Shown: piece by piece, positions 1 through 64,000 of the stretch
Layout: the number at the start of each line of letters is the position of its first letter
Position numbering within the stretch: position 1 is the stretch's first letter
From: Candidatus Limnocylindrales bacterium
GTDB lineage: Bacteria; Chloroflexota; Limnocylindria; Limnocylindrales; CSP1-4
Length of the DNA: 64,000 nt
NCBI GenBank assembly: GCA_038248915.1
Contig: JBBRXB010000001.1
Span: 229,097 to 293,096 of the forward strand
Reading direction: 5' to 3'
Made by a program: the position numbers and the translations under genes
Notes under the pieces: generated by a model
The model's input: only the letters and a program-made list of their open reading frames with translations
The model's database searches: none
What the model was told of the DNA's origin: nothing

Positions 1-1
1 G

Positions 2-185
2 CCCGAGCCGGAGGCCGTGGTCGAGGAACCCGAGCCCGAGCCCGAGGCCATCGCTGCGGCACCGGAGCCCGAGGCCATCGTCACCGCGCCCGAGCCCGAG
101 GCCGTCGTCACCGCGCCCGAGCCCGAGCCCGAGGCCGTCGTCACCGCGCCCGAGCCCGAGCCCGAGGCCGTCGTCGCGCCGCGAC
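2..185. repeat. In-frame imperfect tandem repeat, unit 33-39 nt, about 5 copies
   Basis: The unit cccgagcccgag(cccgag)gccgtcgtcaccgcg recurs head to tail and encodes the PEPEPEAVVTA repeats. Confidence 0.8.
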
Positions 186-568
186 CAGCGGCGGCGGATG
201 TCGTTCCGCAGCCCACCTGGCAGATGGTCGCACCCGACCCGTCAGGCGAGGTCCCCCCTGGACCGCCGGACGATCTCACGACCGGCGTGCCAGCCGCGGC
301 CCGGTCGAACCCGACCTCCGAGCCGCAGTGGCCGGACCGGCCCCAACGGCTTAGTGGGGCCCCAGCCAACGGCCTGCCGTTCCTGAACCGTCCGGCCGCG
401 CCACAGGGCGGGCTCGATGCCATCTGGGCGCAGTCGAATGCGGAAGTCGTCGATCCCGTCGGTCCGAGCAAGCCGGCTGGCGGCATCCAGCCGTGCGTCA
501 GCTGCGGTTTGTCATTGTCCTCGACCGCCAAGTTCTGCCGTCGATGCGGGACTCCCCAAGCCGGCTGA
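2..568 (+). CDS. Pro/Glu/Ala-repeat protein with C-terminal zinc-ribbon (5' partial, N-terminus outside window)
   Basis: The frame is open from nt 2 (PEPEA...). The product has (A)PEPEPEA(V/I)V(T)A repeats and a Pro-rich linker. It ends in CVSCG-x13-CRRCG, two CxxC pairs typical of a zinc ribbon. No family assignment is possible by eye. Confidence 0.55.
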   Translation, partial: PEPEAVVEEPEPEPEAIAAAPEPEAIVTAPEPEAVVTAPEPEPEAVVTAPEPEPEAVVAPRPAAADVVPQPTWQMVAPDPSGEVPPGPPDDLTTGVPAAARSNPTSEPQWPDRPQRLSGAPANGLPFLNRPAAPQGGLDAIWAQSNAEVVDPVGPSKPAGGIQPCVSCGLSLSSTAKFCRRCGTPQAG

Positions 569-1438
569 TTCGTCGGATCGAGCGGCCCGGTCGCGGACCT
601 GGACCCAGGCAGCTCCGTACAGCAGCGCCTGGAACGTGAACGACAGCCAGGCCAGGGCGACGAATGCCGAGGCGAGCGAGCCCGCCAGGGCCGCCACCCC
701 GACCAGTCGCGGCACGAGGAACGTGAAGACCTGGCTCAGGATGACCACGATCACTCCCACGACCACAGCCGGCCCGAAGGCGGATCGCCAGGCCGGCGCG
801 CGTGGGGGCAAGGTTCGGTAGACGACCAGGACGACCACGATCGCGACTGCGATGAGCGCCGGGGTCGACCCGACGATCCGGTTGAGCACGCCGAACACCG
901 GCACCTCCGGCAGGTGAAGGGCATCGATCGCCGAGCCGATGGTCGCGAGCACGATCAACGCGACGATCGCGACGACGAGGATCGCAACGACCAGCAGGCC
1001 GCGGGCCGTGCGCCGGACGATGTCGCGCTCCGGCTCGATGGCGTAGATGCGGGCGAACGCGACATCGAGCGCGCCGTACAGCTGGCTGACCGTCCAGACC
1101 AGACCGACGACCCCCAGGATCGACGTGGCCGCCGCTCCCTGCGACATCGCCGTCAGCGATCCATCGATCAGGTCGGCCAGCGGCGGGAAGACCTGCACGA
1201 GCGCTTCCGCGATGGCCGTCCGGACCGATGGGTCATCGGTCAGCCGGCCGGCGACGCCGACGACCAGAAGGGTCGTCGGGATGGCCGCGAACAGGGCCGA
1301 AAACGCGAGGCCGTTGGCCAACAGGCCGCCCGCCGCGCGACCGTAGAGATCGAGGACGGCCCGAATCCGCGCGATCCGCGGCCGGTCGAGGAAGCGCGCG
1401 AGGAAGGCCAGGGCGTTCGTCTGCCAGGCGGGCGTCAG
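512..1438 (-). CDS. YihY/BrkB (ribonuclease BN-like) family membrane protein, probable CTG start
   Basis: The segment ...GGLLANGLAFSALFAAIPTTLLVVG... plus about 6 hydrophobic segments fits the YihY family. The track ORF starts at TTG 1321. However, codon position 3 is G/C in about 37 of 40 codons between 1322 and 1438, then collapses upstream. The only in-frame initiator candidate is CTG 1438-1436, which overlaps the upstream TGA as CTGA, with GAGGA 9 nt upstream. Confidence 0.8.
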   Translation of the reverse strand: MTPAWQTNALAFLARFLDRPRIARIRAVLDLYGRAAGGLLANGLAFSALFAAIPTTLLVVGVAGRLTDDPSVRTAIAEALVQVFPPLADLIDGSLTAMSQGAAATSILGVVGLVWTVSQLYGALDVAFARIYAIEPERDIVRRTARGLLVVAILVVAIVALIVLATIGSAIDALHLPEVPVFGVLNRIVGSTPALIAVAIVVVLVVYRTLPPRAPAWRSAFGPAVVVGVIVVILSQVFTFLVPRLVGVAALAGSLASAFVALAWLSFTFQALLYGAAWVQVRDRAARSDESAGLGSPASTAELGGRGQ

Positions 1439-1674
1439 CTGCCGAAGTCCTCGAACAGGACGGGCTGGATATCCTCGGCCCGAACGCGTCGCGGCGCCGC
1501 GACCAGCGACCGGACCTCCCCGCGCCGGACGAACCGCCGACCGCCGAGTTTGATGCTCTGGAGACGGCCCGCCCGTGCCCAGCCACCGATCGCGCCCGCT
1601 GTGAAATGGACGTTGGCGGCGGCCAGGATGTCGACCGCCTCCCTCAGTGTGATCCAGTCAGTCGGGGCGGCCAT
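1435..1674 (-). CDS. Small helix-turn-helix DNA-binding protein (MerR/excisionase-like HTH)
   Basis: ATG at 1674. The 79-aa product contains ITLREAVDIL...GAIGGWARAGRLQSIKLGGRRFVRRGEVRSLV, the typical excisionase-family HTH_17 pattern. It lies 5 nt downstream of the FmdB-like gene. Confidence 0.7.
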   Translation of the reverse strand: MAAPTDWITLREAVDILAAANVHFTAGAIGGWARAGRLQSIKLGGRRFVRRGEVRSLVAAPRRVRAEDIQPVLFEDFGS

Positions 1675-1679
1675 CCGCG

Positions 1680-2054
1680 TCAGTCCTTGCGGCTGGCGGT
1701 CCCGGCCTCGGGCGCCTTCGTCGATGTAGACGCCGGGGTCGATGACGTGGCGTCCTTGGAGTCTTTCGAGTCTTTCGAGTCCTTCGAGTCCTTCGTCGCC
1801 GTATCCGCCTTCGGTCCCCCGTCGTCGCCCGCGGTAGCGTCGGCCGTCGCGCTGGAGCCGCCGGGTGCGACGGCCGTGCGACGCTCCTTCTTGGCCCAGC
1901 CCGAGCCCTTGTAATGGATCGCAGGGGCGCTGATCGCCTTGCGGATCGGACCTTCGCCGCACAGCGGACAGGCTGCCGGTCCGTCGACGTGGACGCCGTG
2001 GATCACCTCGAACCGCCGGCCGCAAGCGGCGCAATCGTAGTCGTAGACGGGCAT
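1680..2054 (-). CDS. FmdB-family putative regulatory zinc-ribbon protein
   Basis: The N-terminus MPVYDYDCAACGRRFEV...CPLCG carries the CxxC...CxxC FmdB signature. The tail is low-complexity and contains (KDS)4. Confidence 0.8.
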   Translation of the reverse strand: MPVYDYDCAACGRRFEVIHGVHVDGPAACPLCGEGPIRKAISAPAIHYKGSGWAKKERRTAVAPGGSSATADATAGDDGGPKADTATKDSKDSKDSKDSKDATSSTPASTSTKAPEAGTASRKD

Positions 2055-2070
2055 CGGTCGAGGTCGAGAC

Positions 2071-2865
2071 TCAGCCGCGCAGCAGGCGCATGCCGCATTT
2101 CGGGCAGTAGAACGCCCGCTCGTGGGCGGAGGCGAACCCGCAGTGGGCGCACACGAGCCCGCCGCGGCCGGCGGCGGGAACCGGTCGCTCGATGGCGGTC
2201 AGACCGAGCGCGTACTGGCTGGCCAGGATGTTGCTGAGGATGCCGCCGAGCAGCTTCGCGCCGATGCGGTCGGTGTCGCCGCGGACGCCCTTGCCGCCCC
2301 AGCCCACCACCGCGCGGCAGATCATGTCGCCGGTCGCTTCGTCCCAGTGCGCCGCGACCCCGCCGACGATGGCGTTGTACTCAGGGTAGCCGGACGTGTC
2401 GACCTCACCGTCGAGCAGCGAGCAGACGAAGGTGTCGAACGCGAGGTCGACCGCGTCGATCGACTCGAGCACGACCAGGGCGTGGCGGGTGATCGGCGAG
2501 TGGACGTGGTGGGCGTTGAGCCACTGCATCGCCTCGGACGGGCTGACGATCGTGGGCGTCGCCTGGCTGAACTCGATGGGCAGCGGGTCGACGACCTCGA
2601 TCTCGGCGCGGGCGAGCCCGATGAGCATCGTCGGCAGCTCGGCGACCGCCGCCGGACCAGCTTTGAGGCGGACACCCTCGCTGCTCTTGCCCGCGTAGTA
2701 GAGCTTCAGCTGGTGGTCCTGGGCGACGACCTCTTCCGGCATGAGGCTCGCCGAGGAGGACTTGGGATCGGAAGCGGCAGGGGTCGTGTCTGGACTGCCC
2801 CTGCGCTTCAGGAAATCGAGCGGCACGTGGTGCTCCCGGCATGGGTGGCGTGGACCGGTCGTCAT
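2071..2865 (-). CDS. Hypothetical protein with C-terminal zinc-ribbon (CAHCG-x12-CPKCG)
   Basis: The ATG at 2865 (MTTGPRH) is the first start downstream of the alpha-glucosidase stop at 2892. The longer 526-aa track ORF would overprint that gene. The C-terminus ends ...LVCAHCGFASAHERAFYCPKCGMRLLRG. Confidence 0.6.
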   Translation of the reverse strand: MTTGPRHPCREHHVPLDFLKRRGSPDTTPAASDPKSSSASLMPEEVVAQDHQLKLYYAGKSSEGVRLKAGPAAVAELPTMLIGLARAEIEVVDPLPIEFSQATPTIVSPSEAMQWLNAHHVHSPITRHALVVLESIDAVDLAFDTFVCSLLDGEVDTSGYPEYNAIVGGVAAHWDEATGDMICRAVVGWGGKGVRGDTDRIGAKLLGGILSNILASQYALGLTAIERPVPAAGRGGLVCAHCGFASAHERAFYCPKCGMRLLRG

Positions 2866-2891
2866 GGTAGCAGGGGCGGTCGCGCGACTGG

Positions 2892-4574
2892 TCAGGCCAC
2901 GGCCTCGAGGATGACCGCCTGGTCCGGTGCAAGATCGAGCTCGCCACCGCCTCGGATCGGCGCATCGCCGGTCGAAGGCTCGAGCGTGTCGATGAGCGGG
3001 CGCCAGCTCGATCGTCCCGGGATCGTCGGCAGGCTCCAGCGGGCGGTCGCGCGCCCCAGGTTCAGGACGACCAGGACCGTCTCGTCGCCGGCTGTCCGCC
3101 GGTAGGCGACGACGTCGCCGACCGCCTCGGGCTCGAGCGTCAAGGCGCCGGTCTGGAGGGCCGGCGTCGCCGCCCGCAGGGCGATGAGCCGGCGATAGAG
3201 CGAGAGGATCGAAGTCGGGTCGGCACGCTGGACCTCGACATTGCGCGTCTGGGCGTCCGGTCCGAGCCGAAGCCAGGGCCGACCTGTCGAGAAACCGGCG
3301 TCGGGTCCAGGGGACCAGGGCATCGGCGTACGGCAACGCGAACGATCCCACCACTCGAAGTCCGGCCCGACCCACCTGGCCGGCAGATCGACGCTCTCCT
3401 GGGGCGGTACCTCGACGTCGCGCAGGCCGAGCTCTTCGCCGTAGTACAGGAATGCCGTGCCGCGCTGGGTCAGGAGCAAGATCGCCGCGGCTCTGGCGAT
3501 GCGGTCCGTATCGGTCGCCCCGATCGATTGGGCCAGCCGGGTGGCGTGCCGTGACCGGTCGTGGTTGGATAGCACGGCGGTCGGCCAGCGGGTGGCCCCG
3601 AACGCCGATTCCCGAGCCAAGATGGCGGCCCTGATCGCGTCGGCCGTCCACGGCGACTCGATCAGCGCCCAGTCGAACACCAGGTGGCGATCGATGGTCA
3701 GGCCGGCTGCCGTGTCGACCGTGCCATCGAACAGCTCGCCGATGGACATTCGATCCGGCGCCGCGTCGAGGATCGCCCGGAACCGTCCGATGAGCGCCGG
3801 GAGATCGGGCTGATCCCGATCATGGATGTGGACCTGGCGTGTCCATGCCGTGGATCCGGGGCGAGTCGGGTTCGACCGGAGTTGTGGATCCTTGAGGAAG
3901 ATGTTGAAGACATCGAGGCGGAACCCGTCGACCCCCCGGCCCAGCCAGCCCCGGACCATGTCCCACTGGGCGGGCTCCACGCCGGGGGCTCGCCAGTCCA
4001 GCTCCGGCTGCTGGACCAGGAACGTGTGGTAATAGAACTGCCCACGGTCTGGCTCCCACTGCCAGCCGGGGCCGCCGAAGAACGACACCCAATCGTTTGG
4101 CGGGAGCGGCGCACCGGTGGCATCGACGCCCGCCGGATCGCGCCACAGGTACCAATCCGCGTGCTGGCCGGTCCGGCCGGCCCTCGACGACTCGAACCAG
4201 CGGTGCTGGTCGCTCGTGTGGTTCATGACCAGGTCGAGCACGACCCGAATGCCGCGCCGGTGTGCTTCGGCGACCAGCCGGTCGAAGTCGGCCTCCGAAC
4301 CGAACAATGGGTCCACCCGTGCGTGGTCACTGACGTCATAGCCGAGGTCGAGCCCGGGCGACGGGTAGATCGGCGACAGCCACAGGGCATCGACGCCCAG
4401 CCCGTCGGGGCCCAGGTGATCGAGGTGGTCGATGATCCCGGACAGGTCGCCGACGCCGTCCCCGGTCGTGTCGGCGAAGCTGCGCGGGTAGACCTGGTAG
4501 ATGACCCCGCGCTGCCACCAGTCAGCGCCGAAGCGAGGATCCCGTACGGCTGCTGTGATGTCGCCGCCTGCCAC
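2892..4574 (-). CDS. GH13 alpha-glucosidase / oligo-1,6-glucosidase family
   Basis: GH13 blocks are present: WWQRGVIYQVYPRSFAD..GDGVGDL, GIRVVLDLVMNHTS, GVDGFRLDVFN, GELF and LSNHDRSR. GTG 4574 is preferred over GTG 4607 because AGGAG lies 8 nt upstream. Confidence 0.9.
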   Translation of the reverse strand: MAGGDITAAVRDPRFGADWWQRGVIYQVYPRSFADTTGDGVGDLSGIIDHLDHLGPDGLGVDALWLSPIYPSPGLDLGYDVSDHARVDPLFGSEADFDRLVAEAHRRGIRVVLDLVMNHTSDQHRWFESSRAGRTGQHADWYLWRDPAGVDATGAPLPPNDWVSFFGGPGWQWEPDRGQFYYHTFLVQQPELDWRAPGVEPAQWDMVRGWLGRGVDGFRLDVFNIFLKDPQLRSNPTRPGSTAWTRQVHIHDRDQPDLPALIGRFRAILDAAPDRMSIGELFDGTVDTAAGLTIDRHLVFDWALIESPWTADAIRAAILARESAFGATRWPTAVLSNHDRSRHATRLAQSIGATDTDRIARAAAILLLTQRGTAFLYYGEELGLRDVEVPPQESVDLPARWVGPDFEWWDRSRCRTPMPWSPGPDAGFSTGRPWLRLGPDAQTRNVEVQRADPTSILSLYRRLIALRAATPALQTGALTLEPEAVGDVVAYRRTAGDETVLVVLNLGRATARWSLPTIPGRSSWRPLIDTLEPSTGDAPIRGGGELDLAPDQAVILEAVA

Positions 4575-4672
4575 GTGCGTTTCTCCTGGGATGGCGGCCG
4601 GGTCCACGATGACGGACTAGGGCGTCCGACACGGAGGGAACTTGACAAGGGCCGACCGACCGGTCATTGATA

Positions 4673-4687
4673 CGCGTTACTAACGCG
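4673..4687. promoter_or_regulatory. Perfect 7-1-7 palindrome CGCGTTA-C-TAACGCG, candidate LacI-family operator
   Basis: It lies in the 224-nt divergent region between the alpha-glucosidase and the LacI-family gene. A TTGACA hexamer sits at 4642-4647, just upstream. Confidence 0.4.
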
Positions 4688-4798
4688 CGACACTCTCGTG
4701 ATGCTGGGTGCCGGCGTCAGTGTCCACGAGGGCCGTCACGGGGTCAAGCCCAGGCGCTCGGTCGTCGGTGAAGCAGCGGAGGCGAAGCGACTCGAAGC

Positions 4799-5824
4799 AT
4801 GCCAAAGCGACCCACCAGCGCCGATGTCGCCAGCCGTGCCGGTGTCTCCCGGACGACGGTCTCGTTCGTCCTGAACGACCGACTGGACGTCAAGATCCCG
4901 GACGACACGCGCCGCCGCGTGATGGATGCGGCCCTTGAACTCGGCTACCACCCGCACGCATCAGCCCGCCATCTGGCCGGCGGGCTGAGCCAGGTCATCG
5001 CCCTGGTCCTTCGTCAGTCGCCCGAACAGGTGGCCGGCGACGCCCTCCTGGCGGACACCCTGCGCGGACTGGCGTCGGCGGCCCGCACCGGCGGCTTTCG
5101 GGTGATGGTCGAACCGCTGGCCCAGGACGGATCCGGCCAGAGCTACGCGACGCTACTCCAGACGGCCCACGCCGACGGCCTCGTCATATCCGGTCCGCGG
5201 ACCGATGACCACGCCCTCGTCGACCTGGTCCGGGACGGTTTTCCGATCGTGCTCCAGGGCTCGCTGCCGGGCTTGGACGTGACGAGCGTCGATGTGGACA
5301 ACGCGGCCGGTGCCTGCGGCGCCGTCGAGCACCTTATCGGCCTCGGACATCGCCGGATCGCGTGCATCACCAATGCGCCGGTCGTCTACACGGCCGCCGC
5401 GGCGCGCCTGGCGGGCTACCGACAGGCGCTCGCCCATGCCGGCCTGGAGGTCGCGGACGACCTCGTCCAAGAGGCCGCGTTCGATGCTCCGAGCGGTCAC
5501 GCGGCGATGGCCCGACTGCTGGCCCGGACGACCTTCGACGCGGTCTTCGTGGCCAGTGACGTCGTCGCCCTCGGCGCCATCGGGGCGCTCCGCGAAGCCG
5601 GTCTCCGCGTGCCGTCCGACATCTCGATCGTCGGGTTCGACGATATCGCCCTCGCCGCCTACTTCGATCCACCCCTCACCACCGTCCGGTTGCCGGCCTT
5701 CGAGCTCGGGCACGCCACCGGACGAGCGCTCCTGGAACAGATCGCCGATGGGGCGACAGCATCCCGGACGCTGCTTCCGACCGAGCTCATCGTTCGAGGG
5801 TCGACGACTCGTCGATCCGCGTGA
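4799..5824 (+). CDS. LacI-family transcriptional regulator
   Basis: The N-terminal HTH reads PTSADVASRAGVSRTTVSFVLN. It is followed by a periplasmic-binding-protein-like sugar-binding fold (…VVGFDDI…). Confidence 0.9.
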   Translation: MPKRPTSADVASRAGVSRTTVSFVLNDRLDVKIPDDTRRRVMDAALELGYHPHASARHLAGGLSQVIALVLRQSPEQVAGDALLADTLRGLASAARTGGFRVMVEPLAQDGSGQSYATLLQTAHADGLVISGPRTDDHALVDLVRDGFPIVLQGSLPGLDVTSVDVDNAAGACGAVEHLIGLGHRRIACITNAPVVYTAAAARLAGYRQALAHAGLEVADDLVQEAAFDAPSGHAAMARLLARTTFDAVFVASDVVALGAIGALREAGLRVPSDISIVGFDDIALAAYFDPPLTTVRLPAFELGHATGRALLEQIADGATASRTLLPTELIVRGSTTRRSA

Positions 5825-5906
5825 TCAGCGCGGGCCGTTGGCCCGTGTCAATGGAGGACCGGCGCCGACCGGAGGACTCGCTCGGCAGTCGGGAAAGGAG
5901 AATGCA

Positions 5907-7274
5907 ATGGAGGAGCTTGGTCATCGGCGATCGCGGATCGCCGTCCTGATCGCCACGGTCGCCATCGTGGCTGCCGCTTGCTCGTCGACGTCGTCGTCGC
6001 CCAGCTCGGCCGCCAGCACCGGCGCGAGCAGCGCCCCGGCGCCGAGCACCGGTGGGAGCGGCGCACCGGCGCCGAGCTCGGCCGGCGGCGATCTCACTGG
6101 TCAATCGGTCAGCGTCATCGGCACGTGGACCAGCGACGAGGAGAAGGCCTTCCGGTCGATGGTCGCACCGTGGGAAGCGAAGACCGGCGCAAAGATGAAC
6201 TACACCGGGACGCGCGACCTCAACACCGTGCTGACCACCGGCGTCGCCTCGGGCGTGCTACCCGATCTCGCAGGGCTGCCCGGGCCGGGCCAGATGGCCC
6301 AGTGGGCCGACAGCCTGGTCGACCTCGGAGGCGTGCTCGACGTCCCGACCTACACGTCCGAGACGGCACCCGCGCTGGTGACCCTGGGCACCGTCAATGA
6401 CAAGCTGGTCGGCGTGTTCATCAAGACGGCCGTCAAGGGCCTGATCTGGTTCGACCCGAAGACCGTCGACCTGACAGCCACGCCGCCGGCGACGTGGGAT
6501 GACCTCCAGAAGGCCATCACCGACAATAAGTCCAAGGCCGCCTCGCCGTGGTGCCTGGGCGTTGAGTCGGGCGCCGCGTCCGGCTGGCCTGGCACCGACT
6601 GGATCGAGGACCTCGTCCTCCGCCAGGCCGGACCCGACGTCTATGCGCAGTGGTACCAGGGCAAGGTCAAGTGGACCGATCCGGCGATCAAGACCGCGTG
6701 GACGACCTTCGGTGACGTCGTCGCCAGCAGCTTCGGCGGCAGCGCCACGGTCAACGCCACGAACTTCGCCAACGCCGGCGATCCGCTGTTCAAGACCCCG
6801 CCCGGCTGCCTGTTCCTGCACCAGGCGAGCTTCATCACGGGCCTCGGCGCGTTCAAGACCGCCACGGCCGGCACCGACTACAACTTCTTCCAGTTCCCCG
6901 ACATCAACACCCAGTACACCGGCGCGGTCGAAGGGGCCGGCGACCTGTTCGGCATGTTCCACGACACGCCGGCCGCCAAGTCCCTGATGGCCTGGCTCGT
7001 GACGGCTCCGGCCCAGGACATCTGGGTCAAGATCGGTGGCGCGCTGTCCGCCAACAAGAACGCGACCGACTACCCGGACGACATCAGCAAGCGATCGGCA
7101 GCGATCCTGACCAATGCCAAGACGTTCGCGTTCGATGCATCCGACCTGATGCCGTCCGCGATGAACGACGCGTTCTGGAAGGGCATCGTCGCCTACATCA
7201 AGGACCCGAGTCAGCTCGACTCGATCCTGACCAACCTGGACACCGTCCAGGCCGACGCCTACGCGGCGCCATAA
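5907..7274 (+). CDS. Sugar ABC transporter substrate-binding lipoprotein
   Basis: ATG 5907 is preceded by GGAAAGGAG. The signal peptide carries a lipobox (IVAAAC|SS) and a Ser/Ala/Pro linker. The rest has an SBP family-1-like composition. It is followed by two permease genes. Confidence 0.85.
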   Translation: MEELGHRRSRIAVLIATVAIVAAACSSTSSSPSSAASTGASSAPAPSTGGSGAPAPSSAGGDLTGQSVSVIGTWTSDEEKAFRSMVAPWEAKTGAKMNYTGTRDLNTVLTTGVASGVLPDLAGLPGPGQMAQWADSLVDLGGVLDVPTYTSETAPALVTLGTVNDKLVGVFIKTAVKGLIWFDPKTVDLTATPPATWDDLQKAITDNKSKAASPWCLGVESGAASGWPGTDWIEDLVLRQAGPDVYAQWYQGKVKWTDPAIKTAWTTFGDVVASSFGGSATVNATNFANAGDPLFKTPPGCLFLHQASFITGLGAFKTATAGTDYNFFQFPDINTQYTGAVEGAGDLFGMFHDTPAAKSLMAWLVTAPAQDIWVKIGGALSANKNATDYPDDISKRSAAILTNAKTFAFDASDLMPSAMNDAFWKGIVAYIKDPSQLDSILTNLDTVQADAYAAP

Positions 7275-7346
7275 CCCAGGTCCATGTTCGACGGGAGCGG
7301 TCGGCGACGGCCGCTCCCATCGGCCGACCCTCACGGAGGCCAACCG

Positions 7347-8324
7347 ATGGATCCGCGTCTCTTCACCGCGATCGCCGTGGTGGTCGGCGTCCCGCTCGTC
7401 CTGCTCGGCTACATCGTCCTGACCGAACAGGTCCTGCGACCGGTGCCGGATCGGCGTCGCGGAACGGTCCGGCCGTGGCTGTGGCTGACCCCGGCGCTCG
7501 TCTTCCTGGCCGTCTTCCTCGTCTACCCGACGATCGGCACGATCATCAAGAGCTTCCAGAACACCAGCGGGACAGAGTTCGTGGGGCTCGACAACTACAT
7601 CTACTTCTTCACCAGCCCGAGCACCCTCGGCGCGCTGAAGAACAACGTGTTGTGGGTCATCCTGCTCACCCTGCTCACGGTCGGCTTCGGGATGCTCATC
7701 GCGGTCCTGGTCGACCGGGTCCGCTATGAATCGGTGGCCAAGGCCGTCATCTTCCTGCCGCTTGCCATCAGCATGGTCGCGGCCAGCGTCATCTGGCGGT
7801 TCATGTTCCTGTACGCGCCACCTGGCCAACCTCAGGTCGGGACGCTCAACGCGTTCGCCGGGCTGTTCAACTTCGGGCCCTTTGCCTGGCTGCAGCTGCA
7901 GGACTTCAGCATCAACACGGTCCTGTTGATCGTCGTGATGGCCTGGATGTGGACCGGCTTCTGCATGGTCATCATCTCGGCCGCGCTCAAGGGCATCAGC
8001 GTGGAGCTGATGGAGGCAGCGCGGGTCGATGGCGCGACCGAGTGGCAGGTCTTCCGTCGGATCGTCTTCCCGCTGCTCCTGCCGACGCTCGCGGTCGTGG
8101 CCACGACGATCGTGATCACCGCCCTCAAGGCCTTCGACATCGTGTACGTCATGACCGGCGGCAACTTCGACACGCAGGTCATGGCCCAGAGCATGATCAC
8201 CCAGATGTTCACCAACGGGAACTTCGGTCGGGCCAGCGCGGTGGCGGTCGTACTCTTGCTGACGATCATCCCGGTGATGCTCCTGAACATCCGGCGCTTC
8301 CAGGCCCAGGAGGCGATCCGATGA
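7347..8324 (+). CDS. Carbohydrate ABC transporter permease (MalF/UgpA-like)
   Basis: ATG 7347 has ACGGAGG 8 nt upstream. The product has six hydrophobic segments and an EAA-like loop (MEAARVDGATEWQVFRRIVFPLL). Confidence 0.85.
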   Translation: MDPRLFTAIAVVVGVPLVLLGYIVLTEQVLRPVPDRRRGTVRPWLWLTPALVFLAVFLVYPTIGTIIKSFQNTSGTEFVGLDNYIYFFTSPSTLGALKNNVLWVILLTLLTVGFGMLIAVLVDRVRYESVAKAVIFLPLAISMVAASVIWRFMFLYAPPGQPQVGTLNAFAGLFNFGPFAWLQLQDFSINTVLLIVVMAWMWTGFCMVIISAALKGISVELMEAARVDGATEWQVFRRIVFPLLLPTLAVVATTIVITALKAFDIVYVMTGGNFDTQVMAQSMITQMFTNGNFGRASAVAVVLLLTIIPVMLLNIRRFQAQEAIR

Positions 8325-9223
8325 CCGCCTCGAGCGAGGTCGTCGCCACCGGCACGAAGGTCGCCGTCCGCAAGGAAGGCAAGTCGCGGTTTGGCCGCCT
8401 GCCTCTCCACCTCGCGATCATCGGCCTGATGGTCATCTGGCTGATCCCGACGATCGGCCTGCTCATCAACTCGCTGCGACCCGCGTCAGAGGTGAATTCG
8501 TCCGGCTGGTGGACCGCGATCTTCGCGCCGAGCCAGCTCAGCCTCGACAACTACGCTCACGTCCTGGCGCAGAGCGATATCGGGGCCCAGTTCGTCAACA
8601 GCATCTTCATCACTGTCCCGGCGACGATCATCCCGGTCTTCGTGGCCGCTTTCGCGGCGTACGCCTTCGCGTGGATGAATTTCCCGGGGCGGAACCTGTT
8701 GTTCATCATCGTGGTCGGCCTGCTGGTCGTGCCGCTCCAGACGACGCTGATCCCGATCCTCCAGCTCTACGGGCCCAAGAATCTCAACATCGCCGGCTCG
8801 TTCCTGACCGTCTGGCTGGCCCATACCGCGTACGGCCTGCCGTTCGCGATCTTCCTGCTTCGCAACTTCATGGGTGGCCTGCCCAAGGAGGTGTTCGAGT
8901 CGGCGGCGATCGACGGCGCCAGCCCGGTCACCTCGTTCCTGCGCCTGGCCCTGCCCATGAGCATCCCGGCCATCGCGGCCCTGGTCATCTTCCAGTTCCT
9001 GTTCGTATGGAACGACCTGCTCGTGGCCCTCATCTTCCTGGGCTCGAGCCCACAGAACCTGCCGATGACCGTCGGGATCTCCAACCTCGTCACCTCGATC
9101 GGCGGTGGTTGGGAGTTCCTGGGGGCCGCGGCGTTCATCTCGATGTTGGTGCCACTCGCGATCTTCTTCGGGCTCCAGCGCTACTTCGTGCGCGGGATCA
9201 CGGGCGGCTCGGTCAAGGGCTGA
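8321..9223 (+). CDS. Carbohydrate ABC transporter permease (MalG/UgpE-like)
   Basis: Its ATG overlaps the upstream stop (ATGA). The EAA loop reads ESAAIDGASPVTSFLRLALPMS. Confidence 0.85.
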   Translation: MTASSEVVATGTKVAVRKEGKSRFGRLPLHLAIIGLMVIWLIPTIGLLINSLRPASEVNSSGWWTAIFAPSQLSLDNYAHVLAQSDIGAQFVNSIFITVPATIIPVFVAAFAAYAFAWMNFPGRNLLFIIVVGLLVVPLQTTLIPILQLYGPKNLNIAGSFLTVWLAHTAYGLPFAIFLLRNFMGGLPKEVFESAAIDGASPVTSFLRLALPMSIPAIAALVIFQFLFVWNDLLVALIFLGSSPQNLPMTVGISNLVTSIGGGWEFLGAAAFISMLVPLAIFFGLQRYFVRGITGGSVKG

Positions 9224-9237
9224 TCACATGGTGTTGA

Positions 9238-9260
9238 CGGGCGGGCGTCTCCTCCGCCCG
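9238..9260. terminator. GC hairpin between convergent genes (possible bidirectional terminator)
   Basis: cgggcgg-N9-ccgcccg forms a 7-bp stem between the permease stop (9223) and the valS stop (9266). There is no U-tract. Confidence 0.3.
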
Positions 9261-9265
9261 CTCGC

Positions 9266-11986
9266 TCAAAGCCCCAGCCTGTCTCGCAGCTTGGCCACCT
9301 GGTCGTCGAGCTCGGCCTCGCGGGCACGCGCACCCTCGACCACGGGCGCCGGCGCCCGTGACACGAATGCGTCGTTGGCCAGCCGCTCGCGTACAACCAC
9401 GAGGTAGCCCTCGGCCTCCGCTAGCTCGTGCTCCAGCCGGTCGCGGTCGAGCTCGACCGACGTGGTGTCTGGTCTCCCGACCCGGACCGCCACCTCGATC
9501 TCCCCACCACCCACGATGATCGCCAGGTCGCCCGGCGTTGTCGCGGCCGTCAGCGCCTCTGGGGTCAGCTCGCGACGGAGCGGCCTGGCCCGGGCCAGCC
9601 GCTCGATCGCCGGACGAAGCGCCTCGAAGGTCGGACCGAGCGACGGCGGCACGAAGACCAGCGTCTCCAGCCAGTCCGCCGCCGGCAGCCTGGCCGAGGC
9701 ACGCGCGTTGCGGATCTCGGTGACGAGGTCGATGAGCGTGCCGACCGCCCGTTCCACCTCGGGGTCGCGCTCCCCCACCCCGGGCCAACGGGCGACGATG
9801 AGCAGGTCTGGGTCGCTGGCACGGTGGGGCAGGGTCGCCCACAGCACCTCGGTGATGAACGGCATGACCGGATGGAGCAGCCGCAGGTAGGTGTCGAGGA
9901 CCTCGACCAGCGCCCACCACGTGGCCTCGCGGACCTCGACCGGGAGATCCTGGTCCGACAGGCGGACCTTGGCGAGCTCGAGCCCCCAATCGCAGTACTC
10001 GCTCCAGATGGCCCGGTACAGGACCCTGGTCAGCTCGCCGAAGGCGTAGCCGGCCACGGCCGTATCGACGGCTGCCGTGGTGGCCGTCGCCCGGGATAGC
10101 AGCCAGCGCTCGGCTGGGCCGAGGTGCCGTTCGTCGGGCAGGCGGCGCTCGGCCCCCGCAGGGATCGAGGTTGGGCGGGCGCCGACCACGTACCGCGTCG
10201 CGTTCCAGAGCTTGTTCGCGAAGTTCCGTGCCTGCTCCGGCTTGGCCGGCCCGAAGCGCTGGTCGTTGCCGGGCGTCGCGCCATGGATGACGGCGAAGCG
10301 CAGGGCGTCGGCGCCAGATGCGTCGATGGCCCCGAGCGGGTCAACCACGTTGCCCTTGGTCTTCGACATCTTCTGGCCGAGCGGGTCGCGGATGAGGCCG
10401 GACAGGTAGACGGTGTGGAACGGTTCGGTCCCGGTCAGCTCGATGCCGAGCATCATCATCCGGGCGACCCAGAAGAAGATGATGTCGTAGCCGGTCTCCA
10501 TGACCGAGGTCGGGTAGTAGGTCGCGTAGTCGGGCGTCGGGTCCGGCCAGCCGAGGGTCGAGAACGGCCACAGCCCGGAGCTGAACCAGGTGTCGAAGAT
10601 GTCCGGGTCCTGCTGGAGCTCCGTCGCCGGACGCCCGCACGTCGCACAAGCCACCGGGCCATCGATCTCTGAGGAGACCGTGACGTGGCCGTCCGGGCAA
10701 TACCAGGCCGGGATGCGGTGGCCCCACCACAGCTGGCGGGACACGTTCCAGTCACGGATGTCGGTCAGCCAGTGCTCCCAGGTCTTCTCGAAGCGCTCGG
10801 GCAGGATCCGGGTCGCGCCGGAGCGGGTGGCCTCGAGCGCGCGCGCGGCCAGCGGGCGGGTCCGGATGAACCACTGGGTCTTGAGTCGTGGCTCGATGAT
10901 GTCATTGCTGCGCTGGCAGCGCCCAACGACCATCTCGTGCGGCTCGGCCTTGACCAGGTCGCCGGACGCCTCGAGGGCCGCGACGATCGCCGCGCGGGCC
11001 GCGAAGCGATCGAGGCCATCGAACCGCGTCCCTGTGCCGGCGATCGTGCCGTCATCGGCCAGGATCGTCGGTGCCGGGAGTCCGTGGCGCAGGCCGGTGG
11101 CGTGGTCGTCGTGGTCGTGGCCCGGGGTGATCTTGACCGCCCCGGACCCGAACGCGCGGTCGACCACCTCGTCGGCGATGATCGGCACGTCGCGCTCCAC
11201 GAATGGGATCCGCACGAGCCGGCCGACGAATGCGGCGTAGCGCGGGTCGTCGGGATGGACCGCCACCGCGGTGTCGCCGAGGATCGTCTCGGGCCTGGTC
11301 GTCGCGATCGAGATGGTGGCCTCCGGCTCAGGCGCCCGCGTCGCCGGGTCGATGAGGTGGTAGCGGATCGTCCAGAGCGTGCCGGTCTCCGGCGTCGCCA
11401 CGACCTCGAGGTCGCTGACGCTGGTCTGGCAGCCCGGGCACCAGTTGACCAGCGCCTCCGTCCGGTAGGCGAGGTCCTTCTCGTAGAGGCGGGTGAACGC
11501 GACGCGGACGGCGTTGGCCGAGCCCTCATCCATGGTGTACCGCAGGCGGCCCCAGTCGGCGGACGCGCCGACCCGCCGCTGCTGGGCGAGCATGACCTCG
11601 CGGGTCCGTGCCACGAACTCGTGCATCCGCTCGAGATAGCGCTCGCGCCCGAGGCTCTGGCGGCTCTCCCCTTCCTTGGCGAGGATCCCATCGAGTACGA
11701 ACTGGGCCGCGATCGAGGCGTGGTCGAGGCCGGGCAGAAAGAGCGCGCGGTGGCCGCGCATCCGAGCGTGGCGGATCATCAAGTCTTCGACCGCAGTCCG
11801 CTGCGCGTGCCCCAGGTGGAGCGAGCCCGTGATGTTGGGCGGCGGCTGGATGATCGTGAACGGCTCCAGGGTCGGGTCGGCGGTCGAGCCGGCTCCGTCC
11901 GGGGCGAACACGTCCGCGGCGAGCCAGCGCTCGTAGATCGCGCCCTCGACATCACGCGGCGTGTAGGCCTTGGGGAGCTCCGGCAT
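9266..11986 (-). CDS. valS: Valine--tRNA ligase
   Basis: The product starts MPELPKAYTPRDVEGAIYERW. Class I motifs are present: PPPNITGSLHLGH (HIGH) and KMSKTKGN (KMSKS). The C-terminus is coiled-coil. ATG 11986 has GAGGA 5 nt upstream. Confidence 0.95.
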   Translation of the reverse strand: MPELPKAYTPRDVEGAIYERWLAADVFAPDGAGSTADPTLEPFTIIQPPPNITGSLHLGHAQRTAVEDLMIRHARMRGHRALFLPGLDHASIAAQFVLDGILAKEGESRQSLGRERYLERMHEFVARTREVMLAQQRRVGASADWGRLRYTMDEGSANAVRVAFTRLYEKDLAYRTEALVNWCPGCQTSVSDLEVVATPETGTLWTIRYHLIDPATRAPEPEATISIATTRPETILGDTAVAVHPDDPRYAAFVGRLVRIPFVERDVPIIADEVVDRAFGSGAVKITPGHDHDDHATGLRHGLPAPTILADDGTIAGTGTRFDGLDRFAARAAIVAALEASGDLVKAEPHEMVVGRCQRSNDIIEPRLKTQWFIRTRPLAARALEATRSGATRILPERFEKTWEHWLTDIRDWNVSRQLWWGHRIPAWYCPDGHVTVSSEIDGPVACATCGRPATELQQDPDIFDTWFSSGLWPFSTLGWPDPTPDYATYYPTSVMETGYDIIFFWVARMMMLGIELTGTEPFHTVYLSGLIRDPLGQKMSKTKGNVVDPLGAIDASGADALRFAVIHGATPGNDQRFGPAKPEQARNFANKLWNATRYVVGARPTSIPAGAERRLPDERHLGPAERWLLSRATATTAAVDTAVAGYAFGELTRVLYRAIWSEYCDWGLELAKVRLSDQDLPVEVREATWWALVEVLDTYLRLLHPVMPFITEVLWATLPHRASDPDLLIVARWPGVGERDPEVERAVGTLIDLVTEIRNARASARLPAADWLETLVFVPPSLGPTFEALRPAIERLARARPLRRELTPEALTAATTPGDLAIIVGGGEIEVAVRVGRPDTTSVELDRDRLEHELAEAEGYLVVVRERLANDAFVSRAPAPVVEGARAREAELDDQVAKLRDRLGL

Positions 11987-11996
11987 CGTCGTCCTC

Positions 11997-12033
11997 AAAA
12001 CAGAACGGCCCGCTCGTCCAGCGGACGAACGGG
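11997..12033 (-). terminator. Candidate intrinsic terminator after clpX
   Basis: On the minus strand, cccgttcgtcc-gct-ggacgagcggg forms an 11-bp stem with one G-U pair. It is followed by ccguucuguuuug. Confidence 0.45.
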
Positions 12034-12048
12034 TCGTGGACTGGCGGT

Positions 12049-13362
<1,314 letters not shown>

Positions 13363-13379
13363 CGTCTGTGTCCCCGGTC

Positions 13380-14090
13380 CTACTGGTCCTTGGTCTTTTT
13401 CGGCGCGTCGCCCGGCTCGGTCGCGTCGGCGGCCTCGGCAGCCTCCTCGGCGGCCTTCGATCCCTCGCCGCCGGCCAGCCCGGCGTCGTGGGCCTGCGCG
13501 ATCAGCGAACTGCTCTCGACCGCGTAGACGGCGTCGATGATGCCATAGTCCCGCGCCTGTTCGGGAGCCATGAAGTAGTCCCGGTCGGTGTCGTGGATGA
13601 TCTTGTCGAGTGGCTGGCCGGTGTGGCGGGCGAGAATCTCGTGGTTGCGCTCGACGAGGAACTCCCACTCCTTCATCTGGATGAGGGCGTCGGGCGCGTT
13701 GCCGCGAAACCCACCGGAGCCCTGGTGGATCATGATCCGGCTGTTCGGCAGGGCATAGCGCTTGCCGTTGGCACCCGCCGCCAGCAGGACCGCCGCCATC
13801 GAGGCGGCCATGCCGATGCAGATGGTGCTCACCGGCGCACGCAGGTACTGCATCGTGTCGTAGATGGCGAGGCCGGAGGTCACCTGGCCACCGGGTGAGT
13901 TGATGTACAGGCTGATGTCCTTCTCCGGGTCCTCCGATTCGAGGAACAGGAGCTGGGCGATGACCAGGTTGGCGAGATGGTCCTCGATCGCGTCGCCGAG
14001 GAAGATGATCCGTTCGCGCAGGAGGCGCGAGTAGATGTCGTAGGCGCGCTCCCCCCGACTGGAGGACTCGATGACCATGGGGACGAGCAT
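13380..14090 (-). CDS. clpP: ATP-dependent Clp protease proteolytic subunit ClpP (single copy, extended acidic/Ala-rich C-terminus)
   Basis: The product starts [24 protein letters not shown]. Catalytic-triad context is present: GMAASMAA (Ser), MIHQ (His) and the D of RDYFM. ATG 14090 is chosen over GTG 14117. Confidence 0.93.
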
Positions 14091-14128
14091 GCGTGGACTC
14101 CCTCGTTCAGGTGGCACGGACCGGGTGG

Positions 14129-15553
14129 TCAGCCGGCCGGTGTCGGGACATCATCGAGGATGGAGCCCGGGTCGGTGGCATCGATGGCGGCGTTGGCCGC
14201 TGCCTGGCTGCCGTCCATCGCGGACGGTGGAGCGTCCTCGAGGTGCGGCAGCGGCTGATGGTCGGTATGGGTCGTCAGCCATTCGTCGATGAGGCCCTCG
14301 ACCACCCGGCCGCGACGGATGGTGCTGCGGATGTACGCGCGGCCACGCTCGGAGTCGAAGTAAGCCTGGAGTCGCGCGTCGTCGGCGTACCGTTCGCGAC
14401 CGCGGGCGACCTCGGCATCGACCTCCTCGTCAGGGACGATCAGGCCCTCCGCGTCGGCCACCTTGGACAGGACGAGCAGGGTCCGGACCCGCTTCTCAGC
14501 GCCGGGCCGGAACTCGGTGTGGAGGTCGGCATCGGTCTTGTCGACGGCCTTGAGATAGGCCTCCTCGGCGATCCCCTGGCGGGCCAGCGTGCCGCGGAAC
14601 TCGTCGTGCATGACTTCGACTTCCTGGTCGATCAGGATGTCGGGTAGCTCGAGCGTCGCGTTGGCGACGGCGTAGTCGATGATCCGGTCGGCGAACTCGT
14701 GGCGCGCCCGGTCGAGGGCGTTCCGCTCGAGTCGGGTCTGGACGTCCGCACGCAGGGCCTCGAGATCGGCAAAATCGCCCAGGGTCCCGATGAAGTCTTC
14801 GTCGAGCTCGGGCAGCACCTTCTGACGCAGCTCCCGCAGCTCGACCATGAAGCGGGCAGCCTGGCCGGCCAGCTCGGCCTCCGGGTAGTCGTCCGGGAAG
14901 GTGATGTCAAACTCGGTCGTGTCGCCCACCTCGAGCCCGACGAGGTTGGCCTCGAAGCCCGGGATGAGCCGCTCCTGGCCGAGGATCAGCGGCATCCGCT
15001 CCGAGGTCCCGCCCTCGAACGGCACGCCGTCACGCGTCCCGGTGAACGAGATCACCGCGTAGTCGCCGTCCTTCGCGCCGCGGCCCTCGACCGCGGTCAG
15101 CGTCGCGTTCTGGTCGCGCAGCTCGTCGATGACCTGGGCGACCTTGGCGTCGTCGATCGTGTCGACCTCGGGTCGGAAGTTGAATTGCTTGTAATCGCCG
15201 AGCTCCACTTCCGGGCGGACCTGGACGGTCGCCTTGAAGATGACCGGCTTGCCTTCCTCGGCCTGGACGATGTCGACCTCGGCGTTGGTCAGCGGCAGCA
15301 CGTCCTCGGCCACCAGCGCCTCGCGATAGGCGTCCTGGACGAGGTGCTCGACGGCCTCGTCGTGGACGACGCCTGGACCGAGATGGCGCTCCAGGACCGG
15401 GCGCGGGGCCTTGCCCGGGCGGAAGCCGGGCACGCGAGTCCCGCGCGACAGCCGGCGGACCGCGTCATCCGTGGCACGGGTGAGGCGTTCCGGCGGCAGC
15501 TCGATCTCGAGTTCGACCGTGGACTTGGGGCCGGGTGTCTTGGTGATCTGCAT
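14129..15553 (-). CDS. tig: Trigger factor
   Basis: The product starts [20 protein letters not shown]. It carries the ribosome-binding signature GFRPGKAPR, an FKBP-type PPIase middle domain and a C-terminal arm domain. ATG is at 15553. Confidence 0.93.
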
Positions 15554-15589
15554 CGCCCCGGCAGTATACGGGGAGGGCCGGGGCGAGGA

Positions 15590-15935
15590 CCGCGACGGGT
15601 TGTCGGGCCGGGGGGCGGCCGGGCGGTCCTGTCGGGCGGTGGGGTCGGGCGGTCCCGTCGAGCCGGGGGGCGGCCGGTCCGGTCGGGCCGGGGGGCGGCC
15701 GGTCCGTCGGGCCGTGGGGCGGCGGGGCGGCCGAACGGCCGTGGGGCGGCGTCGGACCGTGGGGCGGCCGAGAGGCAGGGTGTCGGGCGGTCCCGTCGGG
15801 CGGTGGGGCGTCCGAACGGGCCGGGGTGTCGGGCGGTCCCGTCGGGCCGGGGGGCGGCCGGGCGGTCCTGTCGGGCGGTGGGGCGGCCGAGCGGTCCGTC
15901 GGGCCGGGGGGCGGCCGAGCGGCGGCCCGCAGCTC
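15590..15935. repeat. G-rich (plus strand) nested/degenerate tandem repeat block
   Basis: Motifs such as gtcgggcggtcccgtcggg and ggggggcggcc(g/a)gcggtcc recur throughout. A perfect 43-nt direct repeat occurs at 15602-15644 and again at 15841-15883. There are many runs of 4-6 G. Confidence 0.85.
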
Positions 15936-16191
15936 CCGGCCGACTTCCTGCCAGCGAGCAACCACATTCGTGGTATGCGAAGAACTGTGGTCTTCGGCGG
16001 CCCGGCACACCGTCGTTCGAGCGCGCCGCGAGACTTGACCCACGCTCCGAGACGGGCAGACCTCGCATACCACGAGCCACATTCGTATCTGGCACGAACT
16101 ACGGGCGGTCGCGGACTGGGCGGCGTACGGCCCCGTCATTCCTCCCAGGCGTATCGGCCGGCTATCGATGCGCCGACCCCCGCCCGGCACC

Positions 16192-16279
16192 TGGTAGGCG
16201 AGAGAGGGATCGAACCTCCACGCCGCTCACGCGGCACCGGCTCCTAAGGCCGGCGCGTCTGCCATTCCGCCACTCGCCC
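16192..16279 (-). tRNA. tRNA-Leu (anticodon UAG), type II with long variable arm, CCA encoded
   Basis: The reverse complement reads GGGCGAGUGGCGGAAUGGCAGACGCGCCGGCCUUAGGAGCCGGUGCCGCGUGAGCGGCGUGGAGGUUCGAUCCCUCUCUCGCCUACCA. It folds as a cloverleaf with anticodon loop CUUAGGA, T-loop GGUUCGAUCC and discriminator A. G1 and U72 form a wobble pair. Confidence 0.9.
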
Positions 16280-16369
16280 GTCCGAAGTCTAGCGTGGACC
16301 GCTGGGCGGACCGATGCGTGCGGCGTCGGCGGACCGTATTCAGTGGCGTAGGTCGGACCCCACCCTGTC

Positions 16370-16975
16370 TCAGCGCCCCGGCGCGCCGCCGGCCGCGCCG
16401 CCGGCCGCGTCGACGTCGGTCCGCTCCGAACCGGCCGTATCCGGCTCCGGGTCGCCCTCAGCCTGCCGGCGCGTCCGTTCACGGATCTGCGCCAGCCGCG
16501 CCTGGAAGCCCTCGTCGTCGGTCCGGAACAGCCAGCCGGCCGCGGCCTTGGTCGCGCCCGACAGGAGCGGTCGCGCGACGGTCAGGAGCAGCAAGGTCCG
16601 CAACCCGGCCCGGTCGCGGCTGGCCCGCTTGGCGTACGCCGCGAAGTCTCGTTCGAGCGCACCACGCACCTTGTCGCCGTCGCCGCCGAGTTTGCGGAGC
16701 GTCTTCTCGATCTCATCGGGCAGCAGCGAATCCGGCATCGGCGCAGGCGCGCCGGTCACCGCACGCTTGCCCGCCCGGAAGACCCGCCGCGGGCCACCGA
16801 GAGCGAGGAACGCCGCCCCGCCCATGATGCCGGCGGCCTTGCCCGGGCTGCGCCGGATCTTGGCGGGGACGTCCGCGGCGGCACGAGCCGAGGCCTCGAG
16901 GGTCTCCAGCTCGTCGCTCAGCCCGGCGCGTGCCGCTAGGACCCGATCCCGGGCGGCATCCGTTTCTGTAGCCAC
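16370..16975 (-). CDS. DUF3618-like protein
   Basis: The N-terminus ETDAARDRVLAARAGLSDELETLEASARAAADVPAKIRRSP resembles the DUF3618 pattern. It pairs with the upstream holin-X-like gene, as is commonly seen in Actinobacteria. GTG start at 16975 (40-nt overlap). Confidence 0.6.
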   Translation of the reverse strand: MATETDAARDRVLAARAGLSDELETLEASARAAADVPAKIRRSPGKAAGIMGGAAFLALGGPRRVFRAGKRAVTGAPAPMPDSLLPDEIEKTLRKLGGDGDKVRGALERDFAAYAKRASRDRAGLRTLLLLTVARPLLSGATKAAAGWLFRTDDEGFQARLAQIRERTRRQAEGDPEPDTAGSERTDVDAAGGAAGGAPGR

Positions 16976-17844
16976 TCGAGGGTCTCCTTGCTGGTCTCGA
17001 TCGTCTGGACAGGGTAGAAGCGGTTCTTGAGGGCCTCGACGTCGATGCCGGTCCGGGCGACATCGGCGCCCATCAGCGCCATCCAGGTGAGGTACCCGAC
17101 GGTGACGCCCAGGGCGGCTCCGACCTGGGGCCCGAACGTGATCGCCGTGAATGCCCCGACGGCCACACCGAGCACGGTCAGACCGGCCAAAGCGACGAAG
17201 CGGCCGCCGCCCGGACCGTCCATCCCGAGCGCGATGACGACGCCCGCCACCAGCCCGAGGAGACCGCCGATGAGCATCCCGATGACCAGCGGACGGATCC
17301 CCGGATCGACCGCCATGCCCGACGCATCACCGATCGCGCTATAGATCCGGTTTGGCACGTCGAGCCCCAGACCGATCCCGACGATCAGCCCGACGACGAT
17401 GGCGACCAGGAGGGTCCGGCCGATCCGACGCCCGGAGACGCCGATAGCGGCCAGGACCGCGGCCATCGCGATCGACAGGAACGCCTCCACACCGTGGACG
17501 ACGCCCCAGCCCATCGAGCCGAAGATCCACTCACCCAGGCCGAGGGAGACCCCGATGACGAGCAGGAAGACGGCGAAGATCACGAGCACCAGCGCCAGCG
17601 CACCGAGCGCGGCCACCCGGCCGACCTGGCCGGCGATCGCCGCCGCCTCGGCCTTGCCCAGCTCGATGTGGGCGATGACGAGCGCCATCAGCGCGTCGCG
17701 AGTCGCTCCGAGCTGGGCGCGCAGACCCGGGGGCGGGGTACGTGGACCCCGCGGGCGCTCGGATGCCGGCGGCCCCTCCGGTGGCGGCGGGGTCGAGGGC
17801 GGTGGTTCCGGCGGCGGGGTCGAGCTGTCGACTGGATCGTCCAG
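16936..17844 (-). CDS. Holin-X (phage_holin_3_6)-like multi-pass membrane protein, start uncertain (ATG 17688 or CTG 17844)
   Basis: LRAQLGATRDALMALVIAHIELGKAEAAAIAGQVGR, followed by several TM segments, fits the holin-X N-terminal pattern. That motif begins upstream of ATG 17688. Codon-position-3 G/C stays at about 80% up to the in-frame stop at 17875. CTG 17844 has GGAG 7 nt upstream. Confidence 0.6.
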   Translation of the reverse strand: MDDPVDSSTPPPEPPPSTPPPPEGPPASERPRGPRTPPPGLRAQLGATRDALMALVIAHIELGKAEAAAIAGQVGRVAALGALALVLVIFAVFLLVIGVSLGLGEWIFGSMGWGVVHGVEAFLSIAMAAVLAAIGVSGRRIGRTLLVAIVVGLIVGIGLGLDVPNRIYSAIGDASGMAVDPGIRPLVIGMLIGGLLGLVAGVVIALGMDGPGGGRFVALAGLTVLGVAVGAFTAITFGPQVGAALGVTVGYLTWMALMGADVARTGIDVEALKNRFYPVQTIETSKETLEWLQKRMPPGIGS

Positions 17845-17964
17845 GGTCGTGCTCCGGCTGTCGACGGTCGAGGGTCAGCGGCGATGATACCAGCGCGTCG
17901 GCCACCTCCCGAGGCGGACACCACCTCCCGACGCGAGGGCGGGCACGGCGCTACATTGGCCGAC

Positions 17965-19206
17965 ATGTCCGCTGCCGCGCCGCGCCGCCTGCTGATCGCC
18001 GAGCTGCTGAGCATCGGGACCGAGCTGACCGTCGGCGAGACCCGCGACACCAATGCCGGCGAGCTCGCCCACGCACTGACCGACCGGGGCGTGCGCGTGA
18101 CCCGTCTGACTGCGCTCCCCGACGACCTGGGCGACGTCGCCGCGGCCTTCCGATCCGGGCTCGAACGGGCCGACCTCGTCATCTCGACCGGCGGCCTTGG
18201 CCCGACCCCGGACGATCTGACCCGCGAGGCCATCGCCGACGCCTGCGGCGAGACCCCGACCGTCGATCCGGACCTCGAGGCGTGGCTGCGCGAGCTGTGG
18301 GCTCGGCGCGGCATGCCATTCCCCGAGCTCAACCTCAAGCAGGCGTGGCGGATCCCATCTGCCACGACCCTCATCAACCCGAATGGCACGGCCCCCGGTT
18401 GGTTCGTGATGCGTGCGGATGGCCGGGTCGTCGTCGCGCTACCGGGTCCGCCACGCGAGATGCGGCCGATGTGGTCCGACGAGGTCGTGCCGCGGCTCGA
18501 GGCCCTCGGTCTCGGCGCGGAGGTCGCGACGCGGACCTACCGGCTGGCCGGAATCGGCGAGTCGCAGGTCGCGGAGCTCCTCGGCGAGCCGATGCTGCGG
18601 GCCGCCAATCCGATCGTGGCGACCTACGCCCGTGTGGAGGCGGTCGACGTCCGGATCTCGGCGGTGGCCGACGACGGCCGCAGCGCCGCGGAGCTGGTCA
18701 GGGCGGCCGCAGAGGTCGTGACTGAGCGGCTCGGCGGCTATGTCTGGGCGAGTGGCGACACCACCTGGAGCCAAGCCATCGGCCAGCGGCTGACCGAGCT
18801 CGACTGGACCCTGGCGATCGTCGAGATCGGGACGGGCGGTAGCCTTGATGCCCTGTTCGGGGATGCCGAATGGCTCAGGTTCGATGAATCGATCGCGCCC
18901 GAAGCGCCAGCCGCAACCGAGCACGGGCCGGCGCCCGACGCCGCTGCCGCTGACGAGCCATCCGACGACCTCGGCCGCTACGCCCGACGCGCCCGCGAGC
19001 TCGGCGGCTCGGCGGTCGGCCTCGCTGTTCTGGCCTGGCCGCAGACCGGCGACACGGCCGTCTCGATCGCGATCTCGACGCCGACCCGCGAGGTCCACCT
19101 CCGGCGCGTGGTGTTCCTGACCGGACCGATGGGCCGGTCGCGCGTCGCGCTGGCCGCGGCCGCCGTCCTGTTCGAGACGCTCGGCGAGGTCGGGCCGCCC
19201 ACCTGA
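17965..19206 (+). CDS. cinA: CinA-family competence/damage-inducible protein (MoCF-binding domain + PncC-like domain)
   Basis: Matching segments include LLIAELLSIGTELTVGETRDTNAGELA, VISTGGLGPTPDDLTREA and NPNGTAPGW. TACATT lies 7 nt upstream of the ATG. Confidence 0.85.
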   Translation: MSAAAPRRLLIAELLSIGTELTVGETRDTNAGELAHALTDRGVRVTRLTALPDDLGDVAAAFRSGLERADLVISTGGLGPTPDDLTREAIADACGETPTVDPDLEAWLRELWARRGMPFPELNLKQAWRIPSATTLINPNGTAPGWFVMRADGRVVVALPGPPREMRPMWSDEVVPRLEALGLGAEVATRTYRLAGIGESQVAELLGEPMLRAANPIVATYARVEAVDVRISAVADDGRSAAELVRAAAEVVTERLGGYVWASGDTTWSQAIGQRLTELDWTLAIVEIGTGGSLDALFGDAEWLRFDESIAPEAPAATEHGPAPDAAAADEPSDDLGRYARRARELGGSAVGLAVLAWPQTGDTAVSIAISTPTREVHLRRVVFLTGPMGRSRVALAAAAVLFETLGEVGPPT

Positions 19207-19242
19207 CCGCTGGTCGAGCCGCCCGCCTGACCGCCGCCCGAG

Positions 19243-19941
19243 TCAGCGACGCGAGGTCGCCGTCAGCCCTTCGAGGTCGGTCACCCAGATCCCGTCCCGT
19301 TCGAGCCGGACCAGCCCGTCATCGGAGAACTGGCCGAGCAGCTTGTTCACGCTCTGGCGAGTGCAGCCGACCATCGACGCCAGCTCGGCCTGGGTGAGGG
19401 TCGCTCGGAGCCGGATGGCGCCACCGGCGTCGGGCGCGCCCGCCTCACTGGCGAGCCGGACAAGCCTGGCGGCCAGGCGCCCGGTGATGTCGAGGAAATG
19501 AAGCTCCTCGACGTGGGTCGTGAGGCGACGTAGCTCCGCGGCCAGCGAGGCGAGAAGTGAATCGCGGACGGCAGGTTCCGTGGCGACGAGTTCCCGGAAC
19601 CGGTCGCGCGGCAGGATGACCGTTTCGGTCGCGGTCAGTGCGGCCGCTGACGCGGACCGCGGCGCACCGTCGAGCAGGGCGAGCTCGCCGAACACGTCGC
19701 CATCCCTGAGCGTGACGAGGATCGCCTCCTCGCCCGCTTCTGACGGGACCGAGATCTTCACCTCACCTGTCACGATGATGAACAGGGCATCGCCCGGATC
19801 ACCGGCATGGAAGATGATGTCGCCGCGTCGGAACCGGCGCGTCCGGGTCCCGGCCGCGATTCGGTCCAAGGCAGCCGGGTCCAGGCCCGCGAAGAACGGG
19901 ATCCGGGCGAGCGACGCGACGAGGGGTGGGCGACCCAACAT
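19243..19941 (-). CDS. Crp/Fnr-family cyclic-nucleotide-binding transcriptional regulator
   Basis: The cNMP-binding domain shows FFAGLDPAALDRIA, FHAGDPGDALFIIVTGEVKI and FGELALLDGAPRSASA. The C-terminal HTH reads TQAELASMVGCTRQSVNKLL. ATG is at 19941. Confidence 0.9.
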   Translation of the reverse strand: MLGRPPLVASLARIPFFAGLDPAALDRIAAGTRTRRFRRGDIIFHAGDPGDALFIIVTGEVKISVPSEAGEEAILVTLRDGDVFGELALLDGAPRSASAAALTATETVILPRDRFRELVATEPAVRDSLLASLAAELRRLTTHVEELHFLDITGRLAARLVRLASEAGAPDAGGAIRLRATLTQAELASMVGCTRQSVNKLLGQFSDDGLVRLERDGIWVTDLEGLTATSRR

Positions 19942-20056
19942 GCCGCGCGCATCGTACCGCCGCCGGCCACGGTCGCCGGTGATGTCGGGCGGACGACACC
20001 TGGGCCGTCGCCTGCGGGGCCGCGCGTTGCGCTCTGGGCACCTACCATTCGCCCCG

Positions 20057-20884
20057 ATGAGCGTCGATCTGACCGGCCGCTTGCGCCTGACCGTGCTCGG
20101 GTGCAGCAACGCCCCACCGCACCCTGCCTGGCCCGCCTCGGGATTTCTCGTGGAATGGGAAGGGACGGCGATCCTCCTCGATGTCGGCCAGGGGGTCGTC
20201 CGCCGGCTCGCGGGCGTCCTCGACCCGATGCAGCTGGCCGGGGTCATCGTCGGTCACATGCACGCCGACCACTACCTGGACCTTGTCGGCCTGCGCTACC
20301 TCTTTCCGTGGGCCGGCCAGCCGCCGAGCCGGCTCCCGGTCCACCTCCCACCGGGTGGCGCTGGCCGGATCGCGAGGCTCACGGAGGCGATCTCGGAGCG
20401 GCCGGGGTTCTTTGACGACGCCTTTGCGATCGACGAGTACGACGCGGCCTCGACGCTCGCGATCGGTCCGCTGAGGCTGCAGTTCCGTCAGGCGCGGCAC
20501 TACGTCCCGGCCTGGGCCATCTCGATCGCGGCCCCTGACGGCACGCGTCTCGTCTACACGGGCGATACCGGGCCGGATGACGCGATGATCGAGTTCGCTC
20601 GCGGCGCGGACCTGCTCCTGGTCGAGGCGGCCCTGCTCAGCGAAGCGAACGACGATCCGGAGCGCGGCCACCTGACCGCACCGGAGGCGATCGAGCTTGC
20701 CAGTCGCGCGCAGGTGGCCGCAGCCCTCCTCGTGCACTACAACCCGTCCCGACGGGCCGAACTCGAGGCGCTGTGCGAGAGCGCCGGGCCCTGGATCCAC
20801 CCCGCCGTCGCCGGCCTCACCCGGACGGTCGCGCCACGAGCCGCGAGCGCCGCCGGCGCGCCGGCACGGGCGGCCGCTCCCTAG
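20057..20884 (+). CDS. MBL-fold metallo-hydrolase
   Basis: The HxHxDH motif is present (GHMHADHYLD) on a beta-lactamase-fold layout. TACCAT lies 8 nt upstream of the ATG. Confidence 0.8.
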   Translation: MSVDLTGRLRLTVLGCSNAPPHPAWPASGFLVEWEGTAILLDVGQGVVRRLAGVLDPMQLAGVIVGHMHADHYLDLVGLRYLFPWAGQPPSRLPVHLPPGGAGRIARLTEAISERPGFFDDAFAIDEYDAASTLAIGPLRLQFRQARHYVPAWAISIAAPDGTRLVYTGDTGPDDAMIEFARGADLLLVEAALLSEANDDPERGHLTAPEAIELASRAQVAAALLVHYNPSRRAELEALCESAGPWIHPAVAGLTRTVAPRAASAAGAPARAAAP

Positions 20885-22989
20885 TTCGGTCCCGGAGTCC
20901 CGGCCGCCGCCAGGGACGCCACCGCGGCCGACCGCAGGCGGGCCCGCTCGGCCGGGTCCACCGCGAGATCGGCTGCCATCCGCCAGAACCCGGCGGCCTC
21001 GGCCGCGGCCCCCATCGCCAAGGCGGACGCGGCGGCTTCGTCCAGCAACGGGATCGCCCGCGCAGCGTCGCCCGAAGCGGCCCGGTGCTCGGCGATCACA
21101 GCGACCGACCTCGACCCCGGGCGGGCCTCCAATGCGTCGGCCAGACGAGCGTGCAGGCGGCGACGCCGGGTGGCCAGGATCCCGGCGTAGGCGGCCTCGT
21201 GCACCAGGGGGTGGCTGAACCGCCACGAGCCCTCGTCGACCGGGACGATGAGGGCCGCATCGACCAGCCGGTCGAGCGTGCCCTGGCCCACGGGATGGTC
21301 GAGCAGGGCCTCGAGGTCGTCGTGGCGGAAGGCGATGCCGATGACCGAGGCCACGCCCACGACGTCCCGGGCCGGCTCTTCGAGGCCGTCGATACGGGCG
21401 CCGAGGACCGCTCGAAGCGTCAAGGGCAGACGCGGCTGGCCCGATTCGACGAGCATCATCCGGCCACCGCGAAGCTCGAGCGTGCCGTCCTCGATCGAGG
21501 CGCGGACCGTCTCGCCGATGAACAGCGGGTTGCCCTCGGTCCGCTCGTGGATCCGACGCGCATCCGCCGCGTCCAGCGCGGCCCGTGCCACGATGGTCGC
21601 CAGCTTCGCCGTCTCGGGCGGCGCCAGGCCGGTCAGCTCGAGCCGTGCGACGTGGGGCATCCCGGCCCAGCCCGGGAGCGCCCCCGGTCGCATCATCGCG
21701 ATGACGACGAGAGCTCGTTCGGCCGCCGTCGCCACGATGAGCTCGACCATCCCGACGCTCGACGTGTCGATCCAGTGGACATCGTCGAGGACGATCACCC
21801 GCGGGCCGGCGAGGAGGATCCGATCCAGATAGACCGTCGCGACCTCCCCGAGGGCGCTCGCGGTCTCGGCCGGGTCCTCGGGGACGAGCGCCGACTCCGC
21901 TTCCCAGCCGGTGAAGGCGGCATCGCGCGCGACCGCCGCGATCGCGCCGCCATAGCGCCGCAGCGTGACTGGGTCCGTGTCGGGCCCGAAGAGGAGCTGC
22001 CGGACGTAGCTCCCGGAGTCGACGCCGTACTCGTCGGCGATCGTCTGCGCGAACAGGCGGGCGAAGCGATAGGGCTCGCCCCGCCCGTACGACACGCATT
22101 CCGTCCAGCTCCAGGCATAGCCGAGCGCCCGGGCCTCGGGCTCCAGCTCGGCCACCAGCCGCGATTTGCCCATCCCGGCATCACCGGTGATGAGCACGAC
22201 CGACCCCCGGCCCGACCGGCGAGCGTCTCGCAAGGTCCGCCTGATCACCGCCGCCTCCGCCGTCCGACCGACGAGCGGGCTGTCCGCGGCGGACCGCCGG
22301 GTCCGTGCCGAGTCAAGACCAAGCTGCCCGGTCAGCGCGAACAGCCGCACGACCGACGACTGACCGCGCAGGACGACCGAGCCGCGGTCGTCGACGGCGA
22401 GGCGGTCGCGCGCCCCGCGGACGGTCGCCTCGTCGACGAGGATCTCGCCGGGTCGCGCCAGGGACTGGATCCGCGCCGCGGTCGTGATCGCTTCGCCGGT
22501 CACCGCCAGATCGCCGGACTGGTCGGTCCGGGAGGCGGCCACGACTTCGCCCGTCGCGATGCCGATGCGGACCTCGAGCGGCTCGCTGCCGTCATCCGGT
22601 TCGCGCAACATCGCGCGGATGGCCAGCGCGGCGAGCGCGGCCCGGACCGGATCGTCGTCATGGGCGACCGGCCAGCCAAACACGGCGAAGACCGCGTCAC
22701 CGATGAACTTCTCCCGGGTGCCCTCGAGCCGCTCGATCGCGTCGGCCATCCGCCGGAGCGCGTTGCCGACACGGACACGAACCTCCTCGGGGTCGTGCTC
22801 GGCGATCATCCGGACGTAGTCGACCAGGTCCGCGAACAGGGCGGTCACGACCCGGCGGTCGCCGGCCTCGCCGGCCACGGCCGGCGACACGGCGGTCCGC
22901 GCGTCCGCCTCACCGAGACGGGCGCCGCACTGGTCGCAGTAACGGGCCTGCCGAGTCGTTCGGGCACCGCACGACGGGCACAGCTGCAT
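20881..22989 (-). CDS. Zinc-ribbon + class III adenylate/guanylate cyclase + AAA (STAND-like) ATPase + helical C-terminal region
   Basis: The N-terminus MQLCPSCG...YCDQCG is a zinc ribbon. The cyclase core shows VVTALFADLVDY, KFIGDAVFAVFG and IGIATGEVV. Next comes the P-loop VVLITGDAGMGKSRL, then an Ala-rich helical tail. ATG is at 22989. Confidence 0.85.
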   Translation of the reverse strand: MQLCPSCGARTTRQARYCDQCGARLGEADARTAVSPAVAGEAGDRRVVTALFADLVDYVRMIAEHDPEEVRVRVGNALRRMADAIERLEGTREKFIGDAVFAVFGWPVAHDDDPVRAALAALAIRAMLREPDDGSEPLEVRIGIATGEVVAASRTDQSGDLAVTGEAITTAARIQSLARPGEILVDEATVRGARDRLAVDDRGSVVLRGQSSVVRLFALTGQLGLDSARTRRSAADSPLVGRTAEAAVIRRTLRDARRSGRGSVVLITGDAGMGKSRLVAELEPEARALGYAWSWTECVSYGRGEPYRFARLFAQTIADEYGVDSGSYVRQLLFGPDTDPVTLRRYGGAIAAVARDAAFTGWEAESALVPEDPAETASALGEVATVYLDRILLAGPRVIVLDDVHWIDTSSVGMVELIVATAAERALVVIAMMRPGALPGWAGMPHVARLELTGLAPPETAKLATIVARAALDAADARRIHERTEGNPLFIGETVRASIEDGTLELRGGRMMLVESGQPRLPLTLRAVLGARIDGLEEPARDVVGVASVIGIAFRHDDLEALLDHPVGQGTLDRLVDAALIVPVDEGSWRFSHPLVHEAAYAGILATRRRRLHARLADALEARPGSRSVAVIAEHRAASGDAARAIPLLDEAAASALAMGAAAEAAGFWRMAADLAVDPAERARLRSAAVASLAAAGTPGPN

Positions 22990-23048
22990 GGGATCCTCGA
23001 TGCTCCCGCCCCCCGGAGGCGCCAGTCTAGCCGGGCCGAACCGCTCGG

Positions 23049-24128
23049 TCAGGAGATGGTCAGGACCGGCTGGGCCACGGCCTGGGCGGCCCGGACACTC
23101 ATCCGCGCCGCCACGATGCTGGCGATCGCGGTCATGGCCTTGCCCGCCGGTCCCGGCTCGCGCTGGGCGACTGCCGGGACACCGACGTCGCCACCCTGGC
23201 GGACGGTGATGTCGAGCGGGATCCCGCCGAGGTAGTCGAGGCCATGCTCGGCGGCGAACCGCTCGCCGCCGCCGCGGCCGAAGATCTCGGTCAGCTCGCC
23301 GCAATGCGGGCAGGCGAAGGAGGTCATGTTCTCGACCAGGCCGATGACTGGCACGCTCATCCGGTTGAACATCGCCAGCGCCTTGCCAACGTCGGCGAGG
23401 GCGACTGCCTGGGGCGTCGTCACCAGGACCGCTCCGGAGATCGGGACCGCCTGGGCGAGCGTCAGCTGCGCATCGGAGGTGCCGGGCGGCAGGTCGATGA
23501 CGAGGTAGTCGAGGTCGCCCCAGTCCACGTCGCGCAGGAACTGCTGGATGGCACCCCCGACGAGCGGGCCGCGCCACACGATCGGCTGGCCCTCCGGGAC
23601 GAAGAACTGGATCGAGATGGCCTTGACGCCGTAGCGCTCGAGCGGCGTGATCTTGTTGTTGGCGCTCGCCTTCGGCTGGCCCTCGAGACCGAGCATCAGC
23701 GGGATGTTCGGCCCCGTGATGTCCGCGTCGAGCAGGCCGACCGAGGCGCCGGCCTGCGCCAGGGCGACGGCGAGGTTGACGCTGACCGTGCTCTTGCCGA
23801 CGCCGCCCTTGCCGGATGCGACCGCGATGATGTTCTTGACGCCCGGCACGAGCTGCTCGGCCTGGCGCGGCTGCGAGCGGCGGACCATCGCGCCCCAGGT
23901 GATATCGACCTTGGTCGCGCCGATCGCGCCGAGGGCGGCGTTCGTCGTGCGCTCGATCTCGTCCTTGAGCGGGCAGGCGGGCGTCGTGAGCTCGATCGTC
24001 ATCGACAGGTCGAAGCCATCGATGACGACGTTCTTGACCATGTCGAGCGACACCAGGTCGCGGCCGAGCTCGGGTTCCTGGACCGTGCGCATCGCGTCGA
24101 TGACGGCTTCGTGGGTGAGGCTGGGCAT
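23049..24128 (-). CDS. apbC: Mrp/ApbC-family iron-sulfur cluster carrier ATPase
   Basis: An N-terminal DUF59-like domain is followed by the deviant Walker A (AVASGKGGVGKST) and the CPHC cluster-ligand motif. ATG is at 24128. Confidence 0.9.
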   Translation of the reverse strand: MPSLTHEAVIDAMRTVQEPELGRDLVSLDMVKNVVIDGFDLSMTIELTTPACPLKDEIERTTNAALGAIGATKVDITWGAMVRRSQPRQAEQLVPGVKNIIAVASGKGGVGKSTVSVNLAVALAQAGASVGLLDADITGPNIPLMLGLEGQPKASANNKITPLERYGVKAISIQFFVPEGQPIVWRGPLVGGAIQQFLRDVDWGDLDYLVIDLPPGTSDAQLTLAQAVPISGAVLVTTPQAVALADVGKALAMFNRMSVPVIGLVENMTSFACPHCGELTEIFGRGGGERFAAEHGLDYLGGIPLDITVRQGGDVGVPAVAQREPGPAGKAMTAIASIVAARMSVRAAQAVAQPVLTIS

Positions 24129-24322
24129 CGGCGGTCGGTCCCTCCGGAACACAATCGAGTGACTGTTCTGACAGTGAACGCGTCGATATCGTACCCCGAC
24201 CTCGCGGCGACCGGGCCCGCCGGCACCGCTCCATGCAGGCAGCGACGGATTTCGTCGTTGCGCCGCGTCGCGGCAACGAATCTCGTGGGGTTGCTTGGCG
24301 CCACCGCCCGAGGCTCGCGTCC

Positions 24323-24352
24323 TTGACACCCCGTGGCAGGCGACCATATCCT
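24323..24352 (+). promoter_or_regulatory. Candidate sigma-70-type promoter TTGACA-18-TATCCT for the pot operon
   Basis: A perfect -35 lies at 24323-24328 and a TAnnnT-type -10 at 24347-24352, about 64 nt upstream of the potA GTG. Confidence 0.45.
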
Positions 24353-24415
24353 CGGCCGCATCCGAGTCGCGCGATCCTGCGCGGCGGCTTCCTTCCGGCA
24401 GGAGAGCGAACGCAC

Positions 24416-25540
24416 GTGCCCACGGTCGACGTCAAGCTCGTGGATGTGGTCAAGAAGTTCGGGGAAGCGGTCGCGGTCGACCACATCAACCTCGAGGTCG
24501 AGGACGGCGAGTTCTTCAGCCTGCTCGGCCCGTCGGGCTGCGGCAAGACGACGACCCTGCGGATGATCGGTGGCTTCGAGGCGCCGACATCGGGACTCAT
24601 CGAGCTCCAGGGCCAGGACGTGACATGGCTGCCGCCGTATAAGCGCAACGTCAACACGGTCTTCCAGAACTACGCGCTCTTTCCGCACCTGACGATCTAC
24701 GAGAACGTGGCGTTCGGGCTTCGGCGCAAGGGGATCAAGGACAGCGAGGTCCAGAGCCGGGTCAAGGACATGCTCAAGCTGGTCGAGCTATCCGGGTTCG
24801 ATGCGCGCCGGCCGACCCAGATCTCGGGCGGCCAGGCCCAGCGCGTCGCCCTCGCCCGCGCGCTCATCAACAAGCCGGCGGTGCTGCTGCTCGATGAGCC
24901 GCTCGGGGCGCTCGACCTCAAGCTCCGCAAGCAGATGCAGGTGGAGCTGAAGCGCATCCAGCAGGAGGTCGGGATCACGTTCATCTACGTGACCCACGAC
25001 CAGGAAGAGGCGATGACGATGTCGGATCGGATCGCTGTCATGAACAAGGGCAGCTACGAACAGCTGGGCGAGCCGGAGGCGCTGTATGAGCACCCCAACA
25101 CTCGGTTCGTGGCGGGCTTCCTCGGCGTCAGCAATCTGCTCTTCGGTGCGGTCGAAGGTACCGACGGCACGCACACGGCCGTCCGCCTCGAGGACGGCAC
25201 CGTCGTCCGTGCTCCGCAGGGCATCATCGGCAGTCGGACGAGCGTCAGCATCGGGGTCAGGCCGGAGAAGATCCGCCTGCGCGAGACCACCACCGAGACG
25301 CCGGACGGCCACAACCATCTGTCGGGCGTCGTGCGCGACGCCTCGTACCTGGGCGTCAGCACGCAGTACCTGGTCGAAGCGCAGGGCGGCGCCCGGATCA
25401 TGGTCTACGAGCAGAACGTCGGGCGCGCGACCAAAGCCGAACTCTGGACCGCCGGAGCAGCGGTAACGATGACCTGGTCCCCCGACCACACCTTCGTCGT
25501 CGCCGACGACGTCGCACCGGTCGAAACAACGGCTGGCTGA
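24416..25540 (+). CDS. potA: Spermidine/putrescine-type ABC transporter ATP-binding protein
   Basis: GTG 24416 has GGAGAG upstream. Motifs present are Walker A (GPSGCGKTT), signature (ISGGQAQR), Walker B (LLLDEP) and a C-terminal TOBE-like domain. Confidence 0.88.
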   Translation: MPTVDVKLVDVVKKFGEAVAVDHINLEVEDGEFFSLLGPSGCGKTTTLRMIGGFEAPTSGLIELQGQDVTWLPPYKRNVNTVFQNYALFPHLTIYENVAFGLRRKGIKDSEVQSRVKDMLKLVELSGFDARRPTQISGGQAQRVALARALINKPAVLLLDEPLGALDLKLRKQMQVELKRIQQEVGITFIYVTHDQEEAMTMSDRIAVMNKGSYEQLGEPEALYEHPNTRFVAGFLGVSNLLFGAVEGTDGTHTAVRLEDGTVVRAPQGIIGSRTSVSIGVRPEKIRLRETTTETPDGHNHLSGVVRDASYLGVSTQYLVEAQGGARIMVYEQNVGRATKAELWTAGAAVTMTWSPDHTFVVADDVAPVETTAG

Positions 25541-25572
25541 ACCCGGCCAACGAGACATCCAGAGGAGCCTCC

Positions 25573-26799
25573 GTGAACGACGAACCGATCCTCACCCGCC
25601 GGGAGCTGACGCGTCGCCAGTTCGTCGGCGGCAGCGCCATCGCCGGCTTCGCCGTCTTCCTTGCTGCATGCGGGACGAAGGGCACCGGTGCCGCGTCGTC
25701 GTCGGTACCGTCGGTCCAACCGACCACCGCCGGCCCGAGCGCGTCCGTGGAACCGACACCGAAGCCGACCATGTCCGCCGCGCTGAACTGGGCGAACTGG
25801 ACGTACTACATGGACGTCGATCCGAATGACAAGACCAAGTTCAAGACCCTCGACGACTTCACTGCGAAATACGGCACGGTCGTGAAGTACAGGGAGATCA
25901 TCGACGACAACGCCGTGTTCGTCGGGACCATCACGCCGCAGCTCCAGGGCGGCCAGGACACCGGCTGGGACATCATCACCCTGACCGACTGGATGGCCGC
26001 CCGCTTGATCCGGCTGGGTTGGGTCGAGCAGATGGACCTCGGCAACATGCCGAACGTCGTCGCCAACCTCCAGGACGTCTACCTGGGCGTCGCCTGGGAC
26101 CCGACCAACGACCACCATGTGCCGTGGCAGTCGGGGATGACCGGACTCGGCTACGACAAGGCGAAGACCGGCGCGCTGACCAGCCTCGACGCCCTGTTCG
26201 ACCTCAAATACAAGGGCAACATCGACTACCTGACCGAGATGCGGGACACGCTCGGGCTGACGATGCTCAAGCTCGGGCTCGACCCGGCAAAGGCGACGAA
26301 AGCGGACTGCGACGCCGCCGTCGCCGAGATCAAGCGCGTCCAGGACGCCGGCATGCGGGCTCTGTTCAAGGGCAACGCCTACGCGGAGGACCTCAAGAGT
26401 GGCGATGCCGTCCTGGCGATGGCCTGGTCAGGTGACATGGTCCAAGCCCTGGTCGACAAGCCGACCCTGCAGTTCACGATCGCCGACCAGGGCGGGATGC
26501 TGTGGACCGACAACGTGATGATCCCGAACGGGGCCGCGCACGCCTACACCGCGCAAGTCATGATCGACTTCTGCTACGACCCGAAGATCGCGGCCCAGAT
26601 CGAGGCCTACGTGAATTACATCTGCCCGGTCAAGGGTGCCGCCGAGATCCTGCTCGCGACCGATCCGGGCGTGGCCAAAAACCCGCTCATCTTCCCGCCG
26701 AAGGACATCCTCGATCGGCTGCACATCTTCAACGGCCTCGACGAGGCGACCGAGAAATACTTCAACGAGCAGTTCGCCACCGTCACCGGACTGGGCTGA
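25573..26799 (+). CDS. potD: Polyamine-type ABC transporter substrate-binding lipoprotein (PotD/PotF-like)
   Basis: The signal is TAT-like (TRRQFVGGSA) with a lipobox (LAAC|G). The body has an SBP family-1 polyamine-type layout. GTG start with GAGGAG upstream. Confidence 0.8.
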   Translation: MNDEPILTRRELTRRQFVGGSAIAGFAVFLAACGTKGTGAASSSVPSVQPTTAGPSASVEPTPKPTMSAALNWANWTYYMDVDPNDKTKFKTLDDFTAKYGTVVKYREIIDDNAVFVGTITPQLQGGQDTGWDIITLTDWMAARLIRLGWVEQMDLGNMPNVVANLQDVYLGVAWDPTNDHHVPWQSGMTGLGYDKAKTGALTSLDALFDLKYKGNIDYLTEMRDTLGLTMLKLGLDPAKATKADCDAAVAEIKRVQDAGMRALFKGNAYAEDLKSGDAVLAMAWSGDMVQALVDKPTLQFTIADQGGMLWTDNVMIPNGAAHAYTAQVMIDFCYDPKIAAQIEAYVNYICPVKGAAEILLATDPGVAKNPLIFPPKDILDRLHIFNGLDEATEKYFNEQFATVTGLG

Positions 26800-26831
26800 C
26801 CGGCCCCCTTCCGACCTGTTGAGAGGAGCCC

Positions 26832-27704
26832 GTGGGCGGCTTTCTGCGGCGGCACAAGCGCGTCGTCCCGTACCTCCTGCTTGCCCCGGGCCTCCTGTGG
26901 CTGACGCTGTTCTACGTCCTGCCCGGGATCCAGATGTTCGTGACCTCATTCTGGTCGGGGACGCTCGAGACCGGCTATGCGTTCGCGCTGTCCAACATCT
27001 CCAACTACACGACCGCCCTGGAGAAGTTCGCACCGCAATTCACCCGCTCGATCGTCTATGGCGCCGCGGCGACGCTCCTGACGTTCGCGATCTCGTACCC
27101 GCTCGCTTACACGATCGCGTTCCGGGGCGGCCGCTACAAGAACCTCCTGTTGTTCCTGGTCGTGGCGCCCTTCTTCACGAGTTTCCTGCTGCGGACAGTC
27201 AGCTGGAAGGTCATCCTCGGTGACACCGGGATCCTGCTCGGCCCGCTCAAGAACATCGGCATCCTGCCGTCGGAGTTCCAGGTCCTCGCGACCCCGATCG
27301 CGGTCGTGGCCGGCATCACCTACAACTTCCTGCCGTTCATGACCCTGCCGATCTACGTGTCGCTCGAGAAGATCGACAAGCGGCTCGTGGAAGCTGCGCA
27401 GGACCTGTTCGCCTCGAACTTCGGGGCCTTCCGACGGATCACCTTCCCGCTGTCGCTGGCAGGCGTCTTCGCGGGGTCGCTGCTGACGTTCATCCCCGCG
27501 ATGGGCGACTACATCAACGCCGAGCTGCTCGGGAGCCCGCAGACCACGATGATCGGCAACGTCATCCAGAACCAGTTCCTGACACAGAACGACTACCCGA
27601 CCGCGTCCGCCCTGAGCTTCCTGCTGATGGCCGGCATCCTGATCGCCGTCGCCATCTACGCCCGGTTGCTTGGCACCGAAGAGCTCACCTCGGGCGGCGT
27701 CTGA
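26832..27704 (+). CDS. potB: Polyamine ABC transporter permease (PotB-like)
   Basis: Six TM segments and the EAA loop VEAAQDLFASNFGAFRRITFPL. Confidence 0.85.
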   Translation: MGGFLRRHKRVVPYLLLAPGLLWLTLFYVLPGIQMFVTSFWSGTLETGYAFALSNISNYTTALEKFAPQFTRSIVYGAAATLLTFAISYPLAYTIAFRGGRYKNLLLFLVVAPFFTSFLLRTVSWKVILGDTGILLGPLKNIGILPSEFQVLATPIAVVAGITYNFLPFMTLPIYVSLEKIDKRLVEAAQDLFASNFGAFRRITFPLSLAGVFAGSLLTFIPAMGDYINAELLGSPQTTMIGNVIQNQFLTQNDYPTASALSFLLMAGILIAVAIYARLLGTEELTSGGV

Positions 27705-28606
27705 TGGCCGGGGTCGCGGAGGTCGGTCGAGCGCGTCCACGCGGGACGCTGAGCGAGCGGTTCGTCCGCTTCTGGAACCGCTACCTGCTGTTCATCTACA
27801 CCGGGCTGGCGATCGTCTACCTGATGGCGCCGGTCGCGGTCATGGCCCTGTTCAGCTTCAACAACCCTGCCGGCAAGAGCAACTTCGTGTGGCAGGGCTT
27901 CACCCTTGACGCCTGGCAGAACATCTTCGCGGTGCCCGGTCTGCAGAGCGCCGTCACGATCAGCCTCGGCATAGCGTTTGCGTCCACGATGATCGCCACC
28001 GTCCTCGGCACGCTCATCGCCCTCGCGCTGGCGCGCCACGACTTCCGCGGCCGGAGTACCACGAACCTGTTCATCTTCCTGCCGATGGCGACCCCGGAGA
28101 TCGTGCTTGGCGCCTCGCTCCTGACGCTCTTCGTGGCCATCGGCACGCCGCCGTTCTTCCCGCTCAGTGCGATCACGATCCTGATCGCCCACATCATGTT
28201 CAATATCAGCTTCGTGGTCGTCACCGTCCGGGCGCGGCTGGCCGGCTTCCCGGTCCATCTCGAGGAAGCGGCGATGGACCTGGGCGCCAACGAGTGGACG
28301 ACGTTCCGCAAGGTGACCTTTCCGCTCATCCTGCCGGGCGTAATGGCCGCCGCCCTGCTCGCGTTCAGCCTGTCGATCGACGACTTCGTCATCACCAACT
28401 TCACGTCGGGCGGCACGGTGACCTTTCCGATGTTCATCTACGCCAAGGCACGGATCGGGATCCCGCCCCAGGTCAACGTCGTCGGTACGATCATCTTCCT
28501 GACCGCGGTCGGGCTGGTCGCGGTGTCCACCATCGTGGCCCGCCGACGCAATCTCCACGACGAGGCGATAGCGCGGCGCCTGCTGGCCGAAACCGACGCG
28601 AGCTGA
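27704..28606 (+). CDS. potC: Polyamine ABC transporter permease (PotC-like)
   Basis: Its ATG overlaps the potB stop (TGATG). The EAA loop reads EEAAMDLGANEWTTFRKVTFPL. Confidence 0.85.
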   Translation: MAGVAEVGRARPRGTLSERFVRFWNRYLLFIYTGLAIVYLMAPVAVMALFSFNNPAGKSNFVWQGFTLDAWQNIFAVPGLQSAVTISLGIAFASTMIATVLGTLIALALARHDFRGRSTTNLFIFLPMATPEIVLGASLLTLFVAIGTPPFFPLSAITILIAHIMFNISFVVVTVRARLAGFPVHLEEAAMDLGANEWTTFRKVTFPLILPGVMAAALLAFSLSIDDFVITNFTSGGTVTFPMFIYAKARIGIPPQVNVVGTIIFLTAVGLVAVSTIVARRRNLHDEAIARRLLAETDAS

Positions 28607-28616
28607 GGAGCGCACC

Positions 28617-29945
28617 ATGGTCGAGACCGCCGCCCACGGCACCGCGAACGACGTCGCTCCCCTGCCCGACCATGCCGTCGTGCCGGCGGTCTGGAGCCGG
28701 ATCACCAACCTCGACGTCGATCGCGGCGAGGGCTCCTGGCTGATCACCCGCGACGGCACCCGCTACCTCGACTACTCGTCCGGGATCGGCGTGACCAACA
28801 CGGGCCACGCTCATCCGCGCGTTGCAGCGGCCATCGCAGCGCAGGCGACCAAACTGCTCCACGGCCAGCAGAACATCCTGTTTCACGAGCCCGGCCTGCG
28901 GCTCTACGAGCGGCTGCGGACGGTCCTGCCCGGCGGGCCATGGCAGGCCTTCCTGTCGAACTCGGGCGCGGAGGCGATCGAAGCGTCGGTCAAGCTGGCC
29001 CGCGTCGCCACCGGTCGCCCGGCGATCATGGCGTTCCGCTACGGCTACCACGGCCGCACCGCCCAGACGATGGCGCTGACGACGGCCAAGGACGTCTACC
29101 GCGGCGCGTTCGAGCCCCTCCCGGGATCCATCTATCACACCGCCTATCCGTATTGCTATCGGGCCGCCGGCGGCGCCCACTCGCCGGACGCCTGCACCTG
29201 CGACTGGGAGGCCCAGCTCGACCTGACCTTCCACCAGTTCATCTACCCGGAGTCGGTCGCGGCGATCATCATCGAGCCCGTCCTCGGCGAGGGCGGCTAC
29301 ATCGTCCCGCCGCCCGGCTTCCTGCCACGACTGCGCGAAATCACCCGCCAGCACGGCATCCTGCTGATCGCCGACGAGGTCCAGACCGGGTTCGGGCGGA
29401 CCGGCGAGCTGTTCGCGGTCCAGCATTGGGGCGTGGAGCCGGACATCCTGGTCATGGCCAAGGGCATCGCGTCGGGGTTGCCGCTGTCCGGGATCCTGGC
29501 CCGCGCCGACCTGATGGCCGCCTGGAAGCCCGGCACCCACGGCGGGACCTACGGCGGCAACGTCGTCTCTTGCGCGGCGGCCAACGCCACGCTCGATGTC
29601 ATCGAGGACGAGGGTTTGGTGGCCAACGCGGGCGAGCGCGGCGACCAGTTCCTGGCCGGCCTGCGCGGCTTGGCGGGCAAGTACGCCTCGATCGGGGATG
29701 CCCGCGGGCTCGGCCTGATGGTCGCCATGGAGCTGGTGAAGCCCGGGGTCGGTGACGGGCGCGTCCCGGATCCTGAGCTGACCAAGCGGATCCAGGCCGA
29801 GGCGCTGGCCCGCAACCTCATCGTCCTGACCGCCGGGACCTACGTGAACGTGGTCCGGATCATCCCACCGTTGGTCACGACCGCCGCTGAGATCGACCTC
29901 GCGCTGTCCATCCTCGACGAGAGCCTGGGGGCGGCCGGCGCCTGA
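28617..29945 (+). CDS. Class III (omega) aminotransferase, GABA/putrescine aminotransferase-like
   Basis: Matching segments are SGIGVTNTGHAHP, LSNSGAEAIEA, LIADEVQTGFGRTG and MAKGIASGLP (PLP-binding Lys context). It lies directly downstream of potABCD. Confidence 0.85.
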   Translation: MVETAAHGTANDVAPLPDHAVVPAVWSRITNLDVDRGEGSWLITRDGTRYLDYSSGIGVTNTGHAHPRVAAAIAAQATKLLHGQQNILFHEPGLRLYERLRTVLPGGPWQAFLSNSGAEAIEASVKLARVATGRPAIMAFRYGYHGRTAQTMALTTAKDVYRGAFEPLPGSIYHTAYPYCYRAAGGAHSPDACTCDWEAQLDLTFHQFIYPESVAAIIIEPVLGEGGYIVPPPGFLPRLREITRQHGILLIADEVQTGFGRTGELFAVQHWGVEPDILVMAKGIASGLPLSGILARADLMAAWKPGTHGGTYGGNVVSCAAANATLDVIEDEGLVANAGERGDQFLAGLRGLAGKYASIGDARGLGLMVAMELVKPGVGDGRVPDPELTKRIQAEALARNLIVLTAGTYVNVVRIIPPLVTTAAEIDLALSILDESLGAAGA

Positions 29946-30035
29946 CCGCCGAGGCCAGTCCCATTCGGACGCGCGCTCCGGAGTCGGTTGGCGACGAATG
30001 ACGGCGACGGCCGGCGCGACTGCTATCGTGCCCGG

Positions 30036-30704
30036 ATGAACGTCGGCCCAGACTCGGATCGCTACTGGGTCCCTGGGCGCGCGGCCGGCGGCGATCCCGG
30101 CCTCGACACCGCGCGGACGCGCGTCGCGGTACTGCTCGACGCGTTGCCGAGGATCGACCTTCAGGTCTTGGTCGTCGCCATGCCGGACGGTACACGACGC
30201 GCGGCCCGCGCACGGGCTATCGACGCGGCCGTGGCGGCCGGTCGGGGCGGCTTGCTCGACGAGGCGACCGGTGCGGTACGCGAGGCCGTGCTCGAGATCT
30301 TCTCGCGCTCCGGCTTCAGCGGCACCTGGGCCTTGAGCGAGATGGCGGTGTCGGTGACGCGGGCGAAGGACCGCGTGGCGGCTGCTGCGGCATTCGAGGA
30401 GGCAGCGATGTCTGCGGTCGTCGAGGACATCGTCGACGAGGAGACGACCGACATCCTGCGATCGACGACCGCGGGCCTGTTCGACATGACCGGGATGCCC
30501 GTGCCCGGATCGTTGTCGTCGTTCGCGACGCCCAAGGTCGGATCCACCCGGGGACCGATCGAGGTCGTCGTCACGGTCGGCTTCGTTGTGATCTGCGTCG
30601 TGATCGCAGCCGCCTTCAGCCTGGGCATCGGGCTCCTGGCGCTCGCCGCGGGCTTGGCCATCGTGGCCGGCCTGACCAGGCAGCGACGATCCAGCGGGTC
30701 CTGA
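30036..30704 (+). CDS. Hypothetical C-terminally membrane-anchored protein
   Basis: ATG 30036 has TATCGT 6 nt upstream. The body is soluble and Ala/Asp/Glu-rich. The C-terminus has two hydrophobic segments (VVVTVGFVVICVVIAAAFSLGIGLLALAAGLAIVAGL). The family is not recognisable. Confidence 0.5.
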   Translation: MNVGPDSDRYWVPGRAAGGDPGLDTARTRVAVLLDALPRIDLQVLVVAMPDGTRRAARARAIDAAVAAGRGGLLDEATGAVREAVLEIFSRSGFSGTWALSEMAVSVTRAKDRVAAAAAFEEAAMSAVVEDIVDEETTDILRSTTAGLFDMTGMPVPGSLSSFATPKVGSTRGPIEVVVTVGFVVICVVIAAAFSLGIGLLALAAGLAIVAGLTRQRRSSGS

Positions 30705-30713
30705 CCGAAGGCT

Positions 30714-31514
30714 CTAGCCCTTGAGGACCCGAACGACCTCGTCGTGGAGCAGGTCGTTCGTCGCTAGCGCCGTCCCGTTGTGGATCGACCGCACGCCGTG
30801 GATATCTGTCACCCGGCCGCCGGCCTCCTCGACGACGATCGATGGCGCGGCCAGGTCCCAACTGTTGGGGCCGACCTCGATCATCGCCTCGGCGGCCCCT
30901 TCGGCTACCAGCGCGTAACCCCAGAAGTCGCCGAACCCACGGTCGCGCCAGACCGTGCGGATCAGCGCGTCGAACCCCGGCGCCTCACCGCTGGCCCCGA
31001 TGTCGATCGGCGACGAGTAGAGGACCTGCGCGTCGGCGACGGCCGTCACCTTCGACACGCCGATCCGCCGTCGGATCCCCGCATCCGGCCCGACCGAGCC
31101 GATCGCCCAGCTGCCGCCACCCCGCCACGCGAGCCAGCGCTGGCCGAGGGCGGGCGCGCTCATGACCCCGACCACGATCTCGCCGTCTTCCTCGACCGCG
31201 AGGAGCGTGCCGAACAACGGCACGCCACGCATGAAGTTGTGCGTGCCGTCGATCGGGTCGATGTACCAGCGGATGCTGCCGTTGCCGGGTTGGGTGCCGT
31301 ACTCCTCGCCGACGAGCCCGTGGTCGGGGTAGGCGCGCGTGATCTGCGTGCGGATCTGGCGCTCGATGGCGGTGTCGGCCTGGGTAACGAACGTCCGGTC
31401 GGGCTTCGTCTCGATCACCAGGTCGCGCCGAAAATGCTCGAGGGCCATGGTGTCGGCGGCGTCGGCACAGACGAGAGCGAGGGTGAGCCACTCGTCGTAC
31501 CTGGGGTCGGTCAT
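30714..31514 (-). CDS. Inositol monophosphatase family protein (histidinol-phosphatase HisN-like)
   Basis: IMPase motifs are present: GEEYG, WYIDPIDGTHNF and DFWGY..VAEG. Its ATG overlaps the upstream stop (ATGA). Confidence 0.8.
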   Translation of the reverse strand: MTDPRYDEWLTLALVCADAADTMALEHFRRDLVIETKPDRTFVTQADTAIERQIRTQITRAYPDHGLVGEEYGTQPGNGSIRWYIDPIDGTHNFMRGVPLFGTLLAVEEDGEIVVGVMSAPALGQRWLAWRGGGSWAIGSVGPDAGIRRRIGVSKVTAVADAQVLYSSPIDIGASGEAPGFDALIRTVWRDRGFGDFWGYALVAEGAAEAMIEVGPNSWDLAAPSIVVEEAGGRVTDIHGVRSIHNGTALATNDLLHDEVVRVLKG

Positions 31515-33946
31515 GCGCGGATCCTCGCCCCGTCCGGGTCGAACAGCGGCTCGCGGGCGACCTCGAAGCCGATCCACTCGCCGAAGACCTCGACCTCGCC
31601 GCGGGTCCCGATCGCAGCGTCCGGGGGCAGGTACGCGTACGCGATCGAGCGCTCGACGGCGAAGCCATAGCCGCCCGACGTCACCCGACCGACGATCTCG
31701 CCACCGACGCAGACGGGCTCGTTGCCGAGACAGACGGAGCGCGGATCGTCGAGGACCAGACAGCGGAGGCGCTTGCGCGGACCGGCGGCCTTTGCAACCA
31801 CGAGCGCATCGCGGCCGATGAACTCGGGTTCCTTGTCAAGGGCCACCGCGAACCCGAGCCCAGCCTCGTACGGCGTCTCGTCCGGGGTGATGTCGCTGGA
31901 CCAGACGCGGTAGCCCTTCTCGATCCGGAGCGCGTCGATGGCGCGGTACCCGGCGGCGACCATGCCGTGCGCCCGGCCGGCCTCCCACAGCGTCCGCCAC
32001 AGCGCAAGACCGAAGTCTGTGTTGGCGTAGAGCTCCCAGCCGAGCTCCCCGACGTAGGTGACCCGCAGCGCGTAGACCGGCACGGACCCGACCGTGACGG
32101 CGCGTGCGGTGAGGTACGGGAAACCGGCATCCGAGACGTCGTCGCGCGTCAGCGGCGCGAGGATGTCGCGCGCCCGCGGGCCCCACAACGCGAAACACAC
32201 CCGGCTCGAGGTCAGGTCGTTGAGCAGCACGCTGCCGTCCTCGGGCAGGTTCCGGCGGAGCCAGCCAAGGTCGTGCTGGCCGACCGCGGTCCCGGTGATC
32301 ATCAGGAAGCGATCGGCGGTGACCCGGGTGATCGTCAGGTCGCACTCGATCCCGCCGCGGCGGTTGAGCAGTTGCGTGTAGACGATCCGCCCGACCGGGA
32401 CGTCCACGTCGTTGGCGCACATCTGTTGCAGGAAGGCCACGGCGCCCGGCCCGACGATCTCGATCTTGGCGAACGAGGTCTCGTCGAACAGACCGGCCGT
32501 CGTGCGAGTGGCCAGCGCCTCCGCGCCGATGGCCGGCGACCAGTGCTGGCCCGCCCAGCCGCGCGGCCGGAGTGCCTCGTCGCCGGCTGCGGCGTTCGAC
32601 TCGAACCAGTTCGGGCGCTCCCAGCCGGACTTCTCGCCAAAGACCGCGCCCAGACCGGCCAGGACGTCGTAGGTCGGCGAGGTGCGCAACGGGCGGCCGG
32701 CCTGGCGCTCCTCGTTCGGGTAGTGGATGTCGTAGTACGTCGCGTAGTTCTCGATCGAGCGGGCGAGGGTGTAGCCCTGCGACCGATATGCGGGCCCGAA
32801 CCGGCGGATGTCCATCTTCCAGAGGTCGAGCTCCGGCTCGCCATCGATGATCCACGACGCCATCTGACGTCCGATCCCGCCCGCCCCGGCGATGCCATGA
32901 GCCGAGAACCCGGCGGCGACGAAGAAACCACCGACCTCCGATTCACCGAGGATGAACTCGTTGTCCGGGGTGAACCCCTCCGGACCGTTGATGACCCGGC
33001 TGACGCCGGCGTCGGCCATGGCCGGGACGCGCCGGATGGCGCCCTCCATGATCGGCTGGAACCGGTCCATGTCGGGCGCCAGGAGCTTGCCGTTGAAGTC
33101 GATCGGGATGCCATCGAGCGACCACGGCGCCGGATCGCGTTCGTAGCCGCCCATGCACAGTCCACCGACCTCCTCGCGGAAATAGACCAAGTGGTCCGGA
33201 TCGCGGAGCTGGGGCAGGCCGGGGTGGACGCCCTCGATCGGCTCGGTGAAGAGGTACTGGTGGGCCATCGGGATGATCGGCACGTTGACCCCGACCATCC
33301 GGCCGATCTCCGGCGCGAACATCCCGCCGGCGTTGACCACGACGTCGGCCCGGATCTCCGAGCGCTCGCCCTGGTGCTCGACGGTGACGCCCGCCACGCG
33401 GCCGTGGTCCGTGCCGATCGCCACCACGCGCGTATACGGTCGGACCTTGGCGCCCCGCGCTCGGGCCCCGGCGGCGAGCGCGTTGGCGAGGCCGGACGGG
33501 TCGAGCCAGCCGTCGGTCGGCAGGTAGACAGCACCGAGGACGCCATCCGTCGACATCAGCGGAAAGAGCGCCTGGGCCTCGCCGGCCGTGATGAGTTCGA
33601 GCGGCAGCCCGAAGGTCTTGGCCCAGCCGGCCTGGCGTCGAAGCTCCTCGAACCGTTCCGGGCTCGACGCCAGCCGCAGGGAGCCGACCTCGTGCCAGGA
33701 CGGGTCGGTACCGGTCTCGGCCGCCAGGCGGCGGTACAGGTCCGAGCCGTACATCATCATCTTCGTGAGCGTGACCGAGCTCCGCAGCTGGCCGACGAGG
33801 CCGGCCGAATGGAAGGTCGAGCCCGAGGTCAGCTCCGCGCGGTCGACGAGGACGACGTCCGTCCAGCCGCGCTCGGTCAGGTGGTACGCGATCGACGTGC
33901 CGCCGACGCCGCCGCCGATGATGACCGCGCGAGCCTGTTCCGCCAT
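31511..33946 (-). CDS. FAD-dependent oxidoreductase fused to GcvT aminomethyltransferase-like domain (dimethylglycine/sarcosine dehydrogenase family), paralog 1
   Basis: The N-terminus has VIIGGGVGGTSIAYHL and TSGSTFHSAGLV. The C-terminal folate-binding GcvT domain shows FAKIEIVGPGA and YAGELGWELY. Confidence 0.88.
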   Translation of the reverse strand: MAEQARAVIIGGGVGGTSIAYHLTERGWTDVVLVDRAELTSGSTFHSAGLVGQLRSSVTLTKMMMYGSDLYRRLAAETGTDPSWHEVGSLRLASSPERFEELRRQAGWAKTFGLPLELITAGEAQALFPLMSTDGVLGAVYLPTDGWLDPSGLANALAAGARARGAKVRPYTRVVAIGTDHGRVAGVTVEHQGERSEIRADVVVNAGGMFAPEIGRMVGVNVPIIPMAHQYLFTEPIEGVHPGLPQLRDPDHLVYFREEVGGLCMGGYERDPAPWSLDGIPIDFNGKLLAPDMDRFQPIMEGAIRRVPAMADAGVSRVINGPEGFTPDNEFILGESEVGGFFVAAGFSAHGIAGAGGIGRQMASWIIDGEPELDLWKMDIRRFGPAYRSQGYTLARSIENYATYYDIHYPNEERQAGRPLRTSPTYDVLAGLGAVFGEKSGWERPNWFESNAAAGDEALRPRGWAGQHWSPAIGAEALATRTTAGLFDETSFAKIEIVGPGAVAFLQQMCANDVDVPVGRIVYTQLLNRRGGIECDLTITRVTADRFLMITGTAVGQHDLGWLRRNLPEDGSVLLNDLTSSRVCFALWGPRARDILAPLTRDDVSDAGFPYLTARAVTVGSVPVYALRVTYVGELGWELYANTDFGLALWRTLWEAGRAHGMVAAGYRAIDALRIEKGYRVWSSDITPDETPYEAGLGFAVALDKEPEFIGRDALVVAKAAGPRKRLRCLVLDDPRSVCLGNEPVCVGGEIVGRVTSGGYGFAVERSIAYAYLPPDAAIGTRGEVEVFGEWIGFEVAREPLFDPDGARIRA

Positions 33947-33961
33947 CGCCGTTGTGCGCTC

Positions 33962-33990
33962 CCCTGCCCTCCGACCGACGAGGGACAGGG
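33962..33990. terminator. GC hairpin after the NmrA-like gene
   Basis: ccctgccctc-N8-gagggacaggg forms a 10-bp stem with one bulge. It lies between the stop at 34001 and the next start at 33946. There is no U-tract. Confidence 0.3.
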
Positions 33991-34000
33991 TAGCGGGCCG

Positions 34001-34915
34001 TCAGGCCGGGTGATCGGCCAGCGCGCCTCGCGCGACGGGAAGCCGTTCCGCCACGACGTTCGCGAGCCGTGTAGCGGGCACGGAGGGGAATCGCCGCGCG
34101 CGATCGGTCGCGTCGGCGCTCATGTCGCGGGTATCCATGACCACGGCCGTCGCGATCTGGCCGGCCAGGATCGGCTTGATGGGGCGTAGGACCGCGGCGA
34201 GCATCCGCATCATGGGCAGCGGGACGTGGCTGACCGTTCCGGTGACGCCGGTGACTCGCTGGACCGTCGCGACGAAGGCCGCGAAGGTCAGGTTTTCGGG
34301 GCCGGCGACGTCGATGGTCGAGCCGCGGAGCGAGGGATCGGCGATGGCCACGTCCACGATGGCGGCGACGTCGGCCGCCGACACGAAGTTGATCGGGTTG
34401 TGACCGCGGCCGAAGATCCGCGTCCGGCCGGTCTCGACCAGCGGCCGGCCGACGAGCTCGAGCCAGGTCTCCTGGTAGGCGGTCGGGCGGATGATCGACC
34501 AGGCCAGGTTCGAGGCCTGGAGCCGGCGCTCGGTCTCGGCCTTGACCCGGAACAGCTCACTCGGGTGGTTCGGCGACGCCTGACCGATGGACAGCAGCGC
34601 GAAGTGGTCGACACCGGCCGCTTCCGCCGAGGCGATCAGGTTGGCATTGCCCTGCCCGTCGATCGCCCGAACCCCGCCGGCACCTGGCCCGCCAAAGCCC
34701 TGGATCGCCGAGACGACGGTCCCGACTCCGGCCATCGCTCGATCGATGGACGCTCGGTCCCGGACATCGCCGGTGACGAGCTCGACGCCGGCGGGCAAGC
34801 CATGGTCGCCACCGGACATCCCACGGGTCAGGACGCGCACCGTCTCGCCACGAACCAGCAACCTCGGAATCAGCAGCCGGCCGAGCGTGCCGGTCCCACC
34901 CGCCACGAGGATCAT
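34001..34915 (-). CDS. NAD(P)H-binding NmrA/SDR-family protein
   Basis: The Rossmann motif is in MILVAGGTGTLGRLLIPRLL. ATG 34915 overlaps the upstream stop (ATGA). Confidence 0.8.
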   Translation of the reverse strand: MILVAGGTGTLGRLLIPRLLVRGETVRVLTRGMSGGDHGLPAGVELVTGDVRDRASIDRAMAGVGTVVSAIQGFGGPGAGGVRAIDGQGNANLIASAEAAGVDHFALLSIGQASPNHPSELFRVKAETERRLQASNLAWSIIRPTAYQETWLELVGRPLVETGRTRIFGRGHNPINFVSAADVAAIVDVAIADPSLRGSTIDVAGPENLTFAAFVATVQRVTGVTGTVSHVPLPMMRMLAAVLRPIKPILAGQIATAVVMDTRDMSADATDRARRFPSVPATRLANVVAERLPVARGALADHPA

Positions 34916-35364
34916 CGCGGCACGGCCTGTCCGGTCGCGCCAGCGCCCGACACGATCCGCCGAACGGCGTCGTCGGGTCCGACACCGGCGACCTCCACCG
35001 GTTCGATGTAGAAACGGACCGAGACGGCCCGTGATGCCTCCAGCCGGAGGATCGTCACGCCGCGCATCCGGTGCGCCGAACCATCGCGCCGCGTACCGCT
35101 CCAATCCCATTCGGACCAGACGGTGTCGCCATCGACGACCGCGTCGAGCAGATCAGCGTGCAGGTCCGGGACGCCGGCAAAGATCTGCTCCCAGTTCCGG
35201 CGCACCTGGTCGGCTCCTCGGAAGGTACGCTGCGGATGCGCCGGCGTCTCGCTGAGAACGTTCGGGTCGAACACCTCCACGAGGGCGTCCAGGTCGTGAT
35301 CGTTCATCGCATCGCGGAGTCGGTGCACCACCGCGATCCCGGGTTCCACTGCCTGCACGTCCAT
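34912..35364 (-). CDS. SnoaL-like / NTF2-fold protein
   Basis: ATG 35364 has GGAGGAG 5 nt upstream. The product (IAVVHRLRDAMNDHDLDALVEVFDPNV..., 150 aa) has an NTF2-like pattern. Confidence 0.65.
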   Translation of the reverse strand: MDVQAVEPGIAVVHRLRDAMNDHDLDALVEVFDPNVLSETPAHPQRTFRGADQVRRNWEQIFAGVPDLHADLLDAVVDGDTVWSEWDWSGTRRDGSAHRMRGVTILRLEASRAVSVRFYIEPVEVAGVGPDDAVRRIVSGAGATGQAVPR

Positions 35365-35423
35365 GTCGCTCCTCCGATCGACTATCGCCATACTAGGCGT
35401 TTGTTGGATATACTCGCAGTCTG

Positions 35424-36071
35424 ATGAACGATCAAACCGATGTCAAGCGAGCCTACGAATCGCCTCTTCGCAAGGCGCAGGCGGCGACCACGAGGCGCGC
35501 GGTGATCGACGCCGCCGCGACGCTGTTCATCGATCGCGGCTACGTCGCGACGTCGCTCGATTCGATCGCGGAGGCGGCGGGCGTCAGCCGGGCGACGGTC
35601 ACGTCGATCGGCGGCAAGAAGGCGCTGCTCAAGACGGCCTACGACGTGGCCCTCGTCGGTGACGGCGAGCCGATCCCCTTCCCGCTTCGGCCGGCCTCGC
35701 TCGCGGTTCGAGCCGAGCCTGACCCGATTCGGTTCGTGGTCGGCTACGCTGGGCTGGTCACCGACATCGATCGCCGGCTCGCCGCGGTCTACGAAGCCGT
35801 ACGGGGCGCAGCCAGCGCCGACCCGGAGGTGCGCGAGGTCTTCGAGGCGATCGGGCGGGAGCGTTCGATCGGCGCGCGCCACGTCGTCGACGACCTCCTG
35901 GCGAAGGGCGCGCGGCTGCGGGACGGTCTGGACGCCGAGGCGGCGGCCGACATCCTGTGGGTCCTCATCGACCCGGGCCTCTTCCACCTCCTCGTCCATC
36001 GTCGTGGTTGGACGCCGGAGCGCTTCGACGCCTGGCTGGCCGATTCGATCCAGCGCCAGCTGCTGGCATGA
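35424..36071 (+). CDS. TetR-family transcriptional regulator
   Basis: The N-terminal HTH reads TRRAVIDAAATLFIDRGYVATSLDSIAEAAGVSRATV. It is divergent from the SnoaL-like gene. TATACT lies 9 nt upstream of the ATG. Confidence 0.88.
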   Translation: MNDQTDVKRAYESPLRKAQAATTRRAVIDAAATLFIDRGYVATSLDSIAEAAGVSRATVTSIGGKKALLKTAYDVALVGDGEPIPFPLRPASLAVRAEPDPIRFVVGYAGLVTDIDRRLAAVYEAVRGAASADPEVREVFEAIGRERSIGARHVVDDLLAKGARLRDGLDAEAAADILWVLIDPGLFHLLVHRRGWTPERFDAWLADSIQRQLLA

Positions 36072-36075
36072 CCCG

Positions 36076-36984
36076 GTGACGGCGACGCCCTCGATCGAGC
36101 AGGTCATCGCGGCGATCCCGGAATGGGCCGGGCGAACGGTCACGGCCGAGCGGATCCCGGCCGGGCTGACCAACACGAACTACCGGGTCGAGGTCGACGG
36201 CCTGCCGCGGTTCGTGCGGATCCCCGGCGCCGGGACCGACCTTCTGGCCGTCGATCGCGGCAACGAACTGCACAATACCCGGGTGGCGGCCGAGTCCGGC
36301 GTCGCGCCCCGTGTCCTCCATGCGCTTCCGGAGTGGGACGTGTTCGTGCTCGAGTGGCTCGAGGCTCGGACGCTGTCGGGCGAGGCGTTGCGGGCGCCCG
36401 GGATGCCGGCGCGGATCGCGAACGCACTCCGACGCCTCCATTCTGGCCCGCGCTTCCGTGACGACTTCGACATGGTCCGGCTGTCCGAGCGCTATCTCGC
36501 CTTCGTCGACGAGCGCGACATCGCCATCCCGGCCGGCTATCGGGAGCACCTGGGCCAGATCCCGCGCATCGAGGCGGCGCTGGCCGCGCACCCACTGGCG
36601 ACCGTCCCGTGCCACAACGACCTGCTCGCCGACAACTACCTCGACGACGGCGGGCGGCTGTGGATCGTCGACTGGGAATACAGCGGCAACGGCGATCCCG
36701 CCTTCGAACTCGGCAACACGGCGCAGGAGCTCGAGTACGACGACGACCAGGTCCGCGAGCTGTGCGCCGCGTACTTCGGGGAAGCCTCCCCTGCCCTCCT
36801 GGCCCGGATGCGGCTCCAGATGATCATGTCCGACGTCGGCTGGACGCTGTGGGCCGCCATCCAGGCGCGGATCTCCACGATCGACTACGACTTCACCGCG
36901 TGGGCCGAGGAACGGTGGGCGCGGGCGGCCGCCATGCTCGACGGCCCCGACTTCGGGGGTTGGCTGCAAGTCGGGCGGGTCTGA
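36076..36984 (+). CDS. Phosphotransferase, APH/choline-ethanolamine-kinase-like family, paralog 1
   Basis: GTG 36076 lies 5 nt after the TetR stop. Motifs are GLTNTNYRV, the Brenner-type catalytic loop PCHNDLLADNYL and IVDWEYSGNGDPAFELGN. Confidence 0.85.
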   Translation: MTATPSIEQVIAAIPEWAGRTVTAERIPAGLTNTNYRVEVDGLPRFVRIPGAGTDLLAVDRGNELHNTRVAAESGVAPRVLHALPEWDVFVLEWLEARTLSGEALRAPGMPARIANALRRLHSGPRFRDDFDMVRLSERYLAFVDERDIAIPAGYREHLGQIPRIEAALAAHPLATVPCHNDLLADNYLDDGGRLWIVDWEYSGNGDPAFELGNTAQELEYDDDQVRELCAAYFGEASPALLARMRLQMIMSDVGWTLWAAIQARISTIDYDFTAWAEERWARAAAMLDGPDFGGWLQVGRV

Positions 36985-37055
36985 TCGCGATCGGCAACTC
37001 GGTGGCGAACCTCTCAGGACTCGTTGCGCCATCCTTGGGTTCGAGAGGCATTCGA

Positions 37056-39488
37056 TCAGCTCCGCATCCGCGAACCGGTCGGGTCGAACAGGACGTCCGG
37101 GGCCACAGAAGCCAGCGCGCGATGATCGAATACGTCGACTTCGGCGGACTGACCTTCCGCCACATCCGACGGCAGGTAGACGTAGCCGATCGTGCGCTGG
37201 ACGGTCGGACAGTACGCGACGCTCCTGAGGCGACCGACGACCTCGCCGTCGAGCCGGATCGCTTCGCCTCCGTACACGGGCAGGTAGTCGGTATCGCCGA
37301 TGAGGACGGTCCGGAGTCGCCGACCTGGCCCGCTGGGCGCGGCCGTGCGGGCCGCCACGGTGGCGTCGCGCCCGATGAACGCTCCCTTGCCGGGCCGGAC
37401 GAACGCCCCGAGCCCGGCTTCGTCGGGCGTCTCGAGCATCGTCATGTCGGTGTTGAAATACCGATAGCCCTTCTCCATGCGGAGCGCATCCAGGGCTCGA
37501 TAGCCGAACGGCTCGAGACCGGCGTCGCTCCCCGCGTCGCGGAGCGCATCCCAGACCGGGACCGCCCACTCGGCATCCGTCGACAGCTCCCAGCCGAGCT
37601 CGCCGGCGTAGCTGATCCGGGCGGCTAGGACGGGTGCGTGGACGACGCGGATGGTGCGGGCCTGGCGAAGCGGGATCGCCCCGTTGGTCACGTTATCGTC
37701 GGAGGCCCCCGCCAGGATCTCGCGCGCCAGCGGTCCCCACAGCCCGATCATCACCAGATCTCCGCTGACATCGCGCAGGGCCACGTCCTCGCCGGCGACG
37801 GCATGCCGGAGCCAGGCGAGGTCCGAGGCGACGAACCCGGCCCCGGTCACGACCCGGAACCGATCGGCGGCGAGGCGGGTGATCGTGACGTCGGCCACCA
37901 TCCCACCCCGATCGTCGAGGAATGGCGTGTAGATGACGCTGCCGACCGGCCGATCCACGTCGCCGGCGGCGACCCGCTGGAGCAGGCCGAGCGCCCCGGG
38001 CCCGTCGACCGCGATCTTGCCGAACGAGCTCAGATCGATGATCCCGGCGCGCTCGCGGACAGCGCGAGCCTCTGCGCAGACCCGCTCGAACCACGGCGGC
38101 TTGGTCCAGCCGTATCCCGCCTGATCCCGACCTGCGCGGCGCCACGGCCGGTCGGGGTCGTGATTGTCGGCCCGTTCCCAGCCGGCCTTCGTCCCGAACA
38201 CGGCACCGGCCTCCTGGAGCCGGCCATGCAGCGGAGACAGCCGCCGCGGCCGCCCAGAGACATCCGCGTCGAACGGGTAGCGCAACCGGTAGTAGTCCGA
38301 GTAGGTCTCGCGCGCCAGCCCAGCCGCAAACCCCGGGTCGCGGTAGGTGTCACCGAACCGCCAGGCCCGGTACGGCCCGATATCCACACCCGGGTCGCCA
38401 GCCGTGATCCAGCCGGCCATGGCCTGCCCGATCCCGCCTCCCCCACCGAACCCGTTGAGCGACAGTCCCGCGGCCACCCAGTAGCCACGCACCCCGGGGA
38501 GCGGCCCGAGCAGCGGGTTCGCATCGGGCGTCATCGCGTCCGGATGGCAGACCAACCGGATCGCCTCGGCGTCGGCCAGGAACGGGAACCGTCGGATGGC
38601 GCCCTGCATCAGCGGCTCGAACCGCTCGTAGTCGGGTGGCAACGACTGCGCGGCGTGCTCCCAGGGCACCCCATCCTCCCAGCGCGAGACCGGATCGAGC
38701 TCGTAGCCGCCGAAGACCATCCCGCCGTGCTCGCTCTTGCCGTACACGAGATTGTCCGGGTCGCGGAAACACGGCATGTCGCGCGGCAGCTCGGACCCGG
38801 GGACGGCCTTGAGGGCGATGTGCTGGTGGTCGACCGGCGTCGAGGGGATGAACGCCCCGACCATCGCGGCGACCTGCGGGGCCCAGATCCCGGCGGCGTT
38901 GACGACGATCTCCGTGTCGATCCGGCCCGCGTCGGTCAGGACGGTCGTGACCGCGTGACCGGCCGACAGTTCGAAGCCAGTCACGCGGACGCCCGTCCGG
39001 ATGCGAACTCCGAGCGCCCGCGCCGCATCGGCCACGGCGTGGGTCGCGCCATGTGGGTCGAGGTGACCGTCGCCGGCCAGGTGGACCGCTCCGAACAGCG
39101 ACGCCGGCGAGATGGCGGGCATCAGCCCGAGCGCCTCGTTCGGCCCGATCACCTCCGCCTCGAGTCCGATGCCCCGCGCTCGACTCGCCGTCCGCTCGAG
39201 CTCCCGAAGCTGCTCGGGGCTCGATGCCAGGCGCAGGCTGCCCACGGTCTCGAAGGCGCCGAGGCGTCGAAAGAGCTCGATGCTGTAGCGCCGGAAGCCC
39301 ATCATCGTCGACGACGGGTTGAAGGCGGTGACCAAACCGGCCGCCTGGCACGTCGAGCCCGCCGTCAGCTGCGCCTTCTCGACGAGCAGGACGTCCGTCC
39401 AGCCGGCGAGCGCCAGGTGGTAGGCCACGCTGCAGCCGGTGATCCCGCCACCGATGACGACGACGCGAGCCTGATCGGTCAATGACAC
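37056..39488 (-). CDS. FAD-dependent oxidoreductase fused to GcvT-like domain (dimethylglycine/sarcosine dehydrogenase family), paralog 2
   Basis: Matching segments are VVIGGGITGCSVAYHL, TAGSTCQAAGLV, FGKIAVDGPGA and YAGELGWEL. The start is GTG 39488 (or TTG 39482) and overlaps the upstream gene's stop. Confidence 0.88.
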   Translation of the reverse strand: MSLTDQARVVVIGGGITGCSVAYHLALAGWTDVLLVEKAQLTAGSTCQAAGLVTAFNPSSTMMGFRRYSIELFRRLGAFETVGSLRLASSPEQLRELERTASRARGIGLEAEVIGPNEALGLMPAISPASLFGAVHLAGDGHLDPHGATHAVADAARALGVRIRTGVRVTGFELSAGHAVTTVLTDAGRIDTEIVVNAAGIWAPQVAAMVGAFIPSTPVDHQHIALKAVPGSELPRDMPCFRDPDNLVYGKSEHGGMVFGGYELDPVSRWEDGVPWEHAAQSLPPDYERFEPLMQGAIRRFPFLADAEAIRLVCHPDAMTPDANPLLGPLPGVRGYWVAAGLSLNGFGGGGGIGQAMAGWITAGDPGVDIGPYRAWRFGDTYRDPGFAAGLARETYSDYYRLRYPFDADVSGRPRRLSPLHGRLQEAGAVFGTKAGWERADNHDPDRPWRRAGRDQAGYGWTKPPWFERVCAEARAVRERAGIIDLSSFGKIAVDGPGALGLLQRVAAGDVDRPVGSVIYTPFLDDRGGMVADVTITRLAADRFRVVTGAGFVASDLAWLRHAVAGEDVALRDVSGDLVMIGLWGPLAREILAGASDDNVTNGAIPLRQARTIRVVHAPVLAARISYAGELGWELSTDAEWAVPVWDALRDAGSDAGLEPFGYRALDALRMEKGYRYFNTDMTMLETPDEAGLGAFVRPGKGAFIGRDATVAARTAAPSGPGRRLRTVLIGDTDYLPVYGGEAIRLDGEVVGRLRSVAYCPTVQRTIGYVYLPSDVAEGQSAEVDVFDHRALASVAPDVLFDPTGSRMRS

Positions 39489-40459
39489 GCGGCGCTCCCG
39501 GGATCGGTGACATCGCCGGAGGTTGGCAGGAAGGCCCAGTCGAACGATGCGCGGTGCAGGTCGAGGCGGATGATGCCGTGACTGACCGCCAGTCGCAACT
39601 GGCTGTTGGCCCTGGGCACGGCGAAGGTCCGCAGGTCGGCACCACCGGTGCCCACGACGAACTCGCGGATGCCGTGTGCCGGATCCGGCCTGGCGTCCGG
39701 GTCCTGCGGCGCGAAACGTTCGTAATCGTGATCGTGGCCGTTGATCACGACATCCGCGCCAGCGGCGTACAGCGCCTGCCAGAACGGCGCCACTTCCGCG
39801 TCGTTGCCGTGGAACCCGGAGCTGAACCGCGGGTGATGCCAGATGGCGAGCGCACAGGTCGCCGTGGACGCCCGGAAATCGGCGGTCAGCCATCTCCCCT
39901 GCGGCGAGGCCGCACCGCACCCGCCGACGTTCGAGCAGCCCGAGTCGAGGACGATGACGTGCCACGCCCCGAGCTCGTACGAGTACCAGCTCACGCCGTG
40001 TGGCGCGGCCGCCCGCCCGAAGTAGCCGAGGTAGCCGGCGGCACCCTTGGTCTCCCGATCGTGATTGCCGGCGGCCGGCCTTGTCCGATCGCGGAACGCA
40101 CCCCATGTCGGGTCGTAGCAGTCATGGAATTGGCCGGGCGACCCGTTGGCATAGGCGTTGTCGCCGGCCGTGAAGACCGCACCCGGCATCGACGCGACCA
40201 TCGCGGCCGTCTGGGAATCGCCATCGAGATGGCAGTCCGCGATGTCGCCCGCTCCCATCAGGACGGCGTCGGGCACCGCGGACGGGGTCGAGCGGGCCGG
40301 GACCGCGGACGGCGTCGAGCGGGCCGGACTGGACCCGCCGTCTCGCTGGATGAGGCTGGCCATCCCGAGCAGGAGGGCGAGCGTGGCAGCGAACCCCAGG
40401 ACGCCCAGGATCAGGGTCCTCGCGGACGAGATCGGATGCGGCCCGGGCTCGGTGGTCAC
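39479..40459 (-). CDS. Secreted/membrane-anchored calcineurin-like metallophosphoesterase
   Basis: An N-terminal TM/signal segment and a duplicated PARSTPSAV linker precede the metallophosphoesterase motifs GDIADC, GDNAY, GNHD and GHDHDYER. Confidence 0.85.
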   Translation of the reverse strand: MTTEPGPHPISSARTLILGVLGFAATLALLLGMASLIQRDGGSSPARSTPSAVPARSTPSAVPDAVLMGAGDIADCHLDGDSQTAAMVASMPGAVFTAGDNAYANGSPGQFHDCYDPTWGAFRDRTRPAAGNHDRETKGAAGYLGYFGRAAAPHGVSWYSYELGAWHVIVLDSGCSNVGGCGAASPQGRWLTADFRASTATCALAIWHHPRFSSGFHGNDAEVAPFWQALYAAGADVVINGHDHDYERFAPQDPDARPDPAHGIREFVVGTGGADLRTFAVPRANSQLRLAVSHGIIRLDLHRASFDWAFLPTSGDVTDPGSAACH

Positions 40460-40509
40460 CGTCCGAGCGTATCGGACCGCGCCGCTCGGTGCCGCCTAGT
40501 GAAGTTCAC

Positions 40510-40932
40510 TCAGTCGCTGGCGAGCGCCTCGTCGCTCCCGGAGATCCGTTCGACGGCGATCCGGACCGTCCAGCCCGCCGGCGGGTTCGGCAAGTCGGGA
40601 AAGACCACGTCCGGGCTGACGTATGTGTACGCGAGCCGCTGGAGGGTCTCGGGGGCCCCGCCCTCCACCACCCGGGCGCGACCGTGCAGGACGATGTAGC
40701 CGGGCAGACCCATCGGGCCGAGGCGGCCCGTCTCGAAGGAGATCGCCATCCGAGGGTCGCGGCGCAAGTTGACCAGCTTCGCCTGGTCGAACATCGTGCC
40801 GATGACGATCTCCTCGCCATCCAGCCCGATCCAGGCCATCGAGATCTGCGGCCGACCATCCGGAGCCAACGTGACGACGTGGGCGATCGGGCCGGTCTCG
40901 ATCGCTGTCCGTACGGCGGCTGGGATGTCCAT
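40510..40932 (-). CDS. Pyridoxamine 5'-phosphate oxidase-like (PPOX class, probably F420-dependent) protein
   Basis: ATG 40932 has AAGGAGG 5 nt upstream. The product shows HVVTLAPDGRPQISMAWIGLDGEEIVIGT and RDPRMAISF, a split-barrel PPOX pattern. Confidence 0.75.
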   Translation of the reverse strand: MDIPAAVRTAIETGPIAHVVTLAPDGRPQISMAWIGLDGEEIVIGTMFDQAKLVNLRRDPRMAISFETGRLGPMGLPGYIVLHGRARVVEGGAPETLQRLAYTYVSPDVVFPDLPNPPAGWTVRIAVERISGSDEALASD

Positions 40933-41002
40933 CGAGTCCTCCTTGGTCACCGATCACCACCTAGCCCCATCGGCCGGTCCGCGTTCGTGACTGTCGTCCA
41001 GC

Positions 41003-41944
41003 CTACGCCTCGGCGAGGTCCGCGAGGGCGCCCTCGAAGCGCGCGTCGGCCGCGTTGGCCAGCAGCCGGCGGAAGTTCCCGTCGGCATAGGCGACGAAGT
41101 CCACGTCAAGGTTGCTGACGCCCTGCTGCAGAACGCCCCACATCGCCTCGCGGAAGTCGGATACGACCCGCATCAGGGTCAGCCGGGCGAGCCGATCCGG
41201 CCGGACGGAGCCGTCGTACGCAGCCAACAACAGCGCGTCTTCGTCCGGCGTCAGCTCGTGGTTGATGCTGAAGTTGCCGAGGTCGAAGAACGGGTCGCCC
41301 ATCCCGGCGTATTCCCAGTCGATGATCCGGATCCGCGTGCCGTCGTCGATGAAGTTCGCATTCAGCAGGTCGTTGTGGCACGGTCGCAGCTCGATCGGGG
41401 CGGCCAGGAACGCGCCCTCGATCCGCCGCCCCACGGCCGACGCGAGGTCGTACTGGGGCGGGATGTTGACCCCGCGGGAGATCGCCAGGGCTCGATACGC
41501 CTCCACGATCCGCAGTGGCACGAACAGCCCCGGGATGGCCGGGCCATCGTGGATCCGCCGGAGCGAATCCGCGACTCGCCGGAGCGTGTCCGGTCGATGG
41601 ACGGCCTCGTCCGATACCGGGGACCCGACGATGAACCGGGTCACGAGGTAGCCCTCGGGCCGGATGAACGCGGTCACCTCGGGTCCGACGCCCACCCCGG
41701 CGGCCGCGACTGTCGCGGCGTGCTCGACCTCACGCGAGATGCCCAGCAGGTGCGTGTCGTTGCCGGCCAGCCGGATGACCCAGCGGTCATCCGTGCCCGA
41801 GGCATCGATCCGGAAGTTCCGGTTGGTGATCCCGCCGGACAGCGCGGTGAGGGTCAGCCGACGCCCGGCGATCTCCGGGACCTTCTGCAAGGCCCCGACG
41901 AGGTCGTCGTACAAGGGGCCCCGCAGGATCGGATCATCGGTCAC
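41003..41944 (-). CDS. Phosphotransferase, APH/choline-ethanolamine-kinase-like family, paralog 2
   Basis: Motifs are GGITNRNFRI, PCHNDLLNANFI and IIDWEYAGMGDPFFDLGN. The GTG start abuts the permease stop. Confidence 0.85.
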   Translation of the reverse strand: MTDDPILRGPLYDDLVGALQKVPEIAGRRLTLTALSGGITNRNFRIDASGTDDRWVIRLAGNDTHLLGISREVEHAATVAAAGVGVGPEVTAFIRPEGYLVTRFIVGSPVSDEAVHRPDTLRRVADSLRRIHDGPAIPGLFVPLRIVEAYRALAISRGVNIPPQYDLASAVGRRIEGAFLAAPIELRPCHNDLLNANFIDDGTRIRIIDWEYAGMGDPFFDLGNFSINHELTPDEDALLLAAYDGSVRPDRLARLTLMRVVSDFREAMWGVLQQGVSNLDVDFVAYADGNFRRLLANAADARFEGALADLAEA

Positions 41945-43581
41945 TACCCGATGACGGTTTCGCCAGTGGCTGCATCGGCCTCCAGCTTCTCGCGAGCGAT
42001 CCGTCCTCGTTCTGCGGCGAGGTAGTAGATGAGTCCGGCGATCAAAACCACGCCCATGATCAGCTCGAAGATCGGGATGGCTGGCAGGGAGACATCGACG
42101 CCAAGGACCTGCGTCGACGCGAGGATCGGATTCGACAGGTCGCGCAGGCCGACGGCCGTCCCGTCAGGCAGCGGGTAGGATGCCGTGCCCAGTGAGCCGA
42201 AGGTATCGGTCTGCCACAGCGCGAAGTTGATGATCATCAGGCCGCCCCAGACGAGCGCCAGGACGTTGATGATCGTCCCCCAGCTTCCGAGTCTGAACCA
42301 GGCCCCCTTCTGGGGCCACCCGCGCCGGCGGGCGACGAGCACGCCAAGATTGCACAGGAAGTAGCTGGTGTAGATCATCCCGGTCGCGGCCACGGCCAGG
42401 ACCGCGGCGGAACTGGTCAGCAGGAATGGGATGGCCGCCAGGATGCCCACGGCGACGGCGGCGTTGGCGGGCGTGTGGAACCGCTCGCTGACATGCCCCC
42501 ACACGCCACCGAACGGCAGGCGGCGGTCCCTGCCCATCGAGAACATCAGCCGCGTGGTCGCGCCCTGGATCGCCATGGTGCAGACGTACACGGCCGCAAG
42601 GATGACGAGCAGGTAGACCTTGCCGAAATCACCCATGTTGGCGTTGATCGTGTCGCCGATCGGGTTCGCTCCGCCGACGCCCCAGGCGAACTGCTGCGCG
42701 CTGAGGATCTGCGCCGGCACGTCCTTGAACGACAGGATGATCGCGAGCAGGAACAGGGCGCCGGTCGCTCCCGCGAGCCAGATCGCGGACAGGACGCCGC
42801 GTGGCGCCTGCCGACTGGCATCCAGCGTTTCCTCGCCGAATGTGCCCGCCGTGTCAAAGCCATAGACGACGAAGAGGCTCATGAACATCCCGACGAGGAA
42901 GATCGTCGGGAAACCGCCGGTCGACGTGACATTCGGCGCCGTCTCCGTGATCACCGACAGAGGTTGGTGATTGAAGAAGATCAGCAGGATCAGGGCGAAC
43001 ACCACCAGTCCGAGGATCTCCGCGCCGACGCCGAGGTTGTTGATGATCGCCAGAACCCGGACCCCGAAGGCATTGATGATCGTCGTCGTGATGAGGGTGA
43101 TGAGGGCCAGGAAGACGCCCATGTTGAAGGCGGAGATCGGCGACGCCGACGTCAGATCGGTGCCGGTGATGCTCGAGATGACCAGGGGCACGGTGATCGC
43201 GACGGCCGTCGTCGTGAGCACGCCGGCCCAGAAATAGATCCAGCCGGTGTACCAGCCGAGCGTCTTGTTCGACAGCCGCTTGGACCATTGGTAGATCGAT
43301 CCAGCGACCGGGAAGTGACTCGACAGCTCGGCGAAGTTGAGTGCGACGAAGGTCTGACCGAGGATCACGAGCGGCCACGACCAGAAAAAGAACGGACCCG
43401 ACACGGCGAGGCCTACTGCGATCAGCGTGAAGGTGCCGGTCGACACGCTGATATAGCTGAAGGCGACGGCGAAGTTGGACATGAACCCGAGGCTGCGCCG
43501 CAGCTCCGGCTTGATCCCCAACGACTCAAGGTGGGCGTCGTCCTGCGCGGCCACATCCTGCGCGCTAGCTGGTCCCGCCAC
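41944..43581 (-). CDS. APC-superfamily amino acid/amine permease
   Basis: The product has about 12 TM segments and an APC pattern (GFMSNFAVAFSYISVSTG..., FPVAGSIYQW). GTG 43581 has GGAGGAGGAG 6 nt upstream, so it is preferred over ATG 43677. Confidence 0.85.
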   Translation of the reverse strand: MAGPASAQDVAAQDDAHLESLGIKPELRRSLGFMSNFAVAFSYISVSTGTFTLIAVGLAVSGPFFFWSWPLVILGQTFVALNFAELSSHFPVAGSIYQWSKRLSNKTLGWYTGWIYFWAGVLTTTAVAITVPLVISSITGTDLTSASPISAFNMGVFLALITLITTTIINAFGVRVLAIINNLGVGAEILGLVVFALILLIFFNHQPLSVITETAPNVTSTGGFPTIFLVGMFMSLFVVYGFDTAGTFGEETLDASRQAPRGVLSAIWLAGATGALFLLAIILSFKDVPAQILSAQQFAWGVGGANPIGDTINANMGDFGKVYLLVILAAVYVCTMAIQGATTRLMFSMGRDRRLPFGGVWGHVSERFHTPANAAVAVGILAAIPFLLTSSAAVLAVAATGMIYTSYFLCNLGVLVARRRGWPQKGAWFRLGSWGTIINVLALVWGGLMIINFALWQTDTFGSLGTASYPLPDGTAVGLRDLSNPILASTQVLGVDVSLPAIPIFELIMGVVLIAGLIYYLAAERGRIAREKLEADAATGETVIG

Positions 43582-43698
43582 GAGATCTCCTCCTCCCACG
43601 CGTCCGGTCGGGCGCGAGCTGTCTACCGGAGTTGATACGCGCGAACGCTGGGGCACGATCCGCGGGATACCCTCCATCCGGCGGCGGACCTGCGGGCG

Positions 43699-43726
43699 AG
43701 GATAGCACCACGCATCGGGCCGTCAA
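43699..43726 (-). promoter_or_regulatory. Candidate promoter TTGACG-16-TATCCT for the permease-kinase-oxidase operon
   Basis: On the minus strand the -35 is at 43726-43721 and the -10 at 43704-43699. This leaves a leader of about 110 nt before GTG 43581. Confidence 0.4.
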
Positions 43727-43802
43727 CGACGAATCCCGCGGGGCGAGGACGCGCTTGGCCGCTCGATTCGCACGTGCGCAAGGGCCGCTACGACCCCCGA
43801 TG

Positions 43803-45209
43803 TCAGCCCGCCGTGACGGCCTCGCGCAGCCCATCCGGGATCGGCCGGTGCCATTCGACCGGGTGGACGTAGCGGTCGACCATGGCGCGGCTGTCGTTGA
43901 CCCGCAGCTCCGTGAACAGGTAGGCGATCTTGCGACGCTGGGCGGCCAGGATCTCGTCCTTCGTGTCGAGATCCCAGAGCTTGCGCTTGAACGGCCCGAG
44001 GGCCTTCTTGCGCGTCGTGTAGACGAACTGCTGGTCGGTCTGGTCGGCCTTCCGCTCGTTGATGGCGTTGCCGAAGCACCACCCCTCGATCTCACGATGG
44101 AGCGACGCCGGGAAGGCCGGATGCTCGTACAGCGCGTTCTGGAATCCCGTCGCCAGGTGGATCTCGGCCGTCTCGACGGCCGGGAAGCGGTGGAACAGCT
44201 CGTCCGGCAGGGTCGATGCACCGTGCTGCACGGCACCGGCGAGGCCATACTCGCGGGCCACGACACCAAGCTCGCGCAGGACCTCGAAGTCGAGCTTGAC
44301 CTCCGCCACGCCGCCATCAGGCAGTGGCACGCCGCCATGCGACGTGCCGGTCTGGACGCTGACCTTGGAGATCCCCTGCGCGCCGGTCGCGCGTGCCTCG
44401 AGCTCGCGGCGGTAGCCGTCGAGGTAGGCGCGCAGCTCCGCGACGGTCGAATTCTGCGTCCCGACCTCGCCGATCTCGCCACCGACGCTGATCGTCACCC
44501 CATCCGGCTCGAGCGTCCGGATCAGGGCGGTGAGCTCTGCGGCTCGCCGGTAATTCTCGCCCTGCTCCCCGTCGACATTCGGTTTCGACAGGTCGACCAG
44601 CGTTGACGAGTCGATGTCGATGTTCCGATAGCCGGCCTCGATCGCGAGCCGGCACGCGCGCCGGATCTCCTCGGTCATCGCCTCCGGATCGGCCAGGTAC
44701 TTCTTGGCGTTGAACTGGTAGTGGTCGCCCTGGATGAAGACCGGGCCCTGCCAGCCGGCGGCGATGGCGCCGGCCAGGACCGAGGTCGCGTAGTCGATCG
44801 GACGCTGGAACGTATAGGTCTGTTCGCTCCGGGCGAGTTCGAGGATGACAGCCCCGACACCGGCCGCCGCCGCAGCGTCATAGACCGTCCGGGCCATGTC
44901 GAACGTCTGCGTCCGCAGGTTGATGGCAGGGACCGTGAACCCGGTGACCTCACCGCGGGCGCGCGCCTGATACAACCCCTGGATGCTGGCCGACCGCGCA
45001 CCGAGCGCCTGGCTGGCCTCCCAGACGAGCCATTGGGCGGCGGCGGTCGTCGCCTCGTCGTCGCTGAACGCCGCGGTCCAGGCCAGGTCGCGGATGCCGT
45101 CGCCACGGAACGCCGCATCATCGTCGATGACGATCTGTTCGCCGTCGAGGTGGGCGCGACCGGTCAGGATCGCGAGGAGGTCGGTCGGGGAGGTCGCAAC
45201 GTGGGGCAT
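43803..45209 (-). CDS. Class II (metal-dependent) fructose/tagatose-bisphosphate aldolase family protein, long divergent form
   Basis: The F_bP_aldolase layout is visible: FTVPAINLRT, VILELARSE, IQGDHYQ, GGEIGEVG, QTGTSHGG and VQHGAST. The protein is 468 aa and has a C-terminal extension of about 100 aa. Confidence 0.75.
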   Translation of the reverse strand: MPHVATSPTDLLAILTGRAHLDGEQIVIDDDAAFRGDGIRDLAWTAAFSDDEATTAAAQWLVWEASQALGARSASIQGLYQARARGEVTGFTVPAINLRTQTFDMARTVYDAAAAAGVGAVILELARSEQTYTFQRPIDYATSVLAGAIAAGWQGPVFIQGDHYQFNAKKYLADPEAMTEEIRRACRLAIEAGYRNIDIDSSTLVDLSKPNVDGEQGENYRRAAELTALIRTLEPDGVTISVGGEIGEVGTQNSTVAELRAYLDGYRRELEARATGAQGISKVSVQTGTSHGGVPLPDGGVAEVKLDFEVLRELGVVAREYGLAGAVQHGASTLPDELFHRFPAVETAEIHLATGFQNALYEHPAFPASLHREIEGWCFGNAINERKADQTDQQFVYTTRKKALGPFKRKLWDLDTKDEILAAQRRKIAYLFTELRVNDSRAMVDRYVHPVEWHRPIPDGLREAVTAG

Positions 45210-45278
45210 CGGGGTCGGTCTCCTGTCGGTGGCGTCATCACCATGGTAGCGACCGACCCGTGGCATCGGGAAACCAGG

Positions 45279-45767
45279 CTAGAAGGTCGGCTTGACCACC
45301 ATCAGAAAGACGATGACGACGATCAGCAGCCCTAGGAACATCCCGCCGCGCTGGACCTTCTTCACCTGCGCGGCGATGGCGGGCGGCGGCGGTCCCGGAG
45401 GGGTTCCGGGCGGTGGCGGCGTCGAGGTCATCTCGATGAGGTGATGCAGGGCCGTGCGCTGGATCGTCAGGCCGTACGACACCAGGATCAAGTACAGCAC
45501 GATGGCGATGGCCAGCCACGCCTTCGTCATGACGTCGACCTTGCCACTCACGATCAGGAGCACGCCGGTGATGCCCTGGATGATGGCCAGCGGATAGACG
45601 ACCCCGCGCCCGATGGCCGCCACCTGGCGCGAGCTGAAGTTCGCGTGCTGCGGCTCCTTGCCCGCCATCCCGCCCATGATCGAATAGGCGAACGTCGGCC
45701 CGAACGCGATGATCGCTCCCATCACGTGGAGGAACAGGACGAACGGAAAGAACTGGCCGATATCCAA
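45279..45767 (-). CDS. DUF2269-like integral membrane protein
   Basis: The product has four hydrophobic segments. A Pro-rich loop (TPPPPGTPPGPPPP) precedes the last TM segment. TTG start. Confidence 0.6.
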   Translation of the reverse strand: MDIGQFFPFVLFLHVMGAIIAFGPTFAYSIMGGMAGKEPQHANFSSRQVAAIGRGVVYPLAIIQGITGVLLIVSGKVDVMTKAWLAIAIVLYLILVSYGLTIQRTALHHLIEMTSTPPPPGTPPGPPPPAIAAQVKKVQRGGMFLGLLIVVIVFLMVVKPTF

Positions 45768-45822
45768 GACACCACCCCTAGAGCGATCGGCGGACTTGGC
45801 ACCGACGCGCGAAGGATAGGCC

Positions 45823-47979
45823 CTACGACACCCGCTTCGTGCGCCGGCTGACGAAGTCGACCAGGACGTATTCGCCGAGGTGCTCGGGGGTGGCGTAGAA
45901 CGCCCGTCCCCGGTTGAGCCGGGTCATGTGCGCGACGAAATCGGCCAGGGCGCGTGACCGTTCCAGCATGAACGTGTTGATCGTGATCCCCGCCTTGGTG
46001 CAGCGCTGGACCTCGAGCAGGGTCTCCTGGATCGTGCGCCGCGTCGGGGGGTAGTTGAACTCGACCTGGCCGTTCTCGAAATGGGCGGTCGGCTCACCAT
46101 CGGTGATGACCACGATCTCCTTGTTGACCGCTGGGTTGCGCTCCAGGATCCGGCGGGCGAGGAGCAGGCCGTGCTGCAGGTTGGTCCCGTATTCGTAGCC
46201 GTGCCAGCTCAGCTCGGCAAGGGCGCCCGGCCGGATCTCCCGCGCGTAGTAGGCGAACCCGATGACCGACAGATGGTCGCGCGGGTACTGCGTCCGGATG
46301 AGCGTGTCGAGCGCGACGGCCACCTTCTTGGCCGCCAGGAAGCAGCCGCGCAGCAGCATCGAACGGCTCATGTCCACGAGCAGCACCGTGGAGGTCTGGG
46401 TCAGCTGCTCCGTCCGGTGAACCTCGAAATCTGTCGGGGCGAGGCGGACCCGACGATCGCCGCTGGCAGCGCGTGCCGCCGGGGCGTTTTCCTCGCGGCC
46501 CAGGGCGTTGAACAGTGTCCCACGCAGGTCCAGGTGGAACGGGTCGCCGAACTCGTACGGCTTGGTCGCCTCGTCGCGTTCGCCGCCCTGCCCGCCACGA
46601 TCGATCCGGTGGCCACCGAACGCATCTCGCTGGAGCCTCGCGAACAGGTCATCGAGGACCTTCTGGCCGATCCGCCGGCTGCCGCGCGGGGTCAGCTCCA
46701 GGCGTTCGCCGTCGTGGGTCAGGTAGCCGGCCTCCTCGAGGCGGCGGGCCAGGTCGTCGAGCGCCTCGAGCTCGCGCAGCGCGTCGTCGCCCAACAGATC
46801 GCGGACCTCGTGGCGATCGATGCCGGCGAGATCGGCCGGCGACTCGACGCCCGACAGGGCGTCCTCGAGGCGGTCCATCGCCTGGAGCCGGCCGATCTGG
46901 GCGAGGGCGCCATCGAGCCCGAGCGGTTCGTCGCCACCGAACGGAACCCGGTCGCCCAAACCGCCCGGCAACAGCAGATCCAGGTTCGACGCGAGCTGCG
47001 CCAGGTCGACCAGCAGCCGGTCGTCCCGGAGCAGCGCGTCCATCATCGAGGCGAGCTCGGCCCGTTGCTCCGCGCTCATCGAGCGCAGCAGCGACTGCAT
47101 CGCGGCCATCCGCTGGGCGAGCTGGTCGATGATGTCGTCGAAGGTCTGGGCACCGGGGAAGAACTGGCCGTGCTTGGCCAGGAACTCGCTCGCGTCCGGG
47201 TCGGCGCCCCCGATGCGCTGGCGGATCAGTTCGTTGAGGTCCCGGACCATCTCGCGGTTGGCGGCCAGGTCCTCCGGCTTCATCGACTTGATGGCATCCG
47301 ACATCCCGGACACGAACTGGTCGAGGACCTGGCCCTGGAGCTTCTTGACGAGCTCGTCGAACCGCTCACGCGCGTGGGGCTCGAGGAAGTCGTAGTCCTG
47401 CAGGCCGCGGATCTTGTCACCGACATCGGTCGGCAGCGCGTCGAGCTGGTCGAGCCGCCGCGCGGCGACATCGCGGAGCATCTTCCGCAGGTCCTCGGTC
47501 GCGCCTTCGGTCTCGGCGTTCGACGCATCGTCGAGCCGGCGTTCCACCCCGGCGTGCTCCTGCTCGACGATCTCATCGAGCTCGCGGCGGATGTCGCCCA
47601 GCACGTCATCGAGCTGGTATCGCTCGAGCATCGCCTCGCGCTGGCGCTCCAGCCGCTCCAGCAGGTCCTGCAAGCCGGCCATGTCGCCACGGGTCGGGTC
47701 GCCGGTCCGCCAGCCGCGCTCCATCAGGCGGCGCAAGGCCTCGGCCAGATCGCCCTCGGCCATCATGTCGTCGGCGAGCGCGTCGAGGATCTCGTCCGCC
47801 GCGAGGTCGGCGATGTGCTGGCTGCCGTCCCAGGCCGAATAGCGCGCGGCGCGGGCGAGGGCATCCGCAGCGGACGCCGGCGACGGCGACGGCGACGGCC
47901 CCGATCCGAGGCGCGCGCGGCCCCGGGCGCCCGACCGCTCCGGCCCCAGATCCCGCGGATCCGGGGAGTAGGCGGTCAC
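45823..47979 (-). CDS. VWA (CoxE-like) domain protein with long acidic coiled-coil N-terminal region
   Basis: The C-terminal VWA domain shows VLLVDMSRSM (MIDAS DxSxS) and IVVITDGEPTAH. The GTG start overlaps the upstream stop (GTGA). Confidence 0.85.
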   Translation of the reverse strand: MTAYSPDPRDLGPERSGARGRARLGSGPSPSPSPASAADALARAARYSAWDGSQHIADLAADEILDALADDMMAEGDLAEALRRLMERGWRTGDPTRGDMAGLQDLLERLERQREAMLERYQLDDVLGDIRRELDEIVEQEHAGVERRLDDASNAETEGATEDLRKMLRDVAARRLDQLDALPTDVGDKIRGLQDYDFLEPHARERFDELVKKLQGQVLDQFVSGMSDAIKSMKPEDLAANREMVRDLNELIRQRIGGADPDASEFLAKHGQFFPGAQTFDDIIDQLAQRMAAMQSLLRSMSAEQRAELASMMDALLRDDRLLVDLAQLASNLDLLLPGGLGDRVPFGGDEPLGLDGALAQIGRLQAMDRLEDALSGVESPADLAGIDRHEVRDLLGDDALRELEALDDLARRLEEAGYLTHDGERLELTPRGSRRIGQKVLDDLFARLQRDAFGGHRIDRGGQGGERDEATKPYEFGDPFHLDLRGTLFNALGREENAPAARAASGDRRVRLAPTDFEVHRTEQLTQTSTVLLVDMSRSMLLRGCFLAAKKVAVALDTLIRTQYPRDHLSVIGFAYYAREIRPGALAELSWHGYEYGTNLQHGLLLARRILERNPAVNKEIVVITDGEPTAHFENGQVEFNYPPTRRTIQETLLEVQRCTKAGITINTFMLERSRALADFVAHMTRLNRGRAFYATPEHLGEYVLVDFVSRRTKRVS

Positions 47980-49418
47980 CGGTGGTAGACCGTCCCGCCC
48001 GGGACGCGGTCCTTGTTGAGCCGCCGTGCGAGGTGGAGACCCTCGAGCAGGAACTCGACGCCGGACGCGACGACCGCCGGCTCTTCGGCACCGTCGGTCG
48101 CATCGAACACGCCCAGCCGATCGAGCGCGAGGCCCAGCCCGGGGACTTCTCGGACGAGATGGACGTATTCGCGCGACGGCGTCCGATCGCCGGTCTCGAT
48201 CGTGAACCCATCTTCGAACGCCTCGACGACGCCGTCGAGCTCATCGATCGACACGCGCCGGTTGAACGTCGTGTGGAGCGCCTTGGTGATGAGCCGCTCG
48301 ACGATCCGTTCCTCCGGCGATTCGTCACCGGCCGTCTCGAGCTCCACCTTGCCGACCGTCGAGGCGACGACCGCGCCGAGGTCCGACACCCGCGGCGCCG
48401 CGACGGGCTCCCCGAGCCTGACCGCACGCTTCAGGGCTGCGGCCTCCAGGACCTCCGCGTTGGCGACGGTCACGCGGACGCTGACCCCGGACCGCTGGCT
48501 GATCTCCGGCGAGCGGCGGGCCATATGGGTCAACTCGGCGACGAGCTCCTCCATGAACGCCGGCACGACGACGGTAGGCGTCCCCTCGTCGGGCTCGAAG
48601 CGGTGTTTCTCCTGGCGCATGATCGCCATCTCGTGCTCAAGGGTCCGTGGGTAGTGGGTCCGGATCTGCGACCCGAGCCGGTCCTTGAGCGGGGTGATGA
48701 TCCGGCCGCGGGAGGTGTAGTCCTCCGGGTTGGCCGACGCGACGACGTACAGGTCGAGCGGCAGCCGGACGACGAAGCCACGGATCTGGACGTCGCGCTC
48801 CTCGAGGATGTTGAGCAGGCCGACCTGGATCCGCTCGGCAAGATCGGGCAGCTCGTTGATCGCCACGATCCCGCGGTTGGCGCGCGGGATGAGCCCGTAG
48901 TGCAGGGTCAGCTCGTCGGACAGGTAGCGGCCCTCGGCGACCTTGATCGGGTCGACCTCGCCGATGAGATCGGCGATGGTGATGTCCGGGGTCGCGAGCT
49001 TCTCGGCATATCGTCGGTCGCGCGGGATCCAGTCGATGGCCGTCGCGTCCCCGTCGCGCTCGACGATCGCGCGGGCGGCCGGGCTGACCGGCGCGTACGG
49101 GTCGTCGTTGAGCTCGCCGCCGCGGACCGCCGGGAGCCACGGGTCGAGCAGCCCGACCAGCAGCCGCGCCATCCGGGTCTTGGCCTGGCCGCGTTCGCCC
49201 AGGAACACGAGGTCATGGCCGGCCAGGATGGCGTTCTCGATGGCCGGGACGACCGAGTCTTCGTACCCGACGACGCCGGGGAAGATCTGTGCGCCGGTGC
49301 CGAGCCGAGCGAGCAGGTTGGCCCGCAGCTCGTCCTTGACGGTCCGGGACCGCCAGCCGGATGCGCGGAGGTCGGCCAGGGTCGCCGCCTGGGATGTGGG
49401 ACGTTCGATGGGATCCAC
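47976..49418 (-). CDS. ChlI/BchI-like (Mg-chelatase-type) AAA+ ATPase
   Basis: Matching segments are LVFLGERGQAKTRMARLL (Walker A variant), GIVAINELPDL (Walker B), LLNILEERDVQIRG and VVASANPEDY. Confidence 0.85.
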   Translation of the reverse strand: MDPIERPTSQAATLADLRASGWRSRTVKDELRANLLARLGTGAQIFPGVVGYEDSVVPAIENAILAGHDLVFLGERGQAKTRMARLLVGLLDPWLPAVRGGELNDDPYAPVSPAARAIVERDGDATAIDWIPRDRRYAEKLATPDITIADLIGEVDPIKVAEGRYLSDELTLHYGLIPRANRGIVAINELPDLAERIQVGLLNILEERDVQIRGFVVRLPLDLYVVASANPEDYTSRGRIITPLKDRLGSQIRTHYPRTLEHEMAIMRQEKHRFEPDEGTPTVVVPAFMEELVAELTHMARRSPEISQRSGVSVRVTVANAEVLEAAALKRAVRLGEPVAAPRVSDLGAVVASTVGKVELETAGDESPEERIVERLITKALHTTFNRRVSIDELDGVVEAFEDGFTIETGDRTPSREYVHLVREVPGLGLALDRLGVFDATDGAEEPAVVASGVEFLLEGLHLARRLNKDRVPGGTVYHR

Positions 49419-49456
49419 GGTCGTTCCCCCGCTCTGCTGCCGCTGGGACCGCGAGC

Positions 49457-50416
49457 CTAAGCGTCGGTCCGCGGAGCGTCAAACGGGGGGGCCGGACGGT
49501 AGGTCCGGATGGCCGCAAGCACCGCCTCCGGGTCGGTCGTACTGGTCACCACGAGGCCGTCGAGGAAGTCGCGGCGGCGATCGACTTCGATCTCGAAGTC
49601 GCCCGCTGGGCGGCCGATCCGGCGCGCCAGCTCCGGGGTGATGCCCCAGCCGAAGTGCTCGAAGGAGTCCTCCGCCGGGTCCCACGTCGCGAGGACCGCC
49701 GGCCCCAGCCGCTGGACATGGCCGTGACGATCGCGAGCGATCGGCCGCACGTAGTGGGCCGCCACGACGCGACGGCGATCGTCTTCGAGGCGGCGCAGGA
49801 CCAGGACGATGCCCAGGTGCGACAACTCATCGTCGGTCAGCCGGACGGGCGCCTCACGGAGAGCGTCGAACAACCCGTCGAGCGCATCGGCATGGATCGT
49901 CGCCGCGAGGCCATAGCCGATCGACACGGCCCGGACCGCGATCCTGGCCGCCATTCCCCACGTGTAGGCCGGGGTGTGGTCGGACAGCTCGTGGACGAGG
50001 AGCACCGTGGACTCAGGGCGGATCGGGTCGCCGCCGGGCGCCGGGCGAGCGACGCCTGGCCAGCCCAGGTCGGACGCCTGTGGCAGCCAGTCGAAGGTCT
50101 CCGCCTCGCCGGCTAACTCGACGACCCGCACATCGGCTGGCAGGAACGCCATGAGCGCGAACAGGAGCGTCGACTTGCCGACGCCCTGCGCAGCGGCCGC
50201 CACGACGATCGGGACGCGAGCCTCGATCAACAGCCAGAGCTGCGCCGCCAGCTCCGCGTCGAGGGTTCCGTCGCGGAGCAGCGCAACGATGGACCGGGGC
50301 TTTGGCGGGGTCGGACGAAAGGCCCAGCGGCTCCGGGCTGGCGGGATGTCGGACACGGGCGGAGCGTATGGGCCGACTTGCAGGGCGGTCAAACGGGCGC
50401 GGTTCAGCGCTAGCAT
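49457..50416 (-). CDS. Orphan P-loop NTPase resembling a degenerate VirB11/CpaF/PilT-type secretion ATPase
   Basis: The Walker A region is IVVAAAAQGVGKSTLLFALMAFLP. It is followed by VRVVELAGEAE, VLLVHELSD and GLAATIHAD, in the same order as the family blocks RIVTIEDxxEL, ILVGEIRD and TxHA. ATG is at 50416. Confidence 0.55.
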   Translation of the reverse strand: MLALNRARLTALQVGPYAPPVSDIPPARSRWAFRPTPPKPRSIVALLRDGTLDAELAAQLWLLIEARVPIVVAAAAQGVGKSTLLFALMAFLPADVRVVELAGEAETFDWLPQASDLGWPGVARPAPGGDPIRPESTVLLVHELSDHTPAYTWGMAARIAVRAVSIGYGLAATIHADALDGLFDALREAPVRLTDDELSHLGIVLVLRRLEDDRRRVVAAHYVRPIARDRHGHVQRLGPAVLATWDPAEDSFEHFGWGITPELARRIGRPAGDFEIEVDRRRDFLDGLVVTSTTDPEAVLAAIRTYRPAPPFDAPRTDA

Positions 50417-50423
50417 GGGTCGT

Positions 50424-51023
50424 ATGGCTGCTCCGGACGATGGACTGACGATCGAGCCGCTGACGCGCGACCGATTCGCCGACCTGGCCACCCTGTTCGA
50501 GGAAGGTGGAGACCCGAAGTGGTGTTGGTGCGTGTACTTCCGGTTTCGCGGTCGCGACTGGTCGAACTCAACGGCCGCGGAGAACCGGGGCGCCCTCGAT
50601 GAGTTGACGGGGCGCGACCTGGCGCCGGGACTGGTCGCCTACGAGGACGACCGGGCGGTCGGCTGGGTCAGCCTGGCGCCGCGCGAGGACTATGAACGAC
50701 TGACGTACTCGAAGGTCCTCGCCCCGGTCGATGACGCGCCGGTCTGGTCGATCGTCTGTTTCGTCGTCTCTCGACGCGCGCGCGGTCGGGGCGTCGCGGC
50801 CGCTTTGCTCGATGCCGCCGTCGAGTTCGCCCACGAACACGGCGCCACGACCCTCGAGGGCTATCCGGTCGACGCCGGCGTTGGCCGGGTCCCGGCGGCA
50901 AACGCCTTCCACGGCACGCTCAGCATGTTCGAGCGGGCCGGGTTCGAGGTCGTCGAGCGCCGGCAGTGGAACGCCACCACGCCGGTCCGCCCGATCGTCC
51001 GGCGGTCGCTCGGCACGGGTTAG
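50424..51023 (+). CDS. GNAT-family N-acetyltransferase
   Basis: The acetyl-CoA motif A is VVSRRARGRGVAAALLDAAVEFA. TAGCAT lies 7 nt upstream of the ATG. Confidence 0.8.
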   Translation: MAAPDDGLTIEPLTRDRFADLATLFEEGGDPKWCWCVYFRFRGRDWSNSTAAENRGALDELTGRDLAPGLVAYEDDRAVGWVSLAPREDYERLTYSKVLAPVDDAPVWSIVCFVVSRRARGRGVAAALLDAAVEFAHEHGATTLEGYPVDAGVGRVPAANAFHGTLSMFERAGFEVVERRQWNATTPVRPIVRRSLGTG

Positions 51024-51290
51024 CTGTAATTCGCATCGAGGTCGTTGGCAGGGCCCGGCCGGACCGTGTCGAGGCCCCATCGGACCTGCCCGTCCTTGTA
51101 CGGGTGGACCGTATCGGCCGATTCTGGCGCTCGCGGACAGGTCCGGCCCGGCGTTCCGCGATCGGACGTCGCTCTTGACGACGTCCAGCGACCCGGCGAT
51201 CGGCCTGTCCGGTCCACCGATGATCGTCCTGCCAGTATCAGGGGTCGTGACGTCCCCCGCGGTCCACCGGTCGGCCGCCGTCATCAACAT
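51020..51290 (-). pseudogene. Small ORF with an apparent +1/-1 frameshift near 51115-51125 (pseudogene, sequencing error or recoding)
   Basis: From ATG 51290 to about 51125, one frame has codon-position-3 G/C of about 87% (MLMTAADRWTAGDVTTPDTGRTIIGGPDRPIAGSLDVVKSDVRSRNAGPDLSASA). From about 51120 to the TAA at 51020, a different frame has about 88% (SADTVHPYKDGQVRWGLDTVRPGPANDLDANYS*). Neither frame alone gives a sensible gene. Confidence 0.4.
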
Positions 51291-51305
51291 GGTGCCCTCA
51301 CCCGT

Positions 51306-51438
51306 ATGCCATTCGAGAGCATCAATGCGCCGCGACCGTGGATGGGCTGCGACCAACCCATACCATTCGAGACATCAGGGCAGCCCAGCATCGTGAACCA
51401 AGTCCCGGGCGCAGCGCCGATATGCTCTCGAGTGGCAT
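51306..51438. repeat. 17-bp inverted repeat ATGCCAYTCGAGAGCAT (arms 51306-51322 and 51422-51438) with a third degenerate direct copy at 51359-51376
   Basis: The arms differ at one position. On the plus-strand transcript that position would be a G-U pair. The arms are separated by 99 nt. Confidence 0.75.
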
Positions 51439-51464
51439 GTCGCTGGGAGACCCTTGTCCCGAGG

Positions 51465-51501
51465 TGGGATGCCCGTGAGATGGGATGCCCGTGAGATGGG
51501 A
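51465..51501. repeat. Tandem 16-mer tgggatgcccgtgaga x2.3
   Basis: Perfect copies lie at 51465-51480 and 51481-51496, followed by the partial copy tggga. Confidence 0.85.
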
Positions 51502-51595
51502 CAGTCCCCGACCCAGCACGCAGAGCGCCCAGGGGCCACGCGGCGGCCGCCCCGACGCCATCCGTCGCGGGTCTACCATCGTCGTCTGACGAGGG

Positions 51596-51624
51596 TTGAC
51601 ACTCGTTTCGCCCGGCGGTAGACT
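51596..51624 (+). promoter_or_regulatory. Near-consensus sigma-70-type promoter TTGACA-17-TAGACT
   Basis: TTGACA at 51596-51601, an exact 17-nt spacer, then TAGACT at 51619-51624. The predicted transcription start is near 51631. Confidence 0.6.
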
Positions 51625-51678
51625 GCCGACCGGCTCGCATGTCGCGCGCACAGACCCTCCAGACAGGAGGCGGCTCGA

Positions 51679-51765
51679 ATGAAGATCACGACCTCCCTCC
51701 TCCACCGATGCGTTGCCCCCGACCCGGCGTTCGCACGCGGGAGTTCTGTGCCCATCTCGAGCTAG
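51679..51765 (+). CDS. 28-codon small ORF (MKITTSLLHRCVAPDPAFARGSSVPISS), candidate leader peptide or small peptide gene
   Basis: AGGAGG lies 8 nt upstream of the ATG. Codon position 3 is G/C in 23 of 28 codons, even though the surrounding region has lower GC. It sits between the consensus promoter and a U-tract terminator. Confidence 0.5.
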   Translation: MKITTSLLHRCVAPDPAFARGSSVPISS

Positions 51766-51786
51766 ACCGAAGGCGGCAAGGCCGCC

Positions 51787-51834
51787 AGCCGGACGAACCA
51801 GAGCCGTGGGCCAGATCGGGTCTCCGGCTTTTTT
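51787..51834 (+). terminator. Candidate intrinsic terminator / attenuator
   Basis: AGCCGGA...TCCGGCT forms a 7-bp outer stem, with an inner helix GAGCC/GG(t)CTC. It is followed directly by TTTTTT (51829-51834), which is rare in this GC-rich sequence. A perfect hairpin GGCGGC-AAG-GCCGCC (51772-51786) precedes it. Confidence 0.55.
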
Positions 51835-51969
51835 GATGCCCTTCCCCGCCCGCCAGGCGGTCACGGGACACCAGAGCCGCGAGGCCCACCGACCACCAGT
51901 CGGATGCGACCCGCGGCCTTTTCGTTCCCAGGCCCACCCCCTCGCGGACCCCACCATCCGGAGCCTCCA

Positions 51970-52899
51970 GTGACCACCATCCTCGATCCACAACTGAAGA
52001 ACGGCTCCCCGAGCCGACCGGATCGACCGGCCGCGACGGACCTTCCCGACCTGCCCTTCGCGGCCATCGGGCGGAACCCCCTCCGACCCGCCGGGCCGCC
52101 CGCCCTCCTCATCGAGGATGTGACCAAGCGGTTCGTCGTCAGTCGGAAGAAGCCGCCGGTCATCGCGATCTCGCACGTGACGCTCCGCCTCGAGCGCGGC
52201 GACATCCATGGGATCCTCGGTGCCAACGGCTCCGGCAAGTCGACGCTCATCCGCCTGATCTGCGGGCTGCTGACGCTCGATGAGGGTCGGGTCGAGGTCT
52301 TCGGTCACGACATCGTCCGCGACGAGATGGCGGTCAAGCGGCTGATCAACCGGGTCAGCGTCGATGCCGCGTTCTTCAAGAAGCTGAGTCCGATGGAGAA
52401 CCTGCTCTTCGCCGCACGTCTGTATGGCCTCGATGGCAAGACGGCGCGCGGCGAGGCGATCGCGATCCTGGCCCGACTCGGCATCTCGGAGAAGCGGATC
52501 GACCGCCCGATCGAGCAGATGAGCCGGGGGATGCAGCAGAAGGTCGCCATCGCACGGGCCCTGCTGACGAGCCCGACGCTGCTGCTGCTCGACGAGCCGA
52601 CCACGGGTCTCGACCCGCGATCCAAGCTCGATGTCCAGTCATTCATCGAAGAGCTCCGGGAGACCCACGACGCGACCATCGTCCTGACGACCCATGACCT
52701 GGCCGAGGCAGAACGCCTGTGCGGCCGGATCACGATCCTCAACGACGCCCGGGTCGTCGCCGAAGACACCCCGGAGGGCCTCAAGACCCTCATCAGCGAT
52801 CGCGTGGACGGACCCGCGACGCTCGAAGACGTGTTCATGACCTATACCGGCCGCTCGCTCGACGACGACGTCGAGCCGGACGACGCCGAGACCGAATGA
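51970..52899 (+). CDS. ABC transporter ATP-binding protein (ABC-2/DrrA-like exporter type)
   Basis: Motifs are Walker A (GANGSGKST), signature (MSRGMQQK) and Walker B (LLLLDEPTTGLD). GTG 51970 has GGAG 6 nt upstream and is preferred over ATG 51904. Either start leaves a Pro-rich N-terminal extension of about 50 aa. Confidence 0.85.
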   Translation: MTTILDPQLKNGSPSRPDRPAATDLPDLPFAAIGRNPLRPAGPPALLIEDVTKRFVVSRKKPPVIAISHVTLRLERGDIHGILGANGSGKSTLIRLICGLLTLDEGRVEVFGHDIVRDEMAVKRLINRVSVDAAFFKKLSPMENLLFAARLYGLDGKTARGEAIAILARLGISEKRIDRPIEQMSRGMQQKVAIARALLTSPTLLLLDEPTTGLDPRSKLDVQSFIEELRETHDATIVLTTHDLAEAERLCGRITILNDARVVAEDTPEGLKTLISDRVDGPATLEDVFMTYTGRSLDDDVEPDDAETE

Positions 52900-52914
52900 A
52901 GGGAGGTGAAAACG

Positions 52915-53106
52915 ATGTTGTTCAACCCGGAACTGCACGGGCGGATGGCCCAGGAGCGGATCGATCGCGAGCTGGCGATCGCCGAGCTCCTGCGTCGTGT
53001 CCAGCAGCCATCCCAGTCCATCCGCCGGGCGGTCGGCCACCGATTCATCCAGATCGGGGCCCGGCTCGCGGCGGAGCCATCACTCAAGTCGGCTCGGTCC
53101 CGCTAG
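52915..53106 (+). CDS. 63-aa hypothetical helical protein inserted between ABC ATPase and permease genes
   Basis: ATG 52915 has GGGAGGTG 6 nt upstream. Codon-position-3 G/C is high. The product is MLFNPELHGRMAQERIDRELAIAELLRRVQQPSQSIRRAVGHRFIQIGARLAAEPSLKSARSR. Confidence 0.6.
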   Translation: MLFNPELHGRMAQERIDRELAIAELLRRVQQPSQSIRRAVGHRFIQIGARLAAEPSLKSARSR

Positions 53107-53143
53107 AGGGCCGGGCCGACTCCCCCGCCTGGAGATCACTTCG

Positions 53144-53947
53144 ATGACCGTTGTCACCCATGAGCTGAAGGCCTCGTATGCCTTCATCGAGCGCAACTTC
53201 AACCTGACTCGCCGCTATTGGGGCTGGGAGCTCGCCTTCCTGGTCTATTCCGTCGCGGGCGCGCTGTCGATCTCGCTCATCGGTGCGTCGCAGGGCAACG
53301 AGACCCTGTTGCTGTCGTTGATGATCGGCGCGATCTTCTGGAACTACCTGTCCGTCGTCTTCTCGTGGATCGCCGAGACGATCACCGTGGAGCGCTGGGA
53401 AGGCACCCTCGAATACACCATGATGGCGCCGATCCAGCGCTGGTCGCAGCTGCTCGGGTCGGTCCTGTATGCGATGGTCTACGGCCTGATCCACACCTCG
53501 GTCATCTTCGTGGCGCTCGTCCTGTTCTTCCCGCAGCTCGACCTGTCCGGCGCGAACCCGGCGACCGTCGTCGCGTTCATGCTGCTCGGTTCGTTCAGCT
53601 TCGTCGGCATCGGGATGATCGCTGCGATCCTGCCGCTCCTCTACGTCGAACGCGGGGCACAGATGACATTCGTGCTCCAGTCGGTTCTGCTGCTGGTCAG
53701 TGGCGTGTACTACTCGGTCGACATCCTCCCGCCGTGGATGCAGATGCTGTCGAAGCTGTCGCCGGCCACCTACGTCCTCGAGGGCGTCCGCGCCGGCCTG
53801 ATCGACGGCAAGCCGCTGGGCCAGCTCACCTATCTGGTCTGGCCGCTCATCGTGATGGGCGTCGTGCTCATCCCATTCGGGCTGTGGGCCTTCGGTCGTG
53901 CGGAGCACTACGCCAAGCGCACCGGCAAGCTCAAGCGGGTCGGCTGA
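53144..53947 (+). CDS. ABC-2 type transporter permease
   Basis: ATG 53144 has GGAG upstream. The product has six TM segments and an ABC-2 membrane pattern (FIERNFNLTRRYWGWEL...). Confidence 0.85.
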   Translation: MTVVTHELKASYAFIERNFNLTRRYWGWELAFLVYSVAGALSISLIGASQGNETLLLSLMIGAIFWNYLSVVFSWIAETITVERWEGTLEYTMMAPIQRWSQLLGSVLYAMVYGLIHTSVIFVALVLFFPQLDLSGANPATVVAFMLLGSFSFVGIGMIAAILPLLYVERGAQMTFVLQSVLLLVSGVYYSVDILPPWMQMLSKLSPATYVLEGVRAGLIDGKPLGQLTYLVWPLIVMGVVLIPFGLWAFGRAEHYAKRTGKLKRVG

Positions 53948-53948
53948 C

Positions 53949-55031
53949 ATGACACTCGAGGCGCTCGGTTGGGACGCCGGCTGGGCCCAGACCTTCGCGC
54001 CATTCGTGTCCCGCGGCCTGCGTCCTGCCCGGGTCGTGGCGGTCCATCGCGAGACCTCCATCGTTCGCGATGGCGGGGGTGACCGACCGGCCGGCGTGTC
54101 CGGGGCATTCCGGCACGGGGCGCTGGCCCACGTCGACTTCCCAGCGGTGGGTGACTGGGTCGTCCTGGACGCAGATTCGGTGATCAGCGCGATCCTGCCG
54201 CGGCGAAGCCTCTTCAAGCGGATGGCCGCCGATGGCAGCCGCCGCAATGGCGGGCTCGACGACGAGCAGATCATGGCCGCCAACGTCGATGTCGCCCTGC
54301 TCGTTGCGGGCCTGGACAACGACTTCAACCTTCGGCGCATCGAACGCTACCTGGCCGTCGCCTGGTCGAGCGAGATCACGCCGGTCGTCGTCCTGAACAA
54401 GGCCGACCTCGCCGATGACGTCGATGGCCGGCTGGTGGCCGTCGATGCGATCGCGCCGGGCGTGGCCACGGTCGCGGTCTCGGCCCGGACCGGTCAGGGC
54501 CTCGACGCCCTGCGTGCGCATCTCCGGCGCGGTGCCACCGCAGCGATCCTGGGTTCCTCGGGAGTCGGCAAGTCGACCCTGGTCAACGCCCTGTTGGGCG
54601 AAGACCGCCAGGCCACCGCCGAAGTCCGCGATTCCGATTCACGCGGCCGCCACACGACCACCCATCGCGAGTTGTTCGAACTGCCGGGTGGCGCGCTCCT
54701 GGTCGACACGCCGGGCATCCGCTCGCTCGAGGTCCTGGGCGCCGACGAGGGGGTCGATGCCGCCTTCGACGACGTCGTCGACATCGCCGCGACCTGCCGG
54801 TTCAGTGACTGCCGGCACGAGAGCGAACCGGACTGCGCGATCCGGGCAGCCCTTGCCGATGGCAGCCTGACCGAGGAGCGCCTGGCCAGCCACCGGAAGC
54901 TTGAGCGCGAGCTGGCCCGCGCCGCGCGCGAGGGCGACCCGCGCGCCCGAGCCGAACATCGCCGAACCTGGACGATCATCAGCAAGTCGGTCAACGAGCA
55001 CATGGACCGGAAGTACGGAGCCGAGCGATGA
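53949..55031 (+). CDS. rsgA: Ribosome small-subunit-dependent GTPase A
   Basis: The GTPase motifs are circularly permuted: VVLNKADL (G4), GSSGVGKSTLVNAL (G1) and DTPG (G3). A C-terminal zinc cluster follows (CRFSDCRHESEPDC). Confidence 0.9.
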   Translation: MTLEALGWDAGWAQTFAPFVSRGLRPARVVAVHRETSIVRDGGGDRPAGVSGAFRHGALAHVDFPAVGDWVVLDADSVISAILPRRSLFKRMAADGSRRNGGLDDEQIMAANVDVALLVAGLDNDFNLRRIERYLAVAWSSEITPVVVLNKADLADDVDGRLVAVDAIAPGVATVAVSARTGQGLDALRAHLRRGATAAILGSSGVGKSTLVNALLGEDRQATAEVRDSDSRGRHTTTHRELFELPGGALLVDTPGIRSLEVLGADEGVDAAFDDVVDIAATCRFSDCRHESEPDCAIRAALADGSLTEERLASHRKLERELARAAREGDPRARAEHRRTWTIISKSVNEHMDRKYGAER

Positions 55032-56128
55032 CATCGACCGAGACGACCCACGCCGCCGGGGCGACCCAGACGCCCGAGACCACCCAACGCCACCGCCTAC
55101 CCGACCCGGCCATGGCGCCGCCGATCCCGGGCCTGCACGCGCGGCCGTTCCACGACTTGGGCGACTACACGTTGCTCTCCGGGCTGCACATCGCGGCCAA
55201 CGAGCACGACGGCATCCCCTACCTGCCGATGGCGGCCACGCTCGAGGTCGAGATGGAGGGCTCCGAGGGGGCTCGGTCCATCGATGACGTCGTGTTCGTC
55301 GAGATCGATGGCCGGGCCGTGGCCGCGGCCGGCGTGGAGCGGGTCGTCCGGCAGGTGCCCCAGTACCAGGTCTGGGGCGTGGTCGATCCCGCCTGGCGGC
55401 GGCGCGGTCTGGGCACGTGGCTGATGGCCTGGACCGTCGACCACACGACGGAACGCATCGCCCGTGAGGATCCGTCTGGCCCGGTCGAGTTCGCCGCGTT
55501 CGCCGAGGAGCTGTCGATCGGTCATCGCGCGCTGCTCGCAGGGACGGGCTTCACGCCGGTCCGGCACTTCTTCCTGATGCATCGGACCCGCCTCGACGAC
55601 GTGCCGGAGGTGCCGTTGCCCGACGGGTTCGAGATCCGGCCGGTGGCCGAGGCCCATCGGCGGCTCATCGTCGAGGCCGAGAACGAGGGCTTCCGTGACC
55701 ATTGGGGCCATCGCGAGATGACCGAGAGCACGATCCACACGACCTATGCCAAGCCGGAGCTCGACACCGATCTGTGGGTCGTCGCGTGGGCCGGTGACGA
55801 GATCGCCGGGGTCGTCCAGAACTGGGTCTGGCCGGAGGAGAACGAGCGACTCGGGGTCAAGCGTGGCTGGCTCGAGCACATCAGCGTCCGCCGGCCGTGG
55901 CGCCGGCGCGGCCTGGCCCGGGCGATCACCGCGGCCTCGCTCATCCGGCTCCGCGAGGCGGGGCTGGACGACGCGATGCTGGGGGTCGACTCCGAGAACG
56001 CCAACGGCGCGCTCGGGCTGTACGCAGGGCTCGGCTTCGCGATCGCCAGCCGGGCCGCGGCGTACCGACGACCGCTCCAGCGCCGAGGACGCCCCGGGGC
56101 TGGCTCTAGCGAACGACCGGTCCCGTGA
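55028..56128 (+). CDS. Two-domain GNAT acetyltransferase (mycothiol synthase MshD-like architecture)
   Basis: Two acetyl-CoA motif A copies are present (VDPAWRRRGLGTWLM and VRRPWRRRGLARAIT). Its ATG overlaps the rsgA stop (ATGA). Confidence 0.7.
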   Translation: MTSTETTHAAGATQTPETTQRHRLPDPAMAPPIPGLHARPFHDLGDYTLLSGLHIAANEHDGIPYLPMAATLEVEMEGSEGARSIDDVVFVEIDGRAVAAAGVERVVRQVPQYQVWGVVDPAWRRRGLGTWLMAWTVDHTTERIAREDPSGPVEFAAFAEELSIGHRALLAGTGFTPVRHFFLMHRTRLDDVPEVPLPDGFEIRPVAEAHRRLIVEAENEGFRDHWGHREMTESTIHTTYAKPELDTDLWVVAWAGDEIAGVVQNWVWPEENERLGVKRGWLEHISVRRPWRRRGLARAITAASLIRLREAGLDDAMLGVDSENANGALGLYAGLGFAIASRAAAYRRPLQRRGRPGAGSSERPVP

Positions 56129-56411
56129 AGGTGAGCGTCTCGGTCCCGAGCTGGCCTGCCAGCAGCCGGACCGAGCCGTCGGTCGTGTCGTACACGATGA
56201 TCGACGCCGCATCCGACGAGGTGGCGCCGTCGGGTGTCCGGTTCGCGTCGTACTGGTCCCAGCGGTCGAACGCCCGGGCGAACGTGTCGTGGGTCACGTC
56301 GACCGCGGCATCGGGATCGCGGAGGATCGCCAGGGCGACGCGGTAGACATCGTCGGCGTGGTCTCGATACGCGAGTTCCACGGCGCGCCAGCGAGAGTCG
56401 CGATCGTCCAT
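56106..56411 (-). pseudogene. Truncated ECF sigma factor remnant (region 2 only) joined to an unrelated beta-rich tail
   Basis: AVELAYRDHADDVYRVALAILRDPDAAVDVTHDTFARAFDRWDQYD matches the sigma-70 region 2.1-2.2 pattern. No region 2.4 or region 4 follows. Instead the ORF ends in TPDGATSSDAASIIVYDTTDGSVRLLAGQLGTETLTFTGPVVR. It overlaps the convergent GNAT gene by 23 nt. Confidence 0.5.
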
Positions 56412-56446
56412 GCCTCAACTACGTTCCGGGGGGCGCGATCCTTGCA

Positions 56447-57085
56447 TCAGGCCAGGAGCTGGCCGGCACCCCGCACGAGCTCCAGCCACGGCCGCTCTCG
56501 GCCGATGGTCGTGGCGTTGCCATGGCCCGGGAAGACCGCGACGTGGTCCTCGAGCTCCGTCAGTCGCCCGAGCGAGGCCACCATCGCGTCCGGATCGCCG
56601 CCGGGCAGGTCGACCCGCCCCCAGCCGCCCTGGAACAGGGTGTCGCCACTGAACAGGAGATGCTGGTCCTCGGCCAGCAGGCACACGGAGCCCTCCGTGT
56701 GCCCGGGCGTGTGCAGGACACGCAAGCGGATCTCGCCGAAGCGGATCACGCCACCCTCCGCCAGGTCGACTGCGGGGACCGACGGCGGGATCTCGAACGG
56801 GGCGGCGATCGGGCGCGGATCGGTCAGCCGTTCGCGGTCGAGTGGATGCACGGCGATGTCGGCGCCCGTGTGCGCGGCCACCGCGGCGTTGTCGCCGATG
56901 TGGTCCCAGTGGCCGTGGCTCGAGATGATCAGCTTGAGCGTCCAGTTGCGCGCCGTGAGCTCATCGGCGATCCAGGCCAGCGATGGCGTGGCGGTGTCGA
57001 TGGCGATGGCCTCGCGCGAGCGCGGGTCGGCCAGAACGTGGACGTTGGTTGCGATCGGCCCGATGACCCGGCTGAGGCGTTCCAT
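56447..57085 (-). CDS. MBL-fold metallo-hydrolase (hydroxyacylglutathione hydrolase GloB-like)
   Basis: Motifs are SSHGHWDHIG (HxHxDH), HTPGHTEGS and FPGHG. Confidence 0.85.
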   Translation of the reverse strand: MERLSRVIGPIATNVHVLADPRSREAIAIDTATPSLAWIADELTARNWTLKLIISSHGHWDHIGDNAAVAAHTGADIAVHPLDRERLTDPRPIAAPFEIPPSVPAVDLAEGGVIRFGEIRLRVLHTPGHTEGSVCLLAEDQHLLFSGDTLFQGGWGRVDLPGGDPDAMVASLGRLTELEDHVAVFPGHGNATTIGRERPWLELVRGAGQLLA

Positions 57086-57107
57086 GTCGATCGTTCGCGC
57101 CCGGGCG

Positions 57108-57554
57108 TCAGGCCTCGAGCTTCGTCCGCATGCAGTCGAAGGTCTGGCCGATCATCTTGTCCGCCGTCCCCTCGATGAGCCGCGCGCCGACGCTGGCGAG
57201 GGTGCCCGACAGGTTCACGTCGGCGGTCCAGTCCATGACCGTCGAGCCATCCCCATCCGGACCATCCGAGAGGCGCATCTCCGCCGTGGCATCGACCGCG
57301 CTGCCGGGGGCCTGGCCGTGGGCCTTGATGACCGCGCGGTCCGGCGGCTGCTGCTCGGCGAACTCCATGTTCACGTTGAACCGGGCGTTGATGAACCCGA
57401 TCCCGACCTTGGCCGTCGCCTTGAAGTGGGTATCGTCGACGACCTCGATCTTCTCGACGCCGGGGCCGCACTGGCCGACCTGGTCCGGATCGGTGACGAA
57501 GGCCCAGACCTTCTCGCGGGACGCCTTGATCGGCACGGAACCTTCGAAGTGCAT
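57108..57554 (-). CDS. coxG: CoxG-like SRPBCC protein (carbon monoxide dehydrogenase subunit G family)
   Basis: The product starts MHFEGSVPIKASREKVWAFVTDPDQV and contains ASVGARLIEGTADKMIGQ, which fits the CoxG/PF06240 pattern. It lies within the cox cluster. Confidence 0.8.
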   Translation of the reverse strand: MHFEGSVPIKASREKVWAFVTDPDQVGQCGPGVEKIEVVDDTHFKATAKVGIGFINARFNVNMEFAEQQPPDRAVIKAHGQAPGSAVDATAEMRLSDGPDGDGSTVMDWTADVNLSGTLASVGARLIEGTADKMIGQTFDCMRTKLEA

Positions 57555-57589
57555 GCGGGCCCTCCAGGGGTCGATCGGTGGGAGGCGGA

Positions 57590-58639
57590 CTAGTCGGGCG
57601 ATGATACCGAGGCGAGGACGTACGCCGTCGGCTCGCGGATGAAGCTCGTCCGGCAGCCCATCGAGCAGAACGCGTAGACGATCCCGTCGTGCTCGGCCAG
57701 GTGGCGTGCATGCGCCCGGTCCACGGTCATGCCACAGACCGGGTCGAGCAGCACGATATCGTCCACGACGGGCTCGAGGGCCGGCGCCGGCCCAGGTGCG
57801 CCGCCGCTCGCGCCCGCAAGCGTCGCCGGTCCGGGCGACGCCACGAAGGTCGCCGTCCCGCGCCGGACCTGGACGAGCTCGGCCAGGATCGACAGGCCGA
57901 CCTCCTCGGCGGTCTCGCCTCCGAGGTCAAGCCCGGCCGGGGCGCGGAGCGCGGCCAGCCGCTCCTCCGGGACGCCGCCCTCGTCGCGCAACCAGGCCCG
58001 CACGACGGCGGCACGGGTCGGCGAGGCGACCAGGCCGACGTACGACGCGTCACGACCAAGGGCCGCCACGAGGGCCTCTTCATCCCAGATCCCCTGCGTC
58101 GCGACGACGATGGCCGGCGCGGCACCCGGATCGAGCCCGGCGATGTCGGTGCCCGTGACGACGCGCTCCGCGCCCGGGAAGGCGTCCGGATCGGCGATCG
58201 GGTCGAAGATCGACACGCGCCAGCCGGCCGCTGACCCGAGGGCGACCAGGGCACCAGCGATCGGCGTGGTCCCGGCGACCCACAGGACCGGAGCAGGCAG
58301 ATGCGGTTCCACATAGATCTCCAGCGTGCCGCCCGAATGGCAGGTCATGACCAGCTCCACGACGCCGTCGCCGCGACGACCCTCGGCCGGCACGTCCTTC
58401 GACAGCCGCAGGAGCCGAGGCCGACCGTCCGCGAGCGCCCGCAGCGCTTCGCGCACGACGACCGGCTGGGCGCAGCTGCCGCCGACCCAGCCCTCGATCG
58501 AGCCGTCCGGGTGGATGAGCCCGGCCGCCCCGGGCCGTGCCGATGTCGGCCGCTTGACCGCCACGACCGTCGCGAACGCGAACGGACGGCCCGCGGCGTC
58601 GAGCTCGGCCGCTCGCGCGAAGATCGCCCGTGAGGTCAT
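57590..58639 (-). CDS. XdhC/CoxI-family maturation factor fused to a C-terminal YHS (TRASH-type) domain
   Basis: The XdhC_CoxI N-terminal domain shows FAFATVVAVKRPTSARPGAAGLIHPDGSIEGWVGGSC. A Rossmann-like XdhC_C domain follows. The C-terminus DPVCGMTVDRAHARHLAEHDGIVYAFCSMGC is the YHS motif pattern. ATG is at 58639. Confidence 0.8.
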   Translation of the reverse strand: MTSRAIFARAAELDAAGRPFAFATVVAVKRPTSARPGAAGLIHPDGSIEGWVGGSCAQPVVVREALRALADGRPRLLRLSKDVPAEGRRGDGVVELVMTCHSGGTLEIYVEPHLPAPVLWVAGTTPIAGALVALGSAAGWRVSIFDPIADPDAFPGAERVVTGTDIAGLDPGAAPAIVVATQGIWDEEALVAALGRDASYVGLVASPTRAAVVRAWLRDEGGVPEERLAALRAPAGLDLGGETAEEVGLSILAELVQVRRGTATFVASPGPATLAGASGGAPGPAPALEPVVDDIVLLDPVCGMTVDRAHARHLAEHDGIVYAFCSMGCRTSFIREPTAYVLASVSSPD

Positions 58640-58643
58640 GCCC

Positions 58644-61028
58644 CTACGAGATGCCCTTGTCGTGCAGGATCGCCCAGACCTTCTGGGGCGTGATCGGGAT
58701 GTCGATGTTGCGGACGCCGAGGTGCCACAGGGCATCGACGACGGCGTTGGCGATGGCCGGCGGAGCGCCCACGGTGGCCGACTCCCCCACCCCTTTTGCG
58801 CCGATCGGGTGATGCGGCGATGGGGTGGTCGTCTTGCCGGTCTCCCACGCAGGTGATTCGACAGCGGTCGGGATCAGGTAATCCATGAACGTGCCGGCCA
58901 TGTTGTTGCCCAGCTCGTCGTAGGTGATCTCCTCGTACAGCGACGGCGCGAGACCCATGTTGAGGCCACCGTGGATCTGGCCGTCGACGATCATCGGGTT
59001 GATGATGTTGCCGCAGTCGTCGATCGCGACGAAGCGGCGGACATGCACCTGCCCCGTCCCCTTGTCGATGTCGACGACGCAGATGTAGCTCCCGAACGGG
59101 AAGGTCAGGTTCGGCGGATCGTAGTAGTCGACCGCCTCGAGGCCGGCCTCCATCCCATCCGGCAGGTTCGTATAGGCCGCAAAGGCCACCTCCTGGATCG
59201 TCTTGAACCGGTCCGGCGAGCCCTTCACGGTGAATCTGCCGGGCTCCCAGTCGAGGTCGTCCTCGTTGGCCTCCAGCAAGTGGGCGGCGATCTTGCGGGC
59301 CTTGGCCAGGATCTTGCGCGAGGCCATCGCGGTCGCAGCGCCCGCGACGGGCGTCGAACGCGAGGCATACGTCCCGAGGCCGTAGGGCGCCGTGTCCGTA
59401 TCGCCCTCCTCGATCTTGATGTCCTGCACTGGGAAGCCGAGTTCCTCGGCGATGATCTGGGCGAACGTCGTCTCGTGGCCCTGGCCCTGGCTCTGGACAC
59501 CGAGCCGGGCGAGGACCTTGCCGGTCGGGTGGACGCGGATCTCGCACGAATCGAACATCTTGATGCCCAGGATGTCGAAATCATGCGATGGGCCGGCCCC
59601 GACGATCTCGGTGAAGCTGCTGATGCCGATGCCCATCAGCTCGCCGTTGGCGCGCTTGATGGCCTGCTCCTGGCGGAGCCCGGCGTAGTCGATGGTGTCC
59701 ATGGCGAGCTTGAGCGCGGCCGGATAGTTGCCCGAGTCGTACGACCAGCCGGTCGGCGTCTTGTACGGGAACTGCTCGGGCTGGATGAAGTTCTCCATCC
59801 GGAGCTGGGCCGGGTCCTTGCCGATCTGGTGGGCGAGGATATCGACCATCCGCTCGATGGCGTGGACCGCCTCGGTCACGCGGAAGGAGCAGCGGTAGGC
59901 GACGCCGCCGGGCGGCTTGTTGGTGTAGACGCCGTCGACCTCGACGAACGCGTTCGCGAAGTCGTATGAGCCGGTGATGACGTTGAACAGACCGGCCGGG
60001 TACTTCGACGGGTCGGCCGCGGCGTCCGTGTAGCCGTGGTCCGCGATGGTCTTCGCCTTGACCGAAGTGATCTTGCCGTCCTTGGTGGCGCCCATCTCGG
60101 CGTGGATGTGGTAATCGCGAGCGAACGAGTCGGCCTGCAGATTTTCTGAGCGATCCTCGATCCACTTGACGGGTTTGCCGATGAGGAAGGATGCGGCGAC
60201 GGCGAGGACATAACCTGGGTAGACCGGCACCTTGCCGCCGAACCCGCCGCCGATGTCGTGCGTCTTGACCCGGATGTTCTGCTCGGAGATGGGCAGTCCA
60301 GCCCCGCCGGCCACGAGGGCCAGCACCGTCCGGATGGCGTGCGGTGCCTGGCTGGTCATGTGCAGGGTCAGCTGGCTGCGGACGGGGTCCCAGTCGGCGA
60401 CACATCCGCACGTCTCGATCGAGGCGACGTGGATCCGGGGGATGTAGATGTCCTGTTCGATGTGGACGTCGGCCGCCGCGAGGTCGGCGTCGGTCGCCGC
60501 ACGGTCACCGGACTCCCAGTGCCAGATGTGGTTGTTCTGTTTGCCCTCGCCTCGATCGGGTCGGAGGACGAAGGCGTCGGGCTCGAGCGCCTTGTGGGGG
60601 TCGACGATGACCGGCAGCGGCTCGTAGTCGACCAGGACGGCAGCGACGCCGTCGGCGGCGATGTACTTGGTCGTGGCGATGACGGCCGCGACTTCCTGGC
60701 TCTGGTACATGACCGTGTCGGTCGGAAGCACCATCTGCATGTCGCCGGCCAGGGTCGGCATCCAGTGCAGCTTGTAGCCCTCCAGGTCCTTGCCGGTGAT
60801 GACCGCCAGGACGCCCGGGATCTTGAGCGCCTCGGTGGCGTCGATGCCCTTGATCGTGGCGTGGGCGTACGGGCTGCGAACGATGTCCAGCCACAGCTGG
60901 CCGGGCAGGTTGACGTCGTCGATGTACTCGCCGCGACCGCGGATGAAGCGCGGGTCTTCCTTGCGCTTGACCGAGTGGCCCATGCCCCCGATCTCGGCGC
61001 TGGTGCGGGGCTGTGCTTCGGTGGTCAT
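58644..61028 (-). CDS. coxL: Aerobic carbon monoxide dehydrogenase large subunit, form I signature
   Basis: This is a molybdopterin-binding XDH-family large subunit. The active-site loop reads GGVAYRCSFR, the AYxCSFR signature that distinguishes form I CoxL. ATG 61028 has GGGGAG upstream. Confidence 0.9.
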   Translation of the reverse strand: MTTEAQPRTSAEIGGMGHSVKRKEDPRFIRGRGEYIDDVNLPGQLWLDIVRSPYAHATIKGIDATEALKIPGVLAVITGKDLEGYKLHWMPTLAGDMQMVLPTDTVMYQSQEVAAVIATTKYIAADGVAAVLVDYEPLPVIVDPHKALEPDAFVLRPDRGEGKQNNHIWHWESGDRAATDADLAAADVHIEQDIYIPRIHVASIETCGCVADWDPVRSQLTLHMTSQAPHAIRTVLALVAGGAGLPISEQNIRVKTHDIGGGFGGKVPVYPGYVLAVAASFLIGKPVKWIEDRSENLQADSFARDYHIHAEMGATKDGKITSVKAKTIADHGYTDAAADPSKYPAGLFNVITGSYDFANAFVEVDGVYTNKPPGGVAYRCSFRVTEAVHAIERMVDILAHQIGKDPAQLRMENFIQPEQFPYKTPTGWSYDSGNYPAALKLAMDTIDYAGLRQEQAIKRANGELMGIGISSFTEIVGAGPSHDFDILGIKMFDSCEIRVHPTGKVLARLGVQSQGQGHETTFAQIIAEELGFPVQDIKIEEGDTDTAPYGLGTYASRSTPVAGAATAMASRKILAKARKIAAHLLEANEDDLDWEPGRFTVKGSPDRFKTIQEVAFAAYTNLPDGMEAGLEAVDYYDPPNLTFPFGSYICVVDIDKGTGQVHVRRFVAIDDCGNIINPMIVDGQIHGGLNMGLAPSLYEEITYDELGNNMAGTFMDYLIPTAVESPAWETGKTTTPSPHHPIGAKGVGESATVGAPPAIANAVVDALWHLGVRNIDIPITPQKVWAILHDKGIS

Positions 61029-61043
61029 CTCGTCACTCCCCGC

Positions 61044-61562
61044 TCAACCGGCCGCGACCGGCGCAGCGCCGGCGGTCTGGACGTCGGCGGCGGCGGCCAT
61101 GTCGCCGGCCGCCTGCTGGATCGCCTTGACGATGTTCACGTAGCCGGTGCAGCGGCACAGGTTGCCGCTGATCCCCCAGCGGATCTCCTCCTCGGATGGG
61201 TCCGGGTTGTCGGCCAGCAGCCAGGCGGCCTGCATGATCATCCCCGGGGTACAGAAGCCGCACTGCAGGCCGTGCTGGTCCCAGAACGCCTGCTGGAGCG
61301 GATGGAGGATGGCGCCATCGGCCATGCCCTCGATGGTCTTGATCTCGCGACCATCGGCCTGGACGGCGAACATCGTGCACGACTTGGCGCTCTCGCCATC
61401 GATGTGGACGGTGCACGCGCCGCAGTTGCTGGTGTCGCAGCCGACATGCGTGCCGGTCAGCCCGAGATCGTCGCGAAGGAGGTGGACGAGAAGCAGGCGC
61501 GCCTCGACGTCGGCCTCGTGCGCCTCGCCATTGACGGTGACGGTGATGTGCTGGGTGGTCAT
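61044..61562 (-). CDS. coxS: CO dehydrogenase small subunit, [2Fe-2S]x2
   Basis: The cysteine motifs are [12 protein letters not shown] and [11 protein letters not shown]...LCRCTGY. Confidence 0.92.
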
Positions 61563-61574
61563 GGTGCGGGTCTC

Positions 61575-62450
61575 CTACGCGTTCGCGAGCGCGCGTTCGG
61601 TGGCGCGGCGGAGGGCCCTGAGGGTCAACTCTGCGGCCATCGCCCGCTTGTATTCGACCGGACCGCGGACGTCGCCGGCCGGGCGGCTCTGCGCCCCGGC
61701 TGCCGCGCCCGCCTGGCGGAAGATCTCGTCCGACGGCGCCTGGCCGGCCAGGATGGCCTCGGCGTCGGTCGAGGCGAAGGGCGTCTCGGCGACACCGGTC
61801 AGCGCGACGCCGGCGGTCGTGATCCGGCCATCCGGGTCGAGCCGGACGACGGCCGCGACCCCGACCGTGGCGAAGTCACCGACCTTGCGCTCGAGCTTCT
61901 CGTAGGCACCGCCGGCGCCGCGAGGTCGTCGCGGGACGCGGATCTCGGTGAGGACCTCGGTCGGCTCGATGGCGGTCTGGAACGTGTCCACGAAGAAGTC
62001 GCGCGCGGCGATCGTGCGCTCGCCGGTCTGACTGCGGCACACGATCGTGGCATTCGTTGCGATCAGCACGGCCGGCCAGTCCGAGGCCGGGTCGGCGTGG
62101 GCGACCGAGCCACCGATCGTCCCCCAGTTGCGGACCTGCGGGTCGCCGATGAGGGCGGTCACGTCGTGCAGGAGCGGGTAGCGGTCGCGGACGATCGGGG
62201 CTTCGTGGATGCGACGGTGGGTCGCCTTGGCACCGATGCTCAGGTGATCATCGGTCTCGGCGATGTCCGCCAGGCCGGTGACGTCGCGCAGGTCGACGAG
62301 CAGGGCCGGCTGTGCGAGCCGGAGCTTGATGAACGGGATCAGGCTGTAGCCGCCGGACAGCAGCTTGGCTTCGCCCTCGCGGTCCTTGAGGATGCGGAGG
62401 ACCTCGTCCAGGTTGGCCGGACGGGCGTACTCGAACTGGCCTGGAATCAT
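61575..62450 (-). CDS. coxM: CO dehydrogenase medium subunit, FAD-binding
   Basis: The product starts [21 protein letters not shown], followed by [16 protein letters not shown] and a FAD_binding_5 / CO_deh_flav_C layout. ATG 62450 has GGAGGAGGG upstream. Confidence 0.9.
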
Positions 62451-62605
62451 CGCGCTTGGACCCTCCTCCCCGCTCGGGCGGGGGCGAATTCGGCCCGTTC
62501 GGCCCGAACAGGCACAGAGCGGTGGCGACGAGCACGGACCTCGGCCGAAGTCGCGTCTCCAGGCCACGACCGCGGGTCCGGGAAATCTAGGGATCGGATG
62601 CGGGC

Positions 62606-62635
62606 AGTATCCGTCCGGGGTCGTTCACCCGTCAA
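62606..62635 (-). promoter_or_regulatory. Candidate cox promoter TTGACG-18-GATACT
   Basis: On the minus strand the -35 is at 62635-62630 and the -10 at 62611-62606, about 150 nt upstream of the coxM ATG. Confidence 0.35.
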
Positions 62636-63447
62636 CGGGACCGCGGTCTGCCTGCGCGACGGCGCATGCCCCGACCGGCCCGGGCGCGTCCCTGAGGCGC
62701 GTCCTCGCGCCATTCGAGCGTGACCGACCTCGGGCTGGTCGGCGAGGAGGCTGCCCGATCGATGTTGCAGGGTTCTCACTCGATCGATCCGGCAGGCTGA
62801 GGCGGGGCCGGCGCCACTGACCCGGTGACCGCTCGACTTCCGCGGCGTACCAGTGATTCGGGATGTCGCGCGCCACGAAGACGTTATCGAGGAGTGTCGT
62901 CCCGGCCGGGAAGTCCGAACACCCATCGAGGATGTCGGATCGGACATCCATCGCGGACGGGAGCAGGACGTCCCAAGTGCCACGTCGGACACGGACCCGC
63001 CGCATGGGATCGTTTCCAACCCCCGGGACAAAGGCGACGAAACGGTCGACCAGGAACGACTGGGCCTCGGCCCTGGATCCGAACACCGAGACGTCGGGCA
63101 TGGTCGCGGCCGCGGGCTCGAGTTTCAGATAGGCGTGGCCGCTCATCCCGTCCGCCGGCCAAGGGGAACCTACAGCTGCCCTCCGGGTCGGCCATGAAGT
63201 TGCCGTACTCGAAGCCGAGGTGGACGTGCACGGGCTCCGGGATGACGAACGCGAAGTAGATCGTCTTCCTCCCGATCGGCAGGTCGTGGCCGACCAGCTG
63301 CCAGCCCGGCCGGACGCGCCCGATCGCCTCCGGTCCGGCGCGCCGGACGACGGCCTGCAACGTCTCGGCGGCGGCCCGGCGCTCGTCGGCATAGCCCGCA
63401 AGGAACGCCTCGCCCGGAAGGCCATCGACCGTCAGCGTGGCGGCCAC
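62625..63447 (-). pseudogene. Frameshifted mosaic: DUF1801-like N-terminal part continuing in another frame into a DUF2071-like C-terminal fragment
   Basis: The frame from GTG 63447 encodes AFLAGYADERRAAAETLQAVVRRAGPEA...IYFAFVIPEPVHVHLGFEYGNFMADPEG. Near 63150 the high-GC3 signal switches to the frame encoding MSGHAYLKLEP...FLVDRFVAFVPGVGNDPMRRVRVRRGTWDVLLPSAMDVRSDIL.... That frame then runs into a low-complexity tail with no nearby stop. Confidence 0.45.
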
Positions 63448-64000
63448 GTGACCACCCCGACCTCGCTCGGGCCACGGCCCTTGATCATCCAGCCGTCGCC
63501 GTCCGGGGCCGCCAGCTCATCGAGCGCCGACTGGAACCGGGCCCCCTTCGGTCCGTCCGGGTCGATCCATAGCTGCCGGCGGACGAAGCCGCCGAGAGCC
63601 TCACGGGTCTCGAACCGTCGCGGCTCGACGGCGATCAGGTCGACCGCGGGCGCGCGACCCCGGGCGCGCAGCAGCTCGAGGACGTCGGCAAGGGCCGGTA
63701 GCGCGACCCGCGACTCGCCATGGACCGGCGGCCAGAACGGGTCCGCGACTGACGCCGGGACGCGAGTCATCAGGACCGCCACGCACAGGCGCTCGGCCGC
63801 AGCCTCCAGCGCGCGGAGGAATGGCCCGATCGCCTCGATGTCGTAGCCGACGTGGGCGATCAGCGCGACGTCCGCGTCGAGATCGGCGACGGATCGGTCG
63901 TCGGCGAACGGCCAGCGCGCCTCGATGGTCCGGACGTTCTCGATGGCATAGTCGTCGGCGATCTCGCGCAGCCCGTCGAGCATCGAGCGCGACGCATCGA
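63432..64000 (-). CDS. Probable class I SAM-dependent methyltransferase (5' end outside window)
   Basis: The frame is open to the window end. The visible part (DADVALIAHVGYDIEAIGPFLRALEAAAERLCVAVLM...) resembles the post-motif II/III region of Methyltransf_11/25-type enzymes. The SAM-binding motif I is not visible. Confidence 0.5.
   Translation of the reverse strand, partial: DASRSMLDGLREIADDYAIENVRTIEARWPFADDRSVADLDADVALIAHVGYDIEAIGPFLRALEAAAERLCVAVLMTRVPASVADPFWPPVHGESRVALPALADVLELLRARGRAPAVDLIAVEPRRFETREALGGFVRRQLWIDPDGPKGARFQSALDELAAPDGDGWMIKGRGPSEVGVVTWPPR

Follow-up and report, generated by a model that had tools for sequence, protein, structure and literature searches.

A conserved gene pair of a choline kinase-like enzyme and a DMGDH-like oxidase, and a tentative pathway for kinase-coupled N-demethylation of amino alcohols

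Gene content and organisation of the locus

The window analysed here is a 64,000-nucleotide stretch of contig JBBRXB010000001.1 from a Candidatus Limnocylindrales bacterium, a genome of the soil/sediment Chloroflexota type. Pfam and NCBIfam profiles bore out the families and coordinates of all genes named in an initial annotation of the locus and added the SnoaL-like, NmrA-like, aminotransferase and ABC importer genes described below. The minus-strand operon begins with an APC-superfamily permease resembling amino acid/choline transporters (41944-43581; AA_permease_2, E 8.6e-35), whose GTG start at 43581 is preceded by GGGAGGAGGAG, a strong ribosome-binding site as read from the sequence. It is followed on the same strand by kinase 1 (41003-41944; Choline_kinase/APH, E ~3e-18), a PNPOx/F420-PPOX split-barrel protein (40510-40932; PNPOx_N), a membrane-anchored metallophosphoesterase resembling purple acid phosphatases (39479-40459; Metallophos, E 1.6e-5) and a DMGDH-like fusion termed oxidase B (37056-39488; DAO/GCV_T/GCV_T_C). 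The plus strand carries a TetR-family regulator (35424-36071; TetR_N) and kinase 2, a choline-kinase-like phosphotransferase (36076-36984; APH/Choline_kinase). Then come, on the minus strand, a SnoaL-like protein of the NTF2 fold (34912-35364; SnoaL_2, E 5e-22), an NmrA-like NAD(P)-binding protein (34001-34915; NAD_binding_10/NmrA), a second DMGDH-like fusion, oxidase A (31511-33946; DAO + FAO_M + GCV_T), and a HisN-like IMPase-family phosphatase (30714-31514; Inositol_P, E 9e-45). A plus-strand GabT/PuuE-like class-III aminotransferase (28617-29945; Aminotran_3) converges on the IMPase gene, and a PotABCD-like ABC importer on the same strand (24233-28606; Pfam and NCBIfam) comprises an ATPase, a binding protein and two permeases.

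The minimal or overlapping junctions first described for the minus-strand array are present where the permease stop and the kinase 1 start share one base (TAGTG) and where the phosphoesterase stop overlaps the GTG start of oxidase B by 10 nt, but not between kinase 1 and PPOX (~70 nt) or PPOX and the phosphoesterase (~50 nt). The TetR gene is indeed translationally adjacent to kinase 2, with 4 nt between stop and start, and the oxidase A stop is coupled to the IMPase start through an ATGA overlap, as had been noted. The SnoaL-like gene, with the ribosome-binding site GGAGGAGCGAC upstream of its ATG at 35364, likewise ends in an ATGA overlap with the NmrA-like gene. Composition does not set the locus apart as an island, contrary to what the word used for it had implied: its GC content is 0.66-0.71 throughout, similar to that of the flanks, its neighbours are housekeeping genes, and its synteny is kept across Limnocylindria MAGs.

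The kinase-oxidase pair is conserved across phyla

We surveyed 80 kinase-seeded loci from GTDB species representatives of Chloroflexota, Actinomycetota and Dormibacterota, including Limnocylindria, Gaiellaceae, other Actinomycetes, Dormibacterota, Ktedonobacteraceae and Solirubrobacteraceae. In 68 loci the kinase had a DMGDH-like gene no more than 4.1 kb away, and in 45 no more than 600 bp away; ten of the 12 loci lacking it are on truncated contigs. The pair was also found in Nonomuraea and in cultured Alphaproteobacteria (Shinella, two strains of Ruegeria, Rhizobium rosettiformans, Salipiger, Rhodobacteraceae M382, Alisedimentitalea and Labrenzia), where its genes frequently overlap stop to start. 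Adjacency survives rearrangements in the 68 loci and in the Alphaproteobacteria, and the kinase-oxidase-IMPase order of Ruegeria is that of the window, so that the same order occurs in two phyla. The kinase 1 orthologs (46-87% identity) adjoin a DMGDH-like gene, and the oxidase A orthologs (54-90% identity) occur in the 68 loci. The conserved core is therefore the choline/ethanolamine-kinase-like kinase together with the adjoining FAD + GcvT enzyme of ~810 residues, represented in the window by kinase 1 and oxidase A. Co-conservation in relatives, on which the initial annotation had made its proposal depend, thus holds for this pair, often with the IMPase, in four phyla. No protein of the locus reached the cut-off of a curated model for a characterised equivalog, and no described pathway with this gene set was found in the literature searched, in line with what the annotation had supposed.

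The phosphatase is less widespread. The HisN-like gene follows the oxidase in 17 Limnocylindria loci, in two more distant soil MAG loci (L042/L043), one from Dormibacterota and one labelled Chloroflexi, and on two Ruegeria plasmids; most Actinomycetes and Dormibacterota loci are without it. The window phosphatase scored 246.6 bits on the HisN model TIGR02067 (cut-off 275), whose substrate is a beta-amino-alcohol phosphate, and the window and Ruegeria enzymes each score ~247 bits. Among 81 related loci, a permease of the same cluster occurs in 44, of which 20 are distant; the window protein scored 294 bits on ureacarb_perm and 163 bits on ACT family 2A0304, both below cut-off. The aminotransferase, whose best PDB matches are 4-aminobutyrate aminotransferases, is adjacent in Limnocylindria and recurs in Dormibacterota-type loci (41-44% identity), probably serving downstream amine catabolism. 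The PotABCD-like importer is co-located in both groups and is possibly a linked uptake system.

The remaining genes are lineage-specific extras. The phosphoesterase, with the motifs GDxxY/GNHD/GHDHDYER, is confined to close loci, of which 14 have it; a hydrophobic transmembrane segment at residues ~14-36 and a Pro/Ser/Thr linker with two copies of ARSTPSAVP agree with its earlier description as signal-anchored. The PPOX protein (79.7 bits on TIGR03618, cut-off 79.05) has a homolog in only one other locus (L002), the SnoaL-like/NmrA-like pair recurs in L001, and the TetR gene, whose product has a weak BetI-type C-terminus (TetR_C_6, 25.1 bits, cut-off 27), is confined, like the NmrA-like gene, to the closest relatives. 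Since PPOX, phosphoesterase, TetR and NmrA are limited to close Limnocylindria relatives, the locus is a conserved core with such additions, and the seven-part island originally outlined does not hold as a unit.

Two kinase types and two non-equivalent oxidases

The kinases are paralogs, as had been proposed, with 37% identity. Both share the APH/choline-kinase fold of Streptococcus pneumoniae LicA (4R77), the uncharacterised Mesorhizobium protein 3DXQ and GntI, and both have the intact Brenner motif and DWEY metal site of choline/ethanolamine kinases; in kinase 1 HNDLxxxN and DWEY are invariant. Its PDB matches are 3dxq (E 5.5e-40) and LicA (E 3.6e-18). The nearest curated model for the window kinases is NCBIfam GntI, with scores of 302.6 bits for kinase 1 and 193 for kinase 2 against a cut-off of 357. 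In neighbour-joining trees, the only kind built for kinases and oxidases, kinase 2 clustered with the Nonomuraea, R. rosettiformans kinB, Salipiger and M382 kinases, each of which adjoins a DMGDH-like gene. Thus, the window carries two kinase types (kin1 and kin2) of ancient divergence, and both clades adjoin an oxidase in their own loci. In R. rosettiformans, as in the window, both types are present within one operon as two modules.

Oxidases A and B are 43% identical and hence paralogous, as first thought, but they are not equivalent. Both align end to end with Arthrobacter globiformis DMGO (1PJ5) and with rat (4PAB) and human (5L46) DMGDH, sharing the architecture DAO + (FAO_M) + GcvT + GcvT_C; oxidase A matched 1pj5 with E 3e-160 over its full length and oxidase B matched 4pab with E 1e-131. 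The His225/Tyr259 dyad and folate-site Asp552 are retained in both, and oxidase A also has the flavinylation His48. In spite of its full-length match, oxidase A is a distant relative: the kinase-linked oxidases form a neighbour-joining clade separate from A. globiformis DMGO and rat DMGDH. In all 58 members of this clade A the flavinylated His is followed by an invariant GQLR and two further arginines are invariant; GQLR, W386, R391 and R406 (DMGO numbering) are all missing from DMGO and DMGDH. Oxidase A bears GQLR, R391 and R406, and from sequence these arginines would suit a ligand with more negative charge. Where a clade member has no kinase, it adjoins genes for 2-aminoethylphosphonate and taurine, substrates that are already anionic. 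Oxidase B, of a Limnocylindria-specific clade, is always beside kin2, has Gln at the flavinylation position and lacks the clade A arginines, so that its substrate may be another one, perhaps a carboxylate. Kinase 1 was ancestrally paired with oxidase A rather than with oxidase B; the module of oxidase B and kinase 2 has been inserted between the two.

A tentative pathway and its alternatives

Given the observed gene families, catalytic motifs, translational coupling and cross-phylum co-conservation, we tentatively propose that the locus encodes kinase-coupled, THF-linked oxidative N-demethylation of N-methylated beta-amino alcohols, most likely N-methyl- and N,N-dimethyl-ethanolamine, a reading that we favour at somewhat less than even confidence. 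The substrate, its phosphorylated state and the order of steps are inferred from gene content, context and conservation. The amine would enter through the APC permease, possibly also the Pot-type system, and the anchored acid-phosphatase-like esterase may first release it from extracellular phosphoesters. Kinase 1 or kinase 2 would phosphorylate the hydroxyl with ATP, giving an otherwise cationic or neutral amine an anionic group that could mimic the dimethylglycine carboxylate. The DMGDH-like flavoenzymes would oxidise the N-methyl C-N bond and pass the one-carbon unit to tetrahydrofolate in the GcvT domain, and the HisN-like phosphatase would strip the phosphate to leave an ethanolamine-type primary amine. 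A joint action of kinase, FAD/GcvT oxidase and phosphatase on a methylated amino alcohol, the central idea of the initial annotation, is in keeping with their co-conservation. Its example of choline or phosphocholine is chemically implausible: by established flavin amine-oxidase chemistry, DMGDH-type flavoenzymes need the lone pair of a secondary or tertiary amine, which excludes these quaternary amines as the demethylated species and fits N-methyl- and N,N-dimethyl-ethanolamine-type compounds.

In Alphaproteobacterial loci the binding protein is of the OpuAC (betaine/choline) type and the regulator is a DeoR/GlpR protein. The regulator points to a phosphorylated effector; the binding protein, together with GntI as the nearest kinase model, points to an N-methyl ammonium substrate, the GntI substrate bearing an N,N-dimethylamino group. 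In the Actinomycetes, ~8-12 MAG loci surround the pair with genes for a GS-like protein, a Peptidase_C26 amidohydrolase, an ALDH, an SDR and an amino-acid-type permease, the same combination as in the GlnA4 ethanolamine pathway (PMC6529630; PMC10132767) of Streptomyces coelicolor SCO1610-1615, C. salexigens and Phaeobacter; published clusters contain no such kinase/DMGDH-like pair, and the window lacks gamma-glutamylation genes. The released amine would be gamma-glutamylated in the GlnA4 manner in these relatives and probably taken by the GabT-like aminotransferase in Limnocylindria.

Related systems share single elements with this scheme. In amino-alcohol catabolism an APH-family kinase phosphorylates the amino alcohol as the committing step, as with ethanolamine or 1-amino-2-propanol O-phosphate phospho-lyases and hydroxylysine kinase/AGXT2L2. 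There, however, the phospho-ester is eliminated, whereas we propose demethylation and then hydrolysis, and the window aminotransferase is GabT/PuuE-like, not phospho-lyase-like. LicA and GntI are biosynthetic with no demethylase link, whereas the window kinase would open the intracellular part of what looks like a catabolic operon; DMGO and DMGDH are not known to have a kinase or phosphatase partner. MABO, the gamma-N-methylaminobutyrate oxidase of A. nicotinovorans pAO1, is a THF-dependent demethylase of the DMGDH family acting on a non-glycine N-methyl amine; likened here by description, it shows that the family can take other anionic N-methyl substrates, and it has no known kinase partner. 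The DAO-family FAD oxidoreductases PbfB/PbfC/PbfD convert N-methyl-2-aminoethylphosphonate, an isostere of the proposed phospho-ester, to phosphonoacetaldehyde (PMC10590968), a product implying that oxidation takes place at the 2-aminoethyl C-N bond and not at the N-methyl bond; they have neither GcvT domain nor kinase partner.

Several points count against the proposed pathway. Gamma-glutamylation needs a free hydroxyl, yet most Actinomycetes loci have no phosphatase; the aminotransferase is not of the AGXT2 phospho-lyase type, and together with the Pot importer and the Dormibacterota aminobutyraldehyde dehydrogenase (735 bits, above cut-off) it might just as well form a separate putrescine/GABA module. 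Nor does the scheme explain two kinases if phosphate is retained between two demethylations. The same mechanism might instead act on another N-methylated hydroxylated amine, such as a polyamine- or GABA-related compound, a guanidino alcohol or an amino-cyclitol, which we consider unlikely but worth keeping in view. The importer, aminotransferase and aminobutyraldehyde dehydrogenase alongside the pair in Dormibacterota-type loci, an agmatinase divergent to the module on two roseobacter plasmids, a permease like those associated with urea/guanidine carboxylase and a kinase 1 resembling GntI, whose substrate is a cyclic guanidine, all speak for such a compound. However, no abundant natural one is obvious, the Actinomycetes context matches the ethanolamine cluster gene for gene, and small N-methyl-ammonium alcohols are the better match for the OpuAC protein and the choline-kinase-type fold.

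It is improbable that the oxidases are ordinary dimethylglycine/sarcosine dehydrogenases and the kinases a parallel choline/ethanolamine salvage or surface-decoration branch, with only a choline pool and regulator in common, even though both oxidases match DMGO/DMGDH over their full length with catalytic residues retained, oxidase B is like rat DMGDH at the residues by which clade A stands apart, the TetR protein is weakly BetI-like and Alphaproteobacterial transporters are of betaine/choline type. Choline dehydrogenase/oxidase, betaine demethylase, sarcosine oxidase and, in this lineage, betaine-aldehyde dehydrogenase were not found in the window or related loci; a phosphocholine-making kinase would be counter-productive in betaine-directed catabolism; unrelated branches would hardly explain why kinase, oxidase and phosphatase genes overlap stop to start in four phyla; and the kinase-linked oxidases make up a separate clade with its own invariant signature. 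Least probable by far is that the genes are neighbours with no joint pathway, or that the kinase marks a guanitoxin-like natural-product cluster, as the GntI equivalog score and the varying accessory genes might suggest, because that score is below the curated cut-off, the window contains no other guanitoxin-type enzyme families, transporters and catabolic enzymes surround the kinase, and the adjacency is kept. Since the module recurs in cultured hosts, the proposed N-demethylation pathway is directly testable there.

Gene content and organization of the locus

Genes in the window (G+C content ~70%) were located with a GC3-based ORF screen combined with Pfam and NCBIfam scans, and every gene of the initial annotation was confirmed. 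The minus-strand array starts with an APC permease (43581-41944) and continues with kinase 1, a choline/ethanolamine-kinase-like phosphotransferase (41944-41003), a PNPOx/F420-PPOX protein (40932-40510), a metallophosphoesterase (esterase, 40459-39479) and oxidase B, an 810-aa DAO and GcvT fusion (39488-37056). A TetR gene and kinase 2 (35424-36984, plus strand) are convergent on this array. Oxidase A, an 811-aa DAO, FAO_M and GcvT fusion (33946-31511), and an IMPase-family phosphatase (31514-30714) are also encoded on the minus strand. Our screen added genes that had been overlooked: a SnoaL-like gene (35364-34912, minus strand) coupled through ATGA to an NmrA-like gene (34915-34001, minus strand), a GabT/PuuE-like aminotransferase (28617-29945, plus strand) and a PotABCD-like ABC importer (24233-28606, plus strand). 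The tight junctions described for the minus strand hold for the overlaps read from the sequence (1 nt between the permease and kinase 1, 10 nt between the esterase and oxidase B, ATGA between oxidase A and the IMPase), and fail for two gaps of ~50 and ~70 nt. The gap from TetR to kinase 2, read in the same way, is 4 nt.

The esterase consists of an N-terminal membrane anchor, a linker and a purple-acid-phosphatase-like domain with the motifs GDxxY, GNHD and GHDHDYER; the linker (residues ~40-62) is a perfect tandem repeat, ARSTPSAVP-ARSTPSAVP. Its earlier label as a signal-anchored phosphoesterase therefore stands. The NmrA-like gene and oxidase A are separated by a 54-nt spacer (33947-34000, minus strand), in which a G+C-rich inverted repeat, CCCTGTCCCTC ... 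GAGGGCAGGG, directly precedes the ribosome-binding site; this repeat could be an attenuator or an RNA-processing site. Between the aminotransferase and the IMPase we found a 238-aa ORF (29988-30704, plus strand) with high GC3 and a C-terminal hydrophobic segment; it matched no family and, among the related loci compared, had a homolog in one (L071). Upstream of the permease (43803-49418, minus strand) are genes for a MoxR-like AAA protein, a VWA protein (carrying, in a relative, an Rv0959-type domain), a DUF2269 protein and a protein of 487 aa that matches class-II aldolases only weakly. This block is lineage-specific, being carried by nearly all Limnocylindria loci and missing from distant loci.

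The locus had been described as a catabolic island. Horizontal acquisition is rejected on the basis of composition and synteny: the GC content across the locus (0.66-0.71) is like that of the flanks, no integrase was found, the sole confirmed tRNA in the window is at 16.2 kb, and the core is syntenic across Limnocylindria. A second tRNA candidate, an 86-nt tRNA-Thr(GGT) called by ARAGORN at 34444-34529 (plus strand) inside the NmrA coding region, had no Rfam support and is probably a false positive. Comparison of the SnoaL/TetR divergent region with the region upstream of the permease yielded no common TetR operator or palindromes. Rfam gave no matches in the locus for a leader or riboswitch upstream of the permease, and the spacer between the aldolase-like gene and the permease, which is 89 to 1380 nt long depending on the locus, is not conserved. 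The runs containing the window sequence were all DNA metagenomes (sediment, rhizosphere and soil), with no RNA runs among them.

A kinase-oxidase pair is conserved across soil lineages

Among the matches listed, the window is closest to Chloroflexota MAGs from soil and sediment that belong to the class Candidatus Limnocylindria, with kinase homologs 84-90% identical. To survey the locus more widely, one genome per GTDB species was scanned with an alignment of kinase 1 and kinase 2 as seed, and at least 591 kinase relatives were confirmed in these species-representative genomes. From these, 80 loci with flanks of up to 10 kb per side were kept and searched by tblastn with every window protein, after which the ORFs of all the loci were clustered; ORFs in the MAG loci were called heuristically, and one resulting family ('c18') proved to be an antisense artefact within the kinase gene. 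Co-conservation in relatives, on which the initial annotation had made its interpretation depend, was observed for the kinase-oxidase pair: of the 80 loci kept, 68 have a DMGDH-like gene no more than 4.1 kb from the kinase, and in 45 the distance is within 600 bp. Ten of the 12 loci with no such gene nearby are contigs that end ~2.6 kb or less from the kinase. Gaiellaceae and other Actinomycetes, Dormibacterota, Ktedonobacteraceae and Solirubrobacteraceae are the sources of the distant loci; the kinases of these loci are 46-58% and their oxidases 54-67% identical to the window proteins, and among the 80 loci their oxidase is of the A type without exception.

The usual order in Limnocylindria is permease, kinase 1, (esterase), oxidase A and IMPase, with convergent aminotransferase and Pot genes (for example, loci L015, L033 and L038). 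The oxidase B/kinase 2 unit is an extra insert between kinase 1 and oxidase A in the window and ~8 relatives. Among the 80 loci, the PPOX, TetR, SnoaL and NmrA genes are confined to the very closest relatives and the esterase to Limnocylindria, and the IMPase is absent from most Actinomycetes and Dormibacterota loci. With such lineage-limited extras around a recurrent pair, the locus is best described as a conserved core with local additions. In ~8-12 Actinomycetes MAG loci, the pair is found among a GS-like enzyme, a C26 amidohydrolase, an aldehyde dehydrogenase, an SDR and a permease. Two further families turn up repeatedly (noted in L040, L046, L052, L053, L058 and L074): UPF0047/YjbQ, close to the pair in Actinomycetes-type loci, and AzlC, in another subset. 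In L001, a 2.2-Mb contig with an 87%-identical kinase, the permease, oxidase B and oxidase A are each broken into 2-3 called ORFs, which looks like frameshift error of a long-read assembly rather than true pseudogenes.

When the proteins of annotated plasmids and chromids were searched, the pair was also found in cultured Alphaproteobacteria. Two Ruegeria strains, AD91A and THAF33, have genes for a DeoR regulator, an OpuAC-type binding protein, a ProV-like ATPase and a permease; these precede the kinase gene, which is followed by those of an FAD oxidoreductase (814 aa) and an IMPase-family protein. In Shinella, an ABC importer is followed by the kinase, whose gene overlaps that of the oxidase by 4 nt, and the order in Rhizobium rosettiformans (strain MAE2-X) is ABC importer, kinase, oxidase, oxidase, kinase, NmrA. 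Salipiger, Rhodobacteraceae M382 and Alisedimentitalea have the order DeoR, oxidase, kinase; Labrenzia has the kinase-oxidase pair alone; and in Nonomuraea a 60%-identical oxidase A is divergent from a kin2-type kinase. On two roseobacter plasmids (L082, 4714-5679; L093, 2624-3589), an agmatinase-family ureohydrolase and a LysR regulator are divergent from a DeoR-oxidase-kinase (kin2-type) unit, and a urea-carboxylase-associated/amidohydrolase cluster lies downstream. This arrangement may hint at a guanidino precursor.

Kinases and phosphatase

Compounds of the hydroxyethyl-ammonium type, among them choline, ethanolamine and thiamine, are the substrates of the choline-kinase family. Both kinase paralogs score above the gathering cut-off for Pfam Choline kinase (PF01633)/APH; in them and their relatives PCHNDLLxxN and DWEY are invariant, as in a kinase fold with a Brenner motif (HxDxxxxN) and a metal site of the form D-x-E/D. 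The curated model closest to kinase 1 is GntI, the pre-guanitoxin N-oxide kinase of the guanitoxin pathway, which has a dimethylamino compound as its substrate. Kinase 1 (302.6 bits) and kinase 2 (193.4 bits) both score below the cut-off of this equivalog model (NF041256, 357 bits), and no other gnt-type enzymes were present among the scanned window genes, so guanitoxin-like biosynthesis is rejected. In a neighbor-joining tree the kinases split into two old clades. The kin1 clade contains kinase 1, the kinases of all distant soil loci and those of Ruegeria, Shinella (kinA) and R. rosettiformans (kinA), and the kin2 clade contains kinase 2 and the kinases of Nonomuraea, R. rosettiformans (kinB), Salipiger and M382. 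Loci with two modules thus occur in both Chloroflexota and Alphaproteobacteria.

The phosphatases of the window and Ruegeria are operonic with the oxidase and are HisN-like at sub-threshold scores (246.6 and 247 bits, respectively, against the TIGR02067 cut-off of 275.15 bits). HisN itself hydrolyzes a beta-amino-alcohol phosphate. The aminotransferase is the only class-III PLP enzyme, and its best PDB and NCBIfam matches are 4-aminobutyrate aminotransferases; this GabT/PuuE-like sequence does not support a role as an AGXT2L-type phospho-lyase. Together with the Pot importer and an aminobutyraldehyde dehydrogenase present in Dormibacterota, the aminotransferase could form a separate putrescine/GABA unit.

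Oxidases

Both oxidases match Pfam DAO, (FAO_M), GCV_T and GCV_T_C with E-values of 1e-63 to 6e-78. In distance-based neighbor-joining trees with reference sequences taken from PDB alignments, the kinase-linked oxidases separate from Arthrobacter globiformis dimethylglycine oxidase (DMGO) and rat dimethylglycine dehydrogenase (DMGDH), and oxidase B forms a Limnocylindria-specific branch. We compared residues in 58 relatives of oxidase A (clade A), comprising 50 soil A-type, six alphaproteobacterial kinase-linked and two kinase-less rhizobial sequences. On the basis of alignment to DMGO, the flavinylation residue His48 (8-alpha-histidyl FAD), the catalytic His225 and Tyr259 and the folate-site Asp552 are kept in oxidase A and in all 58 members. 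Clade A also has an invariant H-[SA]-A-G-L-V-G-Q-L-R segment, an invariant Trp and two further invariant Arg, all of them missing from DMGO, rat DMGDH and oxidase B; in oxidase A of the window, the signature arginines are R55, R381 and R396. The first clade A Arg is nine residues after the flavin-linked His, in the same segment as the position of human DMGDH H109, which was described as lining the substrate tunnel (PMC5082570). The extra arginines would fit a dianionic phosphate or phosphonate ligand.

Oxidase B (37056-39488, minus strand) keeps the equivalents of H225, Y259 and D552; throughout its clade, with orthologs in L002, L009, L026, L034 and L035, the covalent-FAD His is replaced by Gln, usually after Cys. 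Its flavin may be non-covalent or attached otherwise, and its substrate may be different.

The kinase-less clade members in Sinorhizobium meliloti and Aminobacter adjoin 2-aminoethylphosphonate (AEP) genes. In the S. meliloti pSym replicon (L090, 7980-10457) and an Aminobacter plasmid (L091, 7980-10457), a DeoR gene and the clade oxidase, with no kinase, are beside phnW/phnA/phnY; the S. meliloti oxidase also adjoins xsc/pta (taurine), and a dihydrofolate-reductase-family gene is adjacent in Aminobacter. AEP and taurine are 2-aminoethyl compounds that are already anionic, and these two oxidases are candidate N-methyl-AEP or N-methyltaurine demethylases.

Comparison with known pathways

The locus proteins belong to known families (DMGDH/DMGO, choline-kinase/APH and IMPase), and none reaches the cut-off of a characterized equivalog. 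Unlike the canonical pathway from choline through betaine to glycine, the window has no choline dehydrogenase or oxidase, betaine-aldehyde dehydrogenase, betaine demethylase or sarcosine oxidase or dehydrogenase among the genes scanned (14-56 kb). The genes that accompany the pair in the Actinomycetes loci with a GS-like enzyme have the composition of the GlnA4 gamma-glutamylation pathway for ethanolamine (PMC6529630; PMC10132767). In function, the nearest analogies are the N-methyl-AEP oxidases PbfB/C/D and the pathways that pair an amino-alcohol kinase with a phospho-lyase, but the bond cleaved and the partner enzymes differ. In the full texts searched, which included few subscription journals, neither a kinase/DMGDH-like pathway nor the demethylation of phospho-bases was the subject of any paper, and guessed locus tags of the S. 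meliloti homolog gave no paper either. The earlier statement that no described pathway with this gene set was known agrees with the literature searched, within this incomplete coverage.

A working model of the pathway

DMGDH-type enzymes oxidize a C-N bond of secondary or tertiary amines, and quaternary amines do not have the lone pair that the flavin chemistry needs. The example substrates given previously, choline or phosphocholine-derived compounds, must therefore give way to N-methyl- and N,N-dimethyl-amino alcohols. DeoR/GlpR regulators typically respond to phosphorylated metabolites, and OpuAC proteins bind N-methyl-ammonium solutes. Taken together, the kinase family, the similarities to GntI and HisN, the DeoR and OpuAC neighbors, the GlnA4-like context and the AEP- and taurine-linked relatives lead us to favor, from sequence and gene context, an order of phosphorylation, demethylation and dephosphorylation. 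The amine would be taken up, the N-methylated amino alcohol would be O-phosphorylated by the kinase, and the phospho-ester would be N-demethylated by the DMGDH-like oxidase in a tetrahydrofolate (THF)-linked reaction; dephosphorylation would then yield an ethanolamine-type amine for further catabolism. For DMGDH, a labile lactone has been proposed to form when the substrate carboxylate traps the iminium. A free hydroxyl would give a stable oxazolidine instead, which we infer to be a chemical reason for masking the hydroxyl with phosphate. We put forward, tentatively and with somewhat less than an even chance of being right, a widespread 'phosphate-handle' strategy, shared by at least four bacterial phyla, in which N-methylated amino alcohols must be O-phosphorylated before a dedicated DMGDH-family clade can demethylate them onto THF, a HisN-like phosphatase then removing the phosphate. 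Rhizobial demethylases of N-methyl-aminoethylphosphonate or N-methyltaurine may be a further case of this strategy.

N-methyl- and N,N-dimethyl-ethanolamine originate from phospholipid head groups and anaerobic choline demethylation, and to our knowledge no aerobic catabolic genes have been assigned to them. The module is present in abundant uncultured soil lineages (Limnocylindria, Gaiellales and Dormibacterota) as well as in Alphaproteobacteria of marine and rhizosphere origin that are experimentally tractable, and the model is directly testable in Ruegeria, Shinella or Rhizobium rosettiformans. If true, it would give the DMGDH family a new substrate class and explain the kinase/phosphatase bracket around the oxidation by an anionic handle and a hydroxyl kept from trapping the iminium. 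It would also provide a new methylene-THF source, a new way for amines from lipid head groups and choline to enter one-carbon and nitrogen metabolism, and a function for a large group of proteins annotated as 'FAD-dependent oxidoreductase' and 'phosphotransferase'.

Follow-up and report, generated by a model that had tools for sequence, protein, structure and literature searches.

The leader of a DrrAB-like ABC-2 exporter operon in the 64,000-nucleotide stretch of DNA analyzed here (hereafter the window) is probably a ribosome-dependent, or leader-peptide, transcription attenuator; judging from sequence comparisons, we put the probability of this reading at about 0.75. The features that define the attenuator class were found together upstream of the exporter genes: a conserved upstream ORF (uORF) with a Shine-Dalgarno (SD) sequence, a predicted terminator ahead of the genes, an antiterminator pairing (X:Y) that excludes this terminator, and the position of segment X near the uORF stop codon. 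An earlier sequence-only reading of the same DNA had proposed a ribosome-mediated attenuator in front of an exporter, and the proposal now gains support from the conservation of the uORF, from the covariation of X:Y, and from the link between leader and operon. The features are collected in Table 1.

Table 1. Features of the leader and of the exporter operon, in window coordinates.
Feature	Position	Strand	Description	Basis or remark
Promoter	-35, 51596-51601; -10, 51619-51624	+	TTGACA, 17-nt spacer, TAGACT	sequence
SD hairpin	51656-51660 and 51666-51670	+	CCUCC, agaca, GGAGG (the uORF SD)	sequence; weak evidence
uORF	51679-51765	+	28 codons and TAG (51763-51765); MKITTSLLHRCVAPDPAFARGSSVPISS	intact frame in 78/80 loci
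C-rich tract	51691-51705	+	ACCUCCCUCCUCCAC, within the uORF (Leu codons)	predicted to pair with the SD in the minimum-free-energy (MFE) fold of the window
P0	51714-51729	+	small hairpin over Ala-Pro-x-Gly-Ala codons; GCRCC-N4-GGYGC in relatives	
X	51743-51753	+	5' strand of the predicted antiterminator, GUUCUGUGCCC; GAUCUGYGCCC in relatives	uORF codons -7 to -4
P2	51772-51786	+	GGCGGC-AAG-GCCGCC	starts 7 nt past the stop codon
T1	51802-51834	+	stem AGCCGUGGGCC / GGGUCUCCGGCU, 51802-51829; U6, 51829-51834	predicted intrinsic terminator
Y	51808-51817	+	3' strand of the predicted antiterminator, GGGCCAGAUC (GGGC-CAGAUC)	T1 inner 5' arm and loop
H2	51875-51918	+	AGCCGCG...CGCGGCC; inner hairpin 51889-51903; U-rich tail 51919-51928	terminator-like
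ABC-2 ATPase (DrrA-like)	51970-52899	+	309 aa; SD GGAG 51960-51963; GTG start	
Conserved hypothetical protein	52915-53106	+	63 aa	between ATPase and permease
ABC-2 permease (DrrB-like)	53141-53947	+	268 aa	

We read positions 51300-52300 and found in place every element that the sequence-only reading had listed. From 5' to 3', the leader consists of the promoter, a GGAGG SD with its start codon, a uORF of 26-30 codons, hairpin P2, terminator hairpin T1, and then a second hairpin, H2. The TTGACA-17-TAGACT promoter named in that reading is the only sigma-70-like site between 50000 and 54000; it is kept in the relatives (74/77 loci) as TTGAC(A/G/T)-18-TAGACT, 49-61 nt 5' of the uORF ATG. Its position would place the start of transcription near 51631. 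Both a regular-expression search and a covariance-model search returned a single copy of the element in the 64-kb window (114.9 bits for the leader and 12 bits for the runner-up), and further copies, or a regulon within the window, were rejected on this basis. A cmscan search of 50900-52200 against Rfam 15 at E ≤ 10 gave no genuine family match, in line with the earlier impression that no Rfam family was recognizable here; the sole match, to Xoo2, scored 23 bits against a gathering score of 45 and covered the terminator only. The folding energy of the single leader sequence is unexceptional (z = -0.21), and single-sequence thermodynamic stability was thus rejected as evidence. Given an ordinary folding energy and no genuine Rfam match, the single sequence is not decisive, and the argument depends on what is conserved and what covaries across relatives.

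The window itself comes from a Limnocylindria-like Chloroflexota genome. Relatives were collected by scanning for the ATPase and keeping one genome per species, which yielded 80 loci at 67-87% identity over the best aligned segment. Nearly all of these are labeled Chloroflexota or Candidatus Limnocylindria/Limnocylindrales; two contigs with other phylum labels also carry the leader and were therefore taken to be mis-binned. Leader DNA aligns in most of the 80 loci, and its best-conserved part spans 51736-51842. Metagenomes were scanned by the RNA pattern alone (X, a gap of 40-65 nt, and the invariant AGCCGTGGGCC), with matches in at least 120 contigs. The same leader precedes the same operon in the 80 related genomes and in at least 120 metagenome contigs. 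Among the matches listed, 92 contigs were informative, that is, had at least 700 nt downstream of the pattern, and 87 of these carry an ortholog of the ATPase within 600 nt downstream. The five exceptions among the matches listed comprise one chance match (L097), three decayed copies that have lost the U-tract (L100, L133, and L189, the first also without the leader stop codon), and one deletion variant (L175) that lacks the ATPase gene, so that its leader continues into the 63-aa ORF. Among the matches listed, the element thus occurs almost only with this operon.

Conservation of the uORF frame in relatives, a check suggested along with the attenuator proposal, was clear: 78 of the 80 loci share the frame, a GGAGG-like SD, an ATG, and a length of 26-30 codons (mostly 27), the exceptions L008 and L019 being due to single-base indels. 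Across loci, the stop codon (TAG or TGA) sits 36-40 nt 5' of the 5' arm of T1. Metagenome clade C uses a GTG start and encodes peptides such as (M)RNLSKAPA…GRSAPTER. Codon-position entropy was uninformative as a coding test in the GC-rich and fast-evolving N-terminal half, hence we chose GC3 periodicity instead. Outside segment X, GC1/2/3 of the uORF is 0.64/0.56/0.81, compared with 0.69/0.43/0.92 for the ATPase genes and a flat profile for the 5'UTR. The coding-like GC3 first noticed in the 28-codon ORF (0.815 in the window) is matched by periodicity in the relatives. Two further candidate ORFs were rejected. The ATG at 51639, which would open a 65-aa ORF, is not conserved and its frame is variable; a second uORF at 51836-51973, with an ATG just past the U-tract and a GTGA overlap with the ATPase start, is conserved in neither length nor frame.

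The consensus of the leader peptide is M-x3-5-(L/F)(L/F)-R-R-(T/C)-(V/I)-A-P-x-G-x4-G-R-S-(V/A)-P-(I/T)-S-(S/R). Ala15 (69/74) and Pro16 (67/74) are nearly fixed, Gly23 and Pro27 are invariant, and the third codon position of Pro16 varies. The Ser at -2 is kept between two clades although its codon belongs to the UCG family in one and to the AGC family in the other. By contrast, residues change through the N-terminal half and at the last three positions (…PTES, …PWSR, and …PTAG in the wider set). The conserved residues are mostly those encoded by RNA-paired nucleotides, G-R-S-V-P being encoded by segment X and the A-P codons lying within hairpin P0, and these comparisons do not establish that the amino-acid sequence as such is under selection. 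The Arg at -7 is encoded by the rare AGA in 72/79 loci, a codon used for 1% of the arginines that the ATPase genes encode; the AGA bases are also held by X:Y pairing. The 74 aligned leader peptides contain no stretch of one repeated amino acid, so the clustered regulatory codons typical of trp/his-type leaders are absent from them. R-A-P-P/G and +x+ are among the arrest motifs of named peptides. We found neither RAPP, RAPG, nor a consistent +x+ in the leader peptides, which carry R-x-x-A-P-x-G. The peptide has no Pfam or NCBIfam match, and exact look-up of the leader peptides in a collection of 15 billion proteins returned none. We noted that gene callers overlook it.

The antiterminator is the pairing X:Y. 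Segment Y takes up the loop of T1 and the inner part of its 5' arm; X:Y and T1 are therefore mutually exclusive. The sequence-only reading had spoken of mutually exclusive pairings without naming a specific pair. The search for terminator/antiterminator structures that it recommended identified X:Y, which alternates with T1 in folding snapshots and covaries. Across relatives, uORF codons -7 to -4 read GAGAUCUGYGCCC, a pairing segment of 11-13 nt, and nearly every locus has its stop codon 9 nt past the end of X. Compensatory variants of X:Y include GGUG/CACC in clade B, CGUG/CACG in L115, CAGUG/CACUG in L155, and GGUCUG/CGGACC in L194, together with a U-A to C-G change in L051 and a C-G to U-A change in L056; G·U intermediates occur in many sequences.

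These variants were quantified in two ways. An alignment-free tally of X:Y, which used the invariant GCCC and GGGC as anchors, counted 77 of 105 cells as paired, against 63.6 ± 3.4 after shuffling, and was reached by 0/2000 shuffles. We also aligned 96 sequences of less than 90% identity with MAFFT, whose misplacement of the clade-B loop gap biases against the antiterminator structure. In this set, 94.8% of cells were paired for the antiterminator together with P2, three pairs (nine cells) had changed on both sides, and on four of five measures the observed value was attained by 0/500 shuffles.

Both hairpins downstream of the uORF, which had also been picked out by eye, were recovered in the same set. 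The perfect GGCGGC-AAG-GCCGCC hairpin, P2, is paired in 95% of cells; in place of GGCGG/CCGCC, clade B carries GGGGC/GCCCC in the stem, and the loop is variable. T1 is paired in 98.4% of cells (97.3% for T1 and P2 together), with a 5' arm that is invariant in the 96 sequences; being almost invariant, T1 offers no two-sided covariation. The T6 at its end, described earlier as rare, has no T6 or A6 counterpart elsewhere in the 64-kb window, whichever strand is read. Folding snapshots gave the kinetic order expected of the switch: X:Y is part of the MFE structure before the 3' arm of T1 is transcribed in 60/79 loci, and T1 is part of the full-leader MFE structure in 70/79. Against the model, the full-length MFE structure of the window itself retains X:Y, and T1 there is weaker (-13.5 kcal/mol). 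A local GAGAU/AUCUC hairpin around X was considered as an anti-antiterminator and rejected, as the same columns fail to pair in clades B and C. Apart from the small P0, RNAalifold found within the uORF no conserved “segment 1” to sequester X. With no conserved hairpin to sequester X, the untranslated RNA is predicted to read through, unlike that of a trp attenuator.

The 5' part of the uORF region is less uniform. The SD-sequestering hairpin seen in the initial reading is present in the window; its upstream CCUCC partner, however, is not conserved in place, which makes this hairpin the weakest element of the leader. The uORF SD is predicted to be paired in most relatives, with partners that differ by lineage, and its pairing is modestly higher than that obtained with shuffled flanks (0.82 vs 0.71). 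As for the CCUCC-like tracts reported inside the uORF, the C-rich tract ACCTCCCTCCTCCAC was confirmed there; in 33/77 loci the predicted SD partner lies inside the uORF, and the tract may pair with the SD. Hairpin P0 has weak to moderate support: 69% of its cells are paired versus 65% after shuffling (a value reached by 2/2000 shuffles), and GCA...GGU covaries with GCG...GGC. It is possibly an RNA polymerase pause hairpin that synchronizes ribosome and polymerase.

H2, which was not among the elements noticed in the sequence-only reading, is found in the stretch that separates T1 from the ATPase SD. Its outer stem, GAGCCGCG…CGCGGCUC, is present in 79/79 loci, with a closing pair that is C-G in some loci and A-U in others; the tail holds on average 4.6 T in 10 nt, in a genome of roughly 70% GC, and its 5' arm resembles the 5' arm of T1. 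When X:Y was enforced in folding predictions, the 3' arm of T1 was predicted to pair with the 5' arm of H2 (at least 7 bp) in 60/64 loci, compared with 3/64 when T1 was enforced. This difference suggests a relay from T1 to H2, in which formation of X:Y would antiterminate H2 as well. The role of H2 as a terminator is uncertain because clade B lacks a U-tract after H2. The H2 relay is possibly one unusual feature of the element.

The ABC-2 ATPase gene that had been noted about 135 nt downstream is indeed there, with its GTG start at 51970. The gene order, which is syntenic in many relatives, is GNAT acetyltransferase, leader, ATPase, 63-aa ORF, permease, and rsgA. The 63-aa protein occurs in at least 54/80 loci and in 70 database clusters, all unnamed, and has no Pfam domain. 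Across the class, identity of the permease goes up to 95%, versus 86% for RsgA. The solved structures closest to the ATPase are ABCA-type nucleotide-binding domains, and the permease had no match among solved structures; we set aside solved structures and family models as a guide to transporter function, as they give generic DrrAB/ABCA-like ABC-2 matches only. The SD of the ATPase is located 135 nt beyond T1, and its predicted pairing does not exceed chance (0.74 vs 0.72 with shuffled flanks). As this SD is not predicted to be sequestered, no additional layer of translational attenuation is seen.

The attenuator would work as follows. The dedicated promoter would start a transcript near 51631, and a ribosome would load at GGAGG/AUG and translate the leader of about 27-28 codons. 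X would be able to pair with Y as an antiterminator against T1. A ribosome that keeps pace and stands at the stop codon would cover X with its footprint, so that T1 forms and transcription ends at U6, leaving the exporter off. When the ribosome is late, stalled upstream, or absent, X would capture the emerging Y, T1 would be blocked, and read-through would switch the exporter on. H2 would probably serve as a back-up, the freed 3' arm of T1 capturing the 5' arm of H2 and relaying the decision. We infer the masking of X by the ribosome, and likewise termination at T1 and H2, from the arrangement of these segments. Since the untranslated RNA should read through, the element would report on a ribosome that closely trails the polymerase. 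The most plausible inducing signal, by analogy with bmrB-bmrCD, is slowed translation, as caused by ribosome-targeting antibiotics or translation stress, and the likeness to antibiotic-responsive leaders appears reasonable.

A special case of such an attenuator, distinct from a general sensor of translation speed, would be a ligand-specific nascent-peptide sensor. As with the TnaC, SpeFL, or Erm leaders, translation would arrest only when a particular molecule is present in the exit tunnel; the molecule could be a substrate of the exporter or one class of antibiotic. The near-fixed Ala15 and Pro16, the invariant Gly23 and Pro27, the silent variation at Pro16, the Ser at -2 that persists across the UCG and AGC codon families, and a fixed length that would keep the peptide wholly within the tunnel all speak for it. 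Nevertheless, we consider this sensor unlikely. G-R-S-V-P sits in X, where RNA pairing alone accounts for the conservation, and the changes seen there (Ser to Phe or Gly, Val to Ala) still keep X:Y or hit a bulged base; the Ala-Pro codons fall in the small covarying hairpin P0; and the metagenome set shows wide variation at the last three residues and through the N-terminal half. A ribosome arrested on X or past it would, moreover, favor termination, the opposite of what an exporter induced by its substrate would need, and the peptide has no known arrest motif or family match. The sequence-only reading had offered, as its alternative, a peptide that is itself exported or sensed; this found no specific support, conservation being mostly confined to RNA-paired codons. 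A bolder combination, in which A-P…G-R-S-x-P defines a new family of peptide sensors arrested by a specific compound and T1 and H2 form a two-stage relay, is distinctly doubtful; if true, it would place a very tight switch on a highly conserved, class-wide exporter, with the compound possibly being its substrate.

The uORF might instead be an independent small-protein gene or a dual-function leader, with the 27-28-aa peptide as its product and T1 as a leaky terminator; the peptide could partner the transporter, be a substrate, or act as a regulator in the way of peTrpL, and the terminated RNA of roughly 200 nt might also act in trans. The ORF is conserved and has its own promoter, SD, and terminator, the operon holds another unexplained small protein (63 aa), and trans-acting leader peptides and attenuator RNAs have precedents (PMC7968998; bioRxiv 10.1101/606483). 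Against this, the antiterminator overlaps the end of the coding sequence and covaries, neither of which a plain terminator needs. The peptide is also hydrophilic, without a signal or membrane segment, is poorly conserved outside RNA-constrained codons, has no modification or processing genes nearby, and was never found away from this operon among the matches listed, so that we regard a role as an independent product as highly improbable. Even less credible, with hardly any chance of being right, is a riboswitch-like RNA in which a metabolite or protein chooses between X:Y and T1 within a 105-nt core (51739-51842) and the ORF is incidental. This core is about 80-90% conserved in nucleotides even in loci with an ATPase identity of about 74%, and it has a terminator/antiterminator expression platform. 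The conserved SD, start, ORF length, and stop position, together with GC3 periodicity, argue that the ORF is not incidental, however, and RNAalifold gives hairpins only, with no multi-helix junction; the invariant positions fall mostly in the stems of X, Y, and T1, the loop of P2 is variable, and no Rfam family matched at E ≤ 10.

The ribosome-dependent attenuator can be set beside several known systems. ermC, cat-86, and cmlA, which are controlled by translation attenuation, and the leaders of msrD and other ABC-F genes typically precede resistance determinants. These leaders share with ours a short ORF and the ribosome as the sensor; erm and cat leaders act by freeing a downstream SD, however, whereas the ATPase SD here lies 135 nt past T1 and is not predicted to be sequestered beyond chance, and control would be exerted at transcription termination, by a leader without a known arrest motif. 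TnaC and SpeFL resemble our leader in being short, conserved, and tunnel-sized, with fixed proline and stop positions, but in those systems Rho-dependent termination is relieved when a ribosome stalls at the stop codon or close to it, whereas here a ribosome at the stop would favor intrinsic termination. The trp, his, leu, and thr attenuators have a promoter-proximal ORF, overlapping terminator and antiterminator, a ribosome at the stop codon that masks an antiterminator strand, and possibly a pause hairpin inside the ORF, for which P0 would be the counterpart; they differ in having tandem regulatory codons and a conserved 1:2 hairpin, neither of which is seen in our leader, and in controlling biosynthetic enzymes rather than an exporter.

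Another relevant comparison is with bmrB-bmrCD of Bacillus subtilis, in which efficient translation of the leader leads to termination and slowed translation to an antiterminator and read-through; bmrB has 54 codons with the terminator inside the ORF, and its induction by antibiotics has been shown (PMC4191407). Both leaders have a short ORF before ABC exporter genes, a terminator that competes with a less stable antiterminator, and rare codons (AGA in the present one). They nevertheless show no sequence relationship in family searches. The ORF described here is shorter (27-28 codons), ends 36-40 nt before the terminator, and is followed by the extra hairpin H2, and its exporter is of the ABC-2 (DrrAB/ABCA-like) rather than the BmrCD-type heterodimeric kind. 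Our literature search found no description of the present leader. The mechanism class is thus well known, and the comparison of sequences provides good support for the leader as a further, unannotated example of it.

Limnocylindria are abundant Chloroflexota of soil and freshwater. To our knowledge, the class has no cultured model, and its gene regulation is almost undescribed. The leader would give the class a regulatory unit that is class-wide, defined by sequence, and governed by clear base-pairing rules; the element is missing from Rfam, Pfam, and NCBIfam and could enter annotation resources. It also points to coupling of transcription with translation, and to intrinsic termination at U-tracts, in this high-GC lineage. 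Finally, it would mark the downstream ABC-2 exporter as one that is switched on when translation falters. Because of this, and because the permease is more conserved than RsgA, the exporter is a candidate for an intrinsic defense against ribosome-targeting compounds in soil.

The promoter of the leader (51596-51624) has a 17-nt spacer in the window, and in relatives with a clear promoter match the spacer is 18 nt in all except L057. Between this promoter and the upstream GNAT gene lies a stretch of about 500 nt that has no counterpart in the relatives, where the gap from GNAT gene to promoter is about 75 nt. This stretch has a lower GC content (~0.63), carries two kinds of repeat, and returned no Rfam match; it may be the remnant of an insertion.

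Features around the leader and within the exporter operon (positions in the window)
Feature	Position	Strand	Remark
~500-nt stretch	51024-51550		GNAT gene to leader promoter
Imperfect direct repeat, ~22 nt	around 51302-51381		inside the ~500-nt stretch
16-nt tandem repeat, 2.6 copies	51461-51501		inside the ~500-nt stretch
45-codon frame	51836-51973	+	ATG directly behind the U-tract of terminator T1
63-aa ORF	52915-53106	+	between ABC-2 ATPase and permease genes
ABC-2 permease gene	53141-53947		
rsgA	53898-55031		ribosome-biogenesis GTPase RsgA; adjacent to permease gene

Within the uORF, the seventh codon counted back from its end is a conserved Arg codon, AGA in 72 of 79 loci, although the ATPase genes in the same genomes (L001-L080) use this triplet for only ~1% of their Arg residues. 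The window's own codon at this position (51742-51744) is AGT and encodes Ser, not Arg. In two MAG loci (L008:3768-3882 and L019:3738-3853) single-base indels break the uORF frame, yet the RNA elements are intact in both; these indels may be long-read assembly errors.

Natural variants of the leader came from metagenome contigs. The leader of L175 (L175:777-890, minus strand) is intact and leads into a homolog of the 63-aa ORF, the ATPase gene being missing. Decayed copies of the leader were found in L100, L133 and L189, all of which have lost the U-tract; L100 has also lost the leader stop codon, and L133 additionally carries duplicated C-terminal fragments of the permease. As for the frame that begins behind T1, its TGA overlaps the GTG start of the ATPase gene (GTGA), a layout shared by 12 of 80 relatives. 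Across these 80 relatives overall, neither the frame nor its length is kept.

Of the 80 related loci, at least 54 retain the 63-aa ORF; its homologs occur in 70 database clusters, all named "hypothetical protein". Its product, which matched no Pfam or NCBIfam entry, possibly serves the ABC-2 transporter as an accessory subunit. Class-wide, amino acid identity in loci L001-L080 reaches 95% for the permease versus 87% for the neighboring RsgA. That the permease is better conserved than RsgA suggests a core function for the ABC-2 exporter.

Follow-up and report, generated by a model that had tools for sequence, protein, structure and literature searches.

A CoxF orthologue with a C-terminal YHS domain beside form I CO dehydrogenase genes in a Limnocylindrales bacterium: a candidate copper-handling tail

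How copper is supplied to the Mo-S-Cu site of aerobic CO dehydrogenase (CODH), the enzyme by which a large share of the CO in the atmosphere is removed, is unsettled. The sole model of copper insertion derives from mutants of a single alphaproteobacterium and from short motifs in CoxF, a protein that there lacks a recognisable metal domain. In this organism, Oligotropha (Afipia) carboxidovorans, coxE and coxF mutants produce CODH without copper, and CoxF, the only family member with genetics, has been proposed as a Cu(I) escort (PMC4240915). The locus described here lies in a stretch of 64,000 nucleotides from a Candidatus Limnocylindrales bacterium (hereafter the window) and holds, next to coxL, a gene for an XdhC-family protein that ends in a YHS domain. 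It raises the question whether such a tail handles the copper of the CODH active site.

The coxF-YHS gene and its operon

The ATG start codon of the gene, which we call coxF-YHS, at position 58639 is 4 nt from the TAG stop codon of coxL (58644-58646), and its own TAG stop codon occupies 57590-57592. Reading of the same interval on the plus strand encountered stops throughout, which assigns the gene to the minus strand. The coordinates of the features are collected in Table 1. A preliminary description had recognised an XdhC-family protein fused to a YHS domain at this position; the three domains XdhC_CoxI, XdhC_C and YHS all scored above the Pfam curated cut-offs, and the C-terminal peptide cited at that time was found unchanged in the translation. 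The first domain carries a GGSC motif whose cysteine (Cys56) is conserved in at least 90% of 87 fusion proteins, and in alignment blocks a conserved MTCHSGG motif (Cys100) directly precedes the Rossmann domain. In BLASTP alignments, MTCHSGG falls in the region of the Oligotropha motif MCPSHGTM, placed by Pelzmann et al. (2014) as the putative Cu-binding motif of CoxF (PMC4240915).

Table 1. Features of the cox locus, in window coordinates
Feature	Position	Strand	Residues	Basis
Metallo-beta-lactamase-fold gene	56447..57085	minus		Pfam Lactamase_B, 96 bits
coxG (SRPBCC/CoxG)	57108..57554	minus		PF06240, 130 bits
coxF-YHS, CoxF-type XdhC-family maturation factor with C-terminal YHS	57590..58639	minus	349 aa ORF	Pfam
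YHS domain	57617..57745	minus	299-341	Pfam PF04945
Flexible linker, Gly/Pro/Ala-rich	57761..57859	minus	~261-293	AlphaFold2
XdhC Rossmann domain, XdhC_C	57875..58285	minus	119-255	PF13478, 95 bits (cut-off 29.7)
XdhC_CoxI N-terminal domain	58406..58597	minus	15-78	PF02625, 72 bits (cut-off 24.3)
coxL, form I (Mo-Cu) CO dehydrogenase large subunit	58644..61028	minus		TIGR02416, AYRCSFR loop
coxS, [2Fe-2S] small subunit	61044..61562	minus		Pfam Fer2_2, Fer2
coxM, FAD-binding medium subunit (longest ORF)	61575..62567	minus		Pfam FAD_binding_5, CO_deh_flav_C
MocA-like (NTP_transf_3) + methyltransferase gene, 3' part	63432..64000, runs beyond window end	minus		Pfam

The protein had initially been labelled XdhC/CoxI-type. 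This label held at the level of the XdhC family and gave way to a more precise one within it: O. carboxidovorans CoxF, aligned along its whole length, is 42% identical (E 2e-47, BLASTP), and CoxI 26% (E 2e-14). By these sequence comparisons the protein is a CoxF orthologue with an XdhC-fold body rather than a generic XdhC. Oligotropha CoxF (strain OM5, plasmid pHCG3, 280 aa) shares its GGxC and M-x-C-x-S-x-G motifs; it differs in ending about 15 residues past the Rossmann domain, with neither a YHS domain nor an HMA domain nor a Cys-Cys tail. The body of the AlphaFold2 model (pLDDT >90) matched in Foldseek the structures 2WE7/2WE8, from the Mycobacterium smegmatis homologue of Rv0376c (E 2e-19, 30-32% identity over about 270 columns), and 3ON5, which is Bacillus halodurans BH1974 (E 4e-17). 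The two-domain fold and the Pfam domains are common to these proteins, to Rhodobacter capsulatus XdhC and to coxF-YHS. However, R. capsulatus XdhC and the solved XdhC-family proteins serve Cu-free enzymes, bind and protect sulfurated Moco, and have no C-terminal metal-binding domain.

The neighbouring enzyme was correctly identified from the start as a form I CODH: its CoxL exceeded the TIGR02416 cut-off of 991 with 1205 bits and carries the active-site loop GGVAYRCSFR. The coxM reading frame in Table 1 probably starts near 62450, given that no Pfam domain starts before residue 44 of the longest ORF. Downstream, coxG lies 35 nt 3' of coxF-YHS and is preceded by GGAGG, and the metallo-beta-lactamase-fold gene is the final minus-strand gene ahead of a convergent GNAT gene. 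When the upstream region was read past the window end (contig positions 290000-306000), Pfam searches revealed a second XdhC, coxE (VWA_CoxE) and coxD (MoxR AAA) on the same strand. Together with the MocA-like gene they lie 0.9-7 kb upstream of coxM, coxD and coxE being 3-7 kb away, and the gene order on this one strand is coxD-E-xdhC-mocA ... coxM-S-L-F-G. The coxD and coxE genes, previously thought to be absent from the operon, are therefore present just beyond the window end. The pair of ChlI-like AAA and VWA genes reported about 10 kb away does exist, at 45823-49418, and is distinct from the cox pair; it was rejected as a stand-in for coxD and coxE because true CoxD and VWA_CoxE genes adjoin the operon. 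The Oligotropha cluster likewise combines form I coxMSL, coxD, coxE and coxG with coxF, in the different order coxL-D-E-F-G. No copy of the HTH_20-AHSA1 regulator that stands upstream of coxM in a relative was detected near this operon.

The second XdhC (370 aa) adjoins coxE, has two N-domains and no tail, and probably does the general Moco job. The generic XdhC role in this cluster is accordingly more likely to be filled by this protein than by coxF-YHS.

Sequence and fold of the YHS tail

With 32.0 bits, the YHS domain is just above its cut-off (30.3), a marginal match in this protein; in orthologues the scores were 38-45 bits (38.6 and 45.2), and one of these also matched the TRASH model PF24273. 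The domain contains the residues D299-P-V-C302-G-M304 and F324-C325-S-M-G-C329. Across 87 fusions with 30-50% identity, C302, F324, C325 and C329 are invariant, while D299, P300 and M304 are conserved in at least 90%. Position 326, a serine here, is occupied by a fourth cysteine in most relatives. AlphaFold2 modelled the tail with a pLDDT of about 90, and the linker residues 268-293 at a pLDDT below 50 between flanking domains near or above 90.

Sequence searches of the PDB with the tail returned weak matches (E 0.06 or worse). The best fold matches of the isolated tail model were also weak (Foldseek E about 0.4-1; Z at most 5.2) and corresponded to the YHS-like C-terminal domains of the hydroxylase alpha subunits of phenol, toluene and methane monooxygenases (2INP, 2INN, 1FYZ) and to the TRASH domain of ribosomal protein eL24. 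Phenol hydroxylase and the tail have the motif F-C-x3-C-x3-F-x3-P in common. In contrast to the tethered tail, these domains are built into the structure of their proteins; to our knowledge they are structural, Zn-bound or metal-free, and are no copper carriers. Such relatives would suit a tail that is a zinc ribbon with a structural role, or that docks without metal, and that holds CoxF onto a partner such as apo-CoxL, CoxE or CoxD, copper arriving by another route. The orthologue of Deinococcus sp. AJ005, in which the YHS domain is kept and two of the three invariant cysteines are lost, is in line with this explanation, as is the fact that a tail-less CoxF is enough for Oligotropha and for most of the Pseudomonadota sampled. 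We nevertheless consider it unlikely on account of the substitutions and the distribution of the tail described below.

A functional parallel is the class III adenylyl cyclase of Mycobacterium phlei (Linder 2015), whose YHS domain likewise sits at the C-terminus behind a linker; copper acts specifically on it, with one Asp and three Cys as proposed ligands (PMC4626032), the set that D299, C302, C325 and C329 provide in the tail. It is the sole YHS domain with biochemistry in the literature that we searched, and it works as a sensor that switches the enzyme on (PMC4626032). By analogy, the tail could be a copper sensor that switches CoxF from an inactive to an active state, so that maturation would proceed only with copper and the tail would not itself be a donor. 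The two proteins differ in that the cyclase linker has 8 residues whereas coxF-YHS has a tether of about 30 residues and, as its body, a cofactor chaperone; a tether this long and disordered is more in keeping with a swinging arm than with an allosteric switch. The HMA domains found at the tail position in other CoxF proteins are, moreover, typical of metal transfer. The sensor shares the premise of copper binding with the tethered arm considered below, from which it departs only after binding, and appears to us improbable.

Distribution of the fusion and replacement of the tail

The preliminary description had raised the question of how often the fusion occurs next to coxL. In a sample of 301 Chloroflexota genomes, the full-length fusion was present in all 38 genomes with form I CoxL. 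It lay directly downstream of coxL on the same strand in 36 of them (gap 26-1075 bp, median 106), and among the matches listed, tail-bearing proteins occurred only in genomes with form I CoxL, save one at a contig edge. The fusion was found in 47 of 50 sampled Actinomycetota and in only 2-3 of 16 sampled Pseudomonadota, 13 of which lack the tail. Six of 74 XdhC-bearing plasmid records have the tail; all six are form I cox clusters, one of them from an archaeon. In a set of 80 loci from about 10 phyla, assembled from alignment rows sharing DPVCGMTV and hence biased to canonical tails, a Y.CSFR CoxL was identified in 59 and stood immediately upstream of the fusion in 51; 12 further loci have a CoxL fragment where the contig ends, which brings to 71 of 80 those with form I CoxL alongside. 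Tail-bearing lineages include Chloroflexota, Actinomycetota, Deinococcota, Burkholderiaceae, Bacteroidota and haloarchaea.

These results indicate that CoxF usually comes as the YHS fusion, which is no peculiarity of this operon and makes up the majority in Chloroflexota and Actinomycetota, and that in every sample examined the fusion goes together with form I coxL. The fusion samples were partly picked by likeness to the tail-bearing query, and a YHS domain on a distant non-CoxF XdhC may escape them. The way of detecting the tail also matters: an HMM recovered it in 121 of 150 proteins and a regular expression in 98 of 150, the latter missing the query itself and about 20 others. Our literature search, which covered the searchable literature outside subscription journals, found no discussion of CoxF or XdhC proteins with a YHS or TRASH domain, and XdhC, CoxD and CoxE are not discussed in a 2025 paper on M. 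smegmatis CODH.

In Rhodothermus marinus, whose cluster is coxMSL-G-D-E-F-mocA and whose CoxL has the AYRCSFR loop, CoxF ends in an HMA domain in place of YHS (PF00403, 40.9 bits). Besides Rhodothermus, about 40 related clusters of proteins (90% identity) show the same replacement by an HMA domain with MxCxHC, and the MxCxxC motif, in the form M-[ST/H]-C-x-[H/Q]-C, is kept in 38 of 38 HMA-tailed CoxF proteins. This domain, of the CopZ/Atx1 type, thus occupies the equal position in a similar cox cluster and offers a Cys-based Cu(I) loop, although its fold, ferredoxin-like with MxCxxC, is distinct from that of the YHS tail. By core sequence, the nearest relatives of the HMA-tailed proteins carry YHS, and further CoxF relatives have a linker with a Cys-Cys tail at the end. 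In a FastTree tree of the core, Oligotropha CoxF nests among fusion proteins with CoxI-like proteins as outgroup (96 support); as the proteins were sampled by similarity to the tail-bearing query and many forks have less than 80 support, gain and loss of the tail are beyond the reach of this tree.

Replacement by an HMA domain at the same position, on the same type of linker and with the Cu(I) loop MxCxHC kept in 38 of 38 proteins, would not be expected if the tail were a dock. Replacement by a bare Cys-Cys tail is likewise unexpected, and in every sample the tail is confined to the family member that needs copper. The replacement also bears on a further possibility, that the cysteines of the tail relay sulfur as persulfide for the bridging sulfido ligand, or shield Mo=S, and handle no copper. 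Cys-rich flexible tails are typical persulfide carriers, and the active site requires a bridging sulfur besides copper. XdhC proteins have indeed been implicated in sulfuration and in shielding Moco in its sulfurated form (PMC2997495, PMC4240915). However, HMA domains bind metal and carry no sulfur. The sulfido ligand is required by every enzyme of the xanthine oxidase family, and both the sampled non-CODH XdhC proteins and the second XdhC of this cluster lack the tail. In Oligotropha, furthermore, sulfuration depends on CoxD, and cyanolysable sulfur is still present in coxE and coxF mutants (PMC4240915). A sulfur-relaying tail therefore seems to us very improbable.

A probable tethered Cu(I) arm

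On the sequence comparisons, a role of the tail as a tethered arm that handles Cu(I) in the assembly of the [CuSMoO2] site seems to us rather probable. The idea of copper delivery already put forward for this gene gained comparative support from the tie to form I coxL and from the HMA swap with MxCxxC; copper itself is what we infer. CoxF-YHS is encoded in the operon coxM-S-L-F-G, in translational coupling to coxL. In such a scheme, the YHS thiolates would bind Cu(I), the tail serving as a tethered arm for capture and delivery. Copper might then go to the conserved cysteines C56 and C100 in the body of CoxF, or straight to the sulfurated [MoO2(SH)] centre in folded apo-CoxL, and its transfer would complete the [CuSMoO2] cluster. 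CoxD (AAA+) and CoxE (VWA) would work at the same stage as CoxF-YHS, while the second, tail-less XdhC and the MocA-like enzyme would ensure the ordinary supply of MCD-Moco. The tail is not essential to the chemistry, since the tail-less CoxF of Oligotropha works and 13 of the 16 sampled Pseudomonadota do without it.

A broader proposal, to which we give about an even chance, is that the CoxF appendage, mostly YHS, HMA in Rhodothermus and relatives, and Cys-Cys in others, represents the missing dedicated copper donor of the [CuSMoO2] site: a modular and interchangeable Cu(I) arm on an XdhC-fold chaperone. On this view, the CoxF without a tail found in the model organism would be a derived exception.

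CoxF has a recognised metal-binding domain in most other CO oxidisers, and in close relatives a classical copper-chaperone domain stands there instead. The YHS and HMA tails provide independent support, at the sequence level, for CoxF as a copper carrier, and they make this question testable by ordinary means on a domain of 50 residues. Heterologous production of active Mo-Cu CODH has been difficult so far, and the tail may be relevant to it as well. If the proposal is true, CoxF would be the first known cofactor chaperone that joins a body binding a pterin cofactor to a metallochaperone domain.

The fusion gene and its cox cluster

The XdhC-YHS gene was found where it had been placed, on the minus strand; a plus-strand reading of the same interval was ruled out by stops throughout. 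Its start ATG lies four bases past the TAG of the preceding gene, which encodes a form I CoxL (TIGR02416, 1205 bits for a cut-off of 991) with the loop GGVAYRCSFR. Pfam searches identified coxS and coxM before coxL, and coxG follows 35 nt past the fusion gene, with a GGAGG in between, then a metallo-beta-lactamase-fold gene. The operon order is therefore coxM-S-L-(XdhC-YHS)-G. The three domains proposed in the preliminary description were all recovered by Pfam, the YHS match being marginal in the window protein and reaching 38-45 bits in orthologues.

Features of the fusion protein and of the surrounding region (window positions unless stated otherwise)
Feature	Position	Strand	Remarks
XdhC-YHS gene	57590-58639	-	349 aa; ATG at 58639; stop TAG 57590-57592
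XdhC_CoxI	residues 15-78 of fusion		Pfam, 72 bits, above curated cut-off
XdhC_C	residues 119-255 of fusion		Pfam, 95 bits, above curated cut-off
YHS	residues 299-341 of fusion		Pfam, 32.0 bits, curated cut-off 30.3
MocA-like NTP_transf_3 + methyltransferase gene	63432-64000 (3' end)	-	upstream of coxM
Second XdhC	beyond window end, upstream of coxM	-	370 aa, two N-domains, no tail
VWA_CoxE gene (coxE)	beyond window end, upstream of coxM	-	208 bits
MoxR-type AAA gene (coxD)	beyond window end, upstream of coxM	-	
ChlI/MoxR-like AAA gene	47976-49418	-	generic AAA model match only
VWA_2-domain protein	45823-47979	-	718 aa; generic VWA model, not VWA_CoxE
Second CoxL-like gene	G000:C1 (source contig) 326607-328940	-	outside window
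Stand-alone YHS protein	L001:1470-1680, i.e. second contig G000:C2, ~254270-254480	+	~70 aa; AIDPVCGMEV ... YWFCGRGC

The preliminary description had also held that coxD and coxE are absent and that only a distant ChlI-like/VWA pair is present. The window spans G000:C1:229097-293096. The DNA past its right end, on the same strand and upstream of coxM, was read as well and contains VWA_CoxE and MoxR-type AAA genes. Both coxD and coxE therefore exist, at a distance of 3-7 kb from coxM, and the supposed absence is refuted. The distant pair exists at 45.8-49.4 kb, but it is not the cox pair. A relative whose fusion protein is 85% identical shares this layout, on a 2.2-Mb contig. The ~0.8 kb separating coxM from the MocA-like gene (62625-63431) contains no ORF matching Pfam or NCBIfam; at this spot a close relative carries an HTH_20-AHSA1 regulator (locus L003, 4934-5692), with no copy there in the window genome. 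The second CoxL-like gene, ~37 kb from the form I operon, scored 749 bits against TIGR02416, below the form I cut-off, and is form II-like. The stand-alone YHS protein scored 43.5 bits against PF04945 and has no cox gene nearby.

Relationship to CoxF and anatomy of the tail

We used as references CoxF and CoxI encoded by plasmid pHCG3 of Oligotropha (Afipia) carboxidovorans. The fusion is 42% identical to CoxF across all of its length (E 2e-47) and only 26% identical to CoxI. It has the GGxC motif of CoxF and also the M-x-C-x-S-x-G stretch to which Pelzmann et al. assigned the putative Cu-binding motif of CoxF (PMC4240915). The second XdhC of the cluster, of the two-N-domain type, is no closer to CoxF. 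The identity and common motifs therefore show that the window gene encodes a CoxF orthologue extended by a tail, whereas Oligotropha CoxF terminates ~15 residues beyond the Rossmann domain. The window protein is almost certainly CoxF bearing a YHS domain on a tether. Automatic annotation in public databases records the architecture and names the proteins 'XdhC family protein' or 'xanthine dehydrogenase accessory factor'; our literature search returned no paper pairing XdhC or CoxF with a YHS or TRASH domain.

An AlphaFold2 model, built from an 87-row alignment, showed a confident XdhC body (pLDDT >90, matching XdhC-family structures 2WE7/2WE8 and 3ON5), a linker at residues ~261-293 (pLDDT <50) and a small confident domain at residues 296-345. 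This swinging-arm anatomy argues for a tail that handles Cu(I). Folded alone, the tail reached pLDDT 84 and gave weak matches only, to eL24 and to the YHS-like domains that end the phenol, toluene and methane monooxygenase hydroxylases. The solved domains of this kind are, as far as is known, structural, which counts against Cu(I) handling; the tail might then be a structural or docking zinc ribbon, although we consider this unlikely. In 87 fusion proteins that share 30-50% identity, C302, F324, C325 and C329 are invariant and D299, P300 and M304 are conserved in at least 90%; position 326 is Ser in the window protein and a fourth Cys in most relatives. Conservation of this Asp/Cys set again points to Cu(I) handling. 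One Asp and three Cys are also the ligands suggested for the YHS domain of an M. phlei adenylyl cyclase that copper activates (PMC4626032). Of two further alternatives, a copper sensor seems improbable and a sulfur relay very improbable.

The CoxF-YHS genes of nine Actinomycetota genomes (G325, G340, G371, G373, G454, G467, G480, G519 and G532) matched the fusion profile in two pieces (~3-143 and 170-330), which suggests that one actinobacterial lineage has an insertion or divergent segment separating the N-domain from the Rossmann domain.

Distribution of the tail among form I clusters

Fusions of this type are abundant. Clustered at 50% identity, relatives of the fusion numbered 14,558 representatives at E <=0.001 and 510 at <=1e-30. 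A hidden Markov model of the tail detected it in 121 of the 150 best-matching representatives, a ranking biased to tails because the query is itself tailed. Whole-genome samples, searched for form I CoxL (TIGR02416) and, separately, with the fusion profile, gave less biased counts. The tail was present in all 38 form I genomes among 301 Chloroflexota, in 47 of 50 among 251 Actinomycetota (45 of 48 without the unpublished G392 and G424), and in 2-3 of 16 among 401 Pseudomonadota; the CoxF of 13 of these 16 has no tail, like that of Oligotropha. In 36 of the 38 Chloroflexota, coxL was followed directly and on the same strand by the fusion (gap 26-1075 bp, median 106), the remaining two being split by contig ends; among the matches listed, the sole further tail-bearing one sat where a contig of a 73%-complete genome ends. 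The actinobacterial exceptions were one tail-less genome and two cut by contig ends.

Of 74 plasmid records matching XdhC at all, only six had matches that cover the tail, and each of the six is a form I cox cluster: Thermomicrobium roseum, two Caballeronia, Paraburkholderia aromaticivorans, Deinococcus sp. AJ005 and the archaeon Natronorubrum bangense. Tail-less CoxF is encoded on the 13 remaining form I plasmids, 12 alphaproteobacterial and one from Nonomuraea. The tail is dispensable in Alphaproteobacteria, which counts against Cu(I) handling. CoxF of plasmid p380k of Deinococcus sp. AJ005 (L014:6989-8050) keeps the domain in degenerate form, with PVDGE for PVCGM and FTCANC for FCCxxC, and lacks two of the three otherwise invariant Cys; this too counts against that reading.

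A scan of species genomes gave at least 560 XdhC relatives with DPVCGMTV, spanning Chloroflexota, Actinomycetota, Dormibacterota, Acidobacteriota, Myxococcota, Gammaproteobacteria, Gemmatimonadota, Deinococcota and Bacteroidota. Among the best 80 of these loci, 59 had a Y.CSFR CoxL, immediately upstream of the fusion in 51, and 12 more had a piece of closely related CoxL at a contig end. Seven were too short to judge, with coxD, coxE or coxG present; one had coxD, coxE and coxG, yet no coxL within 10 kb. The last was an orphan in an Acidimicrobiaceae MAG (L039:9755-10963), surrounded not by cox genes, none of which lies within 10 kb, but by genes for an amidohydrolase, a periplasmic binding protein and a DUF202 protein. 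Distant fusions (33-36% identity) were likewise preceded by coxE. An equal frequency beside non-CODH enzymes, which the preliminary description had named as refuting its reading, was seen in no sample, although tails on XdhC proteins far from CoxF might have escaped these searches. That the tail is confined to the one enzyme of the family that depends on copper favours Cu(I) handling. The window copy is an ordinary member of the CoxF-YHS architecture.

Alternative tails and a probable role in copper handling

The HMA fold is the classic one of Cu(I) chaperones. A close relative of the fusion, an XdhC from Rhodothermus marinus, carries an HMA domain (PF00403, 40.9 bits) with GMSCAHC and no YHS tail, within a coxM-S-L-G-D-E-F-mocA cluster whose CoxL loop is AYRCSFR. 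Grouped at 90% identity, proteins of this architecture form ~40 clusters. MxCxxC, in the form M-[ST/H]-C-x-[H/Q]-C, is kept in 38 of 38 proteins, and the proteins that come next in core similarity have a YHS domain. In other CoxF relatives a long linker of low complexity leads to a Cys-Cys end; one of these lies within a coxD-E-F-mocA-xdhC row. MocA-CoxF-YHS triple fusions of 530-565 aa also occur (locus L009:3940-5628; proteins P0189, P0139 and P0182), MocA being a cytidylyltransferase; one adjoins a CoxL with TYRCSFR, with a form II set (CoxL AYRGAGR) 5 kb off.

In a FastTree tree of the XdhC core only, tail-less, HMA and Cys-Cys forms were scattered among YHS-bearing groups with at least 10 state changes, the sample and method being too limited for a firm ancestral state of the tail. 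The CoxF group has at its base two tail-less, CoxF-like metagenomic proteins of 448-460 aa (P0219 and P0229), each with a pair of XdhC_C Rossmann domains.

The interchange of YHS with HMA and Cys-Cys tails supports a role in Cu(I) handling, as does the finding that Oligotropha coxE and coxF mutants yield CODH without Cu (PMC4240915). The tail of CoxF-YHS thus probably handles Cu(I) for the [CuSMoO2] site.
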